A DNA stretch of 64,000 nt from Candidatus Woesearchaeota archaeon (GTDB taxonomy: Archaea; Nanobdellota; Nanobdellia; Woesearchaeales; UBA583). Both the position numbers and the translations under genes were made by a program. Positions 1-64,000 of the stretch are shown one piece after another (position 1 is the first letter of the stretch; each line of letters starts with the position of its first letter). The notes under the pieces were generated by a model. The model did not search any database, was not told where the DNA came from, and saw only the letters and a program-made list of their open reading frames with translations. The stretch lies in contig JAQICV010000092.1 in the NCBI GenBank assembly GCA_027858315.1, positions 334 through 64,333 on the forward strand, written 5' to 3'.

Positions 1-89
1 GAAACATGATTTTAAGACAATCAAACTTTCTTAACGCTCAAAGGATAACAGTTTTTGAACTCGCCTGCTAATGTAGTTCCTTTGGAATT

Positions 90-114
90 GCGGGTTCAAA
101 TCCCGTCCTCAGCG
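90..114 (+). other. tRNA-derived 3' segment: T-arm plus 3' acceptor strand, with no canonical 5' half in the window
   Basis: GCGGG-TTCAAAT-CCCGT forms a 5-bp T-stem with a canonical T-loop. It is followed by CCTCAGC, G and a T-run. No matching 5' acceptor strand (GCTGAGG) or D-arm lies upstream. It could be a 3' exon or 3' half, or an att remnant. Confidence 0.5.
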
Positions 115-214
115 TTTTCGTTTATTCTAAACTCAAACTTAAGTTCGTGATTTTAACCCTGTGATGTGGTCACTACGCAAAGCTTTGTTCTCACATTTTT
201 TGTAAACAAAAAAC

Positions 215-236
215 TTCAAATCCCATCCTCAGCGTT
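215..236 (+). repeat. Direct repeat of the tRNA 3' end (att-like)
   Basis: TTCAAATCCCaTCCTCAGCGTT here versus TTCAAATCCCgTCCTCAGCGTT at 95-116, 21/22 identical and 120 nt apart. This copy has no 5' T-stem strand, so it is not a functional tRNA. Confidence 0.7.
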
Positions 237-395
237 ATTTTCACATGCAATTGAATTGTGTGATTTAGAATAATTTCTACTTTTGATTTGTTTTTAACCT
301 TTAGAATGTTATTTTATAGTTTAGTGCTGAAACCTTTGGAAAGAGGACTTATAGACTCTGTGGAGTTCGAGTAGAAAAAGTATGGATTAACATAA

Positions 396-1625
396 TTAAC
401 CATTAACAATAGATTCTAATAATTCATAAGTGGATTTTGAAAAGGATTGGACCTCAAAAGATTTTGGAAGAGATAAAATATTTGCACATTTATCTTGCAG
501 ATAATTTTCCATTTTTCTAACTGTGCCTACAAGACCTAAGGTTCCATCTAAAACTAAATCTTTATTCCATCTACCTGGTGTTGCCCACCAGAATTTACAA
601 CTATTTAAGGATTGATCTAATTCATCTCTAACCTCTTGATATATAGGTGTATCTTCCCCAATATTTCTTATAAGTCCAAGTGCATATGACTCTAAATCCC
701 TTTGAAGTTTGTGAACATTATTATCAGGATGTTTCCATAAAGGATAAGGTATTCCTTGGTGAATTTCGTAAGGTTCTGTTGACCATGAACCCTTGTATTT
801 CTCAACATCCAATAAATCTACATTATGAAATTTACTTAAAATGTCTGAGAAGTGAGCAGATTCTAAACCTACATCTTCAATCGTACGTGCGAGATATATC
901 ATCGAATTCTCAGTGTAATTTTGGTGATGACCAATTGTTTCTATGTCAAAACTTAAGCAGGTATAGGCAGATTGATCTCCAAACCGAGATTTCAATTCCT
1001 TATTTAGTTCCAAAATAAAAGCTTCAGTATTAGTATCACCACTATCTGGACGAGTCATTGCAAAATCTGTACTTGGTACTTTAGCACGAAAAAATACAGG
1101 AAGACCATGTATTGAGGCTATATAATTGTGAGGTATAGGTTTATCGTTATGAGCACTAAAGACTGGTGCATCTGTTATAGTCCATTTGTAACCCATCTCT
1201 TTTATTATTTTTGCAAGATCTGAAGAAAAACCCATTTCTGGAGGAAAGAAACCTTTGGGTTGCCAAAGAGAGCCAAAGACTTCCTCATTTCCTTTATGAT
1301 TTAATTCAATTTGTCTTTTTATTTCACTCTCAGGCAAAAGAGGTAAAAATGCATGATATGCAGCACTTCCAGTTAATTCAATTTTTCCTCTTTCGACACC
1401 CCTACCAATATTGTCAATTATGTTTTCTAATTTGTGCTCGATTAATAATTGTGTTAAAGAATAATTCATGTTTAATGAAATTTTTAAGTTTTCATCTGTT
1501 GTAGCAAGCCAATTTGTTAGCCAACTATAACACTCAGTTGTTATTTTTTGAAGAACCTCAGGATATTGCCATGGTGGTTGATACATATGAAGAAGCAATC
1601 CTATTTTTTGTTTAGTTCTTTTCAT
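396..1625 (-). CDS. Glycoside hydrolase family 57 protein (glycogen/starch-acting, branching-enzyme-like motifs)
   Basis: GH57 motifs are present: LHMYQPPWQ (HQP region), ELTGSAAYHAFLPLL, GFFPPEMGFS (nucleophile Glu region) and FDIETIGHH (acid/base Asp region). Confidence 0.8.
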   Translation of the reverse strand: MKRTKQKIGLLLHMYQPPWQYPEVLQKITTECYSWLTNWLATTDENLKISLNMNYSLTQLLIEHKLENIIDNIGRGVERGKIELTGSAAYHAFLPLLPESEIKRQIELNHKGNEEVFGSLWQPKGFFPPEMGFSSDLAKIIKEMGYKWTITDAPVFSAHNDKPIPHNYIASIHGLPVFFRAKVPSTDFAMTRPDSGDTNTEAFILELNKELKSRFGDQSAYTCLSFDIETIGHHQNYTENSMIYLARTIEDVGLESAHFSDILSKFHNVDLLDVEKYKGSWSTEPYEIHQGIPYPLWKHPDNNVHKLQRDLESYALGLIRNIGEDTPIYQEVRDELDQSLNSCKFWWATPGRWNKDLVLDGTLGLVGTVRKMENYLQDKCANILSLPKSFEVQSFSKSTYELLESIVNG

Positions 1626-1833
1626 CTTATCTGAATTAACAAAAATGAGCTATATAAATGTTTTTAATGTGTGATAAATAATAAATCATAGTTGAAAATA
1701 TTTTGAGGTAATTATTAATGAAGAAAAAAGAAGAATATTGTGATTTGAAACTTTATTGGACAAAGAGATTAGAAGATAGGGATTATTGATTTCCCACGAT
1801 ATATTTATAAATCCTTGTGCATATATATGCATT

Positions 1834-2130
1834 ATGGCGAGAGCTAAAAAATGTAAGATAGTTTTAGAAAATCCTAACTTTACTTACTTTAAACCTGTAG
1901 GAGTCCCAATGAAGGATTTAAATGAGATGATCTTAAATATAGAAGAGTTTGAGGCTTTAAGGTTAAAAGATTTAGAAAAGAAGGGTCAAATTGATTGTGC
2001 TAAGATAATGGGAGTTCATCAGAGTACTTTTCAAAGATTATTAATTAAGGCAAGAGAAAAAGTAACTTTTGCGTTAGTGAATGGTTCTGCCATAAGAATT
2101 GAGGGAGGAAATTATATTAAAGATGAATAA
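1834..2130 (+). CDS. DUF134 (UPF0251) family predicted DNA-binding protein
   Basis: FKPVGVP...EEFEALRLKDLEKKGQIDCAKIMGVHQSTFQRLLIKAREKV...GSAIRIEGG is the typical DUF134 HTH signature. Start placed at the internal ATG (MARAKK) rather than the ORF-track start at 1786. Confidence 0.8.
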   Translation: MARAKKCKIVLENPNFTYFKPVGVPMKDLNEMILNIEEFEALRLKDLEKKGQIDCAKIMGVHQSTFQRLLIKAREKVTFALVNGSAIRIEGGNYIKDE

Positions 2131-2563
2131 TAATACAGTAAAGAAGATTAAGAAAGTTTCAATTAAGAATTTTAAAGGTATTGTAAATTTATTACCTATT
2201 CTTTTAGGAGTTATTTTATTGATTAGTATAGTTAATTCATTAGTTCCTCAAGACTTTTATTCAAAGATTTTGACAGGAAATAGTTTTTATGATGTTTTGA
2301 TGCTTGATTTTTTTGGTTCAGTTCTTGCTGGAAATCCTATTACAGCTTATATGATTAGTGAGGAATTGATGAATAATTCAGTTTCTTTGTTTTTAATTAC
2401 AGCCTTTATTCTAGCATGGACAACTGTTGGAGTAGTTCAGTTTCCTGCAGAGAGTGTTTTAATGGGTAAAAAATTTGCTGTGACTAGAAATATTGTTGCA
2501 TTTGTTTTTGCAATTATAGTTTCATACCTTACTTTTTTAATTTATGAGGTGATTTTCTTATGA
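2123..2563 (+). CDS. Integral membrane protein, probable permease half
   Basis: Multi-TM hydrophobic profile. Its ATG overlaps the DUF134 gene end (8-nt overlap). It precedes a second similar membrane ORF. The function is inferred from context only. Confidence 0.55.
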   Translation: MNNNTVKKIKKVSIKNFKGIVNLLPILLGVILLISIVNSLVPQDFYSKILTGNSFYDVLMLDFFGSVLAGNPITAYMISEELMNNSVSLFLITAFILAWTTVGVVQFPAESVLMGKKFAVTRNIVAFVFAIIVSYLTFLIYEVIFL

Positions 2564-3060
2564 AACCAACAGAAAAATCCATGTTTGGATATTATTTTTT
2601 AGGATTTGTTTTGATTTTATATTTATTTTTTAGTATTTATAATTTTGAAATAATAGTTGTTTCTTTGAATTATTTCTTTAGTTTAATGAAAAATGTTTTA
2701 CCATTACTTTTATTTATCTATATTTTGATGGTTATTAGTGATTTTTATTTGACTGAAGAAAAAATAAAGAAACTTAGTAGTAAATTTAATGGTTTTAGAG
2801 GATGGATTTTAGCAATTATTAGTGGAATTATTTCATCTGGACCAATTTATATGTGGTATCCTTTTTTATCAAATTTAAAAAATAAAGGAGTAAGGACGGG
2901 ATTTTTAGTAGCTTTTTTATATAATAGAGCAATTAAAATTCCTTTGATTCCTGTTATGCTTATAGTATTTAATGTAAATTATATTCTTGTTTTATTTGTT
3001 GTTATGGTTTTAGCTTCAATAGTTCAAGGAAAAATTGTCGAGGTAATTTTAGAAAAATGA
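2560..3060 (+). CDS. Integral membrane protein, probable permease half
   Basis: Multi-TM protein. ATGA start/stop overlaps at both ends (2560-2563 and 3057-3060) indicate translational coupling. Confidence 0.55.
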   Translation: MKPTEKSMFGYYFLGFVLILYLFFSIYNFEIIVVSLNYFFSLMKNVLPLLLFIYILMVISDFYLTEEKIKKLSSKFNGFRGWILAIISGIISSGPIYMWYPFLSNLKNKGVRTGFLVAFLYNRAIKIPLIPVMLIVFNVNYILVLFVVMVLASIVQGKIVEVILEK

Positions 3061-3362
3061 AAATAGCAGTCGCGAGTGAATCAAAAGATGAAAATCTTGC
3101 AAAAGTTAGTCCTATTTCAGGAAGAGCATCATATTATTTAATTTATGATGATAAAGAGTTTGTTAAAGCAATTAAGAATCCATTTAAGATAGGTGGAGGA
3201 GGTGCTGGGCCAGCTGTTGCTCAAATGCTTACTAACGAAGGAGTTGAATTAATTATTTCTGGAAAATTGGGAGAGAAGATGATAGGGGTTCTTAATAGTA
3301 ATGGAATTAAATATCAAGTTTCAGAAGAAGTTTTGATTAAAGATTTAATTAGAGATTTATAA
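3057..3362 (+). CDS. NifB/NifX-like dinitrogenase FeMo-cofactor-binding domain protein
   Basis: MKIAVAS...GRASYYLIYDD...GGGGAGPAVAQMLTNEGVELIISGKLGEKM matches the small NifX/NifB-C-terminal family that commonly sits next to DUF134 genes. Confidence 0.75.
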   Translation: MKIAVASESKDENLAKVSPISGRASYYLIYDDKEFVKAIKNPFKIGGGGAGPAVAQMLTNEGVELIISGKLGEKMIGVLNSNGIKYQVSEEVLIKDLIRDL

Positions 3363-3412
3363 TTTTAATTTTAATTTTATTTTATTTTACTACTATTTTT
3401 TATTCTAAAATA

Positions 3413-3423
3413 TTATAAATATT
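3413..3423 (+). promoter_or_regulatory. TATA box (TTATAAATATT) of the DUF2341 gene
   Basis: A/T-rich TATA-like element 39 nt upstream of the ATG. Homologous to TTTTAAATATT at 34698-34708. Confidence 0.5.
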
Positions 3424-3430
3424 AATCACT

Positions 3431-3451
3431 AAATCGTACTTAGTACGATTT
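3431..3451. promoter_or_regulatory. Perfect palindrome AAATCGTAC-TTA-GTACGATTT abutting the ATG (candidate operator)
   Basis: 9-bp arms and a 3-nt spacer, ending 1 nt before the start codon at 3452. The same core recurs at 34717-34739. Confidence 0.7.
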
Positions 3452-6400
3452 ATGGTAAAAGAAAATAGTGCTCGGAAATTGAATTCAAAAACGAAGTTTT
3501 TGATTGGGTTGTTCTTAGTTTTTACTATTTTGTTTTTACCTTCTGTTTATAGTGCGGGAGAGCCTTGGTGGAATACTTCATTTGAATTTAGACAAGAGAT
3601 TAATATTTCTACATCTGCTGGTGCAACTCCTGCAAATTATCAGATAGAGTTAGATCTTGATAATACAAATGTTGGTGCTAATTTTAATTGGTCAAGGAGT
3701 TGTGAAGATTTAAGAGTTCTTGATAATCAAACTAAATTAGATTACTGGATTCAAAGTTGTAATTCGGTTAGTGAGCAGGCAACTATTTGGGTTAAGATGC
3801 CTTTGAGTTTTACAACTGCTCCAAAGACTCTTCATATTTATTATGGAAATTTGAATGTTAATAATGAGAGTAGTGGAGATGCTGTATTTGATTTCTTTGA
3901 TGATTTTAGTGGAGATTTGAGTAAATGGACTGAACATAAAAATCCAGATAAAATTTTTATTGTTGACAATTATTTACAAATTAGTGGAGCAACAACTTCT
4001 GCTCCTTATGGACACTCAGTAATTGGTTCTGATGCTACTTATTCTGGTTTCTTGAATGGAATTATTGATGGTGAACTATATCTTGATACTAATGCAATTG
4101 CGGAGATGGGTTTTAGAGGTAATTATGCTTCTAATACTGGATATAAATCAAGAGCTGATGCTAGACCTTCTGAGGGTGTTTCTCATTTAAAGCCTCCTTA
4201 TAACGGTTGGGGGTTTTTAGCAGGATGTTCTGCAACAGGTGGAGGTATTACCACTCATACTTGGCTTCCTTTTAGTATTACTGTTAATTCAAATACATTT
4301 AATATTGTAACTCAAGGTAAGTCTGTAACTTGTACAGATAATTCTTACAATACTGCAGGAGAAATTTCATTTCATAATCATTATGGTTTATATTCAAGAT
4401 TTGATAATATTAGAGTTAGAAAATATTTTGCATCAAATGTGAATATAGTTTATGGTGTTGAAGAATCTTTAGGTTTGTTAGATTTTAGTTTTTTAACACC
4501 ATCTTCTGTAGGTATTGGTTATATATTTAAAGATGATGTTTTTAATATTAGTATTGCTGTAAGTTGTAGGAAGAAAGCGTCCCCTTTTAATTGTGGAGAT
4601 ATAAATTTTAGTTTAAGATACAATGATACTTCTACAACATTTGAGAATATTTCTTTAAGTTCAACTACTCCTTTATGGATAACAAGTCCTGCTCAAAGTT
4701 ATTCTTTAGTTGATGATGAGACTCATATTATTTCATGGCTTCTAAATGGAAGTGGTAATGCTGGAGATTCATTTTTACTTGATGTGTTTGCTGTAAGTTC
4801 TGATGCTTTTACCTTTAATCAGAAATCTGCAGAAAATGGGCATGTGATAATTACAAATCAACCAATTGTTGCATTTAATCAGAGTATTTATGATTTTGGA
4901 AGTTTTTTTAAAAATTCTGGAAATAAATTGAAGACTTTGAGTATTTTGGCGGATTTAGGAATTAGCACAAATGTAACTGTTACGTGTGAGAGTGGAGACT
5001 GCTCAATGTTTAGTGATGATTGGGTTGATGGAACTGATATGAATGATGGTGATTCCTCTTTAATTGATTTTACTTGCTTTGAAAGTATTTCTGGAGATTT
5101 TAATGCAATATTTAGTGTGAGTTCTAATGAAAATCCTATGAAATCATTTGTAGATTTAAGTTGTAGTGTTGATAAAATTTATGGTCCTATTATGCCTCAT
5201 CTAATTATTCCTGTTGAGAATACTAGTATTAATGTTATGCAAAATGAAACTTTTAAAATAAATGCATCTGTTGATTGTGTTGGTAATTGTGGAGAAATTA
5301 CTGCTTTTGCTTTATATGATAGTTATGTTAATACTTGGAAAAATGTTCTATATCCATTTAAACAAAATATTACTTTGACTTCAGCAACTAGTATTAATTC
5401 GGGTTATCAAACTTTGTTAAGTTTTGATTCTTCAAATATTGGAATTAATTTTGATTGGTCAAATAATTGCGAAGATATTGCTTTTTATACAAATTATGAT
5501 GAACTCTCATTTTGGGTTGAATCTTGTAATGTTGTTGGAGAGGAAATGAAAGTATGGATTAAGACTAATAATCAAATTAATGTTTCAGGATATGATTTTA
5601 GAATGTATTATGGATATATTAATACTAGTAAAAGTAATGGTGAGAGTGTATTTAATTTCTTTGATGATTTTTTAGGTTCTAGCCTTAATCTAAGTAAATG
5701 GAATTTATTATATGACCAAGGATGGTCAGTTTCAGGTGGTGAACTTATTGGAACTAATACTAATGGAATTTTGCATTCTGTAAATTCTTTTTCAAATCCT
5801 GTAATTTTGGAAACTAAAACTAAAATGGTTACTAGAGCTGCAAATGGAATGATGAGTTTAGGTTTTTATTCTAGTGCAGGAGATGGAGTAGGTATTCAAG
5901 AGATAAATGTTGCTCCAGGTCAGTATTATTATAGAAATAATGGAGCTTGGAGCTCAGCTACTGCATTTGATAGTTTATATAATTATCACTATAATAAATT
6001 TTCAATAGATTCATCTAATAATGTTGTATTAACAATTGTGGATTTAATTGATGGAACTACAAGTACAAAGTCTTTTTCAAATACAGTGAATTTAGAAAAA
6101 ATAGCACTTGGTAGAAAATATGATAATGCTAATTTAAATCAAGCATATAATCAAAGATGGGATTGGATTAGAACTAGAATGTATAGTGCAATTGAACCTA
6201 CAATTTTAATTTCAAATGAAGATAAACTCAATATTATTTCAACCAATGTTTTAGATATACCTTTTTATACTTTTAATCTGCAGCCTCAAAGTTGTAATCC
6301 TATTGAGGATGGATCATGTTCTTTTGAATGGCTTGTTAATGTAACAGGATTAATCAATTCAAGTTATAATGTAAGTGTATTATTTTTGTCAAATTATTCT

Positions 6401-7045
6401 AATATATTAAGTGCAACATCAGGTTTTGCTCAAGTGAATATTGTAAATAATTTACCGCCTTTAGTTAATTTAATATCTCCGAATAATAATTCTAAAATTT
6501 TGATAAGTAATGATTTTATAGAACTTAAATATAATGTATCTTCTATTGATACAAATGTTTCTTGCGCTTTATTTGTTAATGGTATTTTTAATACAACTCA
6601 TAGTTGTAATGTGGGTGAGAATAATTTTAATTTATCTGTTAATAGAGGGGCTTATAATTGGTATATACAATCAAATAATTCTTTAGCAAGTACTGATTCT
6701 CAAGTTTTCAATTTTAATATAATAGAAGATTATGATTCAAGGATATCTAAAAAAATTTCAAATATTAATCTTGATTTGTATAAGTTAGAATTAAATATAG
6801 AAAATAGAATTAATAGTACAAATAATATTATTCCAATAGATTTTGTTGATAATAGGTTTAATTATGGTTCTTTTAGCACAACTTATGATTGGTTGAATTT
6901 AACAAATGGTTTATTGTATAATGGTTCAATATTGGGATGGGATTTGAATTTGATTCCTTTAGCTAATTTTAATATAAATTATTCTGTTACAAAAAATGTT
7001 GATGATTACTATTTACTTGATGAATTTATTATTGGATTAGAATAA
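3452..7045 (+). CDS. Giant secreted surface protein with two DUF2341 + concanavalin-A-like (LamG) modules
   Basis: Signal peptide LFLPSVYSAGEPWW. The DUF2341-like pattern (W..SF.FRQEI...NYQ..L.L...NV...F.W....C.DLR.......L.YWI..CN.....IWVK......YYG) occurs twice, each time followed by VF.FFDDF...L.KW (LamG-like). Many N-x-S/T sequons. Paralogue of 34740-38444. Confidence 0.8.
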   Translation: MVKENSARKLNSKTKFLIGLFLVFTILFLPSVYSAGEPWWNTSFEFRQEINISTSAGATPANYQIELDLDNTNVGANFNWSRSCEDLRVLDNQTKLDYWIQSCNSVSEQATIWVKMPLSFTTAPKTLHIYYGNLNVNNESSGDAVFDFFDDFSGDLSKWTEHKNPDKIFIVDNYLQISGATTSAPYGHSVIGSDATYSGFLNGIIDGELYLDTNAIAEMGFRGNYASNTGYKSRADARPSEGVSHLKPPYNGWGFLAGCSATGGGITTHTWLPFSITVNSNTFNIVTQGKSVTCTDNSYNTAGEISFHNHYGLYSRFDNIRVRKYFASNVNIVYGVEESLGLLDFSFLTPSSVGIGYIFKDDVFNISIAVSCRKKASPFNCGDINFSLRYNDTSTTFENISLSSTTPLWITSPAQSYSLVDDETHIISWLLNGSGNAGDSFLLDVFAVSSDAFTFNQKSAENGHVIITNQPIVAFNQSIYDFGSFFKNSGNKLKTLSILADLGISTNVTVTCESGDCSMFSDDWVDGTDMNDGDSSLIDFTCFESISGDFNAIFSVSSNENPMKSFVDLSCSVDKIYGPIMPHLIIPVENTSINVMQNETFKINASVDCVGNCGEITAFALYDSYVNTWKNVLYPFKQNITLTSATSINSGYQTLLSFDSSNIGINFDWSNNCEDIAFYTNYDELSFWVESCNVVGEEMKVWIKTNNQINVSGYDFRMYYGYINTSKSNGESVFNFFDDFLGSSLNLSKWNLLYDQGWSVSGGELIGTNTNGILHSVNSFSNPVILETKTKMVTRAANGMMSLGFYSSAGDGVGIQEINVAPGQYYYRNNGAWSSATAFDSLYNYHYNKFSIDSSNNVVLTIVDLIDGTTSTKSFSNTVNLEKIALGRKYDNANLNQAYNQRWDWIRTRMYSAIEPTILISNEDKLNIISTNVLDIPFYTFNLQPQSCNPIEDGSCSFEWLVNVTGLINSSYNVSVLFLSNYSNILSATSGFAQVNIVNNLPPLVNLISPNNNSKILISNDFIELKYNVSSIDTNVSCALFVNGIFNTTHSCNVGENNFNLSVNRGAYNWYIQSNNSLASTDSQVFNFNIIEDYDSRISKKISNINLDLYKLELNIENRINSTNNIIPIDFVDNRFNYGSFSTTYDWLNLTNGLLYNGSILGWDLNLIPLANFNINYSVTKNVDDYYLLDEFIIGLE

Positions 7046-7062
7046 AAATGTTTTATTTAATA

Positions 7063-7878
7063 TTATAAATCATCTAATTTTACTATTTGAGAGGCTGAAT
7101 AATTTTTATGATAAATTTTATTTTTTGTATGTTCAAATAAACTTTCTCCAATTACTGCAGAATTTATTGAAAAGTCTTCAATTATATGTATTCTTGGTTT
7201 CTCATTTTGCTTATAATAAGATTTATTAGTCTCATCTATTCCTTCATCTAAACATTGAATTCTTATATCTTTAGATAGGTCATAAGATGCAGCATAACCT
7301 CCTCCAAAGAAAAGATTTTTACATTTAAAGTTATTTAATTTATTCTCTTTTCCTCTGATTAATCTTCCACTATAATTTCGAGTTAGTTTTATATCATCAA
7401 TAATTTTTCTTTCTAAGAATGAACTACTAAATTGGTAATAAGTATCTGTTTCTTCAAAGAATACAATACTATAGTCTAGATATTTATCTCCAGATAGTAC
7501 TCTTTGAAGGTTTTCAATGTATTCAAGAGAATCTTCAACATGTCTATTTGTTAATAAATTGTTTATTATTGGAATTTTAGGATTGTGATGTAAGTATAGA
7601 AAAAATGGATGAACTAGTACTATTAAATTATCTTTTAGTTTAAGATTTGAGTGTTTTTGTATGTGTTCTATAGATGTATCGATTAGAGATTTTGGTTCAG
7701 GTTCTTGTCCATCATAAGTTTGTATTAATTGTTTGAATAATTCTGATTTTTGAAATGGATATAGACCTTCCTCTCTTAATTTTGAAATATGTTCTCTTTT
7801 TTCATTGAATTTTACATAATCTAGAATTTGATTTTCATCTGAAGTTAGAAATCCATTTAAATTTTTTAGAGAAGGCAT
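7063..7878 (-). CDS. Hypothetical protein
   Basis: Long uninterrupted ORF of 271 aa with no motif I can assign. Confidence 0.55.
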   Translation of the reverse strand: MPSLKNLNGFLTSDENQILDYVKFNEKREHISKLREEGLYPFQKSELFKQLIQTYDGQEPEPKSLIDTSIEHIQKHSNLKLKDNLIVLVHPFFLYLHHNPKIPIINNLLTNRHVEDSLEYIENLQRVLSGDKYLDYSIVFFEETDTYYQFSSSFLERKIIDDIKLTRNYSGRLIRGKENKLNNFKCKNLFFGGGYAASYDLSKDIRIQCLDEGIDETNKSYYKQNEKPRIHIIEDFSINSAVIGESLFEHTKNKIYHKNYSASQIVKLDDL

Positions 7879-7907
7879 TCTATTATTTTAAAATTAAAAT
7901 TATAAGT

Positions 7908-9923
7908 TTATAATAAAAATAAACTGATTACAATTAAGATTACAATTAATCCTAAACCTGTTCCTAAATATACTGAAGATTTTTCAACTTCTGAACCAAA
8001 TAAACTTATAGTGGTATTAGTTGTTGTATTTTCTTGAGTATTATTGATAGGTTTAATATCAATTCCACCTACTCCACCAGTGTTACATTCAAGAACTGTT
8101 AGAGTTGATTCTTCTTTTACAAATTTAGTTCCAAATGAAATTTTTTGTACTACTGTGTATGTTCCAGCTTCTAATAAACTAATATCTAAAATGTAGTTTT
8201 GTTGATCGATTTCATCAACTGATAGTTCATAATTATTTGTTGATTTTTCGATATTTGTTCCAACAATCTCTGAAGATACTGAAATAAATTTATCATTTGC
8301 TCCTAAATTTCTGTATTTTAAATATGTGAATAATTCTTTATCACATTTTACTACTGAAGGACTAATTGCATAAGAGTCAATAATAATGTTATCCATTGGC
8401 CTTACTATTTCAATTTGTTCTACTTCAATTACTTCTTGATCTTCGTATGAAACTCTAATCTCTAATGTATGTGGTCCATCTTGTGCGTCTTCAGGAATGT
8501 TGAATCTTAAAATTTGTGAACTTTCATCATTAATATCTAAGATGAATGATGATGAACTCTCAGTAATATCACTATTACCAAAATCTACATTTTCTAAAAT
8601 ACCTGTAATTTTCACATTTCTTACTGTGCTTGAACCTTGATTTCTAACTACTACTTCAACATCAAGTGTAGAACCTGGTTCTACTGTATCATCAAATATT
8701 AGTTCTTGAATGTATATATCACCAATTACTTTAACTTCTAGAGTTATACTTTCTTCTTCAATTTCATCTCCAGTTGCATCTAATACATGAATTTGAGTAA
8801 TGTAAGTTCCACTAGCTTGTCCTGATGGTACATCAATTCTAATTTCAATTGTATCATCATCACCATTATCTAAATCAATATTTGTTGGACTAAATGTGAT
8901 TGCTTCTTTAGGAATGATGTTGCTTGTGAATTTTTCTTCTAGGTCTCCATCTACTGAGAATGTTAATTCTGTAGCATCTACATCACCAGTGTTATCTACA
9001 TCGAATTCATATTTTTCAATATTTCCTTCTTCAGCGATTACTTTTAAAATTCCTGATCTTACATCAGCTGAGTTTTGTAGAATTTCGATTTCTAAGTCAC
9101 CAGTTAATACTACTCTGATTGTAAAATCTTCATCTAAACCTTCATCTGAAGTAATTGTCATAACTCCTTCATAAATATCTGCATCAACATTTGGAAGATC
9201 AATTTTAAAGTCTAAATTTTGAGATGTTTCTCCAATTGGAAGTGAATCGATTTCAAATTTATCGATGTCATCTCCTTCTAGAATAAAATCATTTTCGTCT
9301 AATTCATCATTTGAATTTTCTCCATCTAATCTTTCTATACTTATTCTAATGTTTGTTAGTTCTACATCACCATTATTTTCAATTGTAAATGAACCTTCTT
9401 GATTTCTAATAGTGTCATCTTTATCTATATCTCCTACAAAATCAATAATTGTTCCTGTAATTCCATTTAAATCAATTGATGGAGCACCAACAATATTTAC
9501 TGTAATACTAAAGTCTACAGTGTTTGTGTTTGAAGGAGTATTATCATTTGTAAATGTTAGAACTTCATCAAATGTACCTGTACTTGAGCCTGTATTGTAA
9601 CTGTAACTAACATCTGCAGTTGCAGCAGGTTGTAGGTTTTCAATTGCAGTTACATTTGTTGTGATTGTAATTCGAGTGTTTGTTTTACTAATTGTAAGAT
9701 TTAACACCTCATCTCCAGTGTTTGTAACTGTTAATGTTTCAGTTTTCGCTGTGTTAACACTATCTGTTGAAGAAATAGCGCTAGGAGTTACTGTGAAATC
9801 TTGAACAGCAAAAACACTTGTAATTGTTAATGTTAGCATTAAGAATAATGCAAAAAATATCATTTTTATTGTTTTTTTCATTTTTTTGTTTATCGTAATT
9901 GATTTATTGTTATTACTACTCAA
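7908..9923 (-). CDS. Acidic, Thr-rich cell-surface protein with C-terminal TM anchor (S-layer/CARDB-like candidate)
   Basis: N-terminal signal/TM segment (IFFALFLMLTLTITSVFA). Repeated beta-sandwich-like units (e.g. DVEVVVRNQGSSTVRNVKITG). C-terminal TM GTGLGLIVILIVISLFLL ends directly at the stop codon. Confidence 0.65.
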   Translation of the reverse strand: MSSNNNKSITINKKMKKTIKMIFFALFLMLTLTITSVFAVQDFTVTPSAISSTDSVNTAKTETLTVTNTGDEVLNLTISKTNTRITITTNVTAIENLQPAATADVSYSYNTGSSTGTFDEVLTFTNDNTPSNTNTVDFSITVNIVGAPSIDLNGITGTIIDFVGDIDKDDTIRNQEGSFTIENNGDVELTNIRISIERLDGENSNDELDENDFILEGDDIDKFEIDSLPIGETSQNLDFKIDLPNVDADIYEGVMTITSDEGLDEDFTIRVVLTGDLEIEILQNSADVRSGILKVIAEEGNIEKYEFDVDNTGDVDATELTFSVDGDLEEKFTSNIIPKEAITFSPTNIDLDNGDDDTIEIRIDVPSGQASGTYITQIHVLDATGDEIEEESITLEVKVIGDIYIQELIFDDTVEPGSTLDVEVVVRNQGSSTVRNVKITGILENVDFGNSDITESSSSFILDINDESSQILRFNIPEDAQDGPHTLEIRVSYEDQEVIEVEQIEIVRPMDNIIIDSYAISPSVVKCDKELFTYLKYRNLGANDKFISVSSEIVGTNIEKSTNNYELSVDEIDQQNYILDISLLEAGTYTVVQKISFGTKFVKEESTLTVLECNTGGVGGIDIKPINNTQENTTTNTTISLFGSEVEKSSVYLGTGLGLIVILIVISLFLL

Positions 9924-9991
9924 TAAGTACTAATTTATAAAGCTTTTGGATTTGCCCTATTTGGGATGATAATAGTTAATGTATGGCAAAG

Positions 9992-9999
9992 TTTATATA
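9992..9999 (+). promoter_or_regulatory. TATA box TTTATATA, 29 nt upstream of ATG 10021
   Basis: Consensus archaeal TATA-like octamer at the spacing recurrent in this window. Confidence 0.5.
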
Positions 10000-10020
10000 A
10001 TTTTTTAGAGTAGTATATTT

Positions 10021-10581
10021 ATGAAAACTGAGAATAAGTTGTTTAATTATATGTTATCAATTGCTTTTATAGTGTTTATTGTATTTATTTTAGGTTCTTT
10101 AATTTTTGTAAGTAGATATGTTTTATCTGAAGAGAATTCTTTAGGTGGTTATGTTACTTCTACTCAAGATTTATTGGATGATGTTAATGAAGTAGAAGTT
10201 CCAATTGATGAAGTAGATACTTTAACAAGTTTGGAACAGAGAAATATTGATAGGTTTAAGTTTAATAGTTTTGAAGATAGTATTACTGATTTTTCGATTT
10301 TGAATGTTGATGAGGATAAAGGAATTATTAGTTTTGTTTTTGATTCTAAGATAGAACAATTTGAGAATATTTATTATATTGTTTTAAAGGATGAAATAAG
10401 ACTTGAAGAAGGTTTTGATATAATTTATATTACTGAGACAAGTTCAGTTAGTTATGGTAGAGTTTTTTCTATTGAGGACGGTAAATATAAGGTTTTTAAT
10501 TCAGATAGTAAAGAAGTTACATATGTTGTAAGAAGTGACATTTTAGGTAAAATATTGTTTAAGGATGAATCGCAGAACTAG
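10021..10581 (+). CDS. Hypothetical membrane-anchored protein
   Basis: Single N-terminal TM (MLSIAFIVFIVFILGSLIFV). Overlaps endA by 17 nt, suggesting an operon. Confidence 0.55.
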   Translation: MKTENKLFNYMLSIAFIVFIVFILGSLIFVSRYVLSEENSLGGYVTSTQDLLDDVNEVEVPIDEVDTLTSLEQRNIDRFKFNSFEDSITDFSILNVDEDKGIISFVFDSKIEQFENIYYIVLKDEIRLEEGFDIIYITETSSVSYGRVFSIEDGKYKVFNSDSKEVTYVVRSDILGKILFKDESQN

Positions 10582-11071
10582 AGTTGATAAGAAGTTAGGT
10601 AGTTTTTTTGTTTTTGATGAGTCTAGAACACAGAGTCTTTTTTCAAAAGGTTTTGGTAGTAAAAATGGTATAGTTTTAGAACTAAGTTCTTATGAGGTTT
10701 TGTATCTTTTGGAGAAAGAGAAAATTGAAGTGTTTTCAGTTGGAAAGGTTTTAGGGAAGGATAAAATTTTGAGTAGGAAAGAGTCTATGATAAATTATTA
10801 TGTTTTTAAGGATTTGAGATCTAGGGGTTATAATGTTAAGAGTGGACTTAAGTATGGTTTTGTTTTTAGGGTTTATGATAAGGGTAAAAAGGTTGGAGAA
10901 GATCATGCTATTTGGCTTATTGAACCTATTTCTGAGTCTGAAAGATTTAAAATTTCTGATTTAACTGGTAAGAATAGAGTTGCTCATTCTACTAAGAAGA
11001 TTTTATTATTTGCAATTGTTGATGATGAAGGAAAGGTAACTTATATTGAGACTGCTTGGAAGAGAATTTGA
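10565..11071 (+). CDS. endA: tRNA-splicing endonuclease (short, homotetramer-type size)
   Basis: YVFKDLRSRGYNVKSGLKYGFVFRVYDKG...HAIWLIEP...RVAHSTKKILLFAIV matches the catalytic C-terminal domain of archaeal EndA. Confidence 0.8.
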   Translation: MNRRTRVDKKLGSFFVFDESRTQSLFSKGFGSKNGIVLELSSYEVLYLLEKEKIEVFSVGKVLGKDKILSRKESMINYYVFKDLRSRGYNVKSGLKYGFVFRVYDKGKKVGEDHAIWLIEPISESERFKISDLTGKNRVAHSTKKILLFAIVDDEGKVTYIETAWKRI

Positions 11072-11076
11072 TTTTT

Positions 11077-11156
11077 TAGTTCATATACTCACGAAAGAAT
11101 AAATCAAAAAATATTTTTTTTGGTCATCGTTTAGTTCGAATACTCACGAAACGATA
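11077..11156 (+). repeat. Two imperfect 28-nt direct repeats (TAGTTCATATACTCACGAAAGAATAAAT / TAGTTCGAATACTCACGAAACGATAGAT)
   Basis: 24/28 identical at a 55-nt period. The second copy sits inside an inverted repeat TCGTTT...AAACGA and ends 6 nt before the TATA-like AATATATTTT of the downstream gene. Confidence 0.6.
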
Positions 11157-11195
11157 GATACAATATATTTTAATGTATTAGTTTGTTTACTTTAT

Positions 11196-11951
11196 ATGGA
11201 GTTGAGTTTGGTTCTAGTTTTACTTATTGTACTTTCGGGTTTTATTAAGGGTTTCACTGGATTTGGGCTTAGTTTGATTTTGATTTCAGTTCTTTTTGAA
11301 ATGGGTTATACTGTTTCTGAGTTTTTACCTATTCTTGTTCCTTTATTTGTTGTTTTAGATATAATCTTGTATTTGGAGAATAGAAAAAATATTAAACTTG
11401 ATTTTAATGAAAATTTTACTTTGCATCCAACTACTCTTATGACTCTTTTTATTGGAGTTTTGTTTGGAACTTATTTACTTACTGCAATTAATGGGGAGTT
11501 TTTAAAAATTTCTTTTGCAATTTTAATTTTAATCTTGCTTTTTGTTTTGGTTGAGAAAGTTGATATTCATCAAATGAGGACTCCTTCTGAGAGATCTAAT
11601 GGTTTTTTTGGGTTTGGGGCTGGTATTTTGACTGGTCTTTTCACACTTAATGCAATGCCGCCTTCAATATATCTCATGTATTATCAGTATCCTAAAGAGA
11701 AATATATGGCAAATTTTGTGACTTTTGTTATTTTTTCAGATTTGATTTTAGTTGCTGTATATCTTTCTAAGGATTTGTTTACTTTAAGTGGTTTTTTTGT
11801 TTCCATGCAACTTTTCTTTATGGTTTTAGTTGGATTTTTGGGTGGGATTTATGCAAGGAAATTTGTTTCAACAAGTACATTTAAGAGTATAGTAATTATA
11901 ATTTTAGGTCTTAATTCACTTAAAATTATATTTGATTATTTCTTATTTTAA
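11196..11951 (+). CDS. TauE/SafE (DUF81) family anion-exporter-like membrane protein
   Basis: About 8 TM segments. N-terminal VLSGFIKGFTGFGLSLI and the overall two-half architecture are typical of TauE/SafE. Confidence 0.6.
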   Translation: MELSLVLVLLIVLSGFIKGFTGFGLSLILISVLFEMGYTVSEFLPILVPLFVVLDIILYLENRKNIKLDFNENFTLHPTTLMTLFIGVLFGTYLLTAINGEFLKISFAILILILLFVLVEKVDIHQMRTPSERSNGFFGFGAGILTGLFTLNAMPPSIYLMYYQYPKEKYMANFVTFVIFSDLILVAVYLSKDLFTLSGFFVSMQLFFMVLVGFLGGIYARKFVSTSTFKSIVIIILGLNSLKIIFDYFLF

Positions 11952-12184
11952 TACCATTATTTTTATAAATTTTCACTGTCGTTCAAGTCACAAGTTGACT
12001 GCTTAAATAGCATCAAACTTATAAACCTCTATTAATTTTTTTTATTAGATCTTAAACTTATTTATGTTTGAGATTTATGAAACCAATTACTTAAATGACA
12101 AATGGTACAAAGTTAAATGCTTAGCATTGCTTTGTCTAAAAATTTCAGAAATGAAATTTGTCTATTTTTGTACATAGTAAAAAA

Positions 12185-12607
12185 ATGGTAGAAATCGATG
12201 AAAAACAAGCTTTTTTGATTATTCAAAAAGCAAAAGAAACTGGTTCAATTAGAATTGGTGTTAATGAAGTAACTAAAGCTGTAGAAAGAGGACAAGCAAA
12301 AGCAGTATTTGCTGCTAATGATGTTTCCCCTGCTGAAATTGTAGCTCACTTATCTGGTATCTGTACTGAGATGAAAGCAGTATTTGCTTCCCTTGGTTCA
12401 AAAGCTGAATTAGGTAGCGCAGTTGGTATTAAATCAACTACTGCTGTTGCAATTATCGATGCAGGTTCTGCAAAGAAAGATTTAGAAAAATTAACTGAAG
12501 AAAAAGCTGCTCTTGTTAAAGAAGCTGTTGTTGAAAAAGTTAAAGAAGAAGCTGCTCCTGTTAAAGAAGAAGTTAAGGAAGAAGCTGCTGTTGAGGAAGC
12601 TAAATAA
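12185..12607 (+). CDS. rpl7ae: 50S ribosomal protein L7Ae with an Ala/Glu/Lys-rich C-terminal tail
   Basis: GVNEVTKAVERGQAKAVFAANDVSPAEIVAHLSGICTEMKAVFASLGSKAELGSAVGI. Start set at the ATG (MVEIDEKQ); the ORF-track start at 12158 is a TTG. Confidence 0.9.
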   Translation: MVEIDEKQAFLIIQKAKETGSIRIGVNEVTKAVERGQAKAVFAANDVSPAEIVAHLSGICTEMKAVFASLGSKAELGSAVGIKSTTAVAIIDAGSAKKDLEKLTEEKAALVKEAVVEKVKEEAAPVKEEVKEEAAVEEAK

Positions 12608-12617
12608 ATTTTGAAAA

Positions 12618-12878
12618 ATGGCTAAAGTAAAAAAGACTGGAGCAGAAAAGTTTTCTGTGAGTATTCCTGGTACTGTTGAGACTATTGTTGGTAATGCTTC
12701 AGCTAAGGGTGGAGTTACTCAAGTAAGAGTTAAAGTTCTTGCAGGTAGGGATGAAGGCAAAATTATTACTAGAAATGTTAGAGGTCCAGTTAGAGTAGGT
12801 GATACTTTAATGATGACAGAAACAGAATACGAAGCAAGAAAACTTTTTAAGAAAACTAAAACAGGAGTAAAGTTCTAA
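12618..12878 (+). CDS. rps28e: 30S ribosomal protein S28e
   Basis: [45 protein letters not shown]. Confidence 0.9.
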
Positions 12879-12879
12879 A

Positions 12880-13131
12880 ATGGTAGAATGTAGTTATTGT
12901 GGAACTGAGATTGCAAAAGGTACTGGAAAGATGTTTGTTAAAGATAATGGACAAATTTTGTATTTTTGTAAATCTAAATGTGAAAAAAATATGCTAAAAC
13001 TGAAAAGAGATTCTAGAAAGTTTAAGTGGACTAAATCTTTTGTTAAAGGAGCTGCTCCTAATGAAGCTGCACCTAAGAAAGAGAAAGTTGAAAAAGCTGC
13101 TGCTCCTAAAAAGGCAGAAGCAAAAAAATAA
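12880..13131 (+). CDS. rpl24e: 50S ribosomal protein L24e
   Basis: [51 protein letters not shown] (zinc-ribbon L24e). Third gene of the classic archaeal L7Ae-S28e-L24e operon. Confidence 0.9.
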
Positions 13132-13150
13132 ATTTCTTTTAGAAATTTAT
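13128..13150 (+). terminator. 10-bp-stem hairpin overlapping the L24e stop codon, followed by T-rich sequence
   Basis: ATAAATTTCT-TTT-AGAAATTTAT. A weaker copy follows at about 13154-13166. Confidence 0.4.
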
Positions 13151-13170
13151 GATTTTCTTTTAGAAATAAA

Positions 13171-13200
13171 AATGAAAAATAATTTGATTATTTTTTCATT
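13171..13200. terminator. 9-bp-stem hairpin between convergent genes
   Basis: AATGAAAAA-(12 nt)-TTTTTCATT, flanked by oligo-T/A runs and usable on either strand. Confidence 0.35.
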
Positions 13201-13249
13201 GAATTAAATTCAAAATTGTTTATTATTCTTATGTTAATATTTAAATAGA

Positions 13250-13465
13250 TTATTTGTTTTCCTCTTTGCATTGATTATAATCATAAGTACATTTTGATTG
13301 ACATATGTTACTCAATAGACCTTCCCCACAAGAATATTTACATTCTTCAAAATTAGATTTACATTCATCTGTAAATTTCTCAATTACACTACACCCACTA
13401 AAAATTAATAAAAATAATGTAACTAATGTATAAATCATAATTTTCTTTTTATTTTTTTTAATCAT
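13250..13465 (-). CDS. Small Cys-rich secreted protein, possible lipoprotein
   Basis: Signal peptide ending LLIFSGC (lipobox-like), plus 6 further Cys in 45 residues. Confidence 0.45.
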   Translation of the reverse strand: MIKKNKKKIMIYTLVTLFLLIFSGCSVIEKFTDECKSNFEECKYSCGEGLLSNICQSKCTYDYNQCKEENK

Positions 13466-13555
13466 TTTATTATTTCCTAGATTTATTTATTTATAAATGA
13501 TTACTTTTTATAAGATAAAAAGATTTTATCCATTGATAATTTTAAGCATTGTGAA

Positions 13556-15685
13556 TCATCCATTGATGATTCTCAATATTTCGTCGCCATATTTTAGTAT
13601 TTTTATTTCTCCAAGCCCATTTACTTGATTTAGTTGTAGTTTTGTTTTAGGTAGTCTTGCACAGAGTTCATCTATTGTATTGTTACTTAGTATCATATAG
13701 TGTGGGAGATTAGTCTCATTTGCTTTTTGTGAACGCCAATCTTTCATCATATTTTTAAGAATTCCTAAATTAGAATTATCAAGTTTTTTATGCTCAGTTC
13801 CAAAATCAAATACAGACTTATTCTTTTTTTTGTAATTTGTGAATTTTAACATTTCGTCTGTTATGAATTTTGAGTAGTTTTTTGTGTATGTGATTATTAA
13901 TTTTTCTTTTGCTCTTGATAGTGCAACATAGAACAATCTTAATTCTTCTGATTCTTTATCGTATTCCTCATCATCTTTTACAAGAGCTAGTACGAAATTA
14001 TCTTGAACTTTATTTGGAAATGAGTTTGAATTAGTGTTTACTAGGAATACTTCATTTGCTTGCATTCCTTTTATTGAATGAACTGTTGCAAGTGTTATTT
14101 GATTTTCTGAAGGATTTTCATTTTTATATTCTTCTTCGGATTTTATTGCAAATCCTAATCCATTTTGAGAAAAGAATTTTGCATAGTCATCAAGAGTTTT
14201 ATTGGTTCTTGCAAGTACAAATATTTCTTCTCTTTTTGATGATGAATTTTTAATTGCTTCAAGTACAAATCTTTTTTCTAGCATTTCATTATCTTGTTCT
14301 ATTAAAAATATATTTTTTGAGATTGTGTTTTTTGTAGATTCTAGACCAACTAGTCCCATATCTTTAATTGTTAAATTGAAGAAATCAATAATATCTTTTG
14401 GAGATCTATAATTCTTCTTTAATTGAATTATTTCAGGTTTTTCAAATATCTTGTCGTATTCTAAAATAAATCTTATCTCTGAACCTCTCCAACCGTAAAT
14501 TGCTTGTCTTGGGTCACCTACTGCAAAGTTATTTTTAGCATTTAATATTTTGATTAAATCTATTTGGAGTTGATTCACATCTTGAAATTCATCAACTAGT
14601 ACATATTCATATTCTGGGATTAGCTCTTTGTGTTTTTTGAATAGTTCTATGCAATCTATGATTTGGTCAGTAAAATCTCTTAGTCCTTTTTTTTTTAGTT
14701 CTTTTTGAGCAATTATTGCGATTTCATAAATAGCTTTTGCAATTCTTTTTTTTGTTGAATTTCTTTCTTTTTCATAGAATTTCATTACTTCACCTTTTTT
14801 GTTCTTGTAATAATCAATTATTGAAAATACATCATTTACAAATATGAAGAAAAGTTCATCTTTTGATTTTTCTCTAATTTGTTTTTTTGTAAAATAATCG
14901 TCAATGAATATTTCAAAATTTGTATTTGCTTTAGTTATTGCATTTTTTACTATAATAATTTTATCTTTATATTTAGCTACTTGAACTTCTTTTCCATATA
15001 TTTTAGTTCCATATTTTTTAAGATGTTTTTCTGCAAATGAATTAAATGTTTCTACTTGAACAATTTCAGTTTCCAGTTCTTTTAATCTTGTTTGCATTTC
15101 TTCTTTTGCTTTTTTTGTGAAAGTTATTGCGAGAACTTTCTTTTGCTCAATCCCTCTAAATTTAGTTAATAGTTCAATTCTTTTTGTTAATACGCTAGTT
15201 TTTCCTGACCCTGCTCCTGCAATACAAAGGATGTTTTTTTCTGTTGAGATTATTGCTTTTTTTTGTTCATCATTAAATTTTTTCAAAAAGAAGTCAAATA
15301 CTTTAAAGATTTTTTTATCTTCATTAGTAATTGTTGTTTCTTTAAATAATTCTTTTTTTATTTTTTTGTGTTTTATTTCTTCAGGTATGAATTTTTTTTC
15401 AAATATTTCTTTTAGTCCAGTTTTTGTTCTGACTACTATTTGATGTCCTGATGCTAAACTTTGTATTTCTAAATATTTGTTTTTTATTAAAAGAGTTAGA
15501 ATTGTTAATATTTCATTTTTTTCGTACATGTAAAGACATCCATATGAATTTAATTCATCAAGATTATTTTTTTCAATGGTTTTATTTTGGTCACCTTTGA
15601 TATAGTCTGCAAGAGTATTTTTACCTAAATTGAATTTAAAATCATCAAATACTTTAAGGATAGGGATATGTGGTTGTTTCATCAT
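13556..15685 (-). CDS. UvrD/PcrA/Rep-type superfamily 1 DNA helicase with N-terminal winged-helix-like region and C-terminal HRDC domain
   Basis: Motifs AGAGSGKTSVL (I), VLVDEFQDVNQ (II), GDPRQAIYGWRGSE (III), NYRSPKDI (IV), TVHSIKGMQANEVFLV (V), YVALSRAKEKL (VI). The C-terminal WRSQKANETNLPHYMILSNNTIDELCARLPKTKLQLNQVNGLGEIKILKYGDEIL is HRDC-like. Confidence 0.85.
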   Translation of the reverse strand: MMKQPHIPILKVFDDFKFNLGKNTLADYIKGDQNKTIEKNNLDELNSYGCLYMYEKNEILTILTLLIKNKYLEIQSLASGHQIVVRTKTGLKEIFEKKFIPEEIKHKKIKKELFKETTITNEDKKIFKVFDFFLKKFNDEQKKAIISTEKNILCIAGAGSGKTSVLTKRIELLTKFRGIEQKKVLAITFTKKAKEEMQTRLKELETEIVQVETFNSFAEKHLKKYGTKIYGKEVQVAKYKDKIIIVKNAITKANTNFEIFIDDYFTKKQIREKSKDELFFIFVNDVFSIIDYYKNKKGEVMKFYEKERNSTKKRIAKAIYEIAIIAQKELKKKGLRDFTDQIIDCIELFKKHKELIPEYEYVLVDEFQDVNQLQIDLIKILNAKNNFAVGDPRQAIYGWRGSEIRFILEYDKIFEKPEIIQLKKNYRSPKDIIDFFNLTIKDMGLVGLESTKNTISKNIFLIEQDNEMLEKRFVLEAIKNSSSKREEIFVLARTNKTLDDYAKFFSQNGLGFAIKSEEEYKNENPSENQITLATVHSIKGMQANEVFLVNTNSNSFPNKVQDNFVLALVKDDEEYDKESEELRLFYVALSRAKEKLIITYTKNYSKFITDEMLKFTNYKKKNKSVFDFGTEHKKLDNSNLGILKNMMKDWRSQKANETNLPHYMILSNNTIDELCARLPKTKLQLNQVNGLGEIKILKYGDEILRIING

Positions 15686-15696
15686 TTTTTTATTTT

Positions 15697-16224
15697 TTAT
15701 GTGATTCTAATTATTTTAAATTCTTCGTTTAATTTTTTTATAAATATTTTATGTATTGCTTTTTTTACTAGAAATTTTAATATGAAATATTCTGCTAGTT
15801 TTTTTTCATCTATTAGAGTTAATTCGTATGTGTTTTTATTTTTTCTTATTGAACTTAAGAAATATCTTCTTTTGTGTAAAAATGTTTTTTTGAATTTGCT
15901 TTTTGTTTTTGAGTCATATTTGTTGAAAAATTTTTCAATTTCTCCTTTTTTTTCAGTTTTTGAAAGAAATTCTAAAAAAAAATGTTCTAGGTCATATACT
16001 TCAAGAGGGTTCATATATTCTCCAGTATAGAAAAATTCGATTGCAATTGCTATAAGTATCATTAAAAAAACAATTACTATAAATTTTAGAAGAAATGTTT
16101 CCATAGTTTCTTCTTCGAATTTTATCAGAAAAATTGTAAGACTAAATCCTATAATTAAAAAAAATGTTAAAAGCCTATTGTAATAATTTTGTGGTTTTAA
16201 ATAATTATAATGTATTTTCCTCAT
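15697..16224 (-). CDS. Hypothetical membrane protein (2 TM)
   Basis: Two hydrophobic segments, then a Lys-rich soluble tail. Tightly packed between the GH57 and helicase genes. Confidence 0.5.
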   Translation of the reverse strand: MRKIHYNYLKPQNYYNRLLTFFLIIGFSLTIFLIKFEEETMETFLLKFIVIVFLMILIAIAIEFFYTGEYMNPLEVYDLEHFFLEFLSKTEKKGEIEKFFNKYDSKTKSKFKKTFLHKRRYFLSSIRKNKNTYELTLIDEKKLAEYFILKFLVKKAIHKIFIKKLNEEFKIIRIT

Positions 16225-16227
16225 TTC

Positions 16228-17484
16228 TTAATTTTTGATTGCTTCTTTAATTTTATTTAATATATTTTTAGGTTTTTCATTACTTAGGATTTCTTTTTGA
16301 ATTTCTTCTTTTTTCTCTTTTAATTTTATTCTAACTATTAAATCGTTTAGAGCATTCATATAGTAAACGTAAGCATCATATGGACTGTTGTAGACATTAT
16401 TTACCATATTCACATCATTAGTATTCATTAGATAAAAATGATTTGAAATTGTCATTTCTCTCCATTTGGTGATTAGATTTTTATCTTTAGTATTTTTTAC
16501 TGTTTTTTCTAGTGCAAATATTTCATCAATTGCGGATTTTTGCATTTTATTGCCTATCCAATTATCTAAATTTGAATATGAAGTTTGTGAGATTAAAAAT
16601 GGTATGTCAATTTTATCTTTTATTTTGAATGAGTTTATTATATTTGTAGGTGTTACAAATTTGTTTTCTTCATTTCTTAAAATTTCATCAGGTAGTGTTT
16701 TTAAAAATTCAAATATTTGACTTTCTTCTAAATGTTTTTCTCCGAATGTTTCGTAGTTCATAACTAGGTTTATTATTTCTGAATTTTCTTTTTGAGAATT
16801 TATCCAAGATGCAAATTTTTCTGAAGTAAGTGGCCAGTCATCCCAAGTTTTGTCTGAAAATTTGTTTACTAAATCATTTGATAGTTCATTATTCTTAGTA
16901 ATTAAAATAAATTTGCTATTTGATTCTTTTGGTGAATAGATAAAATTTGGATTTTTGTTAGAAAGAATCCTTTGAGAACCATCACTGAGTATTCCTGAAT
17001 ATCCTAATTCTTCTATAAAATTTGATAGTTCATTATTATATATTAGTTCAGTATTTCTAAATATTTTTGGTTCAAAGTCAAAGTGTTTTTTAATTGCTTG
17101 TTTGTGTAATTCAATTTGTCTTCTGAATTCTTCTTTTGAGTATAAGAAACTTAATGAGTGATAATATGTTTCACTTAAGAATTCAACGCATCCAGTATTT
17201 ACTAATTCTTTGAAGCTTTCTAATACTTGTGGCGCATATTTTTCTATTTGTTCTAGAGCAATTCCTGATATGGAAAAAGTTATTTTGAACTTTTTATCGT
17301 GTTTTTTTATTAATTCAAGAAGTAAGTTATTTGTAGGAATATAACATTTTCTTGCTATGTTTAATATATGTTTCTTGTTAGATTCTTCATCAAAATATTC
17401 TTCGTCATGACCGATATCAAATATTCTATAATTTTTAATTTTTAGAGATTGATGAATTTGAAAATATAATGCGATTGCTACCAT
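16228..17484 (-). CDS. GH57 family alpha-amylase-like enzyme (AmyC type)
   Basis: ALYFQIHQS (region I, with Ser replacing the usual Pro), GCVEFLSETYYHSL (II), FRNTELIYNNE (nucleophile Glu), VMNYETFGEH (acid/base Asp). Confidence 0.8.
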   Translation of the reverse strand: MVAIALYFQIHQSLKIKNYRIFDIGHDEEYFDEESNKKHILNIARKCYIPTNNLLLELIKKHDKKFKITFSISGIALEQIEKYAPQVLESFKELVNTGCVEFLSETYYHSLSFLYSKEEFRRQIELHKQAIKKHFDFEPKIFRNTELIYNNELSNFIEELGYSGILSDGSQRILSNKNPNFIYSPKESNSKFILITKNNELSNDLVNKFSDKTWDDWPLTSEKFASWINSQKENSEIINLVMNYETFGEKHLEESQIFEFLKTLPDEILRNEENKFVTPTNIINSFKIKDKIDIPFLISQTSYSNLDNWIGNKMQKSAIDEIFALEKTVKNTKDKNLITKWREMTISNHFYLMNTNDVNMVNNVYNSPYDAYVYYMNALNDLIVRIKLKEKKEEIQKEILSNEKPKNILNKIKEAIKN

Positions 17485-17542
17485 ATAAATTTTAAAGATA
17501 TGTATTATAAAAGAATTATGTATATATTTTTGTGGTGACAGT

Positions 17543-19903
17543 TTAAGGTAGAGGTATTATTACATTTATATTTTGGTTTGCAATTTCAGAATTTTTATTC
17601 TCAGATGAGTCAATAGGGACAATTTGTGTCACTTCTATTTGTTTTGCTCCATTTGGAATTGTTGTTATTATTTGGTCTGTTCCGATTAGTTTGTTGTATT
17701 GTTCTATAATTTGCATGTTTTCATCTTTGATTGTGATTTTCGTATCAAGTTTTACTACATTTTCATTAGGTAATGATTGCCATTTTAATTTTACAGTGTT
17801 TCCTGAGATTTCATATTTGTTTGTGTTGGTGAATATAAATGAATTTGCAGATGGTGCTTTGTTGTCAACAATTGTTATTGTTTGTGAATAAGGAGTTTTG
17901 TATTGTCCTTCTAAATTTATTAATTGGTAAAATGTGAATTCTTCGTTTGTTGATTTTTTTAGTTCGTAATCTATTGGTGTGTTTTTTATGATTCCTACTC
18001 CTTGTGAGTCTACTGGAATTATATTTAGTTTGTATTCTTTTTTGTTTTCTAAAACTAAATTTGGTGTAAAATCACTTCCATAAATTATGTTGTATAATTC
18101 TGGGTTTGTAATTTGAGATTCGGAGGTTATTAAAGTTAATTTTTCCGGATTTTGTATAGTTAGTTTTTGGGCGCCATCTAGATAATAACATCCTATTGCA
18201 TCATCAGCTTCACATTTGTTAGCTAGTTTTTGATCTTTTTCTACTATGTATATGTCATAGTTTGCAAAATTAGAGTTTTCATATCCACTTATTTGGAAAA
18301 ATAATGAGCTTTGTTCTCCTGCAATTGTTCCACTAGCTTTTGGTACATTTTCAGAGATTAATGCACTTGGACCATATTGGGTTTGAGTTGTTATTTGCTT
18401 TGCTTTTCCTTGAATTTCTTCTACATAGTAATTGTAATTATTATCTGTTGCAAAAACAAATACATAAAGTGGTTTGTTTGGTTTTAATAATTCATATTGT
18501 TTTTCTTGATGATTATATATCTGATAAATTTTTGCAATTAATTTTTCTTTGTTGTCACTTAGATCTTCTTCTGAGATCTCATTTTTTACAAGTAATAAAT
18601 TTAAGTCTATTTTATCATTGATTGTAGAGAAGTGATACTCGTTTTCTTGTAAATCAAAAATTCCTGTACTTTCAAAATTTTTTGGAACTTTGTTTTCTTG
18701 AAGGAGTTTTAGGAGTATATTGTAATCTTCAGGGTTGTTTAGATTATCAAAGAAGTTTTCGTAAGAGAATAAGACTACATAGTATGAGATTTGGTCGTCA
18801 AATTTAGGTTTTTCAATTTTAATATTTGCCACATTATCTGCGCCTTGAAAATTTTCTAATTCAAATTTAATTAGTGTGTAGGGAATAGTGTCTTTTAGTA
18901 TTATTCCAAATATGAATTCTTCTTCATTTAGAATTTTATTTATTATAGTAATTTTTAGACCTATATATTCTTCACTACTTATTTCTTTAATTCTCTCAAT
19001 TTTAAATTCATATGTATTTAGTAGTTTATCATCTTCTTTTTTTATTAAATCTTGAAATGTTTTATCGATACAAAAATCTTCATCAAAATCATTTTCTTTA
19101 AGACATCCTGGTACTTTATTTTTTAGTTCATCTGATATTTGTGGAATTACTTTATTTGTTATAGTTTTAAGTAGGGTTGGAAATTCTCCAAGGATATATT
19201 CTTTTTCATATTCTATTTCTAATATTATCTCACTATTTTTTGATGTTTCTTTGTAGTAAGTTGTAATTTTACTATTTATTGTGTTTGTTTCTTCATTGTA
19301 TTCTAAATTGATTACAGGTTCATCATTTATTTCTTGAACTCTAAGACTTTTTTCTAATTCATTTTTTAATTTTTGTTCGAAATAATAGCTGAGACTCTCT
19401 TCGAGATTTTCATTAAAATTTGGAAGACAGGATTCATGTTCTACATTATTATTTTCTTGAGAGTCTTCTTCTTCTTCTTCTCCTTCTTCTGTCTCTTCGT
19501 CCACATCTTCTTCTATCTTTGTAATATCTTGATTATTTGTGTCTAGATTTCTTTGATTATACCAAAGTTCAATTCCTGCATATGTACAAGTTACTAATTC
19601 ATCGTCATTGTTTTCATATTTTCTATTTAATAATTCATTTGTACTAAGTCCTAGAGAACTTATGTATTGTTTTTTTCCTGATGAAAATATATTATCAATT
19701 TCTTGTTTTTTGAAAAATTCCTCTGCAGCAATTTTAGAATTTGTAGTATCAATTGTAGTTATAGTTTTCCCGAAATCGATCACATCATCAATTTTTTCAT
19801 AAGGATTAACTATTGTAAAAAATAATATTCCCATTAGAAATAATGTAACGATTCCAATTAAAGCAAAAAATCCAATTCCTTTTTTATTTTTTCTAATTTT
19901 CAT
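17543..19903 (-). CDS. Large membrane-anchored extracellular protein, unknown family
   Basis: N-terminal TM (IGFFALIGIVTLFLMGILFFTIV), an acidic run (DEETEEGEEEEEDSQ), then about 600 aa with no recognisable motif. Confidence 0.6.
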   Translation of the reverse strand: MKIRKNKKGIGFFALIGIVTLFLMGILFFTIVNPYEKIDDVIDFGKTITTIDTTNSKIAAEEFFKKQEIDNIFSSGKKQYISSLGLSTNELLNRKYENNDDELVTCTYAGIELWYNQRNLDTNNQDITKIEEDVDEETEEGEEEEEDSQENNNVEHESCLPNFNENLEESLSYYFEQKLKNELEKSLRVQEINDEPVINLEYNEETNTINSKITTYYKETSKNSEIILEIEYEKEYILGEFPTLLKTITNKVIPQISDELKNKVPGCLKENDFDEDFCIDKTFQDLIKKEDDKLLNTYEFKIERIKEISSEEYIGLKITIINKILNEEEFIFGIILKDTIPYTLIKFELENFQGADNVANIKIEKPKFDDQISYYVVLFSYENFFDNLNNPEDYNILLKLLQENKVPKNFESTGIFDLQENEYHFSTINDKIDLNLLLVKNEISEEDLSDNKEKLIAKIYQIYNHQEKQYELLKPNKPLYVFVFATDNNYNYYVEEIQGKAKQITTQTQYGPSALISENVPKASGTIAGEQSSLFFQISGYENSNFANYDIYIVEKDQKLANKCEADDAIGCYYLDGAQKLTIQNPEKLTLITSESQITNPELYNIIYGSDFTPNLVLENKKEYKLNIIPVDSQGVGIIKNTPIDYELKKSTNEEFTFYQLINLEGQYKTPYSQTITIVDNKAPSANSFIFTNTNKYEISGNTVKLKWQSLPNENVVKLDTKITIKDENMQIIEQYNKLIGTDQIITTIPNGAKQIEVTQIVPIDSSENKNSEIANQNINVIIPLP

Positions 19904-19905
19904 TT

Positions 19906-20439
19906 TTAGCTTTTGAAATCTATTTTGACATATTTATTGTCATATGTTTTGAAATAGAAAAAATAATTTTTATTTTCAATTTCTGATTCAAGATTTGAAC
20001 TTATACTTTCAAGGTTAGTTTGATAAATTAGTAGATTGTCTATATTTAATGAATCTGAAGAATATTCTTCGTAATATTCAATTGGTTTTTTGCCACTATT
20101 TGTATTTGTGTTTATTTTTTCTAAGTATTTTTCTTTGTATTCATCAACAATCTTGAGTGATTCTTCTGAGTTTATCTTGAGGAGATCCTTGATGAAATAT
20201 TTATTATTTATGTCCAAACCTAAGTCTTCTAAATGAGTTTTATCAATTTTTTTCATAAGAAATGCGTGAGTAACTACTGCTGGGAATTGATAGCTTAGTT
20301 CTGGCGCCATTTTATTTATATCTTCGTTTGTTTGTATTACAAATTTTGATGACATGAATAGTACAAATGCTATGAAGATTATTGAGATTATTGCAAGTAT
20401 TTCTTCTTCATATATATTTGCTTTTTTATTTTTTCTCAT
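19906..20439 (-). CDS. Hypothetical single-TM protein
   Basis: Start set at the internal ATG (MRKNKK), 4 nt after the upstream gene's stop. TM is ILAIISIIFIAFVLFM. Its stop is 2 nt before the downstream gene start. Confidence 0.5.
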   Translation of the reverse strand: MRKNKKANIYEEEILAIISIIFIAFVLFMSSKFVIQTNEDINKMAPELSYQFPAVVTHAFLMKKIDKTHLEDLGLDINNKYFIKDLLKINSEESLKIVDEYKEKYLEKINTNTNSGKKPIEYYEEYSSDSLNIDNLLIYQTNLESISSNLESEIENKNYFFYFKTYDNKYVKIDFKS

Positions 20440-20443
20440 TCTT

Positions 20444-22207
20444 TTAATAGGAAATTTTTTGATGCGATTTTTTGTATATGTTATATACTTTCCAAGCATC
20501 TTCAAGACAAGATAGTTCTGCAATTATTCTTTGTTTTTTTGTTGTAGATTCTATTCCTTCTTTTTTATTTTTTTTTGTTGTTTTAGGTAGTGAGAGGTTT
20601 GGAATTAATGGGGAGAATATGTCATAGATTCCTTTAAATGGTCCAGTGATGAGAGTTAGGTCAGCTTTTTCTTTGTTCTTTTCTTTTTTAGGTTTTTCTG
20701 TGTCTAATGAAATTGGTTTTGGTTCGTAGCTATGTACATATTTTAGTAGGTCTTCTTTGATTGCTTTTATTTCATCCATAAATGATTCAATTAAATCTAA
20801 ATTTTCTTCTTTTAGTGATTCTCTGTATGTTGCGATTTCATATATGTCCCAAGCATATGAATTAAAATTAATTTGATTTTTCATAAATGGTACTTGTTGT
20901 TGACCTTGAGGCGAACTCATTGTTTCCATTCTTCTTTTTTGTGTTAGTTCTAGCTCGATTATAGGGAATAATTTAAGATGCTCTTTTTCAATAATTATAA
21001 CATTTTTTTTTAGTTCTTCAAACTTTTTAGGAGTCATAGAATCAGGTTCAATATCTGTTGGTATGAATCTGTAATTTTTTTCTTCTTCACCAATAATATA
21101 TCCACTTTTTTCTTTCCCATTTCCTTGTAAAATTAATTCACCTTTGCTTGCATCTATGAATAATCCATAATCACCAATTTCTAAATCTTTGATTTTCCAC
21201 TTTTGACCTCTCTCAGGCAATCCAAAGTCTCTTATTCCAAGAGTTCTTATGAATGAGTATGATGAGTCAAATACATTAATAATTTCGTGGTTCTCACTTT
21301 CATTTCCATAATAAAAACTATTTTTGTTAAATTTTTCTCCTTTTTTATTTATTTCCATTAAAATAGGTTTTATTAGATTTATGCTTAATTGGACTTGAGC
21401 ATAGATATTTTTTAGAGATGCAAGCTTTAGTTTGTATGTTACTTGTGTATCTCTGATTGCTGAAGGTAACCAGAAATAAAATTTATAGATTTGTCTTCCT
21501 ATTTGTTCTTTTGCACCTTCAGTTATATCGATTTTGTAGATGTCTTCATCTAGTTGATTTTTGATAGATTTCCCATTACCGTGAACTCCGTGTAGAGGAT
21601 TTTCTAAATTTGTTCCAAAGAATAATTGAGGTAGTAGTGAGTAGTCTAATCCTTGTTCTGTAGCCGATTTACTCATTGCCCACATTCTCCCTCCTTCGAC
21701 TTTATTTACCCATTCATCTTTAAGGTGGCTAATTGCCTCATCTCTTGCAGCTTTTGCATTCACAAATTCTTTGTTTTCATTATTGGCTTTTTTCTTTTCA
21801 ATTGCTTCTTGAACTATTTTGTCGTTATCAACAATTTCTTTTATCCAGTTGTGATAAAAATCTGCTTGTTTTACTTCTTTTAAAAGTGGCATTAGATGAA
21901 CTTTTATCAGTTGTATTATTTGGTTGAAGTTTTCATAGAAGGCTCTAATTGACCCACCTTTTACTTGTCTTACTTGACCTCCATATTGAGAATTTTCACT
22001 AAAATAATGGTTATCTTCAAGTTTTAGAGTAACATATCCTTTTCCTGTGTAGTAAGGGAAATTGATTATCCAATAATAACTCTCAGTTATGTCTTCATTA
22101 TGACCTTCAAATCTCATAACAAAATTCGCATGTGGTCCAGTTCTGTTTTTGGCTCCTTTTACAAATTTTTTAATGTTTGATTCAAAACCTAAAGACATAT
22201 CATTCAT
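20444..22207 (-). CDS. Hypothetical 587-aa soluble protein, no recognisable family
   Basis: Uninterrupted ORF with no TM or signal peptide and a Lys-rich C-terminal region. Co-directional and tightly packed with flanking membrane/secreted proteins. Confidence 0.6.
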   Translation of the reverse strand: MNDMSLGFESNIKKFVKGAKNRTGPHANFVMRFEGHNEDITESYYWIINFPYYTGKGYVTLKLEDNHYFSENSQYGGQVRQVKGGSIRAFYENFNQIIQLIKVHLMPLLKEVKQADFYHNWIKEIVDNDKIVQEAIEKKKANNENKEFVNAKAARDEAISHLKDEWVNKVEGGRMWAMSKSATEQGLDYSLLPQLFFGTNLENPLHGVHGNGKSIKNQLDEDIYKIDITEGAKEQIGRQIYKFYFWLPSAIRDTQVTYKLKLASLKNIYAQVQLSINLIKPILMEINKKGEKFNKNSFYYGNESENHEIINVFDSSYSFIRTLGIRDFGLPERGQKWKIKDLEIGDYGLFIDASKGELILQGNGKEKSGYIIGEEEKNYRFIPTDIEPDSMTPKKFEELKKNVIIIEKEHLKLFPIIELELTQKRRMETMSSPQGQQQVPFMKNQINFNSYAWDIYEIATYRESLKEENLDLIESFMDEIKAIKEDLLKYVHSYEPKPISLDTEKPKKEKNKEKADLTLITGPFKGIYDIFSPLIPNLSLPKTTKKNKKEGIESTTKKQRIIAELSCLEDAWKVYNIYKKSHQKISY

Positions 22208-22291
22208 TCTAATCTTTTTTGAAGTTTTTATCTTTTAGAAGTTTAGTTTTAACTAATAAGGGAAAATAATTTTAAATATATATAGAACTAT

Positions 22292-24217
22292 TTAAGAGAA
22301 TAGTTCAGTTATCCATTTTAACATGTTTGAAAAATACTTTGAGAATCCTGTTTTTGGTAGCTCTTCAGGACTTAGTTGTATGTCAATTTTTTTCATATTA
22401 ATTATTTGATTTTTGTATTCTAATTCTACTTTGATTTCATTGTTTTCATGTTCTAAAACTAATAACTTTTCAAATTCGTTTTTATTAGTTTTAGTTATTG
22501 TTTTGTTATTTAAATTTAGAGTTATTTTAAGGTTTTCAACAATATTTTTTGTTTGACAATTTAGAGTTATTTTGTTTGCATTTTTTTTGGCTTCACAATC
22601 AAGTTTTGGAGGTTCTATTTCTAAGATTTGTGTGTTTGTTTGGTTTGAGTATTTTACAATTATTGATTGATTTAATTTTTCAGATTTGAATTCAATTATT
22701 TTTTCTTCGTTTAATAAAAGGGAAAAAATTTCACAGTCGTTTTCTGAGCAGATATTGATATTATTTATTTCATGATTGTTTGGATTTTTTAATGTACAAG
22801 AGTAGATATTTTCAGGCAGATTATATGTCGAATTGCAGTTTATTATGATTTGATTATTGCTCATTGAAGTTTCTTGAATTATGTCTTTAGGAAGTTCAGA
22901 TTTTAGTATGTTCTCATAACCTTTTTTTACTTCAAGTGAGAGGTTTTCTTGGAAGTCATTATTGTAAATTGTGAATGGAAATGTGTAGATGAATTTAGTA
23001 TCTAATTCAGGTATTTTATATTTGAAATAGATTGTTTTTTCTTCATCTGGTTTTAGAATTGTTAATTTTTTATTTTGTCCTAAAAGCTCTATTTCTTCAG
23101 TTTTTGCTATTTTTAAGTCAATTACTTTGTAATAGTCTTTTGTATTTTTAACTTTTATTTCTAAGTAACCGTAACTTTCAGGAGAGAGTTCTCTTGTTCC
23201 ATCAATTGTTATTTGATATCCATAATCAAATATCTTTTTTTCTTTTTCTTCTATTTCAAATTTAGTTGAAGTTTTTAAAGAATTTTCGACAAGATTTATA
23301 CCATAACCACTTGCATTTATTGATACTGAATTTTGTTGTAAATTTGCATTTTTGGAGATGATTATATGACTTGCATCTATATATCCGTATTGTGAGTATG
23401 TTAGATCAAATGGTACCCAAGTTTCTCCAATTAAAATTTCAGACCATGCGTGTCCACCCCAGTTTGAACCTACAAATTCTATTACTTCTTCTGAGTTTGT
23501 GTATGCGTATCCTGAAACTGTTCTTGCAGGAATTCCTAGGCTTCGCATCATTGATACATATAGATTAGTAATTTCTTTACATACTCCGGTTTTAGATGTA
23601 AAAACTTGTGAAGATTTTTGATTAGGATTTTCAGTTACAGTTGATAGGTCATATGTTATATCATTTTGTATCCAATCAGCAATTTTTACTGCGATAATGT
23701 AAGTGTCATCTTCACTATATGCTAACTCTGATGCTTTTTTTTTTATTTCTGAATTTGTATCGATTAATTCTGTGAATTCTATATATACTTGATTTTCTGA
23801 GTCTTTATTTTTTATTGGGTATTCTACTTTTTTTTTGATTTTAGGAGTACTTTTTGTGCTTTCAAGTGTGAATGTGTTTGATATTGAGTTTTTTTCTTTT
23901 ATTGTTTCATCAGTATAACTGTATTTGATCATATAATTAGTGTCGTCTTCTATTATTTTATAGTCTGGGTTTGTTGTTGTGTAGTTATTTAGGTATTGGG
24001 ATTCTTCATAGGTTTTTGGGAAAAAATTAGAAGTTATGTAGAAATAATTTATGTTTGAGTCTTGTTCTATTTCTACTTGGAAATCTATTTTTTGATTGAT
24101 GTTTAGCTTTAAGTATTCGTAAGAATTTATATCTTCGTCTATTGCTAATATTTGTGGTAAAAACATCGAAAATAGGATTATTGTAAGTAGAATTTTTTTC
24201 ATTTTTTTCATTTGCAT
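22292..24217 (-). CDS. Secreted transglutaminase-like (Cys-His-Asp) domain protein with C-terminal beta-rich extension
   Basis: Signal peptide LLTIILFSMFLPQILA. Core motif TGVCKEITNLYVSMMRSLGIPARTVSGYAY...GGHAWSEILIGETWVPFDLT. Confidence 0.75.
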   Translation of the reverse strand: MQMKKMKKILLTIILFSMFLPQILAIDEDINSYEYLKLNINQKIDFQVEIEQDSNINYFYITSNFFPKTYEESQYLNNYTTTNPDYKIIEDDTNYMIKYSYTDETIKEKNSISNTFTLESTKSTPKIKKKVEYPIKNKDSENQVYIEFTELIDTNSEIKKKASELAYSEDDTYIIAVKIADWIQNDITYDLSTVTENPNQKSSQVFTSKTGVCKEITNLYVSMMRSLGIPARTVSGYAYTNSEEVIEFVGSNWGGHAWSEILIGETWVPFDLTYSQYGYIDASHIIISKNANLQQNSVSINASGYGINLVENSLKTSTKFEIEEKEKKIFDYGYQITIDGTRELSPESYGYLEIKVKNTKDYYKVIDLKIAKTEEIELLGQNKKLTILKPDEEKTIYFKYKIPELDTKFIYTFPFTIYNNDFQENLSLEVKKGYENILKSELPKDIIQETSMSNNQIIINCNSTYNLPENIYSCTLKNPNNHEINNINICSENDCEIFSLLLNEEKIIEFKSEKLNQSIIVKYSNQTNTQILEIEPPKLDCEAKKNANKITLNCQTKNIVENLKITLNLNNKTITKTNKNEFEKLLVLEHENNEIKVELEYKNQIINMKKIDIQLSPEELPKTGFSKYFSNMLKWITELFS

Positions 24218-24273
24218 TACTTAAGTTAGGTGATTAACATTTATAAAATTTTATTTTTGACTTATAGTTAAGA

Positions 24274-24879
24274 ATGAAAAAATCGCAGGGTGAAATTTTT
24301 GGTATTGCACTTCTTTTTGTTGTTATTTTGATAGGAGTTATAGTTTATGCTAAAATTCAATCTAATTCTGATTTGAATGATGTTGATTTACAAACTCAAG
24401 GTGAGTATAAAATTCTTGCAGAGGGAACTTTGAATACTTTGCTTAAAGTGAGTACTGGATGCACTGTTGAGAGAAATAAAGATAGTGTTAAGGATTTGAT
24501 TAATTTTTGTTTGGAGAATGAGGGTTATGGTGGAGATGTAGAGATTGGGTGCGACATTGAGGGAGATGGAATTCTTGAGAATTTTCCTTCTTGCGCTCAT
24601 GCTCTTAATTTTTTGAATGATAGTTTGTATTTGATTTTTAATTCCTCAAGTGGGATAGGTCTTATTCCTTTTGAACTTATAATTGATGTTCCGAGTTATA
24701 GCAATAGTATTTTTTTTAATGAGAGTAGAACGAATTTAGGTGATATTAGTTATAGAGGATTTGAAGTTAATGATTCTTCAAGAATTAATCTAGGATATAA
24801 AAGAGAATCTTCAGGGCGTATTTCTTGGAGAACTGCTCAAAGAGATGTTAATTTTGAACTTTATGTTTATTATCGTTAG
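24274..24879 (+). CDS. Small secreted protein with possible class III (type IV pilin-like) signal peptide
   Basis: MKKSQG-EIFGIALLFVVILIGVIVY is a short basic N-terminus followed by a hydrophobic helix. The cleavage site is not certain. Confidence 0.4.
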   Translation: MKKSQGEIFGIALLFVVILIGVIVYAKIQSNSDLNDVDLQTQGEYKILAEGTLNTLLKVSTGCTVERNKDSVKDLINFCLENEGYGGDVEIGCDIEGDGILENFPSCAHALNFLNDSLYLIFNSSSGIGLIPFELIIDVPSYSNSIFFNESRTNLGDISYRGFEVNDSSRINLGYKRESSGRISWRTAQRDVNFELYVYYR

Positions 24880-25012
24880 TTTTGTTGAAAATTTTGTTGT
24901 AAGTTTTTGACTTTAATTTTGACTTTAATAATCTTAATTATAATATTAAATGCTTAGACTACCTTTTAGTGTATACATCTTTTTATATTTATTTTTGCTG
25001 GTTTAAACTTAA

Positions 25013-27868
25013 ATGAAATTAGGAAAAGTATTTTTGTGGCTTATTTTAATTGTTCTTTTTGCTGAGTCAGTTTTTTCTTATGGGTATTATGATTCAAAAG
25101 GTGAGTTTATGAATTTTGTTTCTAATCCTACGCCTACTATTGATATTAATGTTAGTTCAGGTAATTTGGAGCTTTATGTTAGAGATGGTTTTTTAGATTT
25201 TAATTCGAATGTTTCAACTTTTGTTATTGATGAGAATTTAGGTGTGTTTAGTGAAGGAATTTATAGTTTTGATGTTGTTGAAGTTATTACTGAGTTTGAT
25301 GATGTGAGCTTTGAATTAGAAGTGATTGATAGAGCTTCTGGGAAAAAAATAGTTCCTGAAGGAGACCCTATTGAGTTTAAAATTGTTTTAGATGAATTAA
25401 CTCCTGAACTTTTATCTTTTGAAGATTTGATTGTTGATTCTGAAAAAGTTGTTTTGGAGTTTTCTGAACCTGTGATGTTTGTTGATGTTTATATTAATGA
25501 GGATTTTTTTATGAGGTATAAAAATTTAGCGAATAATTTAAGGGTTAAGGATGAAAGATTTGTTGAAATCGATTTTCCTTTGAGTGCATTTGCTGGAGAG
25601 GCAAATAGTTTGAAGTTTGTTTTTCAAGATTTTGCTCAGAATTCTGCTGAAGAAGTAAGAGAAGTATATATTGAGTCTGAGCCTCTTAATGTTGAGCTTG
25701 TAACTCTTGCTACTAATGGTGAGCTTGAATATTTTTATAATCCTGCTCCTGAGTTTACTGCTCTTTTTGATGGGAAAATTTATTCTAAGAGTTCAGATTT
25801 TGAGTTGAAAATTAATACTAATAAACCTGCTGTGTGTTATTATTTAGATGGTGTTATTAATGAGAATTTAAGACTTGAAGATGCAATTTCTCCAGATGAA
25901 TTTACTTCTTCTGCAACTGGGTTGTCTCATTCTCTTCAAGTTACTAGTTTGATTGATGAGCTTTGGATTGTATGTCAAAATAAATTTTATGATTCTGAGA
26001 TTGTTTATTTGACTGATGCTTTAGGTATTGCTTCTTCAAGAGTTGTAGGTATTGAAGTTTATAATCAACCTGCAGTTGAGATTACTTATAGTGATCCTAA
26101 AACTTTAGTTACAAGTTTGCCTACAAGTTATATTCTTGAGACAAGTAGTCGAGCAGTTTGTTTTTCTGAGCTTGATTCTTATAGTGAGTTTTTACCTTAT
26201 CTTGAAGGTTTTTTAGTTCATCAAAACTCTGGAGTTGATATTAGTTTAGGGAGTCATAATTTAGATTTTGAATGTTATGATGTTTTAAATAATGTTGCAA
26301 GGGTTTCTAATTCTTTGGATGTTGATACTGATGCTGGAATTAAGGTTGTTGATTTTAATCCTAAATATACAATGGCTTCTAATGTTGAAGTTGATATTTC
26401 TCTTAGTGATGATGATGCAGATTGTAGATATTCTTTGAGCGATCTTGGAAAGAGGGCTTTTGATTCTATGAGTAATATTACACAGAGTGGTAGTAGAAAA
26501 AGTATTTCACTTACTTCTCTTAGTTCAGGAGATAATTTAGTTTATATTTATTGTAGTGATTCAAATCAAATTTATGGTCCTGAAAGATTGAATGTTATTT
26601 ATGATACTAAGGGAATTTCTCTTTCTAATTTTAAGTTTGAGAATGATGGTTATTTGAGTGATTTTTTATCAAGTGGTTCTGAGTTAGGATTTTCAGTTGA
26701 TATTAGTTCTATTATTCCAATTAAAGAGTATATTTTAGTTGTTGATTATGGTAATTATAAAGAGTATAATAGTTTGAATGGTGATGAGGATGAGACTAAT
26801 ATTTCAAGTTTTACTGGGAAAATTAATGGTGAATTTTTAGATGCTGCAAAAGTTATTTTGTATGCAGTTAATATGTTGGAGATTAATAAATCTGTTGAGA
26901 AAGATGTTAAGTTTGATATGACTCCGCCTTTTGTTACTTTTTCTAGTGTTGATGGTGGAAGAGCAATTGTTTGCGCTGATTCTGAGAGTGGATGCTCTAA
27001 AGTTTTTTATGGTTTTTCGCAGACTATTATTGATTGTTCTGCAAATCAACTCTACAATAGTTCTAGTTTGGAGGTTTTAGGTAATAATTATTTGTGTGCT
27101 AATGCATTTAATGGTGTTGGACTTGAAACTTTTGAGGTTGATGATTTGTCAGATTTTAATAGGGATGAAGATGAAGTAGATGAGTATAATGAGACTTTTG
27201 GTGGTGATGAAGAAACTCCAGTTGAAGAAGGTTTGGGAGATGAGGAAAATTTTGAAGAAACTTTTGAAGATCCTTTTGTTAGTTCAAATGATGGTTCAGG
27301 AGATTCAAATACGACAGGTATTGTTTTAGTTGGAGCTTTGGCTCTTATTCTTGTAGGAGTTTCAGGTGGAGGTTATTATGCTTATAAAAAAGGTTATTTG
27401 AATAAGGAACTTGAAAAACTTGGAATTAAGACTAAAGGTTCGACAAGTAATGGGAATGCTGGAGTTGGGGTTGCTTCTAAAAATAAGGATGATAAGTATA
27501 ATTTTACTTCAAAACCTATAAAATCAAAAGATAATGATAAGAATTTGAAGTCAAGCAAATATGATGATCATTTGAATAAATTGAATAAGTTTGTTGATTC
27601 AAAAGTTGGGAATTCTAAAGGTTTGTTTGACAAATTTAATGATTCTTCTAAGGGTAAGCATGAAAAATATGATGACACTTTAGTTAAGAAAAATAAAGGT
27701 GCAAAACTTACTAAAGAGGAGTATGATGAGTTTTATGAGAAGAATTCTTCTAAAGTTGGAGATGGTTCTGCTGTTTCAAAAGCTTCACTTAAAGATGAGG
27801 CTGATTCTTTTGAGAATTATTATAAGGAGAAAAAGGATAAGGAAAAGTCAGATTCTATTAAAAAATGA
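25013..27868 (+). CDS. Large surface protein with C-terminal TM anchor and Lys-rich cytoplasmic tail
   Basis: Signal peptide FLWLILIVLFAESVFS, about 730 aa of beta-rich ectodomain, an acidic linker, TM GIVLVGALALILVGVSGGGYYAY, then a 170-aa K/D/S-rich tail. Confidence 0.65.
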   Translation: MKLGKVFLWLILIVLFAESVFSYGYYDSKGEFMNFVSNPTPTIDINVSSGNLELYVRDGFLDFNSNVSTFVIDENLGVFSEGIYSFDVVEVITEFDDVSFELEVIDRASGKKIVPEGDPIEFKIVLDELTPELLSFEDLIVDSEKVVLEFSEPVMFVDVYINEDFFMRYKNLANNLRVKDERFVEIDFPLSAFAGEANSLKFVFQDFAQNSAEEVREVYIESEPLNVELVTLATNGELEYFYNPAPEFTALFDGKIYSKSSDFELKINTNKPAVCYYLDGVINENLRLEDAISPDEFTSSATGLSHSLQVTSLIDELWIVCQNKFYDSEIVYLTDALGIASSRVVGIEVYNQPAVEITYSDPKTLVTSLPTSYILETSSRAVCFSELDSYSEFLPYLEGFLVHQNSGVDISLGSHNLDFECYDVLNNVARVSNSLDVDTDAGIKVVDFNPKYTMASNVEVDISLSDDDADCRYSLSDLGKRAFDSMSNITQSGSRKSISLTSLSSGDNLVYIYCSDSNQIYGPERLNVIYDTKGISLSNFKFENDGYLSDFLSSGSELGFSVDISSIIPIKEYILVVDYGNYKEYNSLNGDEDETNISSFTGKINGEFLDAAKVILYAVNMLEINKSVEKDVKFDMTPPFVTFSSVDGGRAIVCADSESGCSKVFYGFSQTIIDCSANQLYNSSSLEVLGNNYLCANAFNGVGLETFEVDDLSDFNRDEDEVDEYNETFGGDEETPVEEGLGDEENFEETFEDPFVSSNDGSGDSNTTGIVLVGALALILVGVSGGGYYAYKKGYLNKELEKLGIKTKGSTSNGNAGVGVASKNKDDKYNFTSKPIKSKDNDKNLKSSKYDDHLNKLNKFVDSKVGNSKGLFDKFNDSSKGKHEKYDDTLVKKNKGAKLTKEEYDEFYEKNSSKVGDGSAVSKASLKDEADSFENYYKEKKDKEKSDSIKK

Positions 27869-27916
27869 TTTTTTTAGCACAACATTTTTTAAATAAATAA
27901 AGAGTTATATATACAG

Positions 27917-28639
27917 ATGAAGTTTAAATTTAAAAAAAAAATTAAGAAAGAACCTGAAGATAAGAGTTTTTTAGGTTATTTGAAGAAGTTTTGGAAGTTT
28001 ATGTGGTATGATGATTCTGCGATTTCTTATGTTGTTACTTTGGTTGTTGCATTTTTTTTTATTAAGTTTTTATTTTTGCCAAGTGTTGGTTTTGTTTTGG
28101 GGAATGATTTTCCTGTTGTTGCTATTGTTTCAGGTAGTATGGAGCATAAGATTGTTAGTCATCAAATTTGTGGGGTTTACAAACCTTCTATAACTAATAA
28201 AAATTTAAATTTTGATGATTGGTGGGATATTTGTGGTTATTATTATGTTGAAAATTATGGGATGACTAAGGATGATTTTTCAGAGTTTGAATATAAAAAT
28301 GGACTTAATACTGGTGATGTTATGATAATTTATGGTAAAAGTCCTGAAAATATTGAAGTTGGAGAAGTTTTGGTTTTTATTCCTGGTGATTTGAATTGGT
28401 ATAATTCTCATGGTCCTGTGATTCATAGGGTTGTTGATAAATGGGAAGAAAATGGGGAATATCTTTTCAGAACTAAGGGTGATCATAATTCAGTTTCATC
28501 TGATGCTAATAATTTTGAGAGCGCAATTTCAGAAGATGATGTTATTGGAGTTCCAGTTGCAAGAGTTCCTTTAATTGGTTATGTGAGGATTTGGTTTTCG
28601 GATTTTTTTTTGAATCCGATTATGAATATTATTAGGTAA
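27917..28639 (+). CDS. Signal peptidase I, archaeal/ER (Sec11) type
   Basis: TM, then VAIVSGSMEHKI (catalytic Ser box), GDVMIIYG, GPVIHRVV (catalytic His box), FRTKGDHNSVSSD. Confidence 0.8.
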   Translation: MKFKFKKKIKKEPEDKSFLGYLKKFWKFMWYDDSAISYVVTLVVAFFFIKFLFLPSVGFVLGNDFPVVAIVSGSMEHKIVSHQICGVYKPSITNKNLNFDDWWDICGYYYVENYGMTKDDFSEFEYKNGLNTGDVMIIYGKSPENIEVGEVLVFIPGDLNWYNSHGPVIHRVVDKWEENGEYLFRTKGDHNSVSSDANNFESAISEDDVIGVPVARVPLIGYVRIWFSDFFLNPIMNIIR

Positions 28640-28641
28640 AT

Positions 28642-29964
28642 ATGGATATCGATTTAAGAGGGAGGATTTTGAATAAGATTAAACCTACACCTGAAGAAGA
28701 TTCTTTGAGAAAGAAGTTGGTTGATGAGTTTATTTCGAGTCTTGAGATTAGTTGTAAAAAACTAGGTTTGAAGTGTGATTTTTTTATTGGTGGTAGTTTT
28801 GGAAAAGAGACTTATCTTACTGGAAGCAGTGATGTTGATATTTTTGTTTCTTTTGATTTGAAGTATGATGATTCGAAAATTAGTTCATATTTACAAAAGA
28901 TTTTAGATTTGGCTAATGTTGATTATGTGAAACAAAAAGGTTCTAGGGATTATTATTCTTATATTTTTAAGAATGATAAGACTGAGATTAAATTTGAGCT
29001 TGTTCCTAATAGAAAGATTAAGACTATTTCGGATGTTTTGAATTCTACGGATGTTTCTCCTTTTCATGTTGATTTTTTAAAAAAGTTGTCTCTTAAAAAT
29101 TCTTTACTTTTTGATGAGATAAGACTTGCAAAACAATTTTTTAAGGCAAAAAGATTGTATGGGGCAGAGAGTTATATTAATGGTTTTTCAGGTCATATTG
29201 TTGATATTTTAATTGCTTATTATGGCTCACTTGAGAATTTACTTTTGGATGCTAAGTCTTGGGACGAGATGAAGTTTATTGATATTAATAATTTTTACAA
29301 AGGTTTTGATGATGCTAAGAAGAAACTTGAGAGTGATAAGATTTCAAAGCTTGTTGTTGTTGATCCAATTATTAAAACTAGAAATGCTGCAAGAGCGCTT
29401 AGTGATGAGAATTATTACAAGTTTTTACTTGTTGCACAAAATTTTGATGTTTTAAGAGAGAAGGATTTTGAGGTTATTAAATTTGATTTGGTGAAAGTGA
29501 TATCTGGGGCTAAGAAATATACTAAATTAGGCAATTTGAAGGCTATATTTTATACTATTAATTTTGAAGTTGGTGGGAATAGTGAGGATATTGTAGGGTC
29601 TAAACTTTTGAAGTTGAATAATAAGATTAAAAGTTATTATTTGGCGTATGATTTTGAGGTTTTTAAAAATGAATTTTTTATTGATACTAAGTCTGGTGTT
29701 GCTCTTTTAGTTTTCTTTTTTGAGAAGAAAGAACTTTCCAAATTTAAAAAAATAACTGGACCTTATGTTTATATGAGTGATGCTGTTAGAAATTTCACAA
29801 AGGGTAGAGATATTTATTTTATTGAGGGTTCAAGAATTTATGGATATGATCTTCGAGAGTTTTTAAAACCTGAGACTATTTCTAAAATCAAGATGGAAGA
29901 TGCTAGAGATTTAGTTGGTAGAGATGTTAGTTTTATTAAGGGTATTAAGATTATGAAGTATTAA
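28642..29964 (+). CDS. cca: CCA-adding enzyme (archaeal class I tRNA nucleotidyltransferase)
   Basis: FIGGSFGKETYLTGSSDVDIFVSF nucleotidyltransferase motif. Size (440 aa) and the ...PFHVDF...RLAKQFFKA... region fit archaeal CCA enzymes. Confidence 0.8.
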   Translation: MDIDLRGRILNKIKPTPEEDSLRKKLVDEFISSLEISCKKLGLKCDFFIGGSFGKETYLTGSSDVDIFVSFDLKYDDSKISSYLQKILDLANVDYVKQKGSRDYYSYIFKNDKTEIKFELVPNRKIKTISDVLNSTDVSPFHVDFLKKLSLKNSLLFDEIRLAKQFFKAKRLYGAESYINGFSGHIVDILIAYYGSLENLLLDAKSWDEMKFIDINNFYKGFDDAKKKLESDKISKLVVVDPIIKTRNAARALSDENYYKFLLVAQNFDVLREKDFEVIKFDLVKVISGAKKYTKLGNLKAIFYTINFEVGGNSEDIVGSKLLKLNNKIKSYYLAYDFEVFKNEFFIDTKSGVALLVFFFEKKELSKFKKITGPYVYMSDAVRNFTKGRDIYFIEGSRIYGYDLREFLKPETISKIKMEDARDLVGRDVSFIKGIKIMKY

Positions 29965-29969
29965 TTGTT

Positions 29970-30482
29970 TTGGGAAACTTTTTTATATTACTTCTTGTTT
30001 GTTTTTTTATGAGTAATAATATTTTTATGTATGGGCCTTTTTTTAATTCTGATGGAGAGCGAAAAATTGCAGTAGGTACTGGTATTGATGAAGAATTTTT
30101 TAGAAAGAATATTTGTTTACATAATCAAATTTATGCTGAAGATAGTAATTGTCAATTTAAGGATTTAGAAATTACTTCAATGAAGGATTTTTATGTTGAT
30201 GGTATTGTTGCTGAGAATGTTGAAAGTGTATTTAAAGTAGGTAGTGAAGTTTATAAGAATTGTAAGAGTTTATATTTGTTAAAAAAATATTCGGATTTAG
30301 ATTCTGGTGAGATTGTTGGTTTGTATTCTGGGAATAATCGATCTCATGTTAGTTTTAATATGGTTGATCATTTAATGAAAAATTATCCTTCTGTTATGAG
30401 TGATGAAATTCATCTTGAGAGTTTAGAGACTAAAGTTGATTTTGGTGGTTTGATTGCTCTCTTTAGGGATAAAGAAAAGTAA
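29970..30482 (+). CDS. Hypothetical protein
   Basis: ORF of 170 aa. The TTG start is uncertain; an ATG alternative lies at 30009. Confidence 0.45.
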   Translation: MGNFFILLLVCFFMSNNIFMYGPFFNSDGERKIAVGTGIDEEFFRKNICLHNQIYAEDSNCQFKDLEITSMKDFYVDGIVAENVESVFKVGSEVYKNCKSLYLLKKYSDLDSGEIVGLYSGNNRSHVSFNMVDHLMKNYPSVMSDEIHLESLETKVDFGGLIALFRDKEK

Positions 30483-30488
30483 ATTTAT

Positions 30489-30896
30489 TTATTCTAATCT
30501 TTTTTTGATTAAAATTATTTCTCCTATTGTCCCATAATAGATAAAAGGTCCAGCGATAGATAAATATATTAGAAATGTAATTATATTTGCAACTGAGATA
30601 GGAGGAAGTAATCCAATTTCTAATTCAAATAATATTGTATAACTAATCAATAAAAATATGATTGTCATGAAAATATAATTTATACTATAAAAAATAATAT
30701 TTTCTTTGATAATCATGATTATGCTTAATATTGCAAACAATCCTAGTAATATTAATGGTATGTATGGAACAAGTAATCCGAGAAATAAAGTCAGACTTAC
30801 AATTCCTAAAATGAATGAAATTAGAAGTTTAGCATCTCTTAATTTTGATTCTGGATTATTAATATTAATATTTTGAATAATTTTTTTAAATTCCAT
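30489..30896 (-). CDS. Hypothetical membrane protein (4 TM)
   Basis: Strongly hydrophobic. Its start is 2 nt downstream of the smc stop. Confidence 0.5.
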   Translation of the reverse strand: MEFKKIIQNININNPESKLRDAKLLISFILGIVSLTLFLGLLVPYIPLILLGLFAILSIIMIIKENIIFYSINYIFMTIIFLLISYTILFELEIGLLPPISVANIITFLIYLSIAGPFIYYGTIGEIILIKKRLE

Positions 30897-30897
30897 T

Positions 30898-33800
30898 TTA
30901 TTTTAATTCCACTACTGGAGTAGCGTCTTCATCAAGGTAACCTTTCATATTTCTTAAGTCTAGACTTACTACATCTGAGATTTTGTATTGGTCCATTGTT
31001 ACTCCATATATTGTTTCTGATGATTGAATAAAGTGTTCAGAGTGAGATACTACAATGTACTGAGCATTTGCTGCATAGTTTTTAATTAGTTTTCCTAGTT
31101 TTTCTGCGTTCATTATATCTAGAGCTGCATCTACTTCATCGAAGATGTAGAATGGAGCTGGAGAGAATTCTTGGACTGCAAAAATGAACGCGATTGCTGT
31201 AATTGTTTTTTCTCCACCTGAAAGGGATTTGATGTCAAGATAGTTTTTAGCAGTCATTCTTACTTTAATCTCAACTCCTGAGTTGAATAAATCTGCTTCA
31301 TTTTCCATGTTTAATTCTGCTTCTCCTTTTGTTGAAAGTTCGGCAAATATTTTGATGAAATTTTCTTTTAGTTGGACGAAAGTTTCTAAGAATTTTTCTT
31401 TCTTTTTTGCATCCATTTCCGTAACTAGTTTTAAAATTTCTAATTTTTCTTCAGTTAATGAACTTCTTTTTTCCAGTAATAAATCAAACTCTTCTTTTAG
31501 TTTATCATAAATTTTAACAGCTTTCATATTAATTGATCCAAAACTGTTTAATTTTGTTTTTAGATAATTAACTTTATTTTGAAGTTCTTTGATGTCGATA
31601 TTTCTATTTTGAAGTTTATCGTCAACTGAATTGATTAATTCATCAATTTTATTTTCTCCAGTTTTATTTTCTTGTTCTTCTTCATTGTTTTCGATAAATT
31701 CTACTTTTAATTGTTCGTATAATAATTCTAGTTCATCGTTTAATGTATTTTTTAGTGTTTCGTATTCTGAAATTGCATAGTTTAATTGAGCAAGTCTTTC
31801 TTTTACTTTATCAAATTTAGAATATTCTTTTTCATATTTTTCTTCAATTTTTTTTTTATTTTCTTTTAATAAATCTCTTTTTTCAATGAAGTCTTTGTAA
31901 TCTTTTGATAATTCTTTTTCTTTCTTTTTGAATATTATTAACTCTTCATTTAATTCTTTTAGGATTTGTGTTAAATCGTCTAATTGAGTTTTGATGTTAA
32001 TTATTGCTTCATCACTTTCTTTTAGGATTTTCTCAAGGTTTATAATTTCAGGATTTAATACGCTGTTAATTTGAGTATTGTTTGAATCTATTAGTGAGAA
32101 TATTTCCCTTTGTTTTTCTTTTAGTTTGTCTCTTTTTTCTTCGTATTCAGATATTTTCCCAAATGCTTGTCCACTTTCTGATGAGGATGTTTTGAATTTG
32201 TTTTTCTTTTCTTGCGCGATGCCAAGTTCTTTGTCAATTTCATCGATTTCTCTTGAGATTTTCTTAAGTGAATTCTCTATTACAGTTTTATCTGAAACTA
32301 TGCTTTCAATATCTTTTTTGATTGAGTCTGTATCTTTTCCTTCAATTGATAATAGTTTTTCAAGTTTTGATATATCACCTTCAAGGTCTGCTTTTTCTTG
32401 TCTTAGGTCATAGATTTTTCTTTCAGAGTCTTCTTTGTCTTCTTTTAATAGATCCATAGTTGATTTTAGACCCATAACTTTTGCATCTAGTTCCATTAAT
32501 TTTTCAGTTGATTTATCATCTTTGAATGCTCCTAGTGCTTTGTTTCTTGATCTAAAACCTCCACTCATTGCTCCTGATTTTGCAACAATGTCTCCTGCTA
32601 GAGTTATCATTTTGTAGTCTCCAATTCCTACTCCTTTTGCATCTTCAATTTTTTCAATTACAACTGTGTCTTGGAATACTAGATTAAATATGTTATCATA
32701 TTGTTTGTCGTATTTTATTAGGTTTAATGCGTAGTCAATTACTCCTCTTTTATTTAATACGCTATCATCTAGTCTGAATTTAGTATTAACTTTATTTAGA
32801 GGTAAGAATGTTGCATTTCCTATTTTATTTTCTTTTAGATAATTGATGTATTTTACTGCGGTGTTGTCATTATCAACTACAAGATTGAATAGGTTTTTTC
32901 CAGCTACTGTTTCAAGTGCCATAGAATATTTGTCAGGTACTGTTGCAAGTTCTGCTACTGTTCCATGAATCGAGTTGTCTTTGTGTTTTAGTTTTAATAT
33001 TGTATCAACTGCTTTGTTTGTTGCCATTAAATCTTTTGAACTTTCAACTTTCATTCTTAATTTTGAGTGTTCTTCAACAAGCTCAGAATATTCTTTGTTT
33101 AAATTGTGGAGTTTTGCTGAAGTTTCGGAATTATTTGAGATTGAACTTGATATTTCTATTATTAATTTTTTAAGTTGTTTTCTCTTTTTATCTAAGTCAT
33201 CAAATTGCGCTTTGTTTTCTGTTGAAGATGATTCAATTTTTCTTAAGTCAATTTCAAGATGCTCAATTTTTGTGTTTAATTTTTCAACTTGGATTGCATT
33301 GTCTTGTCTGATTTGATTTTTGTTGTGTTTTTTATCATTTAATTGGTCTATTAATTCATCAACTTCTTCTAAGTCTTTGAAGCTGTCACCTGAAAAATTG
33401 CCTTTCATTTTTGTAATTTCAGTTTCTACTTCACCTAATTCTTTTTGGATAGTTTTTCTTTTTATTTCTAAATCTTTATTTTTTTGTTCAATAATTTTTA
33501 GTTTTTCTTTTGTTTGTTTGATGTTTTCTTTAATGTTTGTAGATTTTGTTTTTATTTCTTCGGATTGTTTTTGAATTTCTGCTTTTTTTTCGGATTGTTT
33601 TTGAATTTCTGCTTCAAGTGAAGTTATTTTGTTTGTTACAGAGATGAAGTCTTGATGTGATTTGATTTCAATTGATTTTTCAAGTTCTTCGATTTTTTTA
33701 TTAATGTCTGCTTCTGTTGTTTCGAATTCTTCAAGTTTGTCTTTATGTTTAGTTAATTCTACTTCTTGAGTTTTGATGTCTGTTTCTTTTTTCTCTTTTA

Positions 33801-34524
33801 GTATATTGTTCCGAATTAGTTTTGCTTTTACTAGGAGTAGATTGTTGAATCTTAAGTCATCTTTTACTTGATGGAATTTTTCTGCTTGTTCTTTTTCTGA
33901 TTTTAGTTCTTTTATGTATTTAGTTTTTTCTTCAAGTAGTAGGTCTGCTTCTTTTAGATTTGTTTCTACTTTGTCAAGTTTCTTTAGAGATTGTTGTCTT
34001 TTTTCTTCATAGTTTGATATACATGCAATTTCCTCTATTAATTCTCTTCTCTCATTTGGGCTCATATTTACAACTCTCATAATATCTCCTTGTAATATAA
34101 TGTTGTATCCGTCTGGGTCAATTGATGCTCTTTTTAGAATTTCTACGATTTCAGTTCTTGTACATTTATTGTTGTTTAAATAATAGTTTGAACTTCCACT
34201 TTTTTTCACAATTCTTGAGATTTTAATTTCATCAAGTTCTACATTTAATAATTCTCTTTCATCGTTTGATAAATAGATTGCAACTTCTGCTTCTTTTGAA
34301 GGCTTAGTAGTTTTACCTCCATTGAAAACTAGGTTCCCTAATTTGTCTGCACGAAGCCCTTTTGAGGACATTCTTCCTAAAACAAAACATAGTGCATCAA
34401 AGACATTGGATTTCCCTGAACCGTTTGCACCAACGATTGTATTGAATCCATCTTCGAAGTTTAGAATAGTAGGATTTGCAAAAGATTTGAACCCTTTTAA
34501 TTTAATACGTTTAATTATACTCAT
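30898..34524 (-). CDS. smc: Chromosome segregation protein SMC
   Basis: N-terminal FKSFANPTILNFEDGFNTIVGANGSGKSNVFDALCFVLG, long coiled coils, a hinge (GVIDYALNLIKYD...GDIVAKSGAMSGG), and C-terminal LSGGEKTITAIAFIFAVQ...FYIFDEVDAALD. Confidence 0.95.
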   Translation of the reverse strand: MSIIKRIKLKGFKSFANPTILNFEDGFNTIVGANGSGKSNVFDALCFVLGRMSSKGLRADKLGNLVFNGGKTTKPSKEAEVAIYLSNDERELLNVELDEIKISRIVKKSGSSNYYLNNNKCTRTEIVEILKRASIDPDGYNIILQGDIMRVVNMSPNERRELIEEIACISNYEEKRQQSLKKLDKVETNLKEADLLLEEKTKYIKELKSEKEQAEKFHQVKDDLRFNNLLLVKAKLIRNNILKEKKETDIKTQEVELTKHKDKLEEFETTEADINKKIEELEKSIEIKSHQDFISVTNKITSLEAEIQKQSEKKAEIQKQSEEIKTKSTNIKENIKQTKEKLKIIEQKNKDLEIKRKTIQKELGEVETEITKMKGNFSGDSFKDLEEVDELIDQLNDKKHNKNQIRQDNAIQVEKLNTKIEHLEIDLRKIESSSTENKAQFDDLDKKRKQLKKLIIEISSSISNNSETSAKLHNLNKEYSELVEEHSKLRMKVESSKDLMATNKAVDTILKLKHKDNSIHGTVAELATVPDKYSMALETVAGKNLFNLVVDNDNTAVKYINYLKENKIGNATFLPLNKVNTKFRLDDSVLNKRGVIDYALNLIKYDKQYDNIFNLVFQDTVVIEKIEDAKGVGIGDYKMITLAGDIVAKSGAMSGGFRSRNKALGAFKDDKSTEKLMELDAKVMGLKSTMDLLKEDKEDSERKIYDLRQEKADLEGDISKLEKLLSIEGKDTDSIKKDIESIVSDKTVIENSLKKISREIDEIDKELGIAQEKKNKFKTSSSESGQAFGKISEYEEKRDKLKEKQREIFSLIDSNNTQINSVLNPEIINLEKILKESDEAIINIKTQLDDLTQILKELNEELIIFKKKEKELSKDYKDFIEKRDLLKENKKKIEEKYEKEYSKFDKVKERLAQLNYAISEYETLKNTLNDELELLYEQLKVEFIENNEEEQENKTGENKIDELINSVDDKLQNRNIDIKELQNKVNYLKTKLNSFGSINMKAVKIYDKLKEEFDLLLEKRSSLTEEKLEILKLVTEMDAKKKEKFLETFVQLKENFIKIFAELSTKGEAELNMENEADLFNSGVEIKVRMTAKNYLDIKSLSGGEKTITAIAFIFAVQEFSPAPFYIFDEVDAALDIMNAEKLGKLIKNYAANAQYIVVSHSEHFIQSSETIYGVTMDQYKISDVVSLDLRNMKGYLDEDATPVVELK

Positions 34525-34697
34525 TATACTATATTTCTCCTAAAATTAGGTTATAAATATTTGTTGTCAAAAAAAGTGGTAGTTGTTGTTTTTTGGTAAT
34601 TTATTGCTTAGTTAGTGATATTTTATTCTTAATTAATTTGAAAAAGAAATAATTCCTATATTTTTTTAAGTTTTCACTCCTTATTGTTTGGACAAAG

Positions 34698-34708
34698 TTT
34701 TAAATATT
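34698..34708 (+). promoter_or_regulatory. TATA box (TTTTAAATATT) of the second DUF2341 gene
   Basis: Matches 3413-3423 at 10/11 positions and lies 42 nt upstream of the ATG. Confidence 0.5.
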
Positions 34709-34716
34709 CTTTTTAT

Positions 34717-34739
34717 AAAGTCGTACTTAGTACGACTTT
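34717..34739. promoter_or_regulatory. Perfect palindrome AAAGTCGTAC-TTA-GTACGACTTT abutting the ATG (candidate operator)
   Basis: 10-bp arms and a 3-nt spacer, ending 1 nt before the start codon at 34740. Same core as 3431-3451, with one extra base pair (G...C) added symmetrically. Confidence 0.7.
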
Positions 34740-37700
34740 ATGGTAAACAAAAATGTACTGAGGACTTTGAATGTTTGGACGATGATTCTAGTGCTTAGTA
34801 TGTTTATTTTACCTTCGATTTATGGAATAAGTGCTGCGCCTTGGGCTGATGCTTCTGAACTTTATAGGCAAGAAATTAATATTACTGGAGCAAGTGTTTC
34901 AATTGATAATTTAACACATACTTTCGTTATAGATTCAAGTAATGTTGGTGCAAGTTTTGATTTTACAAATGATAGAGATTCAGTTAGATTTTATTATTTT
35001 AATTCAACCTCTAATGTTAGTTCTTTAATACCTCATTATGCTTCTACTTGGAGCGTTGTTGATTTGAATGCAACTTTAATGATTAAGGTTCCTTATTTGG
35101 ATGCAAGTTCTGATGCTAATTTATTTATGTATTATCATGATTCTACTAAGTCGAATTCGGAGAATTATTGTAGTGTATTTATTTATTGTGATGATTTTGC
35201 AGATGCTTCAATTGATTCTAGGTTGTCAACAGTTGATTTAGATACTGTTGCAGGAACTTCTTTTAGTGAGGGTTCAGGAGTCTTAACTGTTATTGCTGGT
35301 GGTTCAGATACTTGGACTGGGACAGATCATTATGGTTCTGTTTATTTGACAGGAGTGTCAGGGGATGTTGATGTAAGACTTGAAGTTACTTCACAAACAA
35401 ATCCTAATGTATGGGCTAAAGCTGGAATTATGTTAAAAAATGATATGACTGCTGCAGCATCTTCAACAGGATATTCTTTTAATGTTAGGACTCCTGGAAA
35501 TGGTTATTCATTTCAAAGAGATATGAATGATAATGGTTATTTGGATACGAATAATAATGGAGGTGCTCCTTCAGTTTCACCTTCTTATGTTAGATTAGTT
35601 AAAAGTGGAAATACACATACTGGTTATTATTCGAAAACTACACCTAATGCTTGGACTTTAATTACTAGTTCATCAATTACTTCAACAAATAATATTCAAG
35701 ATATAGGAATTTCACTTACTTCACATGCTGGTTCAACTTTATGTACAGCAACTTTTGATGATTTTACTGTTAGAAGATATTCAACAGACACTTTTTCAGA
35801 AATTTTTGGGAATGAGGATAAACTTACAAATTATTTGAGCTCAGTTGTTAATGATCCTTCTATTTTAGCAATTACTAATATGGTACAGAATAAAACTTTT
35901 GTTTTTAATAGCAGTGTTTCTTGTTTTGGGATTGATAATAATTCGGATTGTGGGAATGTTAGTGCAAATCTAAAGTATAATTCTTCGAGTGTCTTTAGTA
36001 GTGTTGCAACAAGTTCTTCAATTCCTGTTTGGTCTATTAGTTCTAATCCTCAAAGTTGTAATTTATTATATAATAGTTCTTGTACTTTTACTTGGACTGT
36101 TAATGCTACTGGTATAGTTGGTTCAATTCATAAGCTAAATGTTTTGTATTCAAGTAATGTTACTGATATATTGAATAAGACTTCTAAAAATGCATCAATT
36201 AAAATCATTAATGGTGATAGTGTGAATTTTAATCAGAGTTTCTATGATTTTTCATCATTTGATAAAAATAGTGGTGATAGAGAAATTACATTAGAAGTTA
36301 TTTCAGATAACGGTGATAATACAAATTTAGTGGTTTCTTGTGAGAGTGGAGATTGTTCTTTGATCTCAGATAATTGGTTAGATGGAATTAATTTGAATGA
36401 GGGTATTTCAAATAATATTGAGTTCACTTGTTCTGATTCGAGTTATGGTGATTATAGCGCAATTTTTAGTGTGACTTCTGATGAGTATGATGATAAATCT
36501 TTAATTAATGTTAGTTGTTTTGTTAATCCTATTTATGGTCCTATTAATGTTTATTTGACTAGTCCAACTCCATTAAGTACAAAGCTTGTTGGACAGAATA
36601 GAACATTTAGTTTTGATTCTTATTTTAATTGCACTGGACTTTGTGGCAATGTTAGTGCATATGCAGTTTATTCAAGTTCTAGTTGGTGGAATCCTGCTTG
36701 GTCATATAGACAGGAGTTGAATATTTCAATTTCGGATGCAATACCTTTAGGATATCAGATTTTATTGAATTTAACTTCGAGTACTATTGGAAGTAATTTT
36801 GATTGGTCGAATAATTGTAATGATGTAAGAATTTTGAATGGGAATACTGAATTAAATTATTGGATTGAGACTTGTAATTCAACAACTGAAAATTTATATG
36901 TTTGGATTGAGAGTGATTCTGCTTTTGCTTCTTCTTCAAATTATATTTTAGATTTGTATTATGGAAATTTTTGGGCGGTGTCAAATAGTAATGCTAGTTC
37001 AGTTTTTAGTTCTGATTTAATTCATTTAACTGCGGGTAGATGTCCTGCTTCTGATGGTGCTTGTAATTATTTGGATAATATTGTAGATGGTCAAACAATT
37101 AGAGCTAATATTGGGGCAATTAATTGGGATGTTGATGGAACTGGTTATGTTAGTACAATTAATAATCCTGATAATCCTTATTCGGGAATAGATGATAATT
37201 TTTATTTGAGATACAGAGCACTTTATATTCCTTCTGTAACTGGAACTTATTGGTTTGGAACTGCTTCCGATGATGGTTCTAATGCTGGATTGTGGAGTTA
37301 TGATGGTTATGGATATGGTTTGTCAACACCAACTTCTTTATCTAATCATGATATAGTAACTGATTGGTATGGTGCTCATGGAAGTGGAACTTGTGGAGCT
37401 ACAGCAGGAATTGAAAGGTCAAGGACTTTAAATGATGGTTTTGGTTATTGGATAGATTATGTTATGCAAGAAGTTAGTGGAGGTCAGGATTCTGAATTTT
37501 GTGTTGATTTGCCAGGAGGTGGAACTAATTATTTGAATTTTAATGATGTTAATTTTGGGGGTGATTTTTATGCAAGAACTTATGTTGAAAATGAACCATT
37601 ATTAGATGATGTTAGTTTAGAAGAGAGTCTGATTATTAGTACAGATTTATCAGAAACTCCTTTTTGGACAAGTTCATTTCAACCTCAAAGTTGTATCCCA

Positions 37701-38444
37701 ATTGAAGATGGAACTTGTCCTTTTTCATGGACAGTTAATGCTACAGGTGCTATAAATAGTTCTTGGAATATAAGTGTTTTTTATGTTTCTAATTTATCTA
37801 GTATCTTGCCTAATCAAACTCTATATACTACTATTAATATTACTGATAATATTGAACCAGTGATTACATTGTATAATCCATTAAATGTTACGAAAATATT
37901 AGGTAATGGGAGTGTAGAATTTTTATTTAAGGTTGATGATGATTCTAGTATTTTGAATTGTAGTTTTTATTTAGATGATGTTTTAAATCAATCTTTTAAT
38001 TGTAATAGTGGAACTAATTATTCACTTAATTTGTCTTTTTACCCAGGTAATTATGATTGGTATGTTAATGTAATTGATGAGATGTATAATTCAGTTAATT
38101 CTTCTAAGTATGAGTTTTGGATGATTTATAATCAGTCTGCTAGAGTATCAAAAAGTATTAGAAATATTAATACAAATATGTATTTTATAGAAGTAAATAT
38201 AAGTAATTCTCTTAGTGATTTTACTTCTCCAATTAGTGTAATGAATTATGTTGATTCAGATTTTTCTTCAGGTTCTTATAGTGTCATTTATGATTGGATT
38301 AATGTAACAATTGGATATTATGTAGGAGATATTTTAGGTTGGGATTTAATTGTCCCTCAATTAGTTTCTCGAGAAATTAATTACTCCGTTAGTGGGATTG
38401 ATGACTATTATTTGGGTAGAGAATTTATGGTTGGTTTAGATTAG
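34740..38444 (+). CDS. Giant secreted surface protein: DUF2341 + concanavalin-A-like (DUF1349/LamG_3-like) + DUF2341 + PA14-like modules
   Basis: Signal peptide FILPSIYGISAAPW. DUF2341-like pattern occurs twice (WSYRQELNIS...GYQILLNL...NFDWSNNCNDVRIL...LNYWIETCN...LYVWIE). GSDTWTGTDHYGSVYL...WAKAGIML...YVRLVKSGNTHTGYYS...ATFDDFTV is concanavalin-A-like. YLRYRALYIPSVTGTYWFGTASDDGSNAGLW is PA14-like. Confidence 0.8.
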   Translation: MVNKNVLRTLNVWTMILVLSMFILPSIYGISAAPWADASELYRQEINITGASVSIDNLTHTFVIDSSNVGASFDFTNDRDSVRFYYFNSTSNVSSLIPHYASTWSVVDLNATLMIKVPYLDASSDANLFMYYHDSTKSNSENYCSVFIYCDDFADASIDSRLSTVDLDTVAGTSFSEGSGVLTVIAGGSDTWTGTDHYGSVYLTGVSGDVDVRLEVTSQTNPNVWAKAGIMLKNDMTAAASSTGYSFNVRTPGNGYSFQRDMNDNGYLDTNNNGGAPSVSPSYVRLVKSGNTHTGYYSKTTPNAWTLITSSSITSTNNIQDIGISLTSHAGSTLCTATFDDFTVRRYSTDTFSEIFGNEDKLTNYLSSVVNDPSILAITNMVQNKTFVFNSSVSCFGIDNNSDCGNVSANLKYNSSSVFSSVATSSSIPVWSISSNPQSCNLLYNSSCTFTWTVNATGIVGSIHKLNVLYSSNVTDILNKTSKNASIKIINGDSVNFNQSFYDFSSFDKNSGDREITLEVISDNGDNTNLVVSCESGDCSLISDNWLDGINLNEGISNNIEFTCSDSSYGDYSAIFSVTSDEYDDKSLINVSCFVNPIYGPINVYLTSPTPLSTKLVGQNRTFSFDSYFNCTGLCGNVSAYAVYSSSSWWNPAWSYRQELNISISDAIPLGYQILLNLTSSTIGSNFDWSNNCNDVRILNGNTELNYWIETCNSTTENLYVWIESDSAFASSSNYILDLYYGNFWAVSNSNASSVFSSDLIHLTAGRCPASDGACNYLDNIVDGQTIRANIGAINWDVDGTGYVSTINNPDNPYSGIDDNFYLRYRALYIPSVTGTYWFGTASDDGSNAGLWSYDGYGYGLSTPTSLSNHDIVTDWYGAHGSGTCGATAGIERSRTLNDGFGYWIDYVMQEVSGGQDSEFCVDLPGGGTNYLNFNDVNFGGDFYARTYVENEPLLDDVSLEESLIISTDLSETPFWTSSFQPQSCIPIEDGTCPFSWTVNATGAINSSWNISVFYVSNLSSILPNQTLYTTINITDNIEPVITLYNPLNVTKILGNGSVEFLFKVDDDSSILNCSFYLDDVLNQSFNCNSGTNYSLNLSFYPGNYDWYVNVIDEMYNSVNSSKYEFWMIYNQSARVSKSIRNINTNMYFIEVNISNSLSDFTSPISVMNYVDSDFSSGSYSVIYDWINVTIGYYVGDILGWDLIVPQLVSREINYSVSGIDDYYLGREFMVGLD

Positions 38445-38490
38445 TCTCTATATATAATACCTGTGCGTATCTTTTATATAATAACATAAT

Positions 38491-38498
38491 TTTATAAA
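38491..38498 (+). promoter_or_regulatory. TATA box TTTATAAA upstream of the 2774-aa gene
   Basis: 33 nt upstream of the TTG start at 38524. Confidence 0.4.
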
Positions 38499-38523
38499 TG
38501 ATTTTTATAGCTTTTTATATAGC

Positions 38524-41500
38524 TTGTCAAAATTTAAGTTAGCCGGGGATTTTGGATTTTTAGTTTTTTTTATTTTATTCTTAGTTTCTTCTATGTTTGC
38601 TGTTACTTATTTGACTTCAGAAGATGTTTTTGATGCAAAAATTTCATATGTGAATGATCAGAAATTACCTTATTCTATTATTCTTCAGATTGATAATAAA
38701 GTTTATGATGAGATTGAATTTGATGTTGAGATTATTTTTAAGAAAGAGAATTTAGTTGTTGGTTCTAAGAGATTTGAGTGTTATGGAAGTTGTGAAGAGA
38801 AAATTAATTTGAATAAAATTTTCTTTGATGATTACTTAGTTGAGGTTGTTGCAGATTATAATGGTAGGAGATACAAGAAGGAATTAGAGTTTGTGTTGAA
38901 TGAACCTGAGGCATCTTTTAGCGTTAATCTGGATCCATACTATTATATTGATGAAGGAAAGTTGTTTGTTGATGGAATAATTTTTTCTTCGGTTCCTAAT
39001 ATTCATTATTATTTAGATATTTTTCCTAAGTTGTATCCGGAAGTTAAAGATAGTTTTGATTTTTTTTGTGAGGATTTAATGTGCGATTTTAATTTTAATT
39101 TAACTTCAGATATTTTTATTGGAGATTATTTGGTGAATGTTTATTCGGAGTTAGATTCTTCACAAGAATCTTTTTCCACTTTTTTAATGAATAAATCTGT
39201 TGATATGGAGAATAATAATCTTAATGATAGTAAGAATAATTTTGTTAGTGATGATGTTATTTATGTTGAAGAGAATCAAAAAGAGGTTGACATTTTTGGT
39301 TCTTTGGATTTGATTGATTCATCAAAGGTTGTTTTAGAGTATTATCCTACTCAACATAATGAGAAAAGGGTAAAACAGATGATTGAGTGTGATGATAAAT
39401 GTGATTTTGTTTTAAATATTAAAAAACCTATTATTTTTGGAGATTATCAATTGAATGTTTATTTGCCTAATGGTGTTTTCTCTGATTCTTTTAGAATTGA
39501 TCCTATACTGAATGGAGAGAATGGATCTTCAGATGATGTTTCTGGAGATAATTTGAATGAATATATTAATGATTACTTTGATGAAGAAGAGTTTTTATAT
39601 TTGGAATGTGAGGGTGAGGAGTGTGTTGATGATGTTAAAATTGATTATAATTATTTTTTAAATGATAATTTTGATATTGATATTAATTCTAATTTTGATG
39701 TTAATAATTTGGAATTTATAGATTTACCCGATAGTGTTAATTTGGGAGATGAATTTGATTTTTCAATTTTAGTTGAGGATGGTATTGATTATAATAAACT
39801 GAGATTTCCTAAGTCTATTCAGCTGAGAAAGTCAGATTTTATAGATAAGGGCTTGGAGATTTTAGCAACTAAATTTTCCGATACTAAAAATAGTTTAAAA
39901 TATACAGGAGTTGCAGATTCTGAAGATGGAGAGTTTAAGATTTATGATTCATATGGAAATTTGTATTCTCAGTTTGAATTGAAGGTTAATGTTTCTTCTG
40001 ATGTGAAGAGGTTTGAATCTAAAAATAAAATTGATATAGTATCAATTAAAAATTTGGATAATGGTAAAAAAGATTTAGAAGTTACTAAAAATAATGGTAG
40101 GGTTAATTTTAAAGATGTTAGTCTTGAAGATATTGAAGTAGTGGAAGTTATTGATGTTAAAAATTTAAATGAGAGAATTAATTTAGATATGGTTTCGGAT
40201 GTTGTTCATGTCGAGGCAGATAATTTTGAACAGGCTCAAATTTCTTTAGAGAAAGTTGAATTCGTGAAAAATATTTTAGTTTGTAATGAATTTATTAATG
40301 AACAATGTATCTCTGGTTGGGAAGATTCGAATTTGATTTTTAGTCAAAATAATTCTCATGTCGAATTTAATGTAACTCATTTTAGTGCATATGTTGCAGA
40401 GGGTTCTTCTTATTCTTTTAATGTTGATTTCCAAGATTATTCTGATGTTTTGATATCTCAAGGTGGTTCAGATGTTATTAGTTTGAATGTTAGTTGTATT
40501 AGTGGTGATTGTGGGTTAATTGATGTTGGTTTGTATATGACTACTGGTTTTACTGGTTATGATTTTTATGAGGTTACTGGAAATAAGTATAATGAATTTT
40601 CTTGTAGTCAGAATCCTACTTTAGGTATTGATGATGGGATTAATGTTTATAATTTAGGGTTTGAGTTTCCTTTTTATAGTCAAGTTATTGGTTCTGTTGA
40701 TTCAGTTTATTTTGATACTAATGGAAGATTGTCTTTTGATGATAGTGCTTCAGATTATAACCCTACTGTAGCAGAGATGATAGCGGATGAGAATATTGCA
40801 TTTTTGTGGGCAGATTTGGGAGATGGGACTTATAATAATGAATATGCTTGTTTGGATCAAGGTGTAAATAAGAAGTATTCAGTTTTTAGAGTTGATTCTC
40901 AGTGGTATAATGGAGCAGGGGTTGCTCAGTCTGAGGTTGTTTTGTATAATAATGGTAATGTGAAAATTAATCATGGGACTGTTATTCCTAGAAGTGGTGG
41001 GTTCTATGGACTTAGTGCAGGAGATAATTCTAATTATGATTATTTTGCAACTGATGCTTCTGATTATTCAGATAAATCATATATGTTTTATTATAATAAA
41101 GGTAGTTTAGTTTCTACAATTCCTGCTACTTCTCCTTTCTGGACTGGTGCTTCTCAGACTCAACAAGTGAATTTGGCGGCAGGTGAGTCTATTATTGTAT
41201 CTTTTGATTTGAATGCAGTTGGTGCTGTTAATTTATATGAACTTTATGGAGTTGCTATTTCGAATTCAGATAATTCTCTTCGTTCACAGAGTGATGATTT
41301 AAATGTTTTCATATCAGATAATAATCCTCCTATTCTTAATCTGATTACTCCTATTGATGGGTATGTTGGTTCTTCAATTGAAAATATTATTTCTTTTGAT
41401 GCAAGTTTTACTGATGATACGTCTTTACTTGAGTCTGAGATTTTTGTATGGGATAATTTAGGGAATTTAATTTATAATGTCTCTGATAGTTTATCTGGTG

Positions 41501-44500
41501 TTGCTGATTCTAGTAGTTGGAATTTGGAGTTTGTGATGAGTGGAGACTATTTATGGAATGTTTTAGTTACTGATATTGGAGGTTCTAAATCTTGGGCAGT
41601 GAGTAATAGGAGTCTTGAGATTAAAATTCCAACATTGAATGTTAAGGCTTATCCAGTTAATTATTATGAGGTTTTGTATAATAATGAGGTTGAATATGAA
41701 GTTGAGGTTACTTGTGAGGGGAATGATTGTGGAGATATTAATGTAGATTTATTAATGGCAGAGGAGTATAATTTGTTTGATGATTTTCAGGGAGGTTTTG
41801 GTAATTGGCAAAATGTTGTAGGAGATGATGCAGATTGGACTTGGGATAGGGCAGGAACTACAACTGGGACGACAGGTCCTAGTATTGACCATAGCTTGGG
41901 TACAGCTACAGGATATTATTTGTACACTGAGGCTTCAAACCCGAATAATCCTAATAAGGATTTTTATTTGGAGAGTTTAGATATTAATGCTGATGATTAT
42001 TTGAATATTAATTATTGGTATCATATGTATGGCTCTAATATGGGTAGTTTATTTTTAGATGTTTTCGATGGTAATTCTTGGATTAATTTAGCATCCTATG
42101 TTGGTAATTTGGGGGATGTATGGTTTGAGGATAATTTATTTGCAGATATTTCAGAGAATATTCAAAAAGTTAGATTTTATGGATTGACAGGTAATGGATT
42201 TAGGAGTGATATGGCTATAGATGATGTAAGTCTTACTTATTCTAAGTTTGGTTTAGTGTCAGTTGGTAGTGGAACTCCTTTTTTTTCAAGGAATCAAAAT
42301 ACTTATACTTTCTCAAATATGCTTAAGGATGAGACTCGAACTTTTATATTTAGACTTAATGCAACTGGTGCTATAAATGTTTCAAATAATTTTAAAGTTT
42401 TGGCGTATTCAAATACTAATTCTTTATTAAACTATTCTTCTAATAAAACGACAATTAAAATTATTAATGATACTTTAATTGATGGTAAAGATTTGTTTTA
42501 TAACTCTACATTTGATTTATCTTCAGAAGTTGAATTGGAAATTAAAAAGAATGGTGTGAGTTTGAAGAGATTTAAAGTTCCAAATGGTAATTTTAGAACA
42601 AATCAAACTAGTAAAAATGATTTAGTTTTTTGGCCAATGGGAACTAGTGTTAAAAATATAGTTGTACCTAATTCTTATATTAAAGATGTGAGTATTGGTT
42701 TTGAGGAGGTTTCAACTTCTAAAGTTAATTTGCCTTATTTTGTATCTGATGTATTTGCAATTGACCCTCATTTTGCACCTGATGTTTTAACTTATAATAT
42801 TACTTTTACTGCAACTGGACATCAAGTGTATAAGTGTTCTAATTATAATTTTACAGCTCAAAATTGTTTCGGTGGATATGTAAAAATTTTAGATACAATT
42901 CCTGGACAAGAGTATACTATTGAACTTACTCCAACAGATCCTATTATTGCACAAGTTTCTGATTATGTTTTGTCTCCTACAGGTGCATCTTGTCAAGAGA
43001 ATGGTAATGGTTGGGATTCTTTGAATTGTGATGATATTTCTTATACTGGTTCTAAATTATGCCCTTCTGGAGTGGGAGGTGAATTTGCTTTTTGTGATGA
43101 TACTTATATGGAGATTCATTCTATGAGTAGAGATTTAGATGGAGGTGTTCAGATGTATTTTGAGGATTTGACCCAGAGTAAATGTGAGGAAATTATTAAA
43201 GTAGAGTTACTTTACAAAGTATGGTTTGCAACAGATGATCTTACATATAAAGGTATTGAACAAATTTTAATAGATGCTGATGGAGATGGTTATTCTGTAG
43301 TTGGTGCAATTATTGATTTTTCTGAACCTGTAAGTAATAGAGTTCTTGATGTAACGAATGCTTTACCAGTTGGAGAATATTGGAATTGCTCAGATTTTTT
43401 TTCGGATACTTCAACAGCTAGTGCTGAAGCTTTTTATGGTGGTGCTGGTGCTAGAAATTCAGGAACATATGCTATTAATGTAGATACTTTAGTTTATAGG
43501 GTAACTTATAATTATTCTAAATCTGCTATAGAGACTTTATTTACTATTTATGAACAGTCAGAAATTGTAGATATATTAGGTTCTCAAGTTTGGGATTCTG
43601 GTGCTTATGCAAATGTTTCAATTATTGATAGTCTAGGTGCTATTACATACTTGCCTTTGGTTCTAGTTAATGCTTCTAATGAGTTTGATATTTCTTATAC
43701 TCTTGGTGATTATGCGCCAATAGGTATATATAATATTACTGCTTTTCAAGTTAACGATACTTCTATTAATGAAACTGCTAGTTTTGAAGTTATTAGGAGG
43801 ACTCCTATAGCGAATCCTGGTGATTTCTTTTTTGCACCTGGTGAGACTATAATCTTTACAGGATCTAAATGGCTAAAGTCTGGAGTTGTTAATGTTTCTC
43901 AAATTTATCCTGGTGGTTTACTTAGTCCTACTTATTCAGGTTTTGTTAATACAGATTCTTCAGGAAATTTTATTTATAATCATGTTCAACCTGATGATTT
44001 GATATCTGATACTGGAGAGTATATTTTTAATTTTAGTGAGAATTTAAATGCTTCTTATTTTGATGAAGTTGGAGTTAATCTAATTTTTAGACCTAATAGT
44101 GCTTCAAATCTTAGTGAGATTAATAAGAGTGATGGTCAGGTATTTAATGTTGGTGGTTCGGGAGCAACTGAAACATTGACTTTTGGTTTCCCTCCAGTAT
44201 TGCCTTCAAGTGGAGCAATATTAGATAGTTATGAAGTTTTATTAGAATATGCTACTGGAGGTACTACAACTAGAAATGTTGAATGGTTAAATGACACTAG
44301 TGGTTTGTATCAAGTTGCATGTACTGTGCCTGAAGGTTCTTTAACATATTCTTGTGATTTGACAAATTATGTTAAATTTAATAATGATTTTAATTCTGTT
44401 AATGTTAGATTGATTGAATATGGTGGCCCAGCTGAAGATTGGTATGTGAATTTTGTTTATGTTATGAGAAACTTTACTATTAATCCTCCTTTTGTTGAGA

Positions 44501-46848
44501 ATATTTTCCCTTTAAATAATACTTGGAGTAATGTTGAAGTTTATCAAAATTTCACTTATAATGTTACTAATGGTTTTTTTAATATGAGTCATTGTGAGTT
44601 ATATATTGATGATATTTTGGAGGATACAGATATTTCTATTACTAATGATGTGGATCAATATTTTAATATTAATCATTACTTTGTTGAGGGCAATCATAGT
44701 TGGTATGTTTCTTGTATTGAGGATTCTTCTAAGTTGCAGAGAGGAAATTCATCTAAATTTTTATTTTATGTAGATAAGACTACACCTAATGTTTCTTTAA
44801 TATCGCCATTGAATGATTCTTTTATTAATCAACAAAATATTAGTTTTGCTGCAAATTTTTCTGATTTAATGTTATTGGCTAATGCAACTTTATATGTTTG
44901 GGATGATTTAGGTCTTTTGTTGGGTACTAATTTTACTAGTATTTCTGGGACTTATAATTCTACTAATTTAAGTTTTAATTTCTTGACTGAGGGAACTTAT
45001 TATTGGAATTATTTAGTTTATGATTATGTAGGAAATAGTGTTTTTGCATTAAATAATTTTACAATTAACATAGATTTAATTAATCCTAATGTGACAATTA
45101 TTTCTCCTGTGAATCTTACGAAATCTAATGTTTTGAAGCAATTATTTGTTGCTAATTTTACTGATGATTTTGGTTTGAAAAATGCAACTCTAAGAGTTTA
45201 TGATTCAGTTGGTGCTTTGTTGGGTACAAATTTTACTAGTCTTTCTGGGCTTTCAGATTCTGTTAACTTGAGTTTTGATTTTGCTGGAGAGGGAATTTAT
45301 TATTGGAATTATCTGGTTTATGATGAGGCAGGTAATTTTAATGTTTTGAATGAGAATATTACCTTGTATCTTGATACAACTCTTCCAGTTGTAAATTTGA
45401 CATCGCCTTTGAATGCTTCTTTTGGTAATTATGTTCAATTGTTTTTAGGAAATTTTAGTGATAATGTTGCTTTGTGGAATTCAACTTTGCATGTTTGGAA
45501 TGAGACTGGTTCTTTGATATATTTGAATGATTCAATTGTTTTTGGGACTTTTAATTCTTCAAATCTTCAAATTGATTTTGTTGTGGAAGGTGCTTATTAT
45601 TGGAATTATTTAGTTTATGATGAAGCAGGGAATTATGCTTGGAATAGTGTTAATTATACTTTAATTATTGATTTGACTCCACCTATGATTGAGCTGGTTT
45701 CTCCAGAGAATGATACTGCTGTTAATATTAGTAAGAATTTTTTTGTTGGTAATTTTACTGATATTGTTGGATTGAAAAATTTTAGTCTTTTGGTTTATAA
45801 TTCTACTGGAGATTTAATTGGTGTTAACACTTCATTAATTTCTGGAAAATTTAATCAATCTAATTTGAGTTTTATTTTTCCTTATTCAGGGAAATTTAAA
45901 TGGACTTTTATTGCTTGTGATTTAGCAGCTAATTGCAATACTAGTATTTTGAATAGAACTATTTATATTGATTATATTGCACCTAAAATTTCTTTTATTC
46001 CAATTACTGATGCTAATAATAGTTACGTGAATAGATCTTGGACTTATATTAATGTTTCAATTTATGATTTGGTTCTAGATACTGTTACTTTAGAATTTGA
46101 TGGGGTGAATGAAACTATGTCTTGTACTGGTTCAACTCCTGATTATGTTTGTGGTATTAATAAGAGTATGTTAAAGAATAATCTATATACTTACAAAGTT
46201 TATGCTAATGATAGTTTAGGTAATATGAATGTTTCAGAGTTGAGATATATTAATATTAATAGAACTTTGCCAGTAATTACTGTTATTTTCCCTATTGATG
46301 GTATGAAGATTAGTTATGATGATATTATTGATTTTAATGTTACTACTTTGGTTGAGGCTGATAATGTATGGATGGAGTTTGATGCGAATTCTACTATTTA
46401 TAATTTGAATCAATATGCGCTTAAGAATTGGATTTTCACTTTAGCGAATCTTACTAGTGGTACTCGAAATTTAGTCTTTTATGCTAATGATTCTGTTGAT
46501 AATAGAGTAAATGCTTCGATTAGTTTTTATGTTATTCCTAATAAAAATATTGAAGTTAATAAAAGTATAACTTATTTGGGTGTTAATGCTTATACTGTTT
46601 TGATTAATATTACTAATTATGGAACTTATCAAGATTATATTTTCCATGACTTTATCGATTCTAATTTTAATTATTATGATTTGAGTTTGATTAATTCAGG
46701 ATTCTCAGCTATAGCTGGGACTTATGATGGTGATATGCTTACTTGGAATTTATCTCTTAATCAATTTGATTCTCAGACTATTTTATATAAGATGAATGGG
46801 ACTTCAGATTATAATTTGCTTGAGAATTTTGTTGTTGGGATGGATTAG
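38524..46848 (+). CDS. Giant (2774 aa) secreted multidomain surface protein with a MAM domain and tandem Ig-like repeats
   Basis: TTG start with signal/TM [17 protein letters not shown]. MAM-like segment [13 protein letters not shown]...[10 protein letters not shown]...[22 protein letters not shown]...[17 protein letters not shown]...[13 protein letters not shown]. Five roughly 100-aa repeats. The C-terminal module is shared with the two DUF2341 proteins. Confidence 0.85.
   Translation: [2774 protein letters not shown]
44770..46000 (+). repeat. In-frame tandem repeat, about 297-300 nt period, 4 clear copies plus 1 divergent copy (Ig-like domains)
   Basis: Conserved nucleotide block TATTATTGGAATTAT(T/C)T(A/G)GTTTATGAT at about 45000, 45298 and 45597. 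Protein units run P(N/V/M)V.L.SP.N......F.(A/G)NF(S/T)D...L.NATL.V(W/Y)...G.L.G.N.T...G..N.(S/T)NLSF.F...G.[9 protein letters not shown]..GN. An earlier isolated copy lies at about 41320-41630. Confidence 0.75.
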
Positions 46849-46885
46849 AGATAGTTTTATATAATTGTATTGTTTATGTTTGAAT

Positions 46886-47152
46886 ATGAATGATATTATA
46901 GTTGATTATTTGTTTGATGGATTTAAAAGGTTTGCTAAATGTGATTCGAATTTAATTGGAGGAGATATAATTTTATATTCAAATGGAAGATATGTTCAGG
47001 CAGCTTATGAGTCTGAAACTTTCACTCTATTTGCATTACCTAGTTTTGATATAATTTCTGCGACAGATAGTTTGGACTTTTTTATAAAAGAGTATGTTGA
47101 GAATAGTAATAATTCTAGAGTTAAATCTTTAGTTTCTAAATTTAGAGTATGA
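46886..47152 (+). CDS. Hypothetical small protein
   Basis: Short ORF after the giant gene. Start uncertain; the ORF-track start at 46865 is a non-ATG (TTG) codon. Confidence 0.35.
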   Translation: MNDIIVDYLFDGFKRFAKCDSNLIGGDIILYSNGRYVQAAYESETFTLFALPSFDIISATDSLDFFIKEYVENSNNSRVKSLVSKFRV

Positions 47153-47239
47153 ATTTATTTTTTTAATAATTATGAGAATTTTACTTTTTAACTCATCACA
47201 AATAAAATTTGTGACATTTTAATTCATTAATTGTTAATT

Positions 47240-47680
47240 TTATTCTTTTAAGAATTCGTGTAAAATCTTTTTTAATTCATTAATTGTTCTTTTACTGATT
47301 TTTTCTAGGTCATCTTTTGTTGCAAAATTCATTGGATCCCAAAGGTCAATGTATTTTTCTAATTTGGTTACTTCATCTTTTGTTGACATTAGTTTTAGTT
47401 GTTTAGTGATTTTAGAATTATAGTCTTTTATGTCAGCAACTTCTTCTTTTAGATCTCTTAAGTCTGTTCTAATTATATTCATATCATTGAATATTTTTTT
47501 AAAATTTTTAATTGAGTTATGGTCAATTAATTCGATTTTTTCATTAACAATATCTAGAGAACTTTCAAGGTCTTTTTGTCTCTCGACAACTGTTAAAATT
47601 GCTTTGGAATGAGTATCTACTTTATCTTTGAATTCAGTTTTTTCTTTTTCTCCTCCTGAACTAAATATATTTGAACTCAT
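47240..47680 (-). CDS. Coiled-coil protein, translationally coupled to the glycosyltransferase
   Basis: Heptad-rich, charged 146-aa protein. ATGA start/stop overlap with the upstream gene at 47677-47680. Confidence 0.55.
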   Translation of the reverse strand: MSSNIFSSGGEKEKTEFKDKVDTHSKAILTVVERQKDLESSLDIVNEKIELIDHNSIKNFKKIFNDMNIIRTDLRDLKEEVADIKDYNSKITKQLKLMSTKDEVTKLEKYIDLWDPMNFATKDDLEKISKRTINELKKILHEFLKE

Positions 47681-48936
47681 CTTCTTGATATTTCGTGATA
47701 TATGTTATAAATTTTTTGTGCTGGTAAATCCCAACTGAATTTGTCAAAGTTTCTATGTGCTTCTTCTCTTATGTGGGAGTGAAGAGGTTCATATCTTAAA
47801 AGTGAGATTATTTTATTTGCCATTTCTTCAGTGTCCCAAAAGTCTACTTTGAATGAATGGTCTAATACTTCGCTTATTCCTGATTGTTTTGATATAATTG
47901 TAGGTGTTCCTTTTGCAACTGCTTCAAGAGGTACTAATCCGAAAGGTTCTGATACTGAAGGCATAACAAAACAGTCTGCAGTTCCGAAAAGTATGTCTGC
48001 TTCTTTTCTTGTATATACTCCAAAAAATAATAAGTTTTTTCCAATATCTAATTCTGCTCCAAGTTCTATCATTTTTGGAAGCATGTCTCCACTTCCTGCC
48101 ATTATGAATTTTGTATTTGGTTCGTAGTCTAAAACTTTTCTTGCTGCTCTTACAAAAAATTCCGGACCTTTTTGTGTTGTAATTCTTCCTGCAAAGAGAA
48201 CAATCTTGTCTTCTTTTTTTACAACATTTTGTCTTTCAAGTGTTGGTCTTAAATCAGATACTCCACCATTGTGTACTACTCTGATTTTCTCAGAATTAAT
48301 TCCATAGTTGTTGTTTAATCTATCTTTTACAAAATTACTTACTGCAAGTAATACATCAGCTCTCTCAAATCCTTCTTTTTCTATTTTGAAAATTTCAGGG
48401 TTTGCACCGGCACCACCTGTTTTGTCAAATTCAGTGATGTGAACATGAAGTATCACTGGTTTTCCTGTAAGTTCTTTTAGAAGTAAAGCTGCAGGGATTG
48501 ATGTCCAATCATGAGCATGAATTACGTCAAAATCATCATTCATACATAGGGCTGCGACTCTTTTTGCATAAAGATAAACCTCTTTTAAAATGTTTGGTCC
48601 ATATAAATCTTTTAGATTTTTATCTTCACAAAATTCAGACTCGTTTCTTAGTATATTTTGGAATCTACTTCTATATGTTGAAAATGAATCATAAGCATAT
48701 AATAGTGTATCTACATTTTTTATTTTTAGGTCAAAATCTATATTTTTTATTGGCTGATTTGCGGACCTAATTTTTAGTTTAGAACTATGTTGTTTTTCCT
48801 TAGGTCCATATGGCATGATGTAAGTTATGTCAATGTTGTCAATTTTACTCAAAGATTTTGTTAGTTCATAGCAGGCAATACCTAAACCTCCTGCAAAATA
48901 TGGTGGGAACTCCCAACCTAACATTAAAACTTTCAT
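47677..48936 (-). CDS. GT-B glycosyltransferase (GT4/GT5), glycogen-synthase-like
   Basis: MKVLMLGWEFPPYFAGGLGIACYEL N-terminus, HAHDW, and FVMPSVSEPFGLVPLEAVAKGTPTI (E-x7-E motif). Confidence 0.7.
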   Translation of the reverse strand: MKVLMLGWEFPPYFAGGLGIACYELTKSLSKIDNIDITYIMPYGPKEKQHSSKLKIRSANQPIKNIDFDLKIKNVDTLLYAYDSFSTYRSRFQNILRNESEFCEDKNLKDLYGPNILKEVYLYAKRVAALCMNDDFDVIHAHDWTSIPAALLLKELTGKPVILHVHITEFDKTGGAGANPEIFKIEKEGFERADVLLAVSNFVKDRLNNNYGINSEKIRVVHNGGVSDLRPTLERQNVVKKEDKIVLFAGRITTQKGPEFFVRAARKVLDYEPNTKFIMAGSGDMLPKMIELGAELDIGKNLLFFGVYTRKEADILFGTADCFVMPSVSEPFGLVPLEAVAKGTPTIISKQSGISEVLDHSFKVDFWDTEEMANKIISLLRYEPLHSHIREEAHRNFDKFSWDLPAQKIYNIYHEISRR

Positions 48937-49054
48937 TTAATAATACATATTATAAATTGTTTATACAATTTAGTCTTTACTGTTGAATTAAAATATATTA
49001 GGACTTGCTTTTAGAGTTACGAAATGTTTTCATAAAGATTACACATTTAGTTCT

Positions 49055-50680
49055 ATGGAAAAATTAGGATCTTTGTTTGAGATCTCATGGGAAGTGTGTA
49101 ATAAAGTTGGTGGAATTCATACTGTTATTTCTTCAAAAGTGCCTCAAATTGGAAATAAATTTGAAAATTATTTTACTGTTGGACCTTACCTTAAAGGCAA
49201 TACTGATGAGTTTAATTCGATTGAAGTTCCTGAAGAATTTAAAAATGAAGTTTTAGAACTTGAGAATTTAGGAATTAAAGTTCATTTTGGTGAGTGGAAA
49301 ATTGAAGGAAGACCTAAAGTAATTCTAGTTGAGCATAGTGGATATTCTTCACATATTAATGAGATTAAATCTTTACTTTGGGATAAGTATGAAATCGATT
49401 CACTTAATTCTGATTGGTATGATTTTGATGAGGTTATTTTGTGGTCTTGGTGTTGTGGTATTGTTTGTGAGAAAATAGGAAATAAAATTGTAGGAGAGGT
49501 TTTTGTTCATTCTCATGAATGGATGTCTGGTGGTGCTATTTTTTATTTGAAAAATTTTGCAAGAGATAATTTTAAAACAGTTTTTACAACTCATGCAACT
49601 ATGCTTGGTAGAACTATTTGTGGTACTGGTGATGATGTATATAAATTGCTTGAAAATGTTGATTCAGACAAGAAAGCATATGAATTAGGAGTTTATACGA
49701 AACATCAAACTGAGAGAGCACTTGCAAAATTTGCAGATTGTTTTACAACAGTTTCTCATATTACTAATAAAGAGGCTAAGTATCTTTATGGTAAGGAAGC
49801 TGATGTAATTTTATATAATGGTTTTGATAATTTTGATTTTGAATTTTTACATAATTTAGATATGGTTCATAAAATGTCAAATGAGAGAATTAAAGATTTT
49901 GCAGAGCATTTTTTTAGACCTTTTTATGATGTTAATTTTTCAAATACTAAGTTTTTTTATACTAGTGGGAGAAACGAATTTAGGAATAAGGGGGTTGATG
50001 TTTATATTGAATCACTTTCAAAATTAAATAAGAAGTTGAAGGATGAAAATTCTAGCAAACAATTGGTTAATTTTTTCCTTATTCCGATTGGAAATTTTGA
50101 TGTTAATGAAACTGTTTTAAAATCTATTAAAGGAGAAGATATTAAAGAGGATTTAATGGGAGTTGCGCCACTTTCTACTCATAGTGTTCCTTACGATAAT
50201 GAGATTATTAAAGCATTTATTGACGGAAGTCTTTTGAATAGAAAAGATGATAAAGTAAAAGTTATTTTGATGCCAGTTTATTTAAATGGTAATGATGGAT
50301 TTTTGAATACTCCTTATTATGATACAATTCTTGGTTTTGATTTAGGAGTTTTCCCTTCATTTTATGAGCCTTGGGGTTATACGCCACTAGAGAGTATTGC
50401 TTATGGAGTACCTACAGTTACTTCCGATTTAGCAGGTTTTGGAAGGGCAATTGTTAGAGATTTTACTGAGAATATTTCAACAAAGGTTTTGATGCGTGAG
50501 AGTCAAAATTCAGATGAAACTGTAATTGACTTGTTTAATTATTTTGAGGATTTTTTGAATAAATCTGATGAAGAAATTAGAAAACAAAAAGAAGAGTCAG
50601 TTTTATTTTCAAGTAATTTTAGTTGGAAAAAATTTGTAGAGAATTATATGAGAGCTTATAATATTGCTAAGAATAAATAA
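49055..50680 (+). CDS. GT3-family (eukaryote-type) glycogen synthase
   Basis: LFEISWEVCNKVGGIHTVISSKV and FPSFYEPWGYTPLESIAYGVPTVTSDLAGFG are hallmark GT3 glycogen synthase motifs. Confidence 0.8.
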   Translation: MEKLGSLFEISWEVCNKVGGIHTVISSKVPQIGNKFENYFTVGPYLKGNTDEFNSIEVPEEFKNEVLELENLGIKVHFGEWKIEGRPKVILVEHSGYSSHINEIKSLLWDKYEIDSLNSDWYDFDEVILWSWCCGIVCEKIGNKIVGEVFVHSHEWMSGGAIFYLKNFARDNFKTVFTTHATMLGRTICGTGDDVYKLLENVDSDKKAYELGVYTKHQTERALAKFADCFTTVSHITNKEAKYLYGKEADVILYNGFDNFDFEFLHNLDMVHKMSNERIKDFAEHFFRPFYDVNFSNTKFFYTSGRNEFRNKGVDVYIESLSKLNKKLKDENSSKQLVNFFLIPIGNFDVNETVLKSIKGEDIKEDLMGVAPLSTHSVPYDNEIIKAFIDGSLLNRKDDKVKVILMPVYLNGNDGFLNTPYYDTILGFDLGVFPSFYEPWGYTPLESIAYGVPTVTSDLAGFGRAIVRDFTENISTKVLMRESQNSDETVIDLFNYFEDFLNKSDEEIRKQKEESVLFSSNFSWKKFVENYMRAYNIAKNK

Positions 50681-50684
50681 GTAA

Positions 50685-51587
50685 ATGATTAAAAAAAATA
50701 ATCGAGTTCATTTGTATTTGGATTCACATTTGAATCAATTTTCAAATGTTTCTTTAGGTTTAGTTTTGCGTGGATTGGGAGCAGAATTAAAGGTAGTATA
50801 TATTAATTCAGATTTTTCTGGTGAGAGTTTTTTGCAAGAGTTTCCAATAGATTTTTTTTCTTATGATAATTTTGATTTAAGTCGAAGTTATGATTTAATT
50901 GTTTTTGATAATTGTGATTTAGATAAATTATCATTTGAGAGAATTCGAGAAATCGCAGAAAATAAAGAAATTTATGGAGAAATAGTTTTTACTTTTTCTA
51001 AAAAAGAAGACTTTGAAAAAGTTTTTGATTTTTCAGATTTAATTAGTGATTTTGATTATTTACAAGTTGATTTGGAAAAGAGTAATATTTCAAATATTAC
51101 TGGAAATGGAAAGGGGAAGAGTACTTTTTGTTTTGGAGAGATTTTTAGACAATTTATCTCAGGAAAAAAAGTTAAACTTATTTATTTTGATAAAGGAGGA
51201 GATTTCTATTCTGAGAGGTTTTTGTTTGATAAAATGAAGATACCATATTTTGTTTCTGGAACTCAAAGATTTGATGGGAAAAAATTCAGATTTGAAAATA
51301 TTGATGAAGATTTTACTGAAGCAAAATTTGGTTTAGAAGAACTTAAGAAATCAGTTGACGAATATGATTTAGTTGTTGCAGAGGAATTAAATACAACAAT
51401 TAAAACTGGACTTTTAGGGTTGGAAGAAGTTTTAGAAGTTGTTAAAATGTTTGATTCTAATTTAATTATTTCAGGAAGATATGCAAATGATAACTTACTT
51501 GAAAATTGTTTTAGAAAGATTGAGGTTAAAGATATTAGACATTATTCTAATAAAGGTTTTGTAGTGAAAAAAGGGATTGATTTTTGA
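50685..51587 (+). CDS. CobA/CobO/BtuR-like P-loop protein with a degenerate N-terminal duplicate
   Basis: The C-terminal half (ITGNGKGKSTFCFGE...KVKLIYFDKGG...YDLVVAEELN...GLLGLEEVLEVV...NLIISGR...VKDIRHYSNKGFVVKKGIDF) is colinear with corrinoid adenosyltransferase BtuR. The N-terminal 130 aa has a similar strand pattern but no P-loop. Starts 4 nt after the GT3 gene. Confidence 0.7.
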   Translation: MIKKNNRVHLYLDSHLNQFSNVSLGLVLRGLGAELKVVYINSDFSGESFLQEFPIDFFSYDNFDLSRSYDLIVFDNCDLDKLSFERIREIAENKEIYGEIVFTFSKKEDFEKVFDFSDLISDFDYLQVDLEKSNISNITGNGKGKSTFCFGEIFRQFISGKKVKLIYFDKGGDFYSERFLFDKMKIPYFVSGTQRFDGKKFRFENIDEDFTEAKFGLEELKKSVDEYDLVVAEELNTTIKTGLLGLEEVLEVVKMFDSNLIISGRYANDNLLENCFRKIEVKDIRHYSNKGFVVKKGIDF

Positions 51588-51657
51588 GAATTTAGTTTTT
51601 TGTGTTACTTATCAGTAAATCTTAAAGTTAATATAAGAATAATTTAATAGGATTATT

Positions 51658-52605
51658 ATGAAAAGTCAATTTAAAGAGAATTTTAATTTTTATACAAATA
51701 TTTTTTTGTTGTGTATAATTTTTTTTGGAGGAGTTGCTTATGCAGATAATAATGGTATTTGGACATATGCGAAAGATATTGTCCCTGGAATTTTTGGGGA
51801 AGATGAGGGTGCAGATCCAAGTAATAGTTTTACTTTTGTAAATCAAGTTGATTTGAATGAAGATACAAGATATAAGGGAGTTGAACTTGATGCAAGAATG
51901 GTTAATGAGAATCAGGCAAATTCGATTACTTCTAATATGATTGTTGATGGAACAATTGGTTCAGATGATGTTAATGATTTGGAAATTCAAGATAGGATTA
52001 ATGACATCTGTCCTTCTGGACAAAGTATTAGAGCAGTTAATTCTGATGGAACTGTTGCTTGTGAATTGGATAGTGTTTTAACTGAAGCAGATGTTGATAC
52101 TTATGTTTCAAATAATGGTTATTTGACTTTTGAGAGTGATCCAACAGTTCCGGCTAATATTAAAGATGGAGTTAGTTGGTCTGAAGTTTCTGGAATTCCT
52201 TCTGATTTAAATGATGGAAGTATTTCTTGGTCGGAGATTGAAGATATACCTACTTCAATTGATGATGTGATAAGTTTAGGTATGAGTGTACCTTCTCAAG
52301 TTACTTGTAGCTATACAGCTTGGAATAGGGACTATGAGAAAACATTGACAGTTCCTAGTTTTGGAATAATAGATAATAAATTTGTGGTTAGGTATCAGGA
52401 ATTGGCATCTAGTTATAAGGATTATGCCTATGGATATTATGATGGCAGTTCTACGGATTTAGGGGCTTGTTTGTTTTACTATGCACCTGATGATGGTGAT
52501 GATAATATTGATTTGACTCCTGAAGAATTAGAGTTTTATAAGATTTTAGTTAAAGAAAATAAAGATTTAATTGAAAAGGGAAAAAGAGATAAATGTCTTT
52601 ATTAA
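51658..52605 (+). CDS. Secreted hypothetical protein with short fibre-like repeats
   Basis: Signal peptide FLLCIIFFGGVAYA. Repeat G(V/S)(S/I)SWSE(V/I)..IP(S/T). Asp/Gly-rich. Confidence 0.5.
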   Translation: MKSQFKENFNFYTNIFLLCIIFFGGVAYADNNGIWTYAKDIVPGIFGEDEGADPSNSFTFVNQVDLNEDTRYKGVELDARMVNENQANSITSNMIVDGTIGSDDVNDLEIQDRINDICPSGQSIRAVNSDGTVACELDSVLTEADVDTYVSNNGYLTFESDPTVPANIKDGVSWSEVSGIPSDLNDGSISWSEIEDIPTSIDDVISLGMSVPSQVTCSYTAWNRDYEKTLTVPSFGIIDNKFVVRYQELASSYKDYAYGYYDGSSTDLGACLFYYAPDDGDDNIDLTPEELEFYKILVKENKDLIEKGKRDKCLY

Positions 52606-52619
52606 ATTATATTTAGATT

Positions 52620-53861
52620 ATGAAAAAAATTAATTTTTTTAAATTATTGTTTATTTTTAATTTATTTATTATTATTATTTTAGTTTTCTTTTCTTTTATT
52701 ATTATTAATCAAAATAACGATTATAAAATCCAAGTGAATAGGGATATAAATAATAACTCTGAAAATTTAGTTGAGTTAGAAAATTCTTTATTAATCTCAC
52801 AAAAATGGTTTGACAATTTTCAAAATGAATCGAATATATTTCATTATTTGTATTATCCTGAAGATGATTTAATTTTTAACGAAAGAAATATTGTAAGAGA
52901 ACTAGGTTCTTTTTGGGGTTATGTAAGGTTATATAATTTTAATAAGAATGAAGTTTCTCTGAATCAAATAAATAAGATTAGAAAGAATATTCAAGAATAT
53001 ATTAAATATGATACTTTAGGTGTTACTGAAATAGCATATATTGAGCATGATGGTATTGCGCAAATAAATACTCAAGCATTTTATATTTTAGCACTTTCTG
53101 AATTAAGAAAATCTGGAGTTGAATTAACACAAAGAGAATATGATGATTTAGAAAAAATAATTAATGGTATTTATTTAATGAAGGCAGAGGAAGGAGGTTT
53201 GTGGTATATTTATTATTTACCTAAAGAACATAATAAAATTTCTCCTTATGGAACTTCTGAAACATTATTTGCTTTAATTTCATATTATAATTATATTGAT
53301 TCTGATGAAAATATTTTAAATTTTTCAAAAGATGTTTTTGAGGAGTATTTTGAAATTGCAGGTGAGTATACTTTTGATAAAGAAGAAGCTAGATCATTTT
53401 ATTCTTGGATATTATATTTTTTAACAGAGTTAGATGAAGTTGATGAAGATTATTATCCTTATATGGAAGATTTATTAAATAAAGGATTGGATTATAGAGT
53501 AAATAATCCTGTTTGTGAAAATTCTGGTTGTTTAATGTTTAGTATTACTATTTCTGAAGCTGCGTTTTTAGAAGGAAATATTATTGCATATGATATTGCA
53601 GATAAAAATAATTATTCTAGAATTGATGAGTTGAAGGAGTATATTGATTTGACTTATCGAGATGTAATTAATATGCAAATTGAATCTGTAGAAGATTATG
53701 AAAATAAAACTGGAAATAAATTTGAGGGGAATCCTGATTTGTTAATAGGAGGGTTTTGTGGTGGAAGAAATGATGGTGATTATTTTTGTCAAACTTTAAG
53801 AAATGATTTCACACAACATGCAAGTTCAGCTGTATTAAATTATCATTTGATTTTCAACTAA
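52620..53861 (+). CDS. Membrane-anchored hypothetical protein
   Basis: N-terminal TM FKLLFIFNLFIIIILVFFSFIII, then a 370-aa helical-looking ectodomain. No firm motif. Confidence 0.5.
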   Translation: MKKINFFKLLFIFNLFIIIILVFFSFIIINQNNDYKIQVNRDINNNSENLVELENSLLISQKWFDNFQNESNIFHYLYYPEDDLIFNERNIVRELGSFWGYVRLYNFNKNEVSLNQINKIRKNIQEYIKYDTLGVTEIAYIEHDGIAQINTQAFYILALSELRKSGVELTQREYDDLEKIINGIYLMKAEEGGLWYIYYLPKEHNKISPYGTSETLFALISYYNYIDSDENILNFSKDVFEEYFEIAGEYTFDKEEARSFYSWILYFLTELDEVDEDYYPYMEDLLNKGLDYRVNNPVCENSGCLMFSITISEAAFLEGNIIAYDIADKNNYSRIDELKEYIDLTYRDVINMQIESVEDYENKTGNKFEGNPDLLIGGFCGGRNDGDYFCQTLRNDFTQHASSAVLNYHLIFN

Positions 53862-54138
53862 TGATTGCAAAGCTTAAAACTATTTTATAGATTAAGTATA
53901 AAAATATTGTCCACCAAATAAGATTCCATAAACTTCCAATTAATAGAAATAACATTAAAACGCCAACAATTATGTCCAAAAGAGAAAAAAAATCTCGATT
54001 TGGAAGATAAAATATTATTCCTTTGAGTATTGCAAATGAGCTTCCGGAGAATATGTAGAGTGGACTCATATATTCGTTGAACATTAGAACTATTAGAGTG
54101 TGTATGTCTATTAGTGCAAGTATCCAAAGTATCATCAT
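53854..54138 (-). CDS. Small membrane protein (3 TM); start uncertain
   Basis: The hydrophobic core begins at MMILWILALI. The longer ORF-track start (54273) would overlap the divergent MFS gene. Confidence 0.4.
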   Translation of the reverse strand: MMILWILALIDIHTLIVLMFNEYMSPLYIFSGSSFAILKGIIFYLPNRDFFSLLDIIVGVLMLFLLIGSLWNLIWWTIFLYLIYKIVLSFAIIS

Positions 54139-54225
54139 ATATTTATTATTCTTAGGCGTTTTAATAATGTTTCTTTTTAGTGGTTGCATAAATGTTAAAT
54201 AGTTTTGTTTGTTTTTTAATTTTAT

Positions 54226-55389
54226 ATGAATCAAGTTTTTAAGTTTTATTTGGCGTCTTTTTTGAAGAATCAATTGTATTTTATGCCAATTTTAATTTTA
54301 TTTTTTTTAGATTTTGGACTTAGCTATAAAGAGATTTTTTGGATTTTTACAATTGGTAGTGTGTTTAGTTTTTTAATTGAGATTCCAACGGGGATTTTTG
54401 CAGATTTTTACGGGAAGAGGAGAAGTATTATTTTATCTAAATTTTTGATTTTTGTTTCTTTTTTGGTTTTTGGTTTTTCTTCTAGTTTTTGGATGTTTGT
54501 TTTAGCACAGGTTGTTTATGAATTAGGAATTGCTTTTAGGTCGGGTACTGAGACTGCATATGTTTATGATTTTTTGGATTCAAATAGGAATAAGACTAAG
54601 ATTACTTATACTGAAGTTAAAGGAAAACAAAAATTTTATGCAAGAATTAGTGAATCGCTTAGTGCATTTGTTGGTGGTTTTTTAGTTGTTTATTTTGGGT
54701 TTAGTTTTATATTTTTTATTGCTGCAATTCCTGCATTTTTGAATTTTGTTTTCACTTTATTTTGGGAGGATTTGAAAGAGAAGAAAAAGAAAATAAGTTT
54801 TTCTAAAAGTCTTATTTTTATTAGAGGTTCTTTTGGTGAGATTTTAAAAAAAGTTAGCGTTTTAAAATTGGTTTTAAATATTGCATTATTTTCAGGAGTT
54901 ATTGTGGCTCTTGATAAGTTTATTCAACCTTATATGATTGATGCTGGGATAAAGATTGAATATGTTGGAGTTATTTATGCAGTTTTTTTATTTTTAGGAG
55001 CAATTATTGTTCGTTATTCTTACTTGTTTGAGAATAAGTTTGGTCAAATTAAGACTATTAATTATTTGACTCTCTTTGCAGTTATTCCTGCTTTGATTTT
55101 AGGTTTTGGTTATATTTCAATTATTGGAGTTTTTTTGTTTTTTTTAATTGTTATTATAGAAAATATTAGATCACCTATTGCAAATAGTTTGTTTCATTCG
55201 TATGTTGATTCTGAAAATCGTGCTACGATGGGCTCTATTTTAGAGTTATTTAAGTCCGTTGTTAAATTGATTTTACTTCCAATTGTTGGTTATGTGGCAG
55301 ATATTTTTAGTATTTATCAATCAATTTTGATGCTTAGTATTGTTTTATTTTTTAATGGTATTTTGTTTTATGTTTTGAAAAAGAATTAA
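54226..55389 (+). CDS. Major facilitator superfamily transporter
   Basis: 12 predicted TM. GIFADFYGKRRSIILSK matches the MFS loop 2-3 motif D-x-x-G-[KR]-[KR]. Confidence 0.7.
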   Translation: MNQVFKFYLASFLKNQLYFMPILILFFLDFGLSYKEIFWIFTIGSVFSFLIEIPTGIFADFYGKRRSIILSKFLIFVSFLVFGFSSSFWMFVLAQVVYELGIAFRSGTETAYVYDFLDSNRNKTKITYTEVKGKQKFYARISESLSAFVGGFLVVYFGFSFIFFIAAIPAFLNFVFTLFWEDLKEKKKKISFSKSLIFIRGSFGEILKKVSVLKLVLNIALFSGVIVALDKFIQPYMIDAGIKIEYVGVIYAVFLFLGAIIVRYSYLFENKFGQIKTINYLTLFAVIPALILGFGYISIIGVFLFFLIVIIENIRSPIANSLFHSYVDSENRATMGSILELFKSVVKLILLPIVGYVADIFSIYQSILMLSIVLFFNGILFYVLKKN

Positions 55390-55419
55390 TTTTTTATTAT
55401 TTTTATGTTTTAGATAATA

Positions 55420-55427
55420 TTTATAAA
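55420..55427 (+). promoter_or_regulatory. TATA box TTTATAAA, 29 nt upstream of ATG 55449
   Basis: Exact consensus octamer at the spacing recurrent in this window. Confidence 0.5.
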
Positions 55428-55448
55428 CTAATTTTTTTATTTAATTGT

Positions 55449-56057
55449 ATGAAGTCTAAAAAATATGCAGTCACTTGTAATACTCGTTCGGTACCATTTT
55501 TACCAAAAGGTAAAAAAGATGCAGTCACTCCTAATAATTTGTTCGGAACCTTTTTTTCTAAATCTAAGAAAGGAGATGTTAGTCAAGTATTTATTTATGT
55601 GTTCTCAATAATTATTGTAGTTTTTGCATCCTTTATGGTTATTAGTTTTGTCTCAAGTTTTTTGAGTAGTTCTGAGAAATATGAGAATAGTAAATTTTAT
55701 CAAGATTTTGAGAAACATTTTTATAGTGTTTATACTACTATTGGGTCTGAGAAAGTTTACAAGTATGCTGTTTCGACTAAAGTTGAATTAGTTTGTTTTG
55801 TTAGTGATAGAGATTCGATTTCAAGTATTGATATGACTGGTATTTCAAATGAAGATAATTCTATTTTAGAAACACTCTATGATGGAGGTTCAAGAATTGC
55901 TTTGTTTGATGTTAATACTATAATTAATACTCATGCTCCAGAGTATGAATTTGAGGCTGGTGAATCTGGAGCTTATTGTATAAAACCTAGGGCAGGTATT
56001 TTTAGTTTAATTTATGAGAATCGTCGAGGGACAGTTTATATTAGTGAATTGGATTAG
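55449..56057 (+). CDS. Hypothetical protein with one TM helix (possible pilin-like); 5' end contains a 54-nt tandem duplication
   Basis: SKKGDVSQVFIYVFSIIIVVFASFMVISFV hydrophobic helix after a basic stretch. N-terminal KKYAVT...F / KKDAVT...F duplication. Confidence 0.45.
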   Translation: MKSKKYAVTCNTRSVPFLPKGKKDAVTPNNLFGTFFSKSKKGDVSQVFIYVFSIIIVVFASFMVISFVSSFLSSSEKYENSKFYQDFEKHFYSVYTTIGSEKVYKYAVSTKVELVCFVSDRDSISSIDMTGISNEDNSILETLYDGGSRIALFDVNTIINTHAPEYEFEAGESGAYCIKPRAGIFSLIYENRRGTVYISELD

Positions 56058-56107
56058 AAAAATAACAACTTTTATTAACTCCTTTGCTTTGTTATTTTTA
56101 TATAAAA

Positions 56108-58654
56108 ATGATTATTAAATCTATTGAGCTTGAAAACATTCGAAGTTATAAAAAAGAGACTATTTCTTTTGATACAGGAATTAATTTTTTGAGTGGGGAT
56201 ATAGGTTCTGGTAAGAGTACTATTCTTCTTGCAATTGAGTTTGCTTTTTTTGGTTTTAAAAAGGGAGATATTGAAGGATTTGAACTTTTGAGGAAGGGAG
56301 AGAGTAAGGGTTCGATAAAATTAGTTTTAGAAGATAAGAGTAAAGTTTTTGAGATTTTTAGAAGTGTTAAGAAGCAGAAAAGTACTGATATGATTTCTCA
56401 AGAAATAGGGTATGTGAAAGATGGAGATAGTTTAATTGAACTTACTCCAAAAGAACTTAATGCTTATGTTTTTGGTTTACTTAATTTTCCTAAAGAATTT
56501 TTGACTAAGAATAAAAATCTAGTTTATAGATTTAGTGTTTATACACCTCAAGAGAATTTGAAGAGTATTTTGTTTGATACTTCTGAGAGCAGACTTGAAG
56601 TTATAAGAAAAATTTTTGGTATTGACAAGTATAAACAACTTTTGAATTCTTTTGATATTTTTTTGAAGAAGATTCGAGAGGATAAAAAAATTTTTGATGT
56701 GAAACTTGAGAGAAAATCTAAAATTTCAAATGAGATTAAAGTTTTGAATGGGAATGTTGAGATTCTTGAAAAGGATGTTAAAAAATTTAGTCTAGAGGAT
56801 TTGAGATTACAAAATGATTTGAAGAAACATAAGGATGCAATTGAAAAAAGAGATACTTTAATAGATAAGCTTTCAAAAAATTTACTTGTACTTGAAAAGA
56901 AAAAATCTACAATTTTGGAAATTGAAGAACAGATTAAGAGTTTGAAAGTAGTAATTTCAAATATTGAAAAGGAGAAGGATAGTTTTGATGAAAAAAAGAT
57001 TAAATTTGAGATTGAAAAACTTGAAAAATTAGTTTTGGAAAAAGATTTGGAGTTGAAGAAAAAGCTTTTTGAAAAATCAGAAATTAAAAAATTTTTGAAA
57101 TCTAAAGATGATTTGATTGATGAGAAACAAAAGTTTGAGAAAGAAATCCTTTTGTTTGAAAATAAAAATATAGAGTTTGAGAAATTTTCAGGAAGTTTTG
57201 ATTATATTTTAACTAAATGTCAAGTTAAAGATTTGGAAAATTTTATTTTAAAAGATAAGGTTAGAATTAAAAAACTCGAAAAATTTGAAGTCGAATTTAC
57301 TGATATTTCAAAAAATAGAATTGAACTTGAACTTAAGTTGGAAAGTTTAAGTGATGATTTGATTAGGATTGAAGATAAAATAAAAAATATTTCTAATATT
57401 GATTTTTGTGATTCTTGTTTACAAAAAGTTTCAAAAGAACATAGAGTTGATATTGAGAAAAATTTGAAGAATGATAAATTGATTGCTAAAGAATCTATTT
57501 CTGAGAAGAAGAAAGAATTATTAGTTTTTGAAAAAAGATTAAAGGTTTTAGATAAAGAAATTTTAGATTTGAGTAATATAAAAGAAGATTTGATTCAAAA
57601 AGAAGAGAGAATCAAGTCTTTGTATGATAAAGAATTGAAAGAGAAATTAATGACTGAAGATTTAAAAAATTTAAGATTGGATCTTGGAAAATTTTCTAGA
57701 GATGATATTGAGAAAAATTTGAAAGAATTAGATTTAAAAATGTCTGAATTTAAGAAAAAAGAAATTTTATTTGATGAGATTGATGTATTTGAGAGAAGAA
57801 TTTTAGAGGAAATTTCTGTTAAAAAATTTGAGATAAAAGATCTCTTGCAAAAAATTATTGATTATAAAAATTTAGATTCTAATTTGAAGAAAGAGAATGA
57901 TTTACTTTACAGTTTAATTCAGAAAATTAAACTTAAAAAAGATATCTTAGAAAAAATTAATGAGTTTGAAATTAAGGAGGAGAAACTTAGAGGTGATAGG
58001 AGTTTACTTAAGAAAAAATATGATGATTACCTTTCTAGTAATAATGAAGTTAATCGTGAACTTATGAGAGTTAAAACTGATTTAAAATCTACTGTTGATG
58101 GAGTTATGCGAAATAATAAGGATTTAATGGAGATTGAAAGAATTGAAAAAGATTATTCAAAATTACTTTTTAATGAAACTTTTTTAAGGACTAGTGCTAG
58201 TGAGATTTTACTTCAAATTGAGAGAAGTGTTTTTAGTAAATATTATGCTGAATTTAATGATGAGTTTGAAAGATTATTTAAAGAGTTGATAGAAGATAAT
58301 GATATTGATGTGAGACTTAATTCTGAATTTTCACCAGTTATTGAACAAAATGGATATGATATTGATGTTAAAAATTTGAGTGGAGGTGAGAAGTCATCTC
58401 TTGCAATTGCTTATAGGTTGGGACTAAAAAAAATTATTGAGTCAAATTTAGATTCAAAACAAAAATTGTCTTTGCTTATATTAGATGAGCCAACAGATGG
58501 ATTTTCAAATGAGCAAATAGATAGGCTTGGGAATATTTTAAAAGATACAAAATTAAAGCAAATTATCTTGGTTTCACATGATGAGAAAATTGAGAGTATC
58601 GCTGATAGAGTTTTGCATATTGAGAAAACAAATCATGTTAGTAAGATTGTTTGA
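56108..58654 (+). CDS. rad50: Rad50-type SMC-like ATPase
   Basis: MIIKSIELENIRSYKKETISFDTGINFLSGDIGSGKSTILLAIEFAFFG (Walker A), long coiled coil with a CxxC zinc hook (DFCDSCLQ), LSGGEKSSLAIAYRLGL (signature), LLILDEPTDGF (Walker B), VSHD. Start set at the ATG; the ORF-track start at 56084 is a TTG. Confidence 0.8.
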   Translation: MIIKSIELENIRSYKKETISFDTGINFLSGDIGSGKSTILLAIEFAFFGFKKGDIEGFELLRKGESKGSIKLVLEDKSKVFEIFRSVKKQKSTDMISQEIGYVKDGDSLIELTPKELNAYVFGLLNFPKEFLTKNKNLVYRFSVYTPQENLKSILFDTSESRLEVIRKIFGIDKYKQLLNSFDIFLKKIREDKKIFDVKLERKSKISNEIKVLNGNVEILEKDVKKFSLEDLRLQNDLKKHKDAIEKRDTLIDKLSKNLLVLEKKKSTILEIEEQIKSLKVVISNIEKEKDSFDEKKIKFEIEKLEKLVLEKDLELKKKLFEKSEIKKFLKSKDDLIDEKQKFEKEILLFENKNIEFEKFSGSFDYILTKCQVKDLENFILKDKVRIKKLEKFEVEFTDISKNRIELELKLESLSDDLIRIEDKIKNISNIDFCDSCLQKVSKEHRVDIEKNLKNDKLIAKESISEKKKELLVFEKRLKVLDKEILDLSNIKEDLIQKEERIKSLYDKELKEKLMTEDLKNLRLDLGKFSRDDIEKNLKELDLKMSEFKKKEILFDEIDVFERRILEEISVKKFEIKDLLQKIIDYKNLDSNLKKENDLLYSLIQKIKLKKDILEKINEFEIKEEKLRGDRSLLKKKYDDYLSSNNEVNRELMRVKTDLKSTVDGVMRNNKDLMEIERIEKDYSKLLFNETFLRTSASEILLQIERSVFSKYYAEFNDEFERLFKELIEDNDIDVRLNSEFSPVIEQNGYDIDVKNLSGGEKSSLAIAYRLGLKKIIESNLDSKQKLSLLILDEPTDGFSNEQIDRLGNILKDTKLKQIILVSHDEKIESIADRVLHIEKTNHVSKIV

Positions 58655-58691
58655 AATTCTATATTTTATTTGTTTTTGTTTATAGGTAACA

Positions 58692-58699
58692 TTTATAAA
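58692..58699 (+). promoter_or_regulatory. TATA box TTTATAAA, 29 nt upstream of ATG 58721
   Basis: Exact consensus octamer at the spacing recurrent in this window. Confidence 0.5.
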
Positions 58700-58720
58700 T
58701 AACTTTCTTTCTAATTTATT

Positions 58721-59809
58721 ATGTCTAGTAAAGAGCTTGATACTTTAATTTCTAATTTACATTTAGCGCAAGAGAATGAAAATAAAAGTCATGAAGTTAC
58801 AGCTCTTTTGAAACTTTCAGAGTACCATTATAATTTGAATAATTTTGAAAAGGCAAAGCTTTTGTTAAAACAGATTTTAACTATTGATTCAAAGGTTTTT
58901 AATGTTAATTATTATTTAGCTTTAATTGAAGTTCATGAAGAAAATTATGATTTGGCTACTTCTTATTTGGTTAAGGAATTAAAGATTAATTCAAAGAATA
59001 TGTTTGCTATTCAACTTAAGGATAAACTTAAGATTAATTCTAATTTTCCTCTAGTAACTTTTTTTTTATTTTTTTTGAATGTTCTAGTTTTCTTTTTTAC
59101 TTATCCAAGGATTAGTGTTGTTAATGCAATTAAGTTTGGTTTGTCTGATTTCAATTTTGGTTTAAGTAATGCTGTTACTTCACTTTTTTTTCATATTAAT
59201 ATTTATCATTTTTTGATTAATGTTGTTATTCTTCTTATGTTTGGGTTGATTCTTGAGAAGAAGATTGGTTCTTTTAAATTTTTAGTTGTGTATTTACTTT
59301 CAGGAATTTTAGGGAATTATGCGCAAGTATTTTTGTTTGAGGGTACTCTAATCTTGGGTGCTAGTGCTGCACTTTTTGGTATGCTTGGAGCTTTAATGAT
59401 GAGGAGTCCACTTTTAGATATTCGAGTTTTTGGTTTTTTGAAGGTTCCTTTAATTGTTTTACTTGGATCTTTTTTTACTTTTTCTTCTTTGATTGGAGTT
59501 TATTTGAATTTAGATTTTGTTAGTGGGGATGTTGCCCATTTTATCGGTTTACTTATTGGGATAGTAGTTATTGGTTTTTTTTATATAGATTCTATTTTCA
59601 TTTTTTATAATTGGCTTTTTATTTCTTTAGGATTTTGGATTATTACATTTGCACTAAGGAGTGTTTTGTTATTGGAAGTTTTAGATTTTAAATTTTTAGT
59701 TTTAGCATTTATTTCATTTTTAATTGGTATTGTTGTCATAGTATATGCTTATTTTGGTTTGAAAGAGGCTTTAATTGTTAGGGGGGTTTATGATGAAGCA
59801 AAGTTATAA
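58721..59809 (+). CDS. Rhomboid-family intramembrane serine protease with N-terminal TPR-like region
   Basis: HINIYHFLINVVILLMFG, GASAALFGMLGA (GxSxxxxG catalytic Ser), GDVAHFIGLLIG (catalytic His). The N-terminal 100 aa is helical-repeat (TPR-like). Confidence 0.8.
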   Translation: MSSKELDTLISNLHLAQENENKSHEVTALLKLSEYHYNLNNFEKAKLLLKQILTIDSKVFNVNYYLALIEVHEENYDLATSYLVKELKINSKNMFAIQLKDKLKINSNFPLVTFFLFFLNVLVFFFTYPRISVVNAIKFGLSDFNFGLSNAVTSLFFHINIYHFLINVVILLMFGLILEKKIGSFKFLVVYLLSGILGNYAQVFLFEGTLILGASAALFGMLGALMMRSPLLDIRVFGFLKVPLIVLLGSFFTFSSLIGVYLNLDFVSGDVAHFIGLLIGIVVIGFFYIDSIFIFYNWLFISLGFWIITFALRSVLLLEVLDFKFLVLAFISFLIGIVVIVYAYFGLKEALIVRGVYDEAKL

Positions 59810-60305
59810 TTCTTGGATTGTTGTTGTTTTTTTAGTTTTGATTTTTTTATTTGGAATTTATATTAATTTTGATAATTCTTATATTGGTTTTTGTGATGGT
59901 GAGGCTGAATGTGTTTTTGATTTAGTTGTGGAGACTAATAATTTCGAGTTGTGTAAATTTTCAATTGATGATTCTAATTGTTATACTGATTCTTCAATTT
60001 TATTTGATGATATTTCTCTTTGTGAGTTGAATTTGAATTCTTCTTTTTGTTATATGAATTTTGCGCATTTTAAGAAAGATATTTTTGCTTGTTCTTTTGT
60101 TACTAAGGATTTAGTTGATAAGTGTATTTTTGATGTAGCAATAAGTTTAGAAGATTTTAAAATTTGCAATAATAGTTTGGATTCAGGTTTGTGTTATTAT
60201 TCGTATGCATTACATTTTAAGGATGTTAATGTTTGTGATTTGAGCGAAAAGTATAAAAGCAAGTGTACTGTGAGTTTATTAGAGGGACAAAATGAGAGTA
60301 ATTAG
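59790..60305 (+). CDS. Membrane-anchored Cys-rich repeat protein
   Basis: N-terminal TM, then about 4.5 tandem units of roughly 25 aa, each with two Cys (e.g. LCKFSIDDSNCYTDSSILFDDISLC). ATG preceded by AGGGGGG. Overlaps the rhomboid gene end by 20 nt. Confidence 0.55.
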   Translation: MMKQSYNSWIVVVFLVLIFLFGIYINFDNSYIGFCDGEAECVFDLVVETNNFELCKFSIDDSNCYTDSSILFDDISLCELNLNSSFCYMNFAHFKKDIFACSFVTKDLVDKCIFDVAISLEDFKICNNSLDSGLCYYSYALHFKDVNVCDLSEKYKSKCTVSLLEGQNESN

Positions 60306-61614
60306 TTTTGATGATGTTAAGAATGGTTTTGATAAAAATGAAGATTATTTAAGGATTGATATTACAGGGGAAAATGTTGCAAAAGTTTCTTTTCTTATTT
60401 TGTATTATAAAGAGCATGGATTCAAGAATTTTTTACTTAATTATAATTTTGAATTTATTGATTTGAATTTTAAAAAATTATTTACTAAACTTAAAATAGC
60501 TAATATTTTAAGATTGGTTGAAGAGTATGGATTTAAAGTTTCATTTTGTGGACTTCCAAGTTGTATTTTTGAGAGGAGCATTTTACGACCACAAGATAGA
60601 TGGAAGTTTGAGGATAAAATTAGATTTATGCCTACTTGTGACTTTTGTGAGACTGAGACTATGAAGGGAGACCATTGTGGAGATTGTATGAGTGGAAGTT
60701 TGTGTAAAGGTTTTTCTAAGAATTATTTTGAAAATTATGGTTGTGATGATTTTGAACCTTTGACAAAAAATATTGACCTTGAAACTCTTCATATTGAAGA
60801 AATTGCTAAATTTAAGTCTGAAGCTGTTAAGTTTTATGCGGAAAAAGTTTTAGAAGATTATATTAAAGATCATTTTTTTATGCGAAAAAGGTTTGTTTTT
60901 TTGAATTCTTATCCTAGAGATGATCCAACTAATTTTTCTGATAAGTTTGTTTATCATATTTTTAATCGAAAAGATGATTTTGAAGAGACATATGATTTTT
61001 TGCAGGGTTTTTTTGATAAAGATTTTTTGAAGTCTATTCGAGAGTATATGTTTGGTTCTTCACAGATTACAATTAGTTTGGGTATGAGTAATGATGATGT
61101 TTTGAAGAAGACTATTTATTTATCACTTGACGGAATTGATGAAGAGCAAAGGGAGCAATTTTTAAAGTTTTTTGATATAAAGGTTCAAGGTAATAATGTT
61201 TGGTGTGTAGGTTTTGATTTCAGAGCTGATTTGGTCGGATATAAAGTTTCTTATAAGGAGGATAGTGTGTCAAGTATTGATTTGAAGAGATTTGTTCAAG
61301 AAATTGGACTTGAGAGTAAAAAGAATCTTATGAGATTTTCAAATTCATTGATTAAACCTCTTAATAATGTTTTGTATGATTATAAGTATAGACATGGTGA
61401 ACATATATCTAAGAGAATTAATGTTTCTTTAGAGAGTAATAATTTTAGACTTAATCAGTTAGCACTTTTGTTTAAAATTCCTATGGCATTTTATGATGAT
61501 AAGGAACTTTTGAATTTGAGTTTTGAGATGTCTGAGGGAGAAATTGAAACTATTAATTTGTATTATTCTTTGAAACTTCCAGAAGAAGAAGAGAGAGATT
61601 ATATTTTTAATTGA
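60292..61614 (+). CDS. Hypothetical 440-aa protein with a Cys cluster
   Basis: C-x2-C-x9-C-x2-C-x6-C (CDFCETETMKGDHCGDCMSGSLC). No family assignable by eye. Confidence 0.55.
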   Translation: MRVISFDDVKNGFDKNEDYLRIDITGENVAKVSFLILYYKEHGFKNFLLNYNFEFIDLNFKKLFTKLKIANILRLVEEYGFKVSFCGLPSCIFERSILRPQDRWKFEDKIRFMPTCDFCETETMKGDHCGDCMSGSLCKGFSKNYFENYGCDDFEPLTKNIDLETLHIEEIAKFKSEAVKFYAEKVLEDYIKDHFFMRKRFVFLNSYPRDDPTNFSDKFVYHIFNRKDDFEETYDFLQGFFDKDFLKSIREYMFGSSQITISLGMSNDDVLKKTIYLSLDGIDEEQREQFLKFFDIKVQGNNVWCVGFDFRADLVGYKVSYKEDSVSSIDLKRFVQEIGLESKKNLMRFSNSLIKPLNNVLYDYKYRHGEHISKRINVSLESNNFRLNQLALLFKIPMAFYDDKELLNLSFEMSEGEIETINLYYSLKLPEEEERDYIFN

Positions 61615-61633
61615 ATCTTTTGTTTAACTTATG

Positions 61634-61641
61634 TTTATAAA
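61634..61641 (+). promoter_or_regulatory. TATA box TTTATAAA, 29 nt upstream of ATG 61663
   Basis: Exact consensus octamer at the spacing recurrent in this window. Confidence 0.5.
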
Positions 61642-61662
61642 TTAGTGTTTATTATTGATTTT

Positions 61663-62481
61663 ATGTTAAAAAAGTTATTATCTAGTACTATAATGGCAAG
61701 TTTTTTGTTTTTTTCTGGTGGAGTTTCTAATTCTTTTTCTGATGGTTTTAGGTCTAATACTTTTAATTATGTTGTGAATGGTGAAGAGAAAAGTTTTGAT
61801 TTTAAAACTGTTGGTTCTTTGGAGAGAAGGATTGAGTCTTTGCCTAGGGAGATTTTTACAACTAGAGATAATGTTAAAAATATTACTGAGAAGATTTTCA
61901 TTGAAAATTTTTTGTCTGATGATGAACAGAAATCTGAGCTTAGACCTTTTTTTCAAATTTTACAAAATAAAACTAAGAATGATGAGGATACTGCTAAAGC
62001 AATTATTAGTACTGTTCAAGATATTCCTTATGATTTTGAGACTAAAGGTAAAAAAATTAAATTACCTTATCAAGTTTTACATCAAAATAAAGGAGATTGT
62101 GATGAGAAGACTAATCTTTCAATTTTACTTTTGCGTGAGATGAATTATGGTGTAGGTGTTTTTAATTTTGAGAATCATTCTATGCTTGCTTTGAAGTGTC
62201 CTAAAAAAATTTCTTATGAAGATTCTGGTTACTGTGCAGTTGAGATGACTAAGAGAAGTATTTTTGGTTATATGCCTAAGAGTAGTGTTTATAAAAATCC
62301 TAAATTAATAGTTATTGCCGATGGTAAAGAAATTAAGAATGTTTCTTTAGAGATTAGTGATTCAAGAGAATATGAAAATTTACAAAGAATTGGCATTGCA
62401 AATAGAGGGAAATTATCAAAAGATGACTTTTTTGAATACAAGAGTATTTTGAATAAATATGGTATGAATAATGGGGGTTGA
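61663..62481 (+). CDS. Secreted protein with possible transglutaminase-like/cysteine-peptidase fold
   Basis: Signal peptide. NKGDCDEKTNLSILLLREMNYGVGVFNFENHSMLAL resembles the G-x-C...H arrangement of transglutaminase-like cores; this is weak. Start set at the ATG; the ORF-track start at 61645 is a GTG. Confidence 0.4.
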   Translation: MLKKLLSSTIMASFLFFSGGVSNSFSDGFRSNTFNYVVNGEEKSFDFKTVGSLERRIESLPREIFTTRDNVKNITEKIFIENFLSDDEQKSELRPFFQILQNKTKNDEDTAKAIISTVQDIPYDFETKGKKIKLPYQVLHQNKGDCDEKTNLSILLLREMNYGVGVFNFENHSMLALKCPKKISYEDSGYCAVEMTKRSIFGYMPKSSVYKNPKLIVIADGKEIKNVSLEISDSREYENLQRIGIANRGKLSKDDFFEYKSILNKYGMNNGG

Positions 62482-62544
62482 TTAATTTTAATTTTTTTAT
62501 TTAGAATACTGAGAGTTTATAATTTTTTAAATAATTAATTAAAA

Positions 62545-62970
62545 TTATTGTTGTGGAGGTTGTGTGTTTGTTTCAATTGGTTGTTGAACTTCTTGTTGAT
62601 TTATCTGTTGTTCAGGAATATTAGTTTGTGCTTGAATTGGTGTTGAAATAACACCTTCTTTAGCTATTTTGTTTAATTTTATTTGAACAATTGGAGGGAT
62701 TACGAAACCTACAAATATCCAAAGAATAAAATATAACCAAGTATTATTATCTTTTGCAGCATATTTAGCATATCCTTCACAATATTTATAAGACCAGTAG
62801 ATTCCTACAAAAGGAATTATTAATAACCATGCTGTAGGGATTTGAGCTCCTAATTCTTCATTCATCTCATTTTTTGTTGATACTAACCAATAGATTATGT
62901 AAATTCCAAAAGTAATTACTGTTAATATTGCACCAACTATTAAATTTCTATGTTTTACCATAGTAAGCAA
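62545..62970 (-). CDS. DUF4234-like small membrane protein with a Gln/Pro-rich tail
   Basis: ILTVITFGIYIIYWLVSTKNEMNEE and a second TM pair are typical of DUF4234. The C-terminal tail is QQINQQEVQQPIETNTQPPQQ. Confidence 0.55.
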   Translation of the reverse strand: MLTMVKHRNLIVGAILTVITFGIYIIYWLVSTKNEMNEELGAQIPTAWLLIIPFVGIYWSYKYCEGYAKYAAKDNNTWLYFILWIFVGFVIPPIVQIKLNKIAKEGVISTPIQAQTNIPEQQINQQEVQQPIETNTQPPQQ

Positions 62971-63071
62971 TTATTATCTTTCTTTATTAATTTTATGTTT
63001 AAAGAAGTAGAGTTAAATTTATAATAATGTAAATTTTGTTTATGTTAAATAGTTTTAGAAAAATATGTTAA

Positions 63072-63113
63072 AGCTACTGGCGGGAATTGAACCCGCGACC
63101 TCGACATTACCAA
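63072..63113 (-). other. 3' fragment of a tRNA, anticodon loop to 3' end, consistent with tRNA-Thr(GGU) (att-like)
   Basis: Minus strand reads TTGGTAA-TGTCG-AGGTC-GCGGG-TTCAATT-CCCGC-CAGTAGC-T. It has a perfect T-arm and an anticodon-loop-like TTGGTAA, but no 5' anticodon-stem strand, D-arm or 5' acceptor strand upstream. Confidence 0.55.
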
Positions 63114-63166
63114 CAGGGACCGGAGAGAGGGGATATGGAGAAGGGAGAGGATTTAAGCGAAACTGT

Positions 63167-63985
63167 ATGTTTTTTCGTATATACGATAAAAATTTAACTC
63201 AGTATTATATATGGATTGAGAAAAGAAATTCTGAATGTTATGCTAAATCTATGAAGTCAGCTTTGAGGAAATTATTTAAACATTTAAGAAATAAAAGCAT
63301 AGCAAAACCAATAGATTTACTTAATTTAATTAAAACTAAAGAGTTAAATGAAGAATATAGTGTAAAGGGTTTTAGAAGTTGGCTTATTTTTTGTGAAGAA
63401 TATGAATTGTTAGATGATTCTACAATTTTGCTTTTTAGAAATAAGTTAAAGCTTCCTAAGTATTATGGAATTGATAATTATATTCCTTCTAAAGAGCAAA
63501 TTAGAGAGAATTTGATTAATGTTAAGGATTATTGTTATGAAAGCTATATTGTTGTTAGAATTTTAATTGAAAGCGGTTTAAGAGTTAAAGAAGTAATTGA
63601 GTTTTTGAGAACTTATGATAGAGGTAAAATTGAAGTATTTGAGAATTTTGTTGTTTATCCTTTATTCTTTTTGAGAGGAAATAAGACATCATATTATATT
63701 TTCTTTAGTAGAAATACATTTGAAGAGTTTAAGGAGATTGATTTTAGTAGTTATAATATTGAAAGATTGAAAACTTACATTAAAAGACATAATTTTATTC
63801 CTTTGAAATATATGAGGAAGTTTAATTTTACTTTATTAGTTGAATCTGAGATTAATTTTGAGATTGCTAATTTTATTCAAGGACGAGCTTCAAAGAATGT
63901 AGGGTTTAAACATTATTTAGCAAAGAAGCAACTTGCAGTTAAAGAATATGAGAAGGTTGTTGGGTTGTTTGAAAGAATAAGCTAA
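63167..63985 (+). CDS. Tyrosine recombinase / phage-type integrase
   Basis: ESGLRVKEVIEF (catalytic Arg box) and C-terminal FIQGRASKNVGFKHYLAKK (His/Arg...Tyr region). Start set at the internal ATG (MFFRIY), because the first 34 codons of the ORF-track call translate the tRNA fragment and a purine-rich tract. Confidence 0.7.
   Translation: MFFRIYDKNLTQYYIWIEKRNSECYAKSMKSALRKLFKHLRNKSIAKPIDLLNLIKTKELNEEYSVKGFRSWLIFCEEYELLDDSTILLFRNKLKLPKYYGIDNYIPSKEQIRENLINVKDYCYESYIVVRILIESGLRVKEVIEFLRTYDRGKIEVFENFVVYPLFFLRGNKTSYYIFFSRNTFEEFKEIDFSSYNIERLKTYIKRHNFIPLKYMRKFNFTLLVESEINFEIANFIQGRASKNVGFKHYLAKKQLAVKEYEKVVGLFERIS
63167..63985 (+). mobile_element. Integrase module flanked by tRNA 3' sequences (remnant or edge of an integrated element)
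   Basis: The integrase gene lies between a tRNA 3' fragment (63072-63113, minus) and the 3' end of another minus-strand tRNA (63980-64000). Confidence 0.45.
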
Positions 63986-64000
63986 TGCCGAGAATCGAAC
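63980..64000 (-). tRNA. 3' end of a minus-strand tRNA gene, truncated by the window edge
   Basis: Minus strand reads GTTCGATT-CTCGG-CATTAGC-T: T-loop, T-stem 3' strand, acceptor 3' strand and discriminator. It overlaps the integrase stop codon. Identity not determinable. Confidence 0.5.

Follow-up and report, generated by a model that had tools for sequence, protein, structure and literature searches.

A covarying palindrome adjoining the start codon marks the promoters of giant DUF2341 adhesin-like genes in DPANN-type archaea

The stretch of Candidatus Woesearchaeota DNA analyzed here (64,000 nucleotides of contig JAQICV010000092.1, hereafter the window) contains two genes for giant DUF2341 proteins, both on the + strand, as are all the features described below. 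The first gene (3452..7045) encodes a secreted, adhesin-like protein of 1197 aa with two DUF2341 domains, and the second (34740..38444) encodes a protein of 1234 aa, also with two DUF2341 domains and with a weak match to PA14. The two are full-length paralogues with 31% identity. The DPANN/Nanoarchaeia are uncultured or episymbiotic archaea with tiny genomes, and the foremost candidates for attaching them to a host are their giant surface proteins; to our knowledge, almost nothing is known about gene regulation in this group. Exact matching of the window protein against public assemblies gave no record. Giant DUF2341 proteins occur in archaeal T4P loci and have been proposed to be pilus-tip adhesins (PMC4858521, PMC10665913). 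Prepilin-peptidase genes adjoin two of the homologous copies considered below (L003 and L006).

Each of the two genes is preceded by a palindrome that runs into its start codon. Copy 1, TAAATCGTAC-TTA-GTACGATTTA, occupies 3430..3452, with arms of 10 bp and a 3-nt loop at 3440-3442, and its final base is the A of the ATG. Without the flanking bases it reads AAATCGTAC-TTA-GTACGATTT (3431-3451), which is the palindrome with 9-bp arms reported in a preliminary description of this DNA. The description also placed a 1-nt gap in front of the start codon; this gap does not exist, as the ATG begins at 3452 and the palindrome abuts it. Copy 2, ATAAAGTCGTAC-TTA-GTACGACTTTAT, occupies 34715..34741, with arms of 12 bp and its loop at 34727-34729, and it ends on the first two bases (AT) of the ATG. 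Stripped of its flanks it is AAAGTCGTAC-TTA-GTACGACTTT (34717-34739), a perfect palindrome with the ATG immediately after it at 34740, so that the core is indeed common to the two paralogues, as had been proposed. Copy 2 differs from copy 1 by one additional G:C pair, present symmetrically in both arms. Allowing up to 2 mismatches, the core TCGTACNNNGTACGA is found at only two sites in the 64 kb, namely copies 1 and 2, where 0.15 would be expected from shuffles; none of 100 shuffled sequences had two matches. Copy 1 is predicted to fold into a hairpin of -7.3 kcal/mol as DNA (z -6.6) and -11.8 kcal/mol as RNA (z -4.1), and copy 2 into one of -10.2 and -15.2 kcal/mol, respectively, with the RNA z of both copies at about -4. 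The two DNA strands of each copy fold alike (-7.3/-7.6 and -10.2/-10.1 kcal/mol; z -6.6 to -8.8). A scan of the entire window against Rfam 15 gave 0 matches at the gathering threshold.

The element was found in 17 distinct promoters of low-GC Nanoarchaeia/DPANN-type archaea: the two window copies (win_c1 and win_c2) and 15 homologues before the ATG on other DPANN-type contigs, which are referred to by their locus labels. L003 derives from sample SRR17229348, and MAGs with the element include GCA_964384165.1, GCA_036142795.1 and GCA_964351975.1. A metagenome scan with protein alignment gave 2 loci only, and a scan of viral contigs gave none. Of the 17 copies, 14 have perfect arms of at least 10 bp, and no copy has arms shorter than 7 bp. 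In every copy the element lies at the 5' end of the gene, 0-2 nt before the ATG. The core with its arms occurs nowhere besides these promoters in ~ 234 kb of related DNA; positions unrelated to promoters, which the preliminary description had named as evidence against a regulatory motif, were not seen there. A covariance-model search of 268 kb likewise found no additional members, the next best match scoring 20.9 bits (E 0.22), compared to 41.6 bits for copy 1 and 40.4 bits for copy 2. The encoded proteins are only ~ 30-65% identical among the copies, and the promoter flanks of the paralogues have not been homogenized. In the higher-GC, more distant homologues L022 and L030, the genes have Shine-Dalgarno leaders and the palindrome is absent. 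The element exists as a deeply conserved feature that is specific to the DUF2341 gene family. Several simple identities for it were considered and set aside. An intrinsic terminator does not fit an element at the 5' end of a gene that is followed only by TTT-ATG. A restriction or methylation target is not suggested either, for GTAC is not avoided in the window (81 occurrences versus 94 expected), with similar ratios in the other loci. A genome-specific 15-mer core holds for the window and for L010a/b and fails for L003a/b and for L008/L013, which belong to one MAG, and was not used as evidence.

The palindromes span 23-27 bp, and the apex, (G/A)TAC-WTA-GTA(C/T), is nearly invariant over the 17 copies, with conservation at the 4 apical pairs and at the T in the middle of the loop. 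In pairs 5-10, the sequence differs between copies, even between paralogues of the same genome, and yet Watson-Crick pairing is kept: 97 of 102 pairs are complementary within copies versus 52% across copies, and 0 of 20,000 permutations reached the observed value. Over the whole stem, 97.1% of the cells are paired, 164 of 170 by Watson-Crick pairs and 1 of 170 by G·T. Double compensation accounts for 36 cells, with double changes at 8 of the 10 pair positions, and the covariation score is 0.60, compared to 0.20 in shuffles; controls in which the alignment was slid were 26-41% paired. Pairing ends abruptly after ~ 10 bp, with pairs 11-14 paired in 25% of the cells. Individual copies show the same behavior. 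For example, the core of L008 has itself co-varied, to GTTC/GAAC; L008 and L013, from a single MAG, have different cores; in L003a the whole CAT/ATG is paired; and in L026a the arms have decayed at the outer end, to 7 bp. The 3' end of the stem falls at -2 to +3 relative to the A of the AUG in every copy. The lone non-Watson-Crick pair is a sense-strand G·U, intermediate between CGTAC/GTACG and CATAC/GTATG (L026b versus L027). Since self-complementarity has been kept in at least 17 copies despite the change in sequence, the palindrome is a real, dedicated control element of the adhesin-like genes. As read from the alignment, the pattern in pairs 5-10 is the mark left by selection, or by a mutational process, that favors the ability to form a hairpin.

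The other fixed feature of these promoters is the distance to the TATA box. In copy 1, a putative BRE-like A-run (3407-3410) and TATA box TTATAAAT (3413-3420), together 3407..3420, were assigned by comparison with leaderless promoters of the same genomes, and this TATA begins 27 nt before the loop. In copy 2, a putative BRE-like ACAAAG (34692-34697) and TATA box TTTTAAAT (34698-34705), together 34692..34705, place the start of the TATA 29 nt before the loop; this CAAAG plus TATA layout matches the promoter of gene 10021. Aligning the 17 promoters by their loops brings two stretches into register, an A-run (-32 to -29) and TTTAAA (-26 to -21), with A at -23 in 16 of the promoters. Strict TATA matches near this position are present in 7 copies and begin 26-29 nt before the loop. 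A PWM scan built from 13 ordinary promoters, which is too weak in such AT-rich DNA for an objective assignment of the TATA, gave a scattered best position but had -26 to -29 among its top four in 13 of the 17. Where the palindrome stands 2 nt off the ATG (L003b, L013, L027 and L024), the TATA has moved along with it. In L024, L009, L015, L003b and win_c2, the only TATA-like stretch between the upstream box (see below) and the palindrome is the one at -27, and the intergenic region of L024 has no other TATA-like sequence. No conserved TATA was found at -39 to -36 or above the upstream box among the 17 promoters. The TATA-like box lies ~ 39-42 nt before the ATG rather than ~ 29, as the preliminary description had it, with the qualification that what is constant is its distance to the center of the palindrome and not to the ATG.

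In ordinary genes of the same genomes, which are leaderless, the distance from the start of the TATA to the ATG peaks at 29 nt (27-30). The more specific statement that four genes of the window have TTTATAAA exactly 29 nt before the ATG did not hold: only two do (55449 and 58721), others have it at -30, -33 and -34, and gene 10021 instead has TTTATATA at -29. With a TATA 26-29 nt from the loop and a leaderless spacing of 29 nt, the predicted start of transcription is a loop base or the first G of the right arm, which agrees with the earlier proposal of a start site within the palindrome. The left arm should then not be transcribed, which speaks against the main transcript carrying the complete RNA hairpin. 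The extra length of these promoters had been equated with the palindrome, which is only part of the account: copy 2 also has a second, proximal TTTATAAA box of the leaderless type that had been missed (34712..34719), which begins 28 nt before the ATG and overlaps the left arm. This box is a possible alternative leaderless promoter, and a proximal TATA of this type is present in ~ 6 of the 17 homologous promoters.

Two accessory boxes accompany the palindrome. An upstream box with the consensus TTTTCACTAC(Y), recognizable in 16 of the 17 promoters, precedes the loop by ~ 46-56 nt and the BRE by ~ 13-20 nt. In the window it is TTTTACTACT at 3385..3394 for copy 1 and TTTTCACTCC at 34671..34680 for copy 2; the motif is not enriched across the window as a whole (8 matches versus 13.6 expected). 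The second, termed the D box, lies within the coding sequence, 25 nt after the right-arm GTAC: AGTGCT, which is GTAC-like, at 3467..3472 for copy 1, and TGTACT, a third GTAC, at 34754..34759 for copy 2. From 100 nt upstream to 120 nt downstream of the loop in the 17 promoters, GTAC is confined to offsets -4, +3 and +27/28, plus one stray occurrence at -64. Pairing between the D box and the right arm is possible, and the two co-vary or wobble together in L027, win_c1 and L026b, which suggests alternative pairings. When a transcript starting at the loop was folded, pairing between the right arm and the D box was no better than in shuffles (z +0.9 and +1.2). RNAalifold was also run over the palindrome together with the two accessory boxes to look for a larger RNA structure, and recovered the palindrome helix alone.

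Conserved gene neighborhoods were searched for a regulator. No transcription factor recurs beside the copies, where only two small membrane proteins do. The DUF134 protein was confirmed as the sole Pfam-detectable HTH protein of the window, as previously described, and shows no linkage to the other loci. Proteins of the TrmB family were not detected in the window. Two wHTH proteins, one of them membrane-anchored, are encoded in L003, and a NikR-like RHH protein is encoded beside a Zn/ABC transporter in L026; these were rejected as candidates for the regulator, since neither the window nor the surroundings of the other copies contain a homologue.

Our tentative first choice, which we put at somewhat less than an even chance, is an operator that acts at the DNA level, centered on the start site and gating initiation. 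The palindrome would be a dedicated cis-regulatory element within the core promoter of the giant DUF2341 adhesin-like genes. A normal archaeal BRE/TATA ~ 27 nt upstream of the palindrome center would direct RNAP to start at the A of the loop or the first G of the right arm, so that the left arm would span the first region to melt (about -12 to -3), and the right arm would become a leader of 9-12 nt, with no Shine-Dalgarno sequence, running directly into the AUG. A factor would recognize the invariant apex as a 4-3-4 dyad and, when bound over the start site, prevent the recruitment of RNAP or the opening of the promoter, in the manner of TrmB/TrmBL1, Phr and MDR1. Palindromic sites that lie past the BRE/TATA and extend over the start site are known to repress by blocking RNAP recruitment (PMC4158304). 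In this scheme we infer the position of the start site, the existence of a binding protein and the repressive direction, and with them the role of an on/off switch for the adhesin-like family.

The preliminary description had likewise favored an operator for a dimeric protein over an mRNA hairpin, and part of this stands: the element is not a chance occurrence and both paralogues have it, the start is predicted inside it, and G·U pairs are nearly absent. The strict Watson-Crick pairing would be expected of a constraint on duplex DNA and is unusual for an RNA stem. However, half-sites are conserved only at the 4-bp apex. Pairs 5-10 are free in sequence and yet complementary, and simple recognition by a dimer does not explain such outer arms. 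Operators bound by proteins usually keep the sequence of their half-sites but are imperfect dyads, whereas here the dyad is perfect and its outer sequence free. The perfect complementarity of the outer 6 bp would need an added assumption, either that the site is read as a hairpin or cruciform or that template switching corrects the palindrome and so keeps its arms identical. In addition, a single regulator would have to tolerate the different cores of L008 and L013, and both the proximal leaderless-type TATA boxes and the lack of a conserved regulator gene nearby count against the operator model.

The same covariation invites an explanation at the level of RNA, which we consider rather unlikely, in which a hairpin in the 5' UTR serves as a translational operator or as a 5' stem-loop that masks the AUG. 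Transcription would have to start upstream of the left arm, either from a promoter that has escaped recognition and is associated with the TTTTCACTAC box or as read-through within a tandem array. The 10-bp stem would then mask the first 0-3 nt of the AUG, and translation or mRNA stability would be controlled by a protein that binds the hairpin, by its melting, or by processing at the base of the stem. An invariant apical stem and loop over a co-varying lower stem with a sharp end is the classical pattern of a protein-bound RNA hairpin. The helix is what RNAalifold recovers, the RNA stems are stable, the 3' end of the stem always falls at the AUG and in L003a takes in the whole codon, the single non-Watson-Crick pair is a G·U on the sense strand, and the D box can pair with the right arm. 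Against this, the sole conserved BRE/TATA places the start inside the palindrome, there is no conserved TATA at -39 to -36 or above the upstream box, and L024 offers no other TATA-like sequence in its intergenic region at all. Typical RNA stems would be expected to show far more G·U than 1 in 170 pairs, and this paucity fits a constraint at the DNA level. Nor is there an Rfam match in the window, and these genomes translate mainly leaderless mRNAs, the leader here having no Shine-Dalgarno sequence.

If both the central start site and the free but complementary arms are taken at face value, the DNA itself could be the folded species, as a hairpin or cruciform at the start site that requires no classical operator. 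Extrusion driven by supercoiling could block or enable initiation, or the non-template strand could fold its left and right arms into a hairpin once the bubble spans -12 to ~ +11, at promoter escape, tuning escape or re-initiation; the apex would be kept as the initiator and first transcribed bases, or be read by a structure-specific protein. This covers the predicted start, the strict two-strand complementarity and the abrupt end of the arms at ~ 10 bp. Given the bubble and escape dimensions of archaeal and Pol II initiation, the arm length fits the melted region (about -12 to -3) on the left and the ~ 10 nt made before escape on the right, and both DNA strands fold equally well. We nevertheless regard it as unlikely, as we know of no precedent in archaeal transcription for initiation that depends on a hairpin or cruciform, 10-bp arms are short for a cruciform to extrude spontaneously, the GC content of CGTAC would make the melted region harder to open, and the D box and upstream box are left unexplained. 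The fuller proposal, that the palindrome is read as a folded nucleic acid (non-template DNA hairpin or cruciform) whose apex and triloop are recognized and which controls initiation or escape by the multisubunit archaeal RNAP specifically at adhesin genes of DPANN archaea, is in our judgment unlikely as well. Finally, the apex alone may be functional, as an initiator or short operator, with the outer arms a neutral by-product of a palindrome-correcting template switch or of a recent promoter duplication. The invariance of the apex and the lack of sequence information in the outer arms are consistent with this, and the right arm is bounded by the ATG while the left sometimes copies CAT or AT, as would fit templating from the constrained side. 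Among proteins that are ~ 30-65% identical, however, neutral non-coding sequence should have been scrambled, and 14 of the 17 copies keep perfect arms of at least 10 bp; the decay of the outer end in L026a indicates that perfection is not automatic, and the unhomogenized flanks of the paralogues argue against gene conversion. We consider this last explanation very unlikely.

Whichever explanation applies, the element is a precise, deeply conserved and family-specific control sequence that marks adhesin promoters. It can serve as bait for a regulator pull-down, with the 23-27-mer presented as a duplex, a DNA hairpin or an RNA hairpin. It also poses a puzzle, in that a palindrome centered on the start site evolves like a stem-loop though half of it is predicted to be untranscribed. 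If the operator reading is true, no cis element of the regulon type would have been defined earlier in the DPANN/Nanoarchaeia clade; if the structure-based reading is true, it would represent a new mode of initiation control in archaeal (Pol II-like) transcription.

Precedents for parts of this behavior can be found in several systems. The promoters of the phage N4 virion RNA polymerase are read in an extruded hairpin form, with a stem of 5-7 bp and a 3-nt loop, and resemble the element in being short perfect inverted repeats with a 3-nt loop at a fixed promoter position. They are used by a single-subunit phage polymerase with the host SSB, and we know of nothing comparable for archaeal RNAP, so that the likeness is an analogy only. 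The MS2/R17 coat-protein operator and 5' stabilizer stem-loops such as that of ompA combine a conserved apical loop and stem top with a co-varying lower stem. The stems of such hairpins include or abut the start codon, as here; however, they are fully transcribed and tolerate G·U, whereas here the mRNA is predicted to contain the right arm only, and G·U pairs are nearly lacking.

Among archaeal regulators, EarA (TACATA boxes) and those of the ArnR type are, like the element, tied to surface-appendage genes of the type IV pilus-like kind, and the ATA-loop variants of the element contain TACATA (G-TACATA-GTAC). EarA boxes, however, are activating and lie upstream of the BRE, while TACATA is found here in 6 of the 17 copies, at the start site, and in neither window copy, and we therefore rejected the element as an EarA box. 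If anything, the upstream TTTTCACTAC box would be the better positional analogue of an EarA-type activator site. The operators of Phr, the Pyrococcus heat-shock regulator, and of MDR1 of Archaeoglobus are palindromes over the start site at which RNAP is excluded after TBP/TFB binding (cited in PMC4158304). They differ from the present element in that their own half-sites are conserved in sequence, without evidence for covariation of the structural type, and in that the cognate proteins are known. The operators of TrmB, TrmBL1 and Tgr in the Thermococcales (TACT-N3-AGTA; TGM TATCAC-N5-GTGATA) are likewise inverted repeats at or downstream of the BRE/TATA over the start site. The TrmB site, TACT-N3-AGTA, has the same 4-bp/3-bp/4-bp geometry as the apex, and another TrmB-controlled promoter has a single half-site at its start site (PMC4158304), reminiscent of the D box. 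The element does not qualify as a TrmB binding site, for the spacer geometry fits but the half-site sequence does not: TACT/AGTA faces GTAC/GTAC here, and reading TACT..AGTA, which the TTA-loop copies alone allow, leaves a spacer of 1 bp. TrmB sites also lack the 10-bp perfect palindrome with co-varying outer arms, and they serve sugar metabolism, whereas the element described here serves a single family of adhesins.

Each of the two DUF2341 paralogues in the window is preceded by a palindrome that reaches its start codon. Copy 1, AAATCGTAC-TTA-GTACGATTT (3431-3451, plus strand), ends at the ATG (3452) of gene 1, a 1197-aa ORF, and copy 2, AAAGTCGTAC-TTA-GTACGACTTT (34717-34739, plus strand), abuts the ATG (34740) of gene 2, a 1234-aa ORF. 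With flanks, the arms reach 10 bp in copy 1 (3430-3452, with the A of the start codon as final base) and 12 bp in copy 2 (34715-34741, taking in the AT of the start codon), which has one additional G:C pair, symmetric in both arms. Allowing up to two mismatches, the core TCGTAC-N3-GTACGA occurs only at these two sites in the window; 0.15 sites were expected from shuffles, and none of 100 shuffles reached two. The gene products are full-length paralogues with two DUF2341 domains each and only 31% identity; it can therefore be deduced that the shared promoter 15-mer is not leftover duplication similarity. A separate palindrome, TCAAAAAC-GAA-GTTTTTGA with 8-bp arms, lies within the part of gene 1 that encodes the signal peptide (3485-3503), 33 nt past the ATG.

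Protein searches and contig retrieval yielded 15 further independent homologous genes (966-1843 aa) with the start codon within the retrieved DNA. All 15 carry the same type of palindrome, ending from 2 nt before to 3 nt after the A of the ATG, which confirms and much strengthens the preliminary description's report of the element in both paralogous promoters. For example, among the contigs with homologues (a and b denoting separate copies on one contig), we found TAAATCGTAC-TTA-GTACGATTTA in L001, TATTATTATAC-ATA-GTATAATAATA in L002, CATAAACGTAC-ATA-GTACGTTTATG in L003a, where the entire ATG is paired, TTAAATTGTAC-TTA-GTACAATTTAA in L003b, AGTAGTGTAC-TTA-GTACACTACT in L009, ATTGTTGTAC-ATA-GTACAACAAT in L010b, TAAGGTGTAC-ATT-GTACACCTTA in L024, TAAATCATAC-TTA-GTATGATTTA in L027 and AAATTGTTC-TTA-GAACAATTT in L008, where the core itself has co-varied too. 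Several genomes have two or three copies of the gene, often in tandem (L003, L010, L026), each with its own palindrome. The remoter homologues L022 and L030, on higher-GC contigs, lack the palindrome and have Shine-Dalgarno leaders. The core with arms was found at no other site in ~234 kb, and a covariance model trained on the 17 sites recovers those 17 alone in 268 kb; the palindrome is therefore dedicated to the DUF2341 gene family. The next match of the model (20.9 bits, E 0.22) is a near-palindrome, TTTTTGTAC-ATA-GTAAAAAA, at 12162-12189 of the window. It abuts ATGGTA, which is probably where the L7Ae gene really starts (the ORF as listed begins with TTG at 12158). One pair of the near-palindrome is mismatched, its TATA spacing differs, and chance is the probable explanation. 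The record titles of contigs L002, L007, L010, L011 and L024, together with L008 and L013, assign them to 'Methanosarcinales archaeon' and 'Bdellovibrionales bacterium' MAGs. They are low in GC, have leaderless promoters of archaeal type and carry DPANN-type genes, and the labels probably reflect mis-binning or mislabelling.

The 17 copies were aligned with pairs numbered outward from the 3-nt loop. Standard pairs fill 97.1% of the 170 stem cells; both sides have changed in eight of the ten pairs, 36 cells are doubly changed, and G·U occurs once. The covariation score of 0.60 (0.20 when shuffled) was reached in none of 500 shuffles, and pairing falls to 26-41% when the 3' partner is shifted by 1-3 columns. 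At pairs 5-10, Watson-Crick pairing holds in 97 of 102 cases within copies versus 52% between copies, a within-copy value reached in none of 20,000 permutations, which shows that complementarity belongs to each copy and not to a common AAA/TTT consensus. Pairs 11-14 are at chance level (25% paired). Pair 1 (C-G), pair 3 (T-A) and the middle T of the loop are invariant, pair 2 and the third-base A of the loop nearly so. The element therefore combines a conserved apex (the four innermost pairs plus the loop) with a lower stem of ~10 bp that is free in sequence yet paired, and it ends sharply.

The window (25-31% GC, no tRNA genes) carries archaeal housekeeping genes for a tRNA-intron endonuclease, L7Ae, S28e, L24e, an archaeal CCA-adding enzyme, SMC, Rad50 and a XerA-type integrase, and the nearest homologues are on contigs labelled Nanoarchaeota, Nanoarchaeia, Woesearchaeota or Nanobdellota. 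At most window genes, a TATA element of the TTTATAAA or TTTATATA type starts 27-34 nt 5' of the ATG without a Shine-Dalgarno sequence, so most of the mRNAs are leaderless. Taking the related loci together, strict TATA 8-mers show a sharp distance peak 29 nt from the ATG, and spacings of 27-30 nt are the commonest. Two genes have TTTATAAA exactly at -29, rather than the four counted in the preliminary description, and the gene at 34740 has its own at -28, overlapping the left arm of copy 2. The palindromic tetramers GATC (60 observed vs 158 expected), CATG (67 vs 133) and ACGT (7 vs 18) are strongly depleted in the window, which suggests restriction-modification pressure on them; GTAC, TCGA and AGCT are not under-represented. 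L002 and L010 share the shortage of GATC and ACGT.

With the loop as anchor, the palindrome promoters show a run of A at -32 to -29 and TTTAAA at -26 to -21; 16 of the 17 have A at -23. Their BRE/TATA layout is that of ordinary promoters in the same genomes. In seven copies a strict TATA match starts 26-29 nt 5' of the loop. Taken with the 29 nt of leaderless genes, the TATA position predicts a start at loop positions 1-3 or the first G of the right arm, so that the left arm would lie outside the transcript. Where the palindrome stands 2-3 nt farther from the ATG, the TATA is displaced too; its position therefore depends on the palindrome rather than on the ATG. The alignment contains no conserved TATA suited to a start upstream of the left arm, and in several copies the spacer 3' of a conserved upstream box is too GC-rich for one. 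Two reservations concern the central start: a 13-site promoter PWM did not discriminate in this AT-rich DNA, and a proximal TATA fitting a leaderless mRNA is also present in ~6 of the 17 copies, including window copy 2. On this promoter geometry, we consider it quite probable that transcription starts within the palindrome.

The upstream box, consensus TTTTCACTAC(Y), is recognisable in 16 of the 17 promoters, 46-56 nt 5' of the loop (window 3385-3394 for copy 1, 34671-34680 for copy 2); the bare motif shows no enrichment in the rest of the window. The location of the box, ~13-20 nt upstream of the BRE, is suggestive of an activator site; for comparison, the sites of the BRE-flanking activator EarA are 9-11 bp from the BRE (PMC10665913). 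A third GTAC-type box, the D box, lies within the CDS, 24-25 nt past the right-arm GTAC, in eight copies: both window copies (AGTGCT, 3467-3472; TGTACT, 34754-34759), L001, L013, L024, L026a/b and L027. From 100 nt upstream to 120 nt downstream of the loop, GTAC is confined across the whole set of promoters to -4, +3 and +27/28, plus one stray. Among the copies the D box falls in two different reading frames (Val-Leu vs Ser/Cys-Thr), its spacing is fixed relative to the palindrome and not the ATG, and in L027 it co-varies with the arms (CATAC/GTATG, D box CATACT). Further downstream, at offset 33-36, stands a GGAAT(AGAAT) motif, likewise in two frames. These features of the D box point to nucleotide-level constraint in the first 10 codons. 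The box may serve as an extra half-site or as a pairing partner of the mRNA 5' end; such RNA pairing is weak and not significant.

DUF2341 giant proteins have been proposed as PilY1-like pilus-tip adhesins of archaeal type IV pilus loci, and a Methanococcus transformation-defect screen hit a DUF2341-domain gene among epd pilus genes (PMC4858521, PMC10133366). The DUF2341 genes of L003 and L006 have a pair of small membrane-protein genes and a prepilin-peptidase gene downstream. The palindrome thus marks genes for adhesin-type surface proteins in an archaeal clade that depends on hosts. Directly downstream of gene 2 lies a gene for a 2774-aa protein with MAM and Ig-like domains (38524-46848), and 25013-27868 encodes a 951-aa protein without a Pfam match; both genes lack the palindrome and have ordinary TATA promoters. 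Perfect intergenic inverted repeats of 8-10 bp with 3-nt loops, which may be 3'-end hairpins, lie at gene 3' ends (13128-13150, 13175-13195, 13504-13522, 47196-47214); one, ATAAATTTCT-TTT-AGAAATTTAT, overlaps the L24e stop codon (ORF end 13131). An archaeal phage integrase/XerA-type gene occupies the window end (63065-63985).

Conserved gene neighbourhoods in the window and related loci nominated no regulator. Upstream of gene 1 (1786-3362) are a DUF134 (HTH) gene, two overlapping ORFs (2099-2563, 2560-3060), one matching the N-terminal and the other the C-terminal half of an ArsP-type permease, and a NifX/NifB-like Nitro_FeMo-Co protein gene; in other loci this cluster is not linked to DUF2341 genes. 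In L003, ~5 kb from the tandem DUF2341 genes, a 237-aa protein (18504-19217, minus strand) has a signal/TM segment, an extracytoplasmic domain, a second TM segment and a C-terminal MarR/TrmB-like winged helix. It looks like a membrane-anchored one-component regulator, and has no homologue in the window or the other loci. In L026, a NikR-like RHH regulator (2453-2839) lies immediately 5' of the L026a DUF2341 gene, beside a divergent ZnuA/ABC transporter. The E. coli NikR half-sites GTATGA/TCATAC match the L026b and L027 arm variants, but with opposite arrangement and different spacing, and the resemblance is probably coincidence.

Any mechanism must reconcile the predicted central start, the strictly Watson-Crick outer arms of free sequence, and the invariant apex. 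A palindrome over the start site acting as a DNA operator is the conventional archaeal explanation (PMC4158304), and we tentatively favour an operator-type DNA element, at somewhat under even chances. It would fit the geometry, the G·U scarcity and the 4-3-4 apex, whose layout equals that of the TrmB site TACT-N3-AGTA. Outer-arm covariation is not predicted by such an operator, so the dimeric-regulator site proposed in the preliminary description holds up in its geometry and DNA-level preference, while plain dimer logic is incomplete. An RNA hairpin would predict that the arms co-vary and that the element is coupled to the AUG, as well as the G·U intermediate seen in L026b, but is at odds with the promoter geometry and the G·U scarcity, and we regard it as rather unlikely.

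The central start, free-sequence Watson-Crick arms and invariant apex would all be accommodated by a DNA hairpin or cruciform, in which the 10-bp arms would match the melted region plus escape distance. We know of no archaeal precedent for such control of initiation, however, and give it a slightly smaller chance than the RNA hairpin. Least probable are neutral arms, kept perfect around a short functional apex by palindrome correction, or some other cause. We rate the palindrome as belonging with the start-site-overlapping control sites of archaea; what is unusual among these is its stem-loop-like evolutionary signature, which makes it a good experimental target.

Follow-up and report, generated by a model that had tools for sequence, protein, structure and literature searches.

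The question raised by this locus is what a perfect palindrome lying against the start codon of a surface-protein gene does there, and what keeps its two arms complementary. The stretch of DNA analysed (64 kb at full length, 28% G+C; hereafter the window) is archaeal, encoding a tRNA-splicing endonuclease, an archaeal CCA-adding enzyme, and GH57 enzymes, and the nearest named homologues were found in Nanoarchaeia or Nanoarchaeota MAGs. An archaeal phage-type integrase gene (PF16795, E = 6e-37) was identified at the right end of the window (63065-63985), near which a mobile element may start. Strongly depleted palindromic tetramers in the whole window were GATC (0.32 of expectation), ACGT (0.36), and CATG (0.45), but not GTAC (0.85), a pattern that suggests restriction-modification pressure on the three depleted words.

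Two palindromes at surface-protein start codons

The palindrome was present in front of two paralogous genes coding for secreted proteins. Since their products are only 31% identical, the promoter element is conserved far better than the coding sequence. The genes and their palindromes were located as follows:

3452 to 7045, forward strand: paralogous surface-protein gene, secreted product of 1197 aa with DUF2341
34740 to 38444, forward strand: surface-protein gene with the dyad in front, secreted product of 1234 aa, DUF2341 / PA14-like
3430 to 3452, no strand: perfect palindrome, first copy, TAAATCGTACT-T-AGTACGATTTA (11+1+11), centre T at 3441, last base being the A of the ATG
34715 to 34741, no strand: perfect palindrome, second copy, ATAAAGTCGTACT-T-AGTACGACTTTAT (13+1+13), centre T at 34728, last two bases being the AT of the ATG

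The initial annotation read the second copy as AAAGTCGTAC-TTA-GTACGACTTT at 34717-34739, with the ATG at 34740 and a TATA-like element TTTTAAATATT at 34698-34708, and the first copy as AAATCGTAC-TTA-GTACGATTT at 3431-3451, with the ATG at 3452 and TTATAAATATT at 3413-3423. These letters and coordinates were correct and the dyad was indeed perfect, but the 10-bp arms ascribed to it were too short, as the symmetry extends to 13+1+13 at 34715-34741 and 11+1+11 at 3430-3452. The two sites were the longest two and the most G+C-rich perfect palindromes in the 64-kb window, and the only ones in it with the 15-mer core TCGTACTTAGTACGA. Matches to this core with up to three mismatches numbered five in the window compared to 0.64 expected, a count reached in 0 of 100 shuffles, and GTAC-N3-GTAC was found three times compared to 0.10 expected. 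Folding of the DNA single strand gave -7.3 and -10.2 kcal/mol for the two palindromes (z = -5.1 and -6.6 versus shuffles).

That one extra base per arm separates the two copies, as initially proposed, remained the most economical reading, with the flanks TAAA and TTTATGGTAAA retained and the centre-to-ATG distance moving from 11 in the first copy to 12 in the second. As the form lacking the additional G/C was also found in locus L133 and, with one mismatch, in L009, the G/C pair of the second copy represents the derived state. The dyad was without variants in the DNA runs of the same study. Contigs from two of these runs (X2 and X3; window 34544-34735) stopped at the palindrome or just short of it; dyads of this kind break up metagenome assemblies and get lost at contig ends. 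A further 11.6-kb contig from run X1 matched only the first 67 nt of the gene (34740-34806) with eight differences and had a Shine-Dalgarno-like upstream part (...GGGGTTGACTAAA) without the dyad; this contig comes from a relative or paralogue with an operon-internal layout.

Conservation of the dyad in related promoters

Homologues of both window proteins were fetched with their surrounding DNA, and gene-anchored scans yielded four loci from metagenomes and five from genome contigs, none of them belonging to the genome of the window itself. A palindrome at the same place, before a DUF2341 gene, was identified in 17 promoters from 11 Nanoarchaeia-type (DPANN) genomes. Besides the window copies, these were:

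L133: TAAATCGTAC-TTA-GTACGATTTA, a 23-mer identical to the first window copy, with a protein 65% identical
L005: AGTAGTGTAC-TTA-GTACACTACT
L007: ATAAAACGTAC-TTA-GTACGTTTTAT
L017: AATATCGTAC-TTA-GTACGATATT
L135b: TTAAATTGTAC-TTA-GTACAATTTAA
L135a: CATAAACGTAC-ATA-GTACGTTTATG
L006a: AATTGTAC-ATA-GTACAATT
L006b: ATTGTTGTAC-ATA-GTACAACAAT
L134: TATTATTATAC-ATA-GTATAATAATA
L010b: TAATTGTAC-ATA-GTACAATTA
L012: TAATTTGTAC-ATA-GTACAAATTA
L002: TTATTTATAC-ATT-GTATAAATAA
L138: TAAGGTGTAC-ATT-GTACACCTTA
L009 and L010a: dyads with one mismatch each, A·C (L009) and A·G (L010a) on the sense strand

With the 17 promoters anchored at the dyad centre, Watson-Crick pairs occupied 150 of the 153 cells at ±2 to ±10 compared to a fraction of 0.29 for random window centres, and no G·U pair occurred among the 153. 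Over the ten pairs from ±2 to ±11, 96.5% of cells were paired versus 25-43% when the partner was slid by one to three columns. Departures from the commonest pair in these columns were two-sided in 36 cells and one-sided in none, and the observed covariation was reached in 0 of 500 shuffles. Symmetry beyond ±12 was at background. The core TAC-NTN-GTA was invariant, including a T at the centre of the coding strand in 17/17, and was extended by G/C at ±5 (14/17), Y/R at ±6 (17/17), and T/A at ±7 (13/17), such that the half-site TYGTAC is a normal 6-bp half-site recognisable at promoters of 11 genomes.

Copies within one genome differed at ±5 to ±10 with each still perfectly symmetric (window, L006/L134, L135, and L010), and the dyad was present in all clades of the protein tree, the DUF2341 proteins behind dyad promoters sharing 31-65% identity overall. 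All three dyads of the L006/L134 genome had ATA as their central triplet, with TTA in the L134 orthologues elsewhere; this agreement within a genome across paralogue clades fits a genome-specific trans-acting reader, the exception being L135 with both ATA and TTA. The initial annotation held the dyad to be conserved as such and named orthologues without it, or with broken complementarity, as what would count against this; in the orthologous and paralogous promoters of the 11 genomes the dyad occupied the same place with many arm changes matched, and the claim stood. Its argument that the matched indel itself suggests selection on structure fared less well. A single template-switch event at a quasi-palindrome carries multi-base changes and indels from one arm over to the other (PMC8794818, PMC7202029, PMC3820800), making the indel alone insecure evidence of selection. 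The case for function lies instead in the position, core, and spacing being kept across proteins 31-50% identical, and these comparisons argue that the palindrome is a real control element.

Since every clade of the protein tree has the dyad, its absence from loci L001, L011, and L013 represents losses. The DUF2341 gene of L001 and L011 follows a gene for a 159-aa protein and has a Shine-Dalgarno site in front (GGAGGTGA or GGGGGGTGA), and hence has no promoter of its own. A degenerate dyad remnant was all that was found at L013/L014, where the orthologue is split into two reading frames of 874 and 325 aa (8001-11707, in two independent assemblies) and is possibly a pseudogene. Absence of the dyad coincided exactly with genes that are internal to a transcription unit (L001 and L011) or split (L013). 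The 159-aa protein (L011 5404-5883; L001 5-412) is built of two ~75-aa repeats (...SKTELW.ALPKKIMYQ.YK...) and gave no Pfam family. In L011, another palindrome, ATCATATAA-AC-TTATATGAT (5389-5408), encloses the ATG of the gene for this protein.

The specificity of the dyad was evaluated with a covariance model (R2) searched over 247 kb comprising the window and 16 loci, which recovered all training copies and a single further match at E < 0.1 in front of the gene coding for ribosomal protein L7Ae:

12165 to 12185, no strand: candidate third copy in the window, imperfect through a single G·A mismatch, TTTTTGTAC-ATA-GTAAAAAA, and abutting the ATG at 12185; R2 score 24 bits, E ~0.01

Translation from the ATG at 12185 gives MVEIDEKQAF..., a proper L7Ae N-terminus, and this ATG is the likely true start of the gene, the TTG at 12158 selected by the ORF finder probably not being so. 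TACWTWGTA cores numbered 36 in the 247 kb, 17 of which had an ATG-led frame 10-14 nt past the centre (16 DUF2341 genes and L7Ae); the other 19 had arms of 3-5 nt and lay in arbitrary places. A mobile palindromic repeat of the REP/MITE type was rejected, as the confinement of the dyad to DUF2341 genes and the one L7Ae match across the 247 kb indicates that it is not a dispersed repeat. Searches of IMG/VR returned no relative of the DUF2341 protein, and the at least 113 unrelated matches there to the pattern GTACTTAGTAC-N2-8-ATG were taken as chance. Further along the ribosomal protein genes, an AT-rich perfect palindrome ATAAATTTCT-TTT-AGAAATTTAT at 13128-13150 overlaps the stop codon of the L24e gene (12880-13131) and may mark the end of the L7Ae-S28e-L24e operon.

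Promoter spacing and the predicted start site

The elements upstream of the three paralogous surface-protein genes of the window were as follows:

3385 to 3393, forward strand: upstream motif variant, TTTTACTAC, -57/-56 from the centre, the same distance as in the second copy
3413 to 3423, forward strand: TATA-like element of gene 3452, TTATAAATATT, best 8-mer starting 27 nt before the centre and 38 before the ATG
34671 to 34680, forward strand: upstream motif conserved across the family (consensus TTTTCACTAC), here TTTTCACTCC and 57 nt before the centre
34698 to 34708, forward strand: TATA box of gene 34740, TTTTAAATATT, in which TTTAAATA matches the consensus at 8/8 and starts 29 nt before the centre and 41 before the ATG
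38491 to 38498, forward strand: TATA box of the third paralogue, TTTATAAA, separated from the TTG start codon at 38524 by 33 nt, as is usual for genes of this genome

Conservation of the TATA-like element, seen initially in the two window copies, extended to all 17 promoters at a fixed distance from the dyad. The best match to TTTAWATA started 26-30 nt before the centre, equivalent to 37-41 nt before the ATG, in 17/17, and a good TATA box also at the usual distance was found in only two. In 13 ordinary promoters of the window, 29-34 nt separate the start of the TATA box from the ATG, as in leaderless genes, and the surface-protein promoters have ~10 extra bp between TATA and ATG. The archaeal TATA box lies ~28 nt before the start site (PMC8553660). 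A TATA box at 37-41 nt rather than the usual 29-34 nt before the ATG therefore predicts that transcription begins at the centre of the dyad or within its right arm, which would leave the mRNA without the left arm. The RNA from the predicted start had an unstructured 5' end (z = +0.9 and +1.2), compared to -10.3 and -15.2 kcal/mol and folding over the AUG for RNA with both arms. The distance from centre to ATG was 9-14 nt with a mode of 11 among the 17 promoters. Three small metatranscriptomes from the same saline-spring study contained nothing from the locus.

At least 11 of the 17 promoters, including those of loci L005, L006, L007, L009, L002, L133, L135, L138, and L010 besides the window, had the TTTTCACTAC motif (57-59 nt ahead of the dyad centre and ~29 nt ahead of the TATA box), which may be an activator site. 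The upstream motif was not a general feature of the window, in which the pattern TTTTCACTNC was not enriched (17 matches versus 31 expected). Conservation around the dyad came in discrete islands and not as a conversion tract. The third paralogue (38524) is without the dyad, in agreement with the initial annotation; the accompanying suggestion that it is read through from, or regulated via, gene 34740 was not upheld, as it has a canonical TATA box of its own and the tandem genes of L006 and L135 each have their own dyad. Its TATA at -33 makes read-through an unnecessary assumption.

Candidate mechanisms and their meaning for DPANN surface proteins

The preferred reading, to which about even weight is given for and against, is that the dyad is a conserved cis-regulatory operator for a dimeric regulator, overlapping the predicted start site of the DUF2341 genes. 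The promoter would consist of three fixed parts, namely TTTTCACTAC ~58 nt before the centre, the TATA box 26-30 nt before it, and the dyad of 21-27 bp touching the ATG. TBP and TFB would occupy the TATA box while a dimeric regulator reading the core TYGTAC-NTN-GTACRA would fill the place of RNA polymerase and turn the gene off; with the gene on, transcription would proceed from the dyad centre or just after it, giving an unstructured leader of 9-14 nt with the right arm only. Symmetry outside the shared core could derive from template-switch homogenisation or from an added need for a hairpin or cruciform. We infer both the binding of a protein to the dyad and repression as its effect, and gene 34740 is accordingly only predicted to be under the control of its start-site dyad. 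Two traits of an operator, a dyad-symmetric DNA site and its conservation at orthologous promoters with a recognisable half-site, were found here.

The MDR1, LrpA, Phr, and NrpR operators overlap the start site on the downstream side of the TATA box, allowing TBP and TFB to bind while excluding polymerase, and are imperfect palindromes with a known protein. The dyad described here is likewise downstream of TATA and over the predicted start site, but it is perfect, its regulator is only proposed, and it is accompanied by a second conserved motif ~58 nt upstream. Palindromic start-site operators that block polymerase recruitment are a classical mode of archaeal repression, and those of TrmB/TrmBL1 (Tgr) in Thermococcales and Halobacterium read TACT-N3-AGTA, TATCAC-N5-GTGATA (TGM), and TACT-N7-8-GAGTA (PMC4158304). 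The dyad shares with the TrmB/TrmBL1 sites an inverted repeat at or after the TATA box that covers the (here predicted) start site and a half-site with TAC/GTA, and the TrmB/TrmBL1 feature of a winged-helix dimer that reads the operator and keeps RNA polymerase off is also what is proposed here. In contrast, its motif is TYGTAC-NTN-GTACRA, a TACT-N1-AGTA reading is possible only in the TTA-centred copies and differs from all published motif spacings (PMC4158304), and assignment to the TrmB-regulon operator motif was rejected on the spacing of the GTAC-N3-GTAC core. Further differences from TrmB are the targets (surface proteins versus sugar metabolism genes), a cognate TrmB that is only a candidate, and perfectly symmetric arms of 10-13 bp with copy-specific covariation. 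The element appears to work like an archaeal start-site operator outside the known TrmB motifs, given its different spacing.

Genes of the TrmB family adjoin dyad-bearing DUF2341 genes in two of the 11 genomes (L006 3994-4770 and L010 7949-8695, reverse strand; 28% identical), making a TrmB-family protein a candidate reader of the dyad that is only a lead. The window contained no TrmB homologue and no candidate for the binding protein, its only HTH-like gene being DUF134 at 1786-2130, and the target genes of the various loci shared no consistent neighbour, HTH neighbours differing or being absent. No paper describing the promoter element was found in the literature.

Several observations sit poorly with a plain operator and bring structural readings into consideration. 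Known operators are usually imperfect; no intermediates of any kind accompany the arm changes here; the coding-strand centre T in 17/17 is an asymmetry that a symmetric site does not need; and the combination seen here, a core conserved at the apex and a lower stem that covaries, is the pattern of a hairpin element. As same-genome copies differ at ±5 to ±10, a protein tolerating these differences gives no reason for symmetry there. A structure-dependent DNA element, in which a cruciform or hairpin at the start site answers supercoiling or a structure-specific protein and self-complementarity is selected, would account for symmetry to ±10/11, well past the shared core, for at least a dozen independent two-sided changes with no intermediates, and for same-genome copies that keep their symmetry while their sequence varies. 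If both strands must pair, a lack of G·U is expected, and arms of 10-13 bp around a centre of 1-3 nt, with AT-rich outer ends and the low single-strand folding energies given above (z = -5 to -7), also suit such an element. Nevertheless, we consider it unlikely. Extrusion does not call for a strictly conserved core (here TAC-NTN-GTA and Y at ±6), nothing indicates that negative supercoiling in these organisms would suffice, and we know of no archaeal precedent for a start-site cruciform element. Template switching, moreover, can give symmetry without selection (PMC8794818). A broader alternative, that a start-site cruciform or hairpin switch (apical GTAC-NTN-GTAC), selected for self-complementarity and responding to supercoiling or to a structure-specific factor, sets the expression of the main DPANN surface proteins, or else that an unusually strong, lineage-wide template-switch drive in DPANN genomes perfects operators, is regarded as rather doubtful.

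An RNA hairpin in the 5' leader with both arms transcribed, hiding the AUG bases or capping the 5' end and so affecting translation or mRNA stability, possibly through a protein reading the conserved apical GUAC/loop, was judged improbable. The phage MS2 replicase operator hairpin over the start codon and the ompA 5' stabiliser hairpin have a conserved apex and a covarying stem, and the dyad resembles such elements in its conserved loop and apical pairs over a variable but paired lower stem, which classically mark an RNA hairpin bound by a protein, and in a stem whose end meets or enters the AUG in every copy. The folding of the two-armed RNA, the strand-specific centre T (17/17), and the upstream co-directional operon (3057-3362), from which read-through would include the whole hairpin, are in keeping with this. 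Unlike in those hairpins, however, the sole conserved TATA, 26-30 nt before the centre in 17/17 and with no conserved TATA further upstream, places the predicted start inside the palindrome and would leave the left arm untranscribed; several copies have a divergent upstream gene and hence no read-through. G·U was absent from all 153 cells, the two core mismatches were A·C and A·G on the sense strand, and no Rfam match was obtained at E <= 1. The divergent upstream genes also ruled out a terminator of the preceding gene. That the palindrome as such is without function, an inverted repeat left over from the past whose perfection is maintained by template-switch mutation or by gene conversion among paralogue promoters, is very improbable. 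Template switching can fix stems and move indels between arms in one step (PMC8794818, PMC7202029, PMC3820800), accounting for the matched changes, indels included, and for the missing one-sided and G·U intermediates, and the two recent one-sided mutations (L009 and L010a) are what a cycle of mutation and correction predicts. As a mutational process, it leaves unexplained the conserved core, the fixed spacing, and the gene-family specificity: position, core, and TATA/ATG spacing persist in 11 genomes and in protein clades that share only 31-50% identity, the conservation islands are discrete, unlike a conversion tract, the dyad is gone precisely from those genes that no longer possess a promoter of their own, and neutral extension would not halt at ±11-13 each time. 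Adhesin-like surface proteins are often phase-variable, and Dam sites at pap and agn43 in E. coli provide phase switches through competition of methylation and protein. A comparable epigenetic switch, GTAC methylation competing with a binding protein to phase-vary the surface-protein genes, would fit both the adhesin-like targets and the two GTAC sites 7 bp apart in 14/17 promoters; it is given the slightest of chances, as GTAC is not depleted in the window (81 observed versus 95 expected, 0.85), L134 and L002 have ATAC/GTAT for GTAC in both arms, and the window showed no gene for a GTAC methyltransferase.

To our knowledge, next to nothing has been learned of how DPANN archaea regulate their genes, and their giant surface proteins are the likeliest tools for host-cell attachment. 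The recognisable module of TTTTCACTAC, TATA box, and start-site dyad provides a handle for finding the regulator and for defining its regulon in any MAG, and helps to predict the start sites and true start codons of surface-protein genes. The promoter set also constitutes clean natural data for the question of selection for structure versus template switching at perfect operator palindromes.
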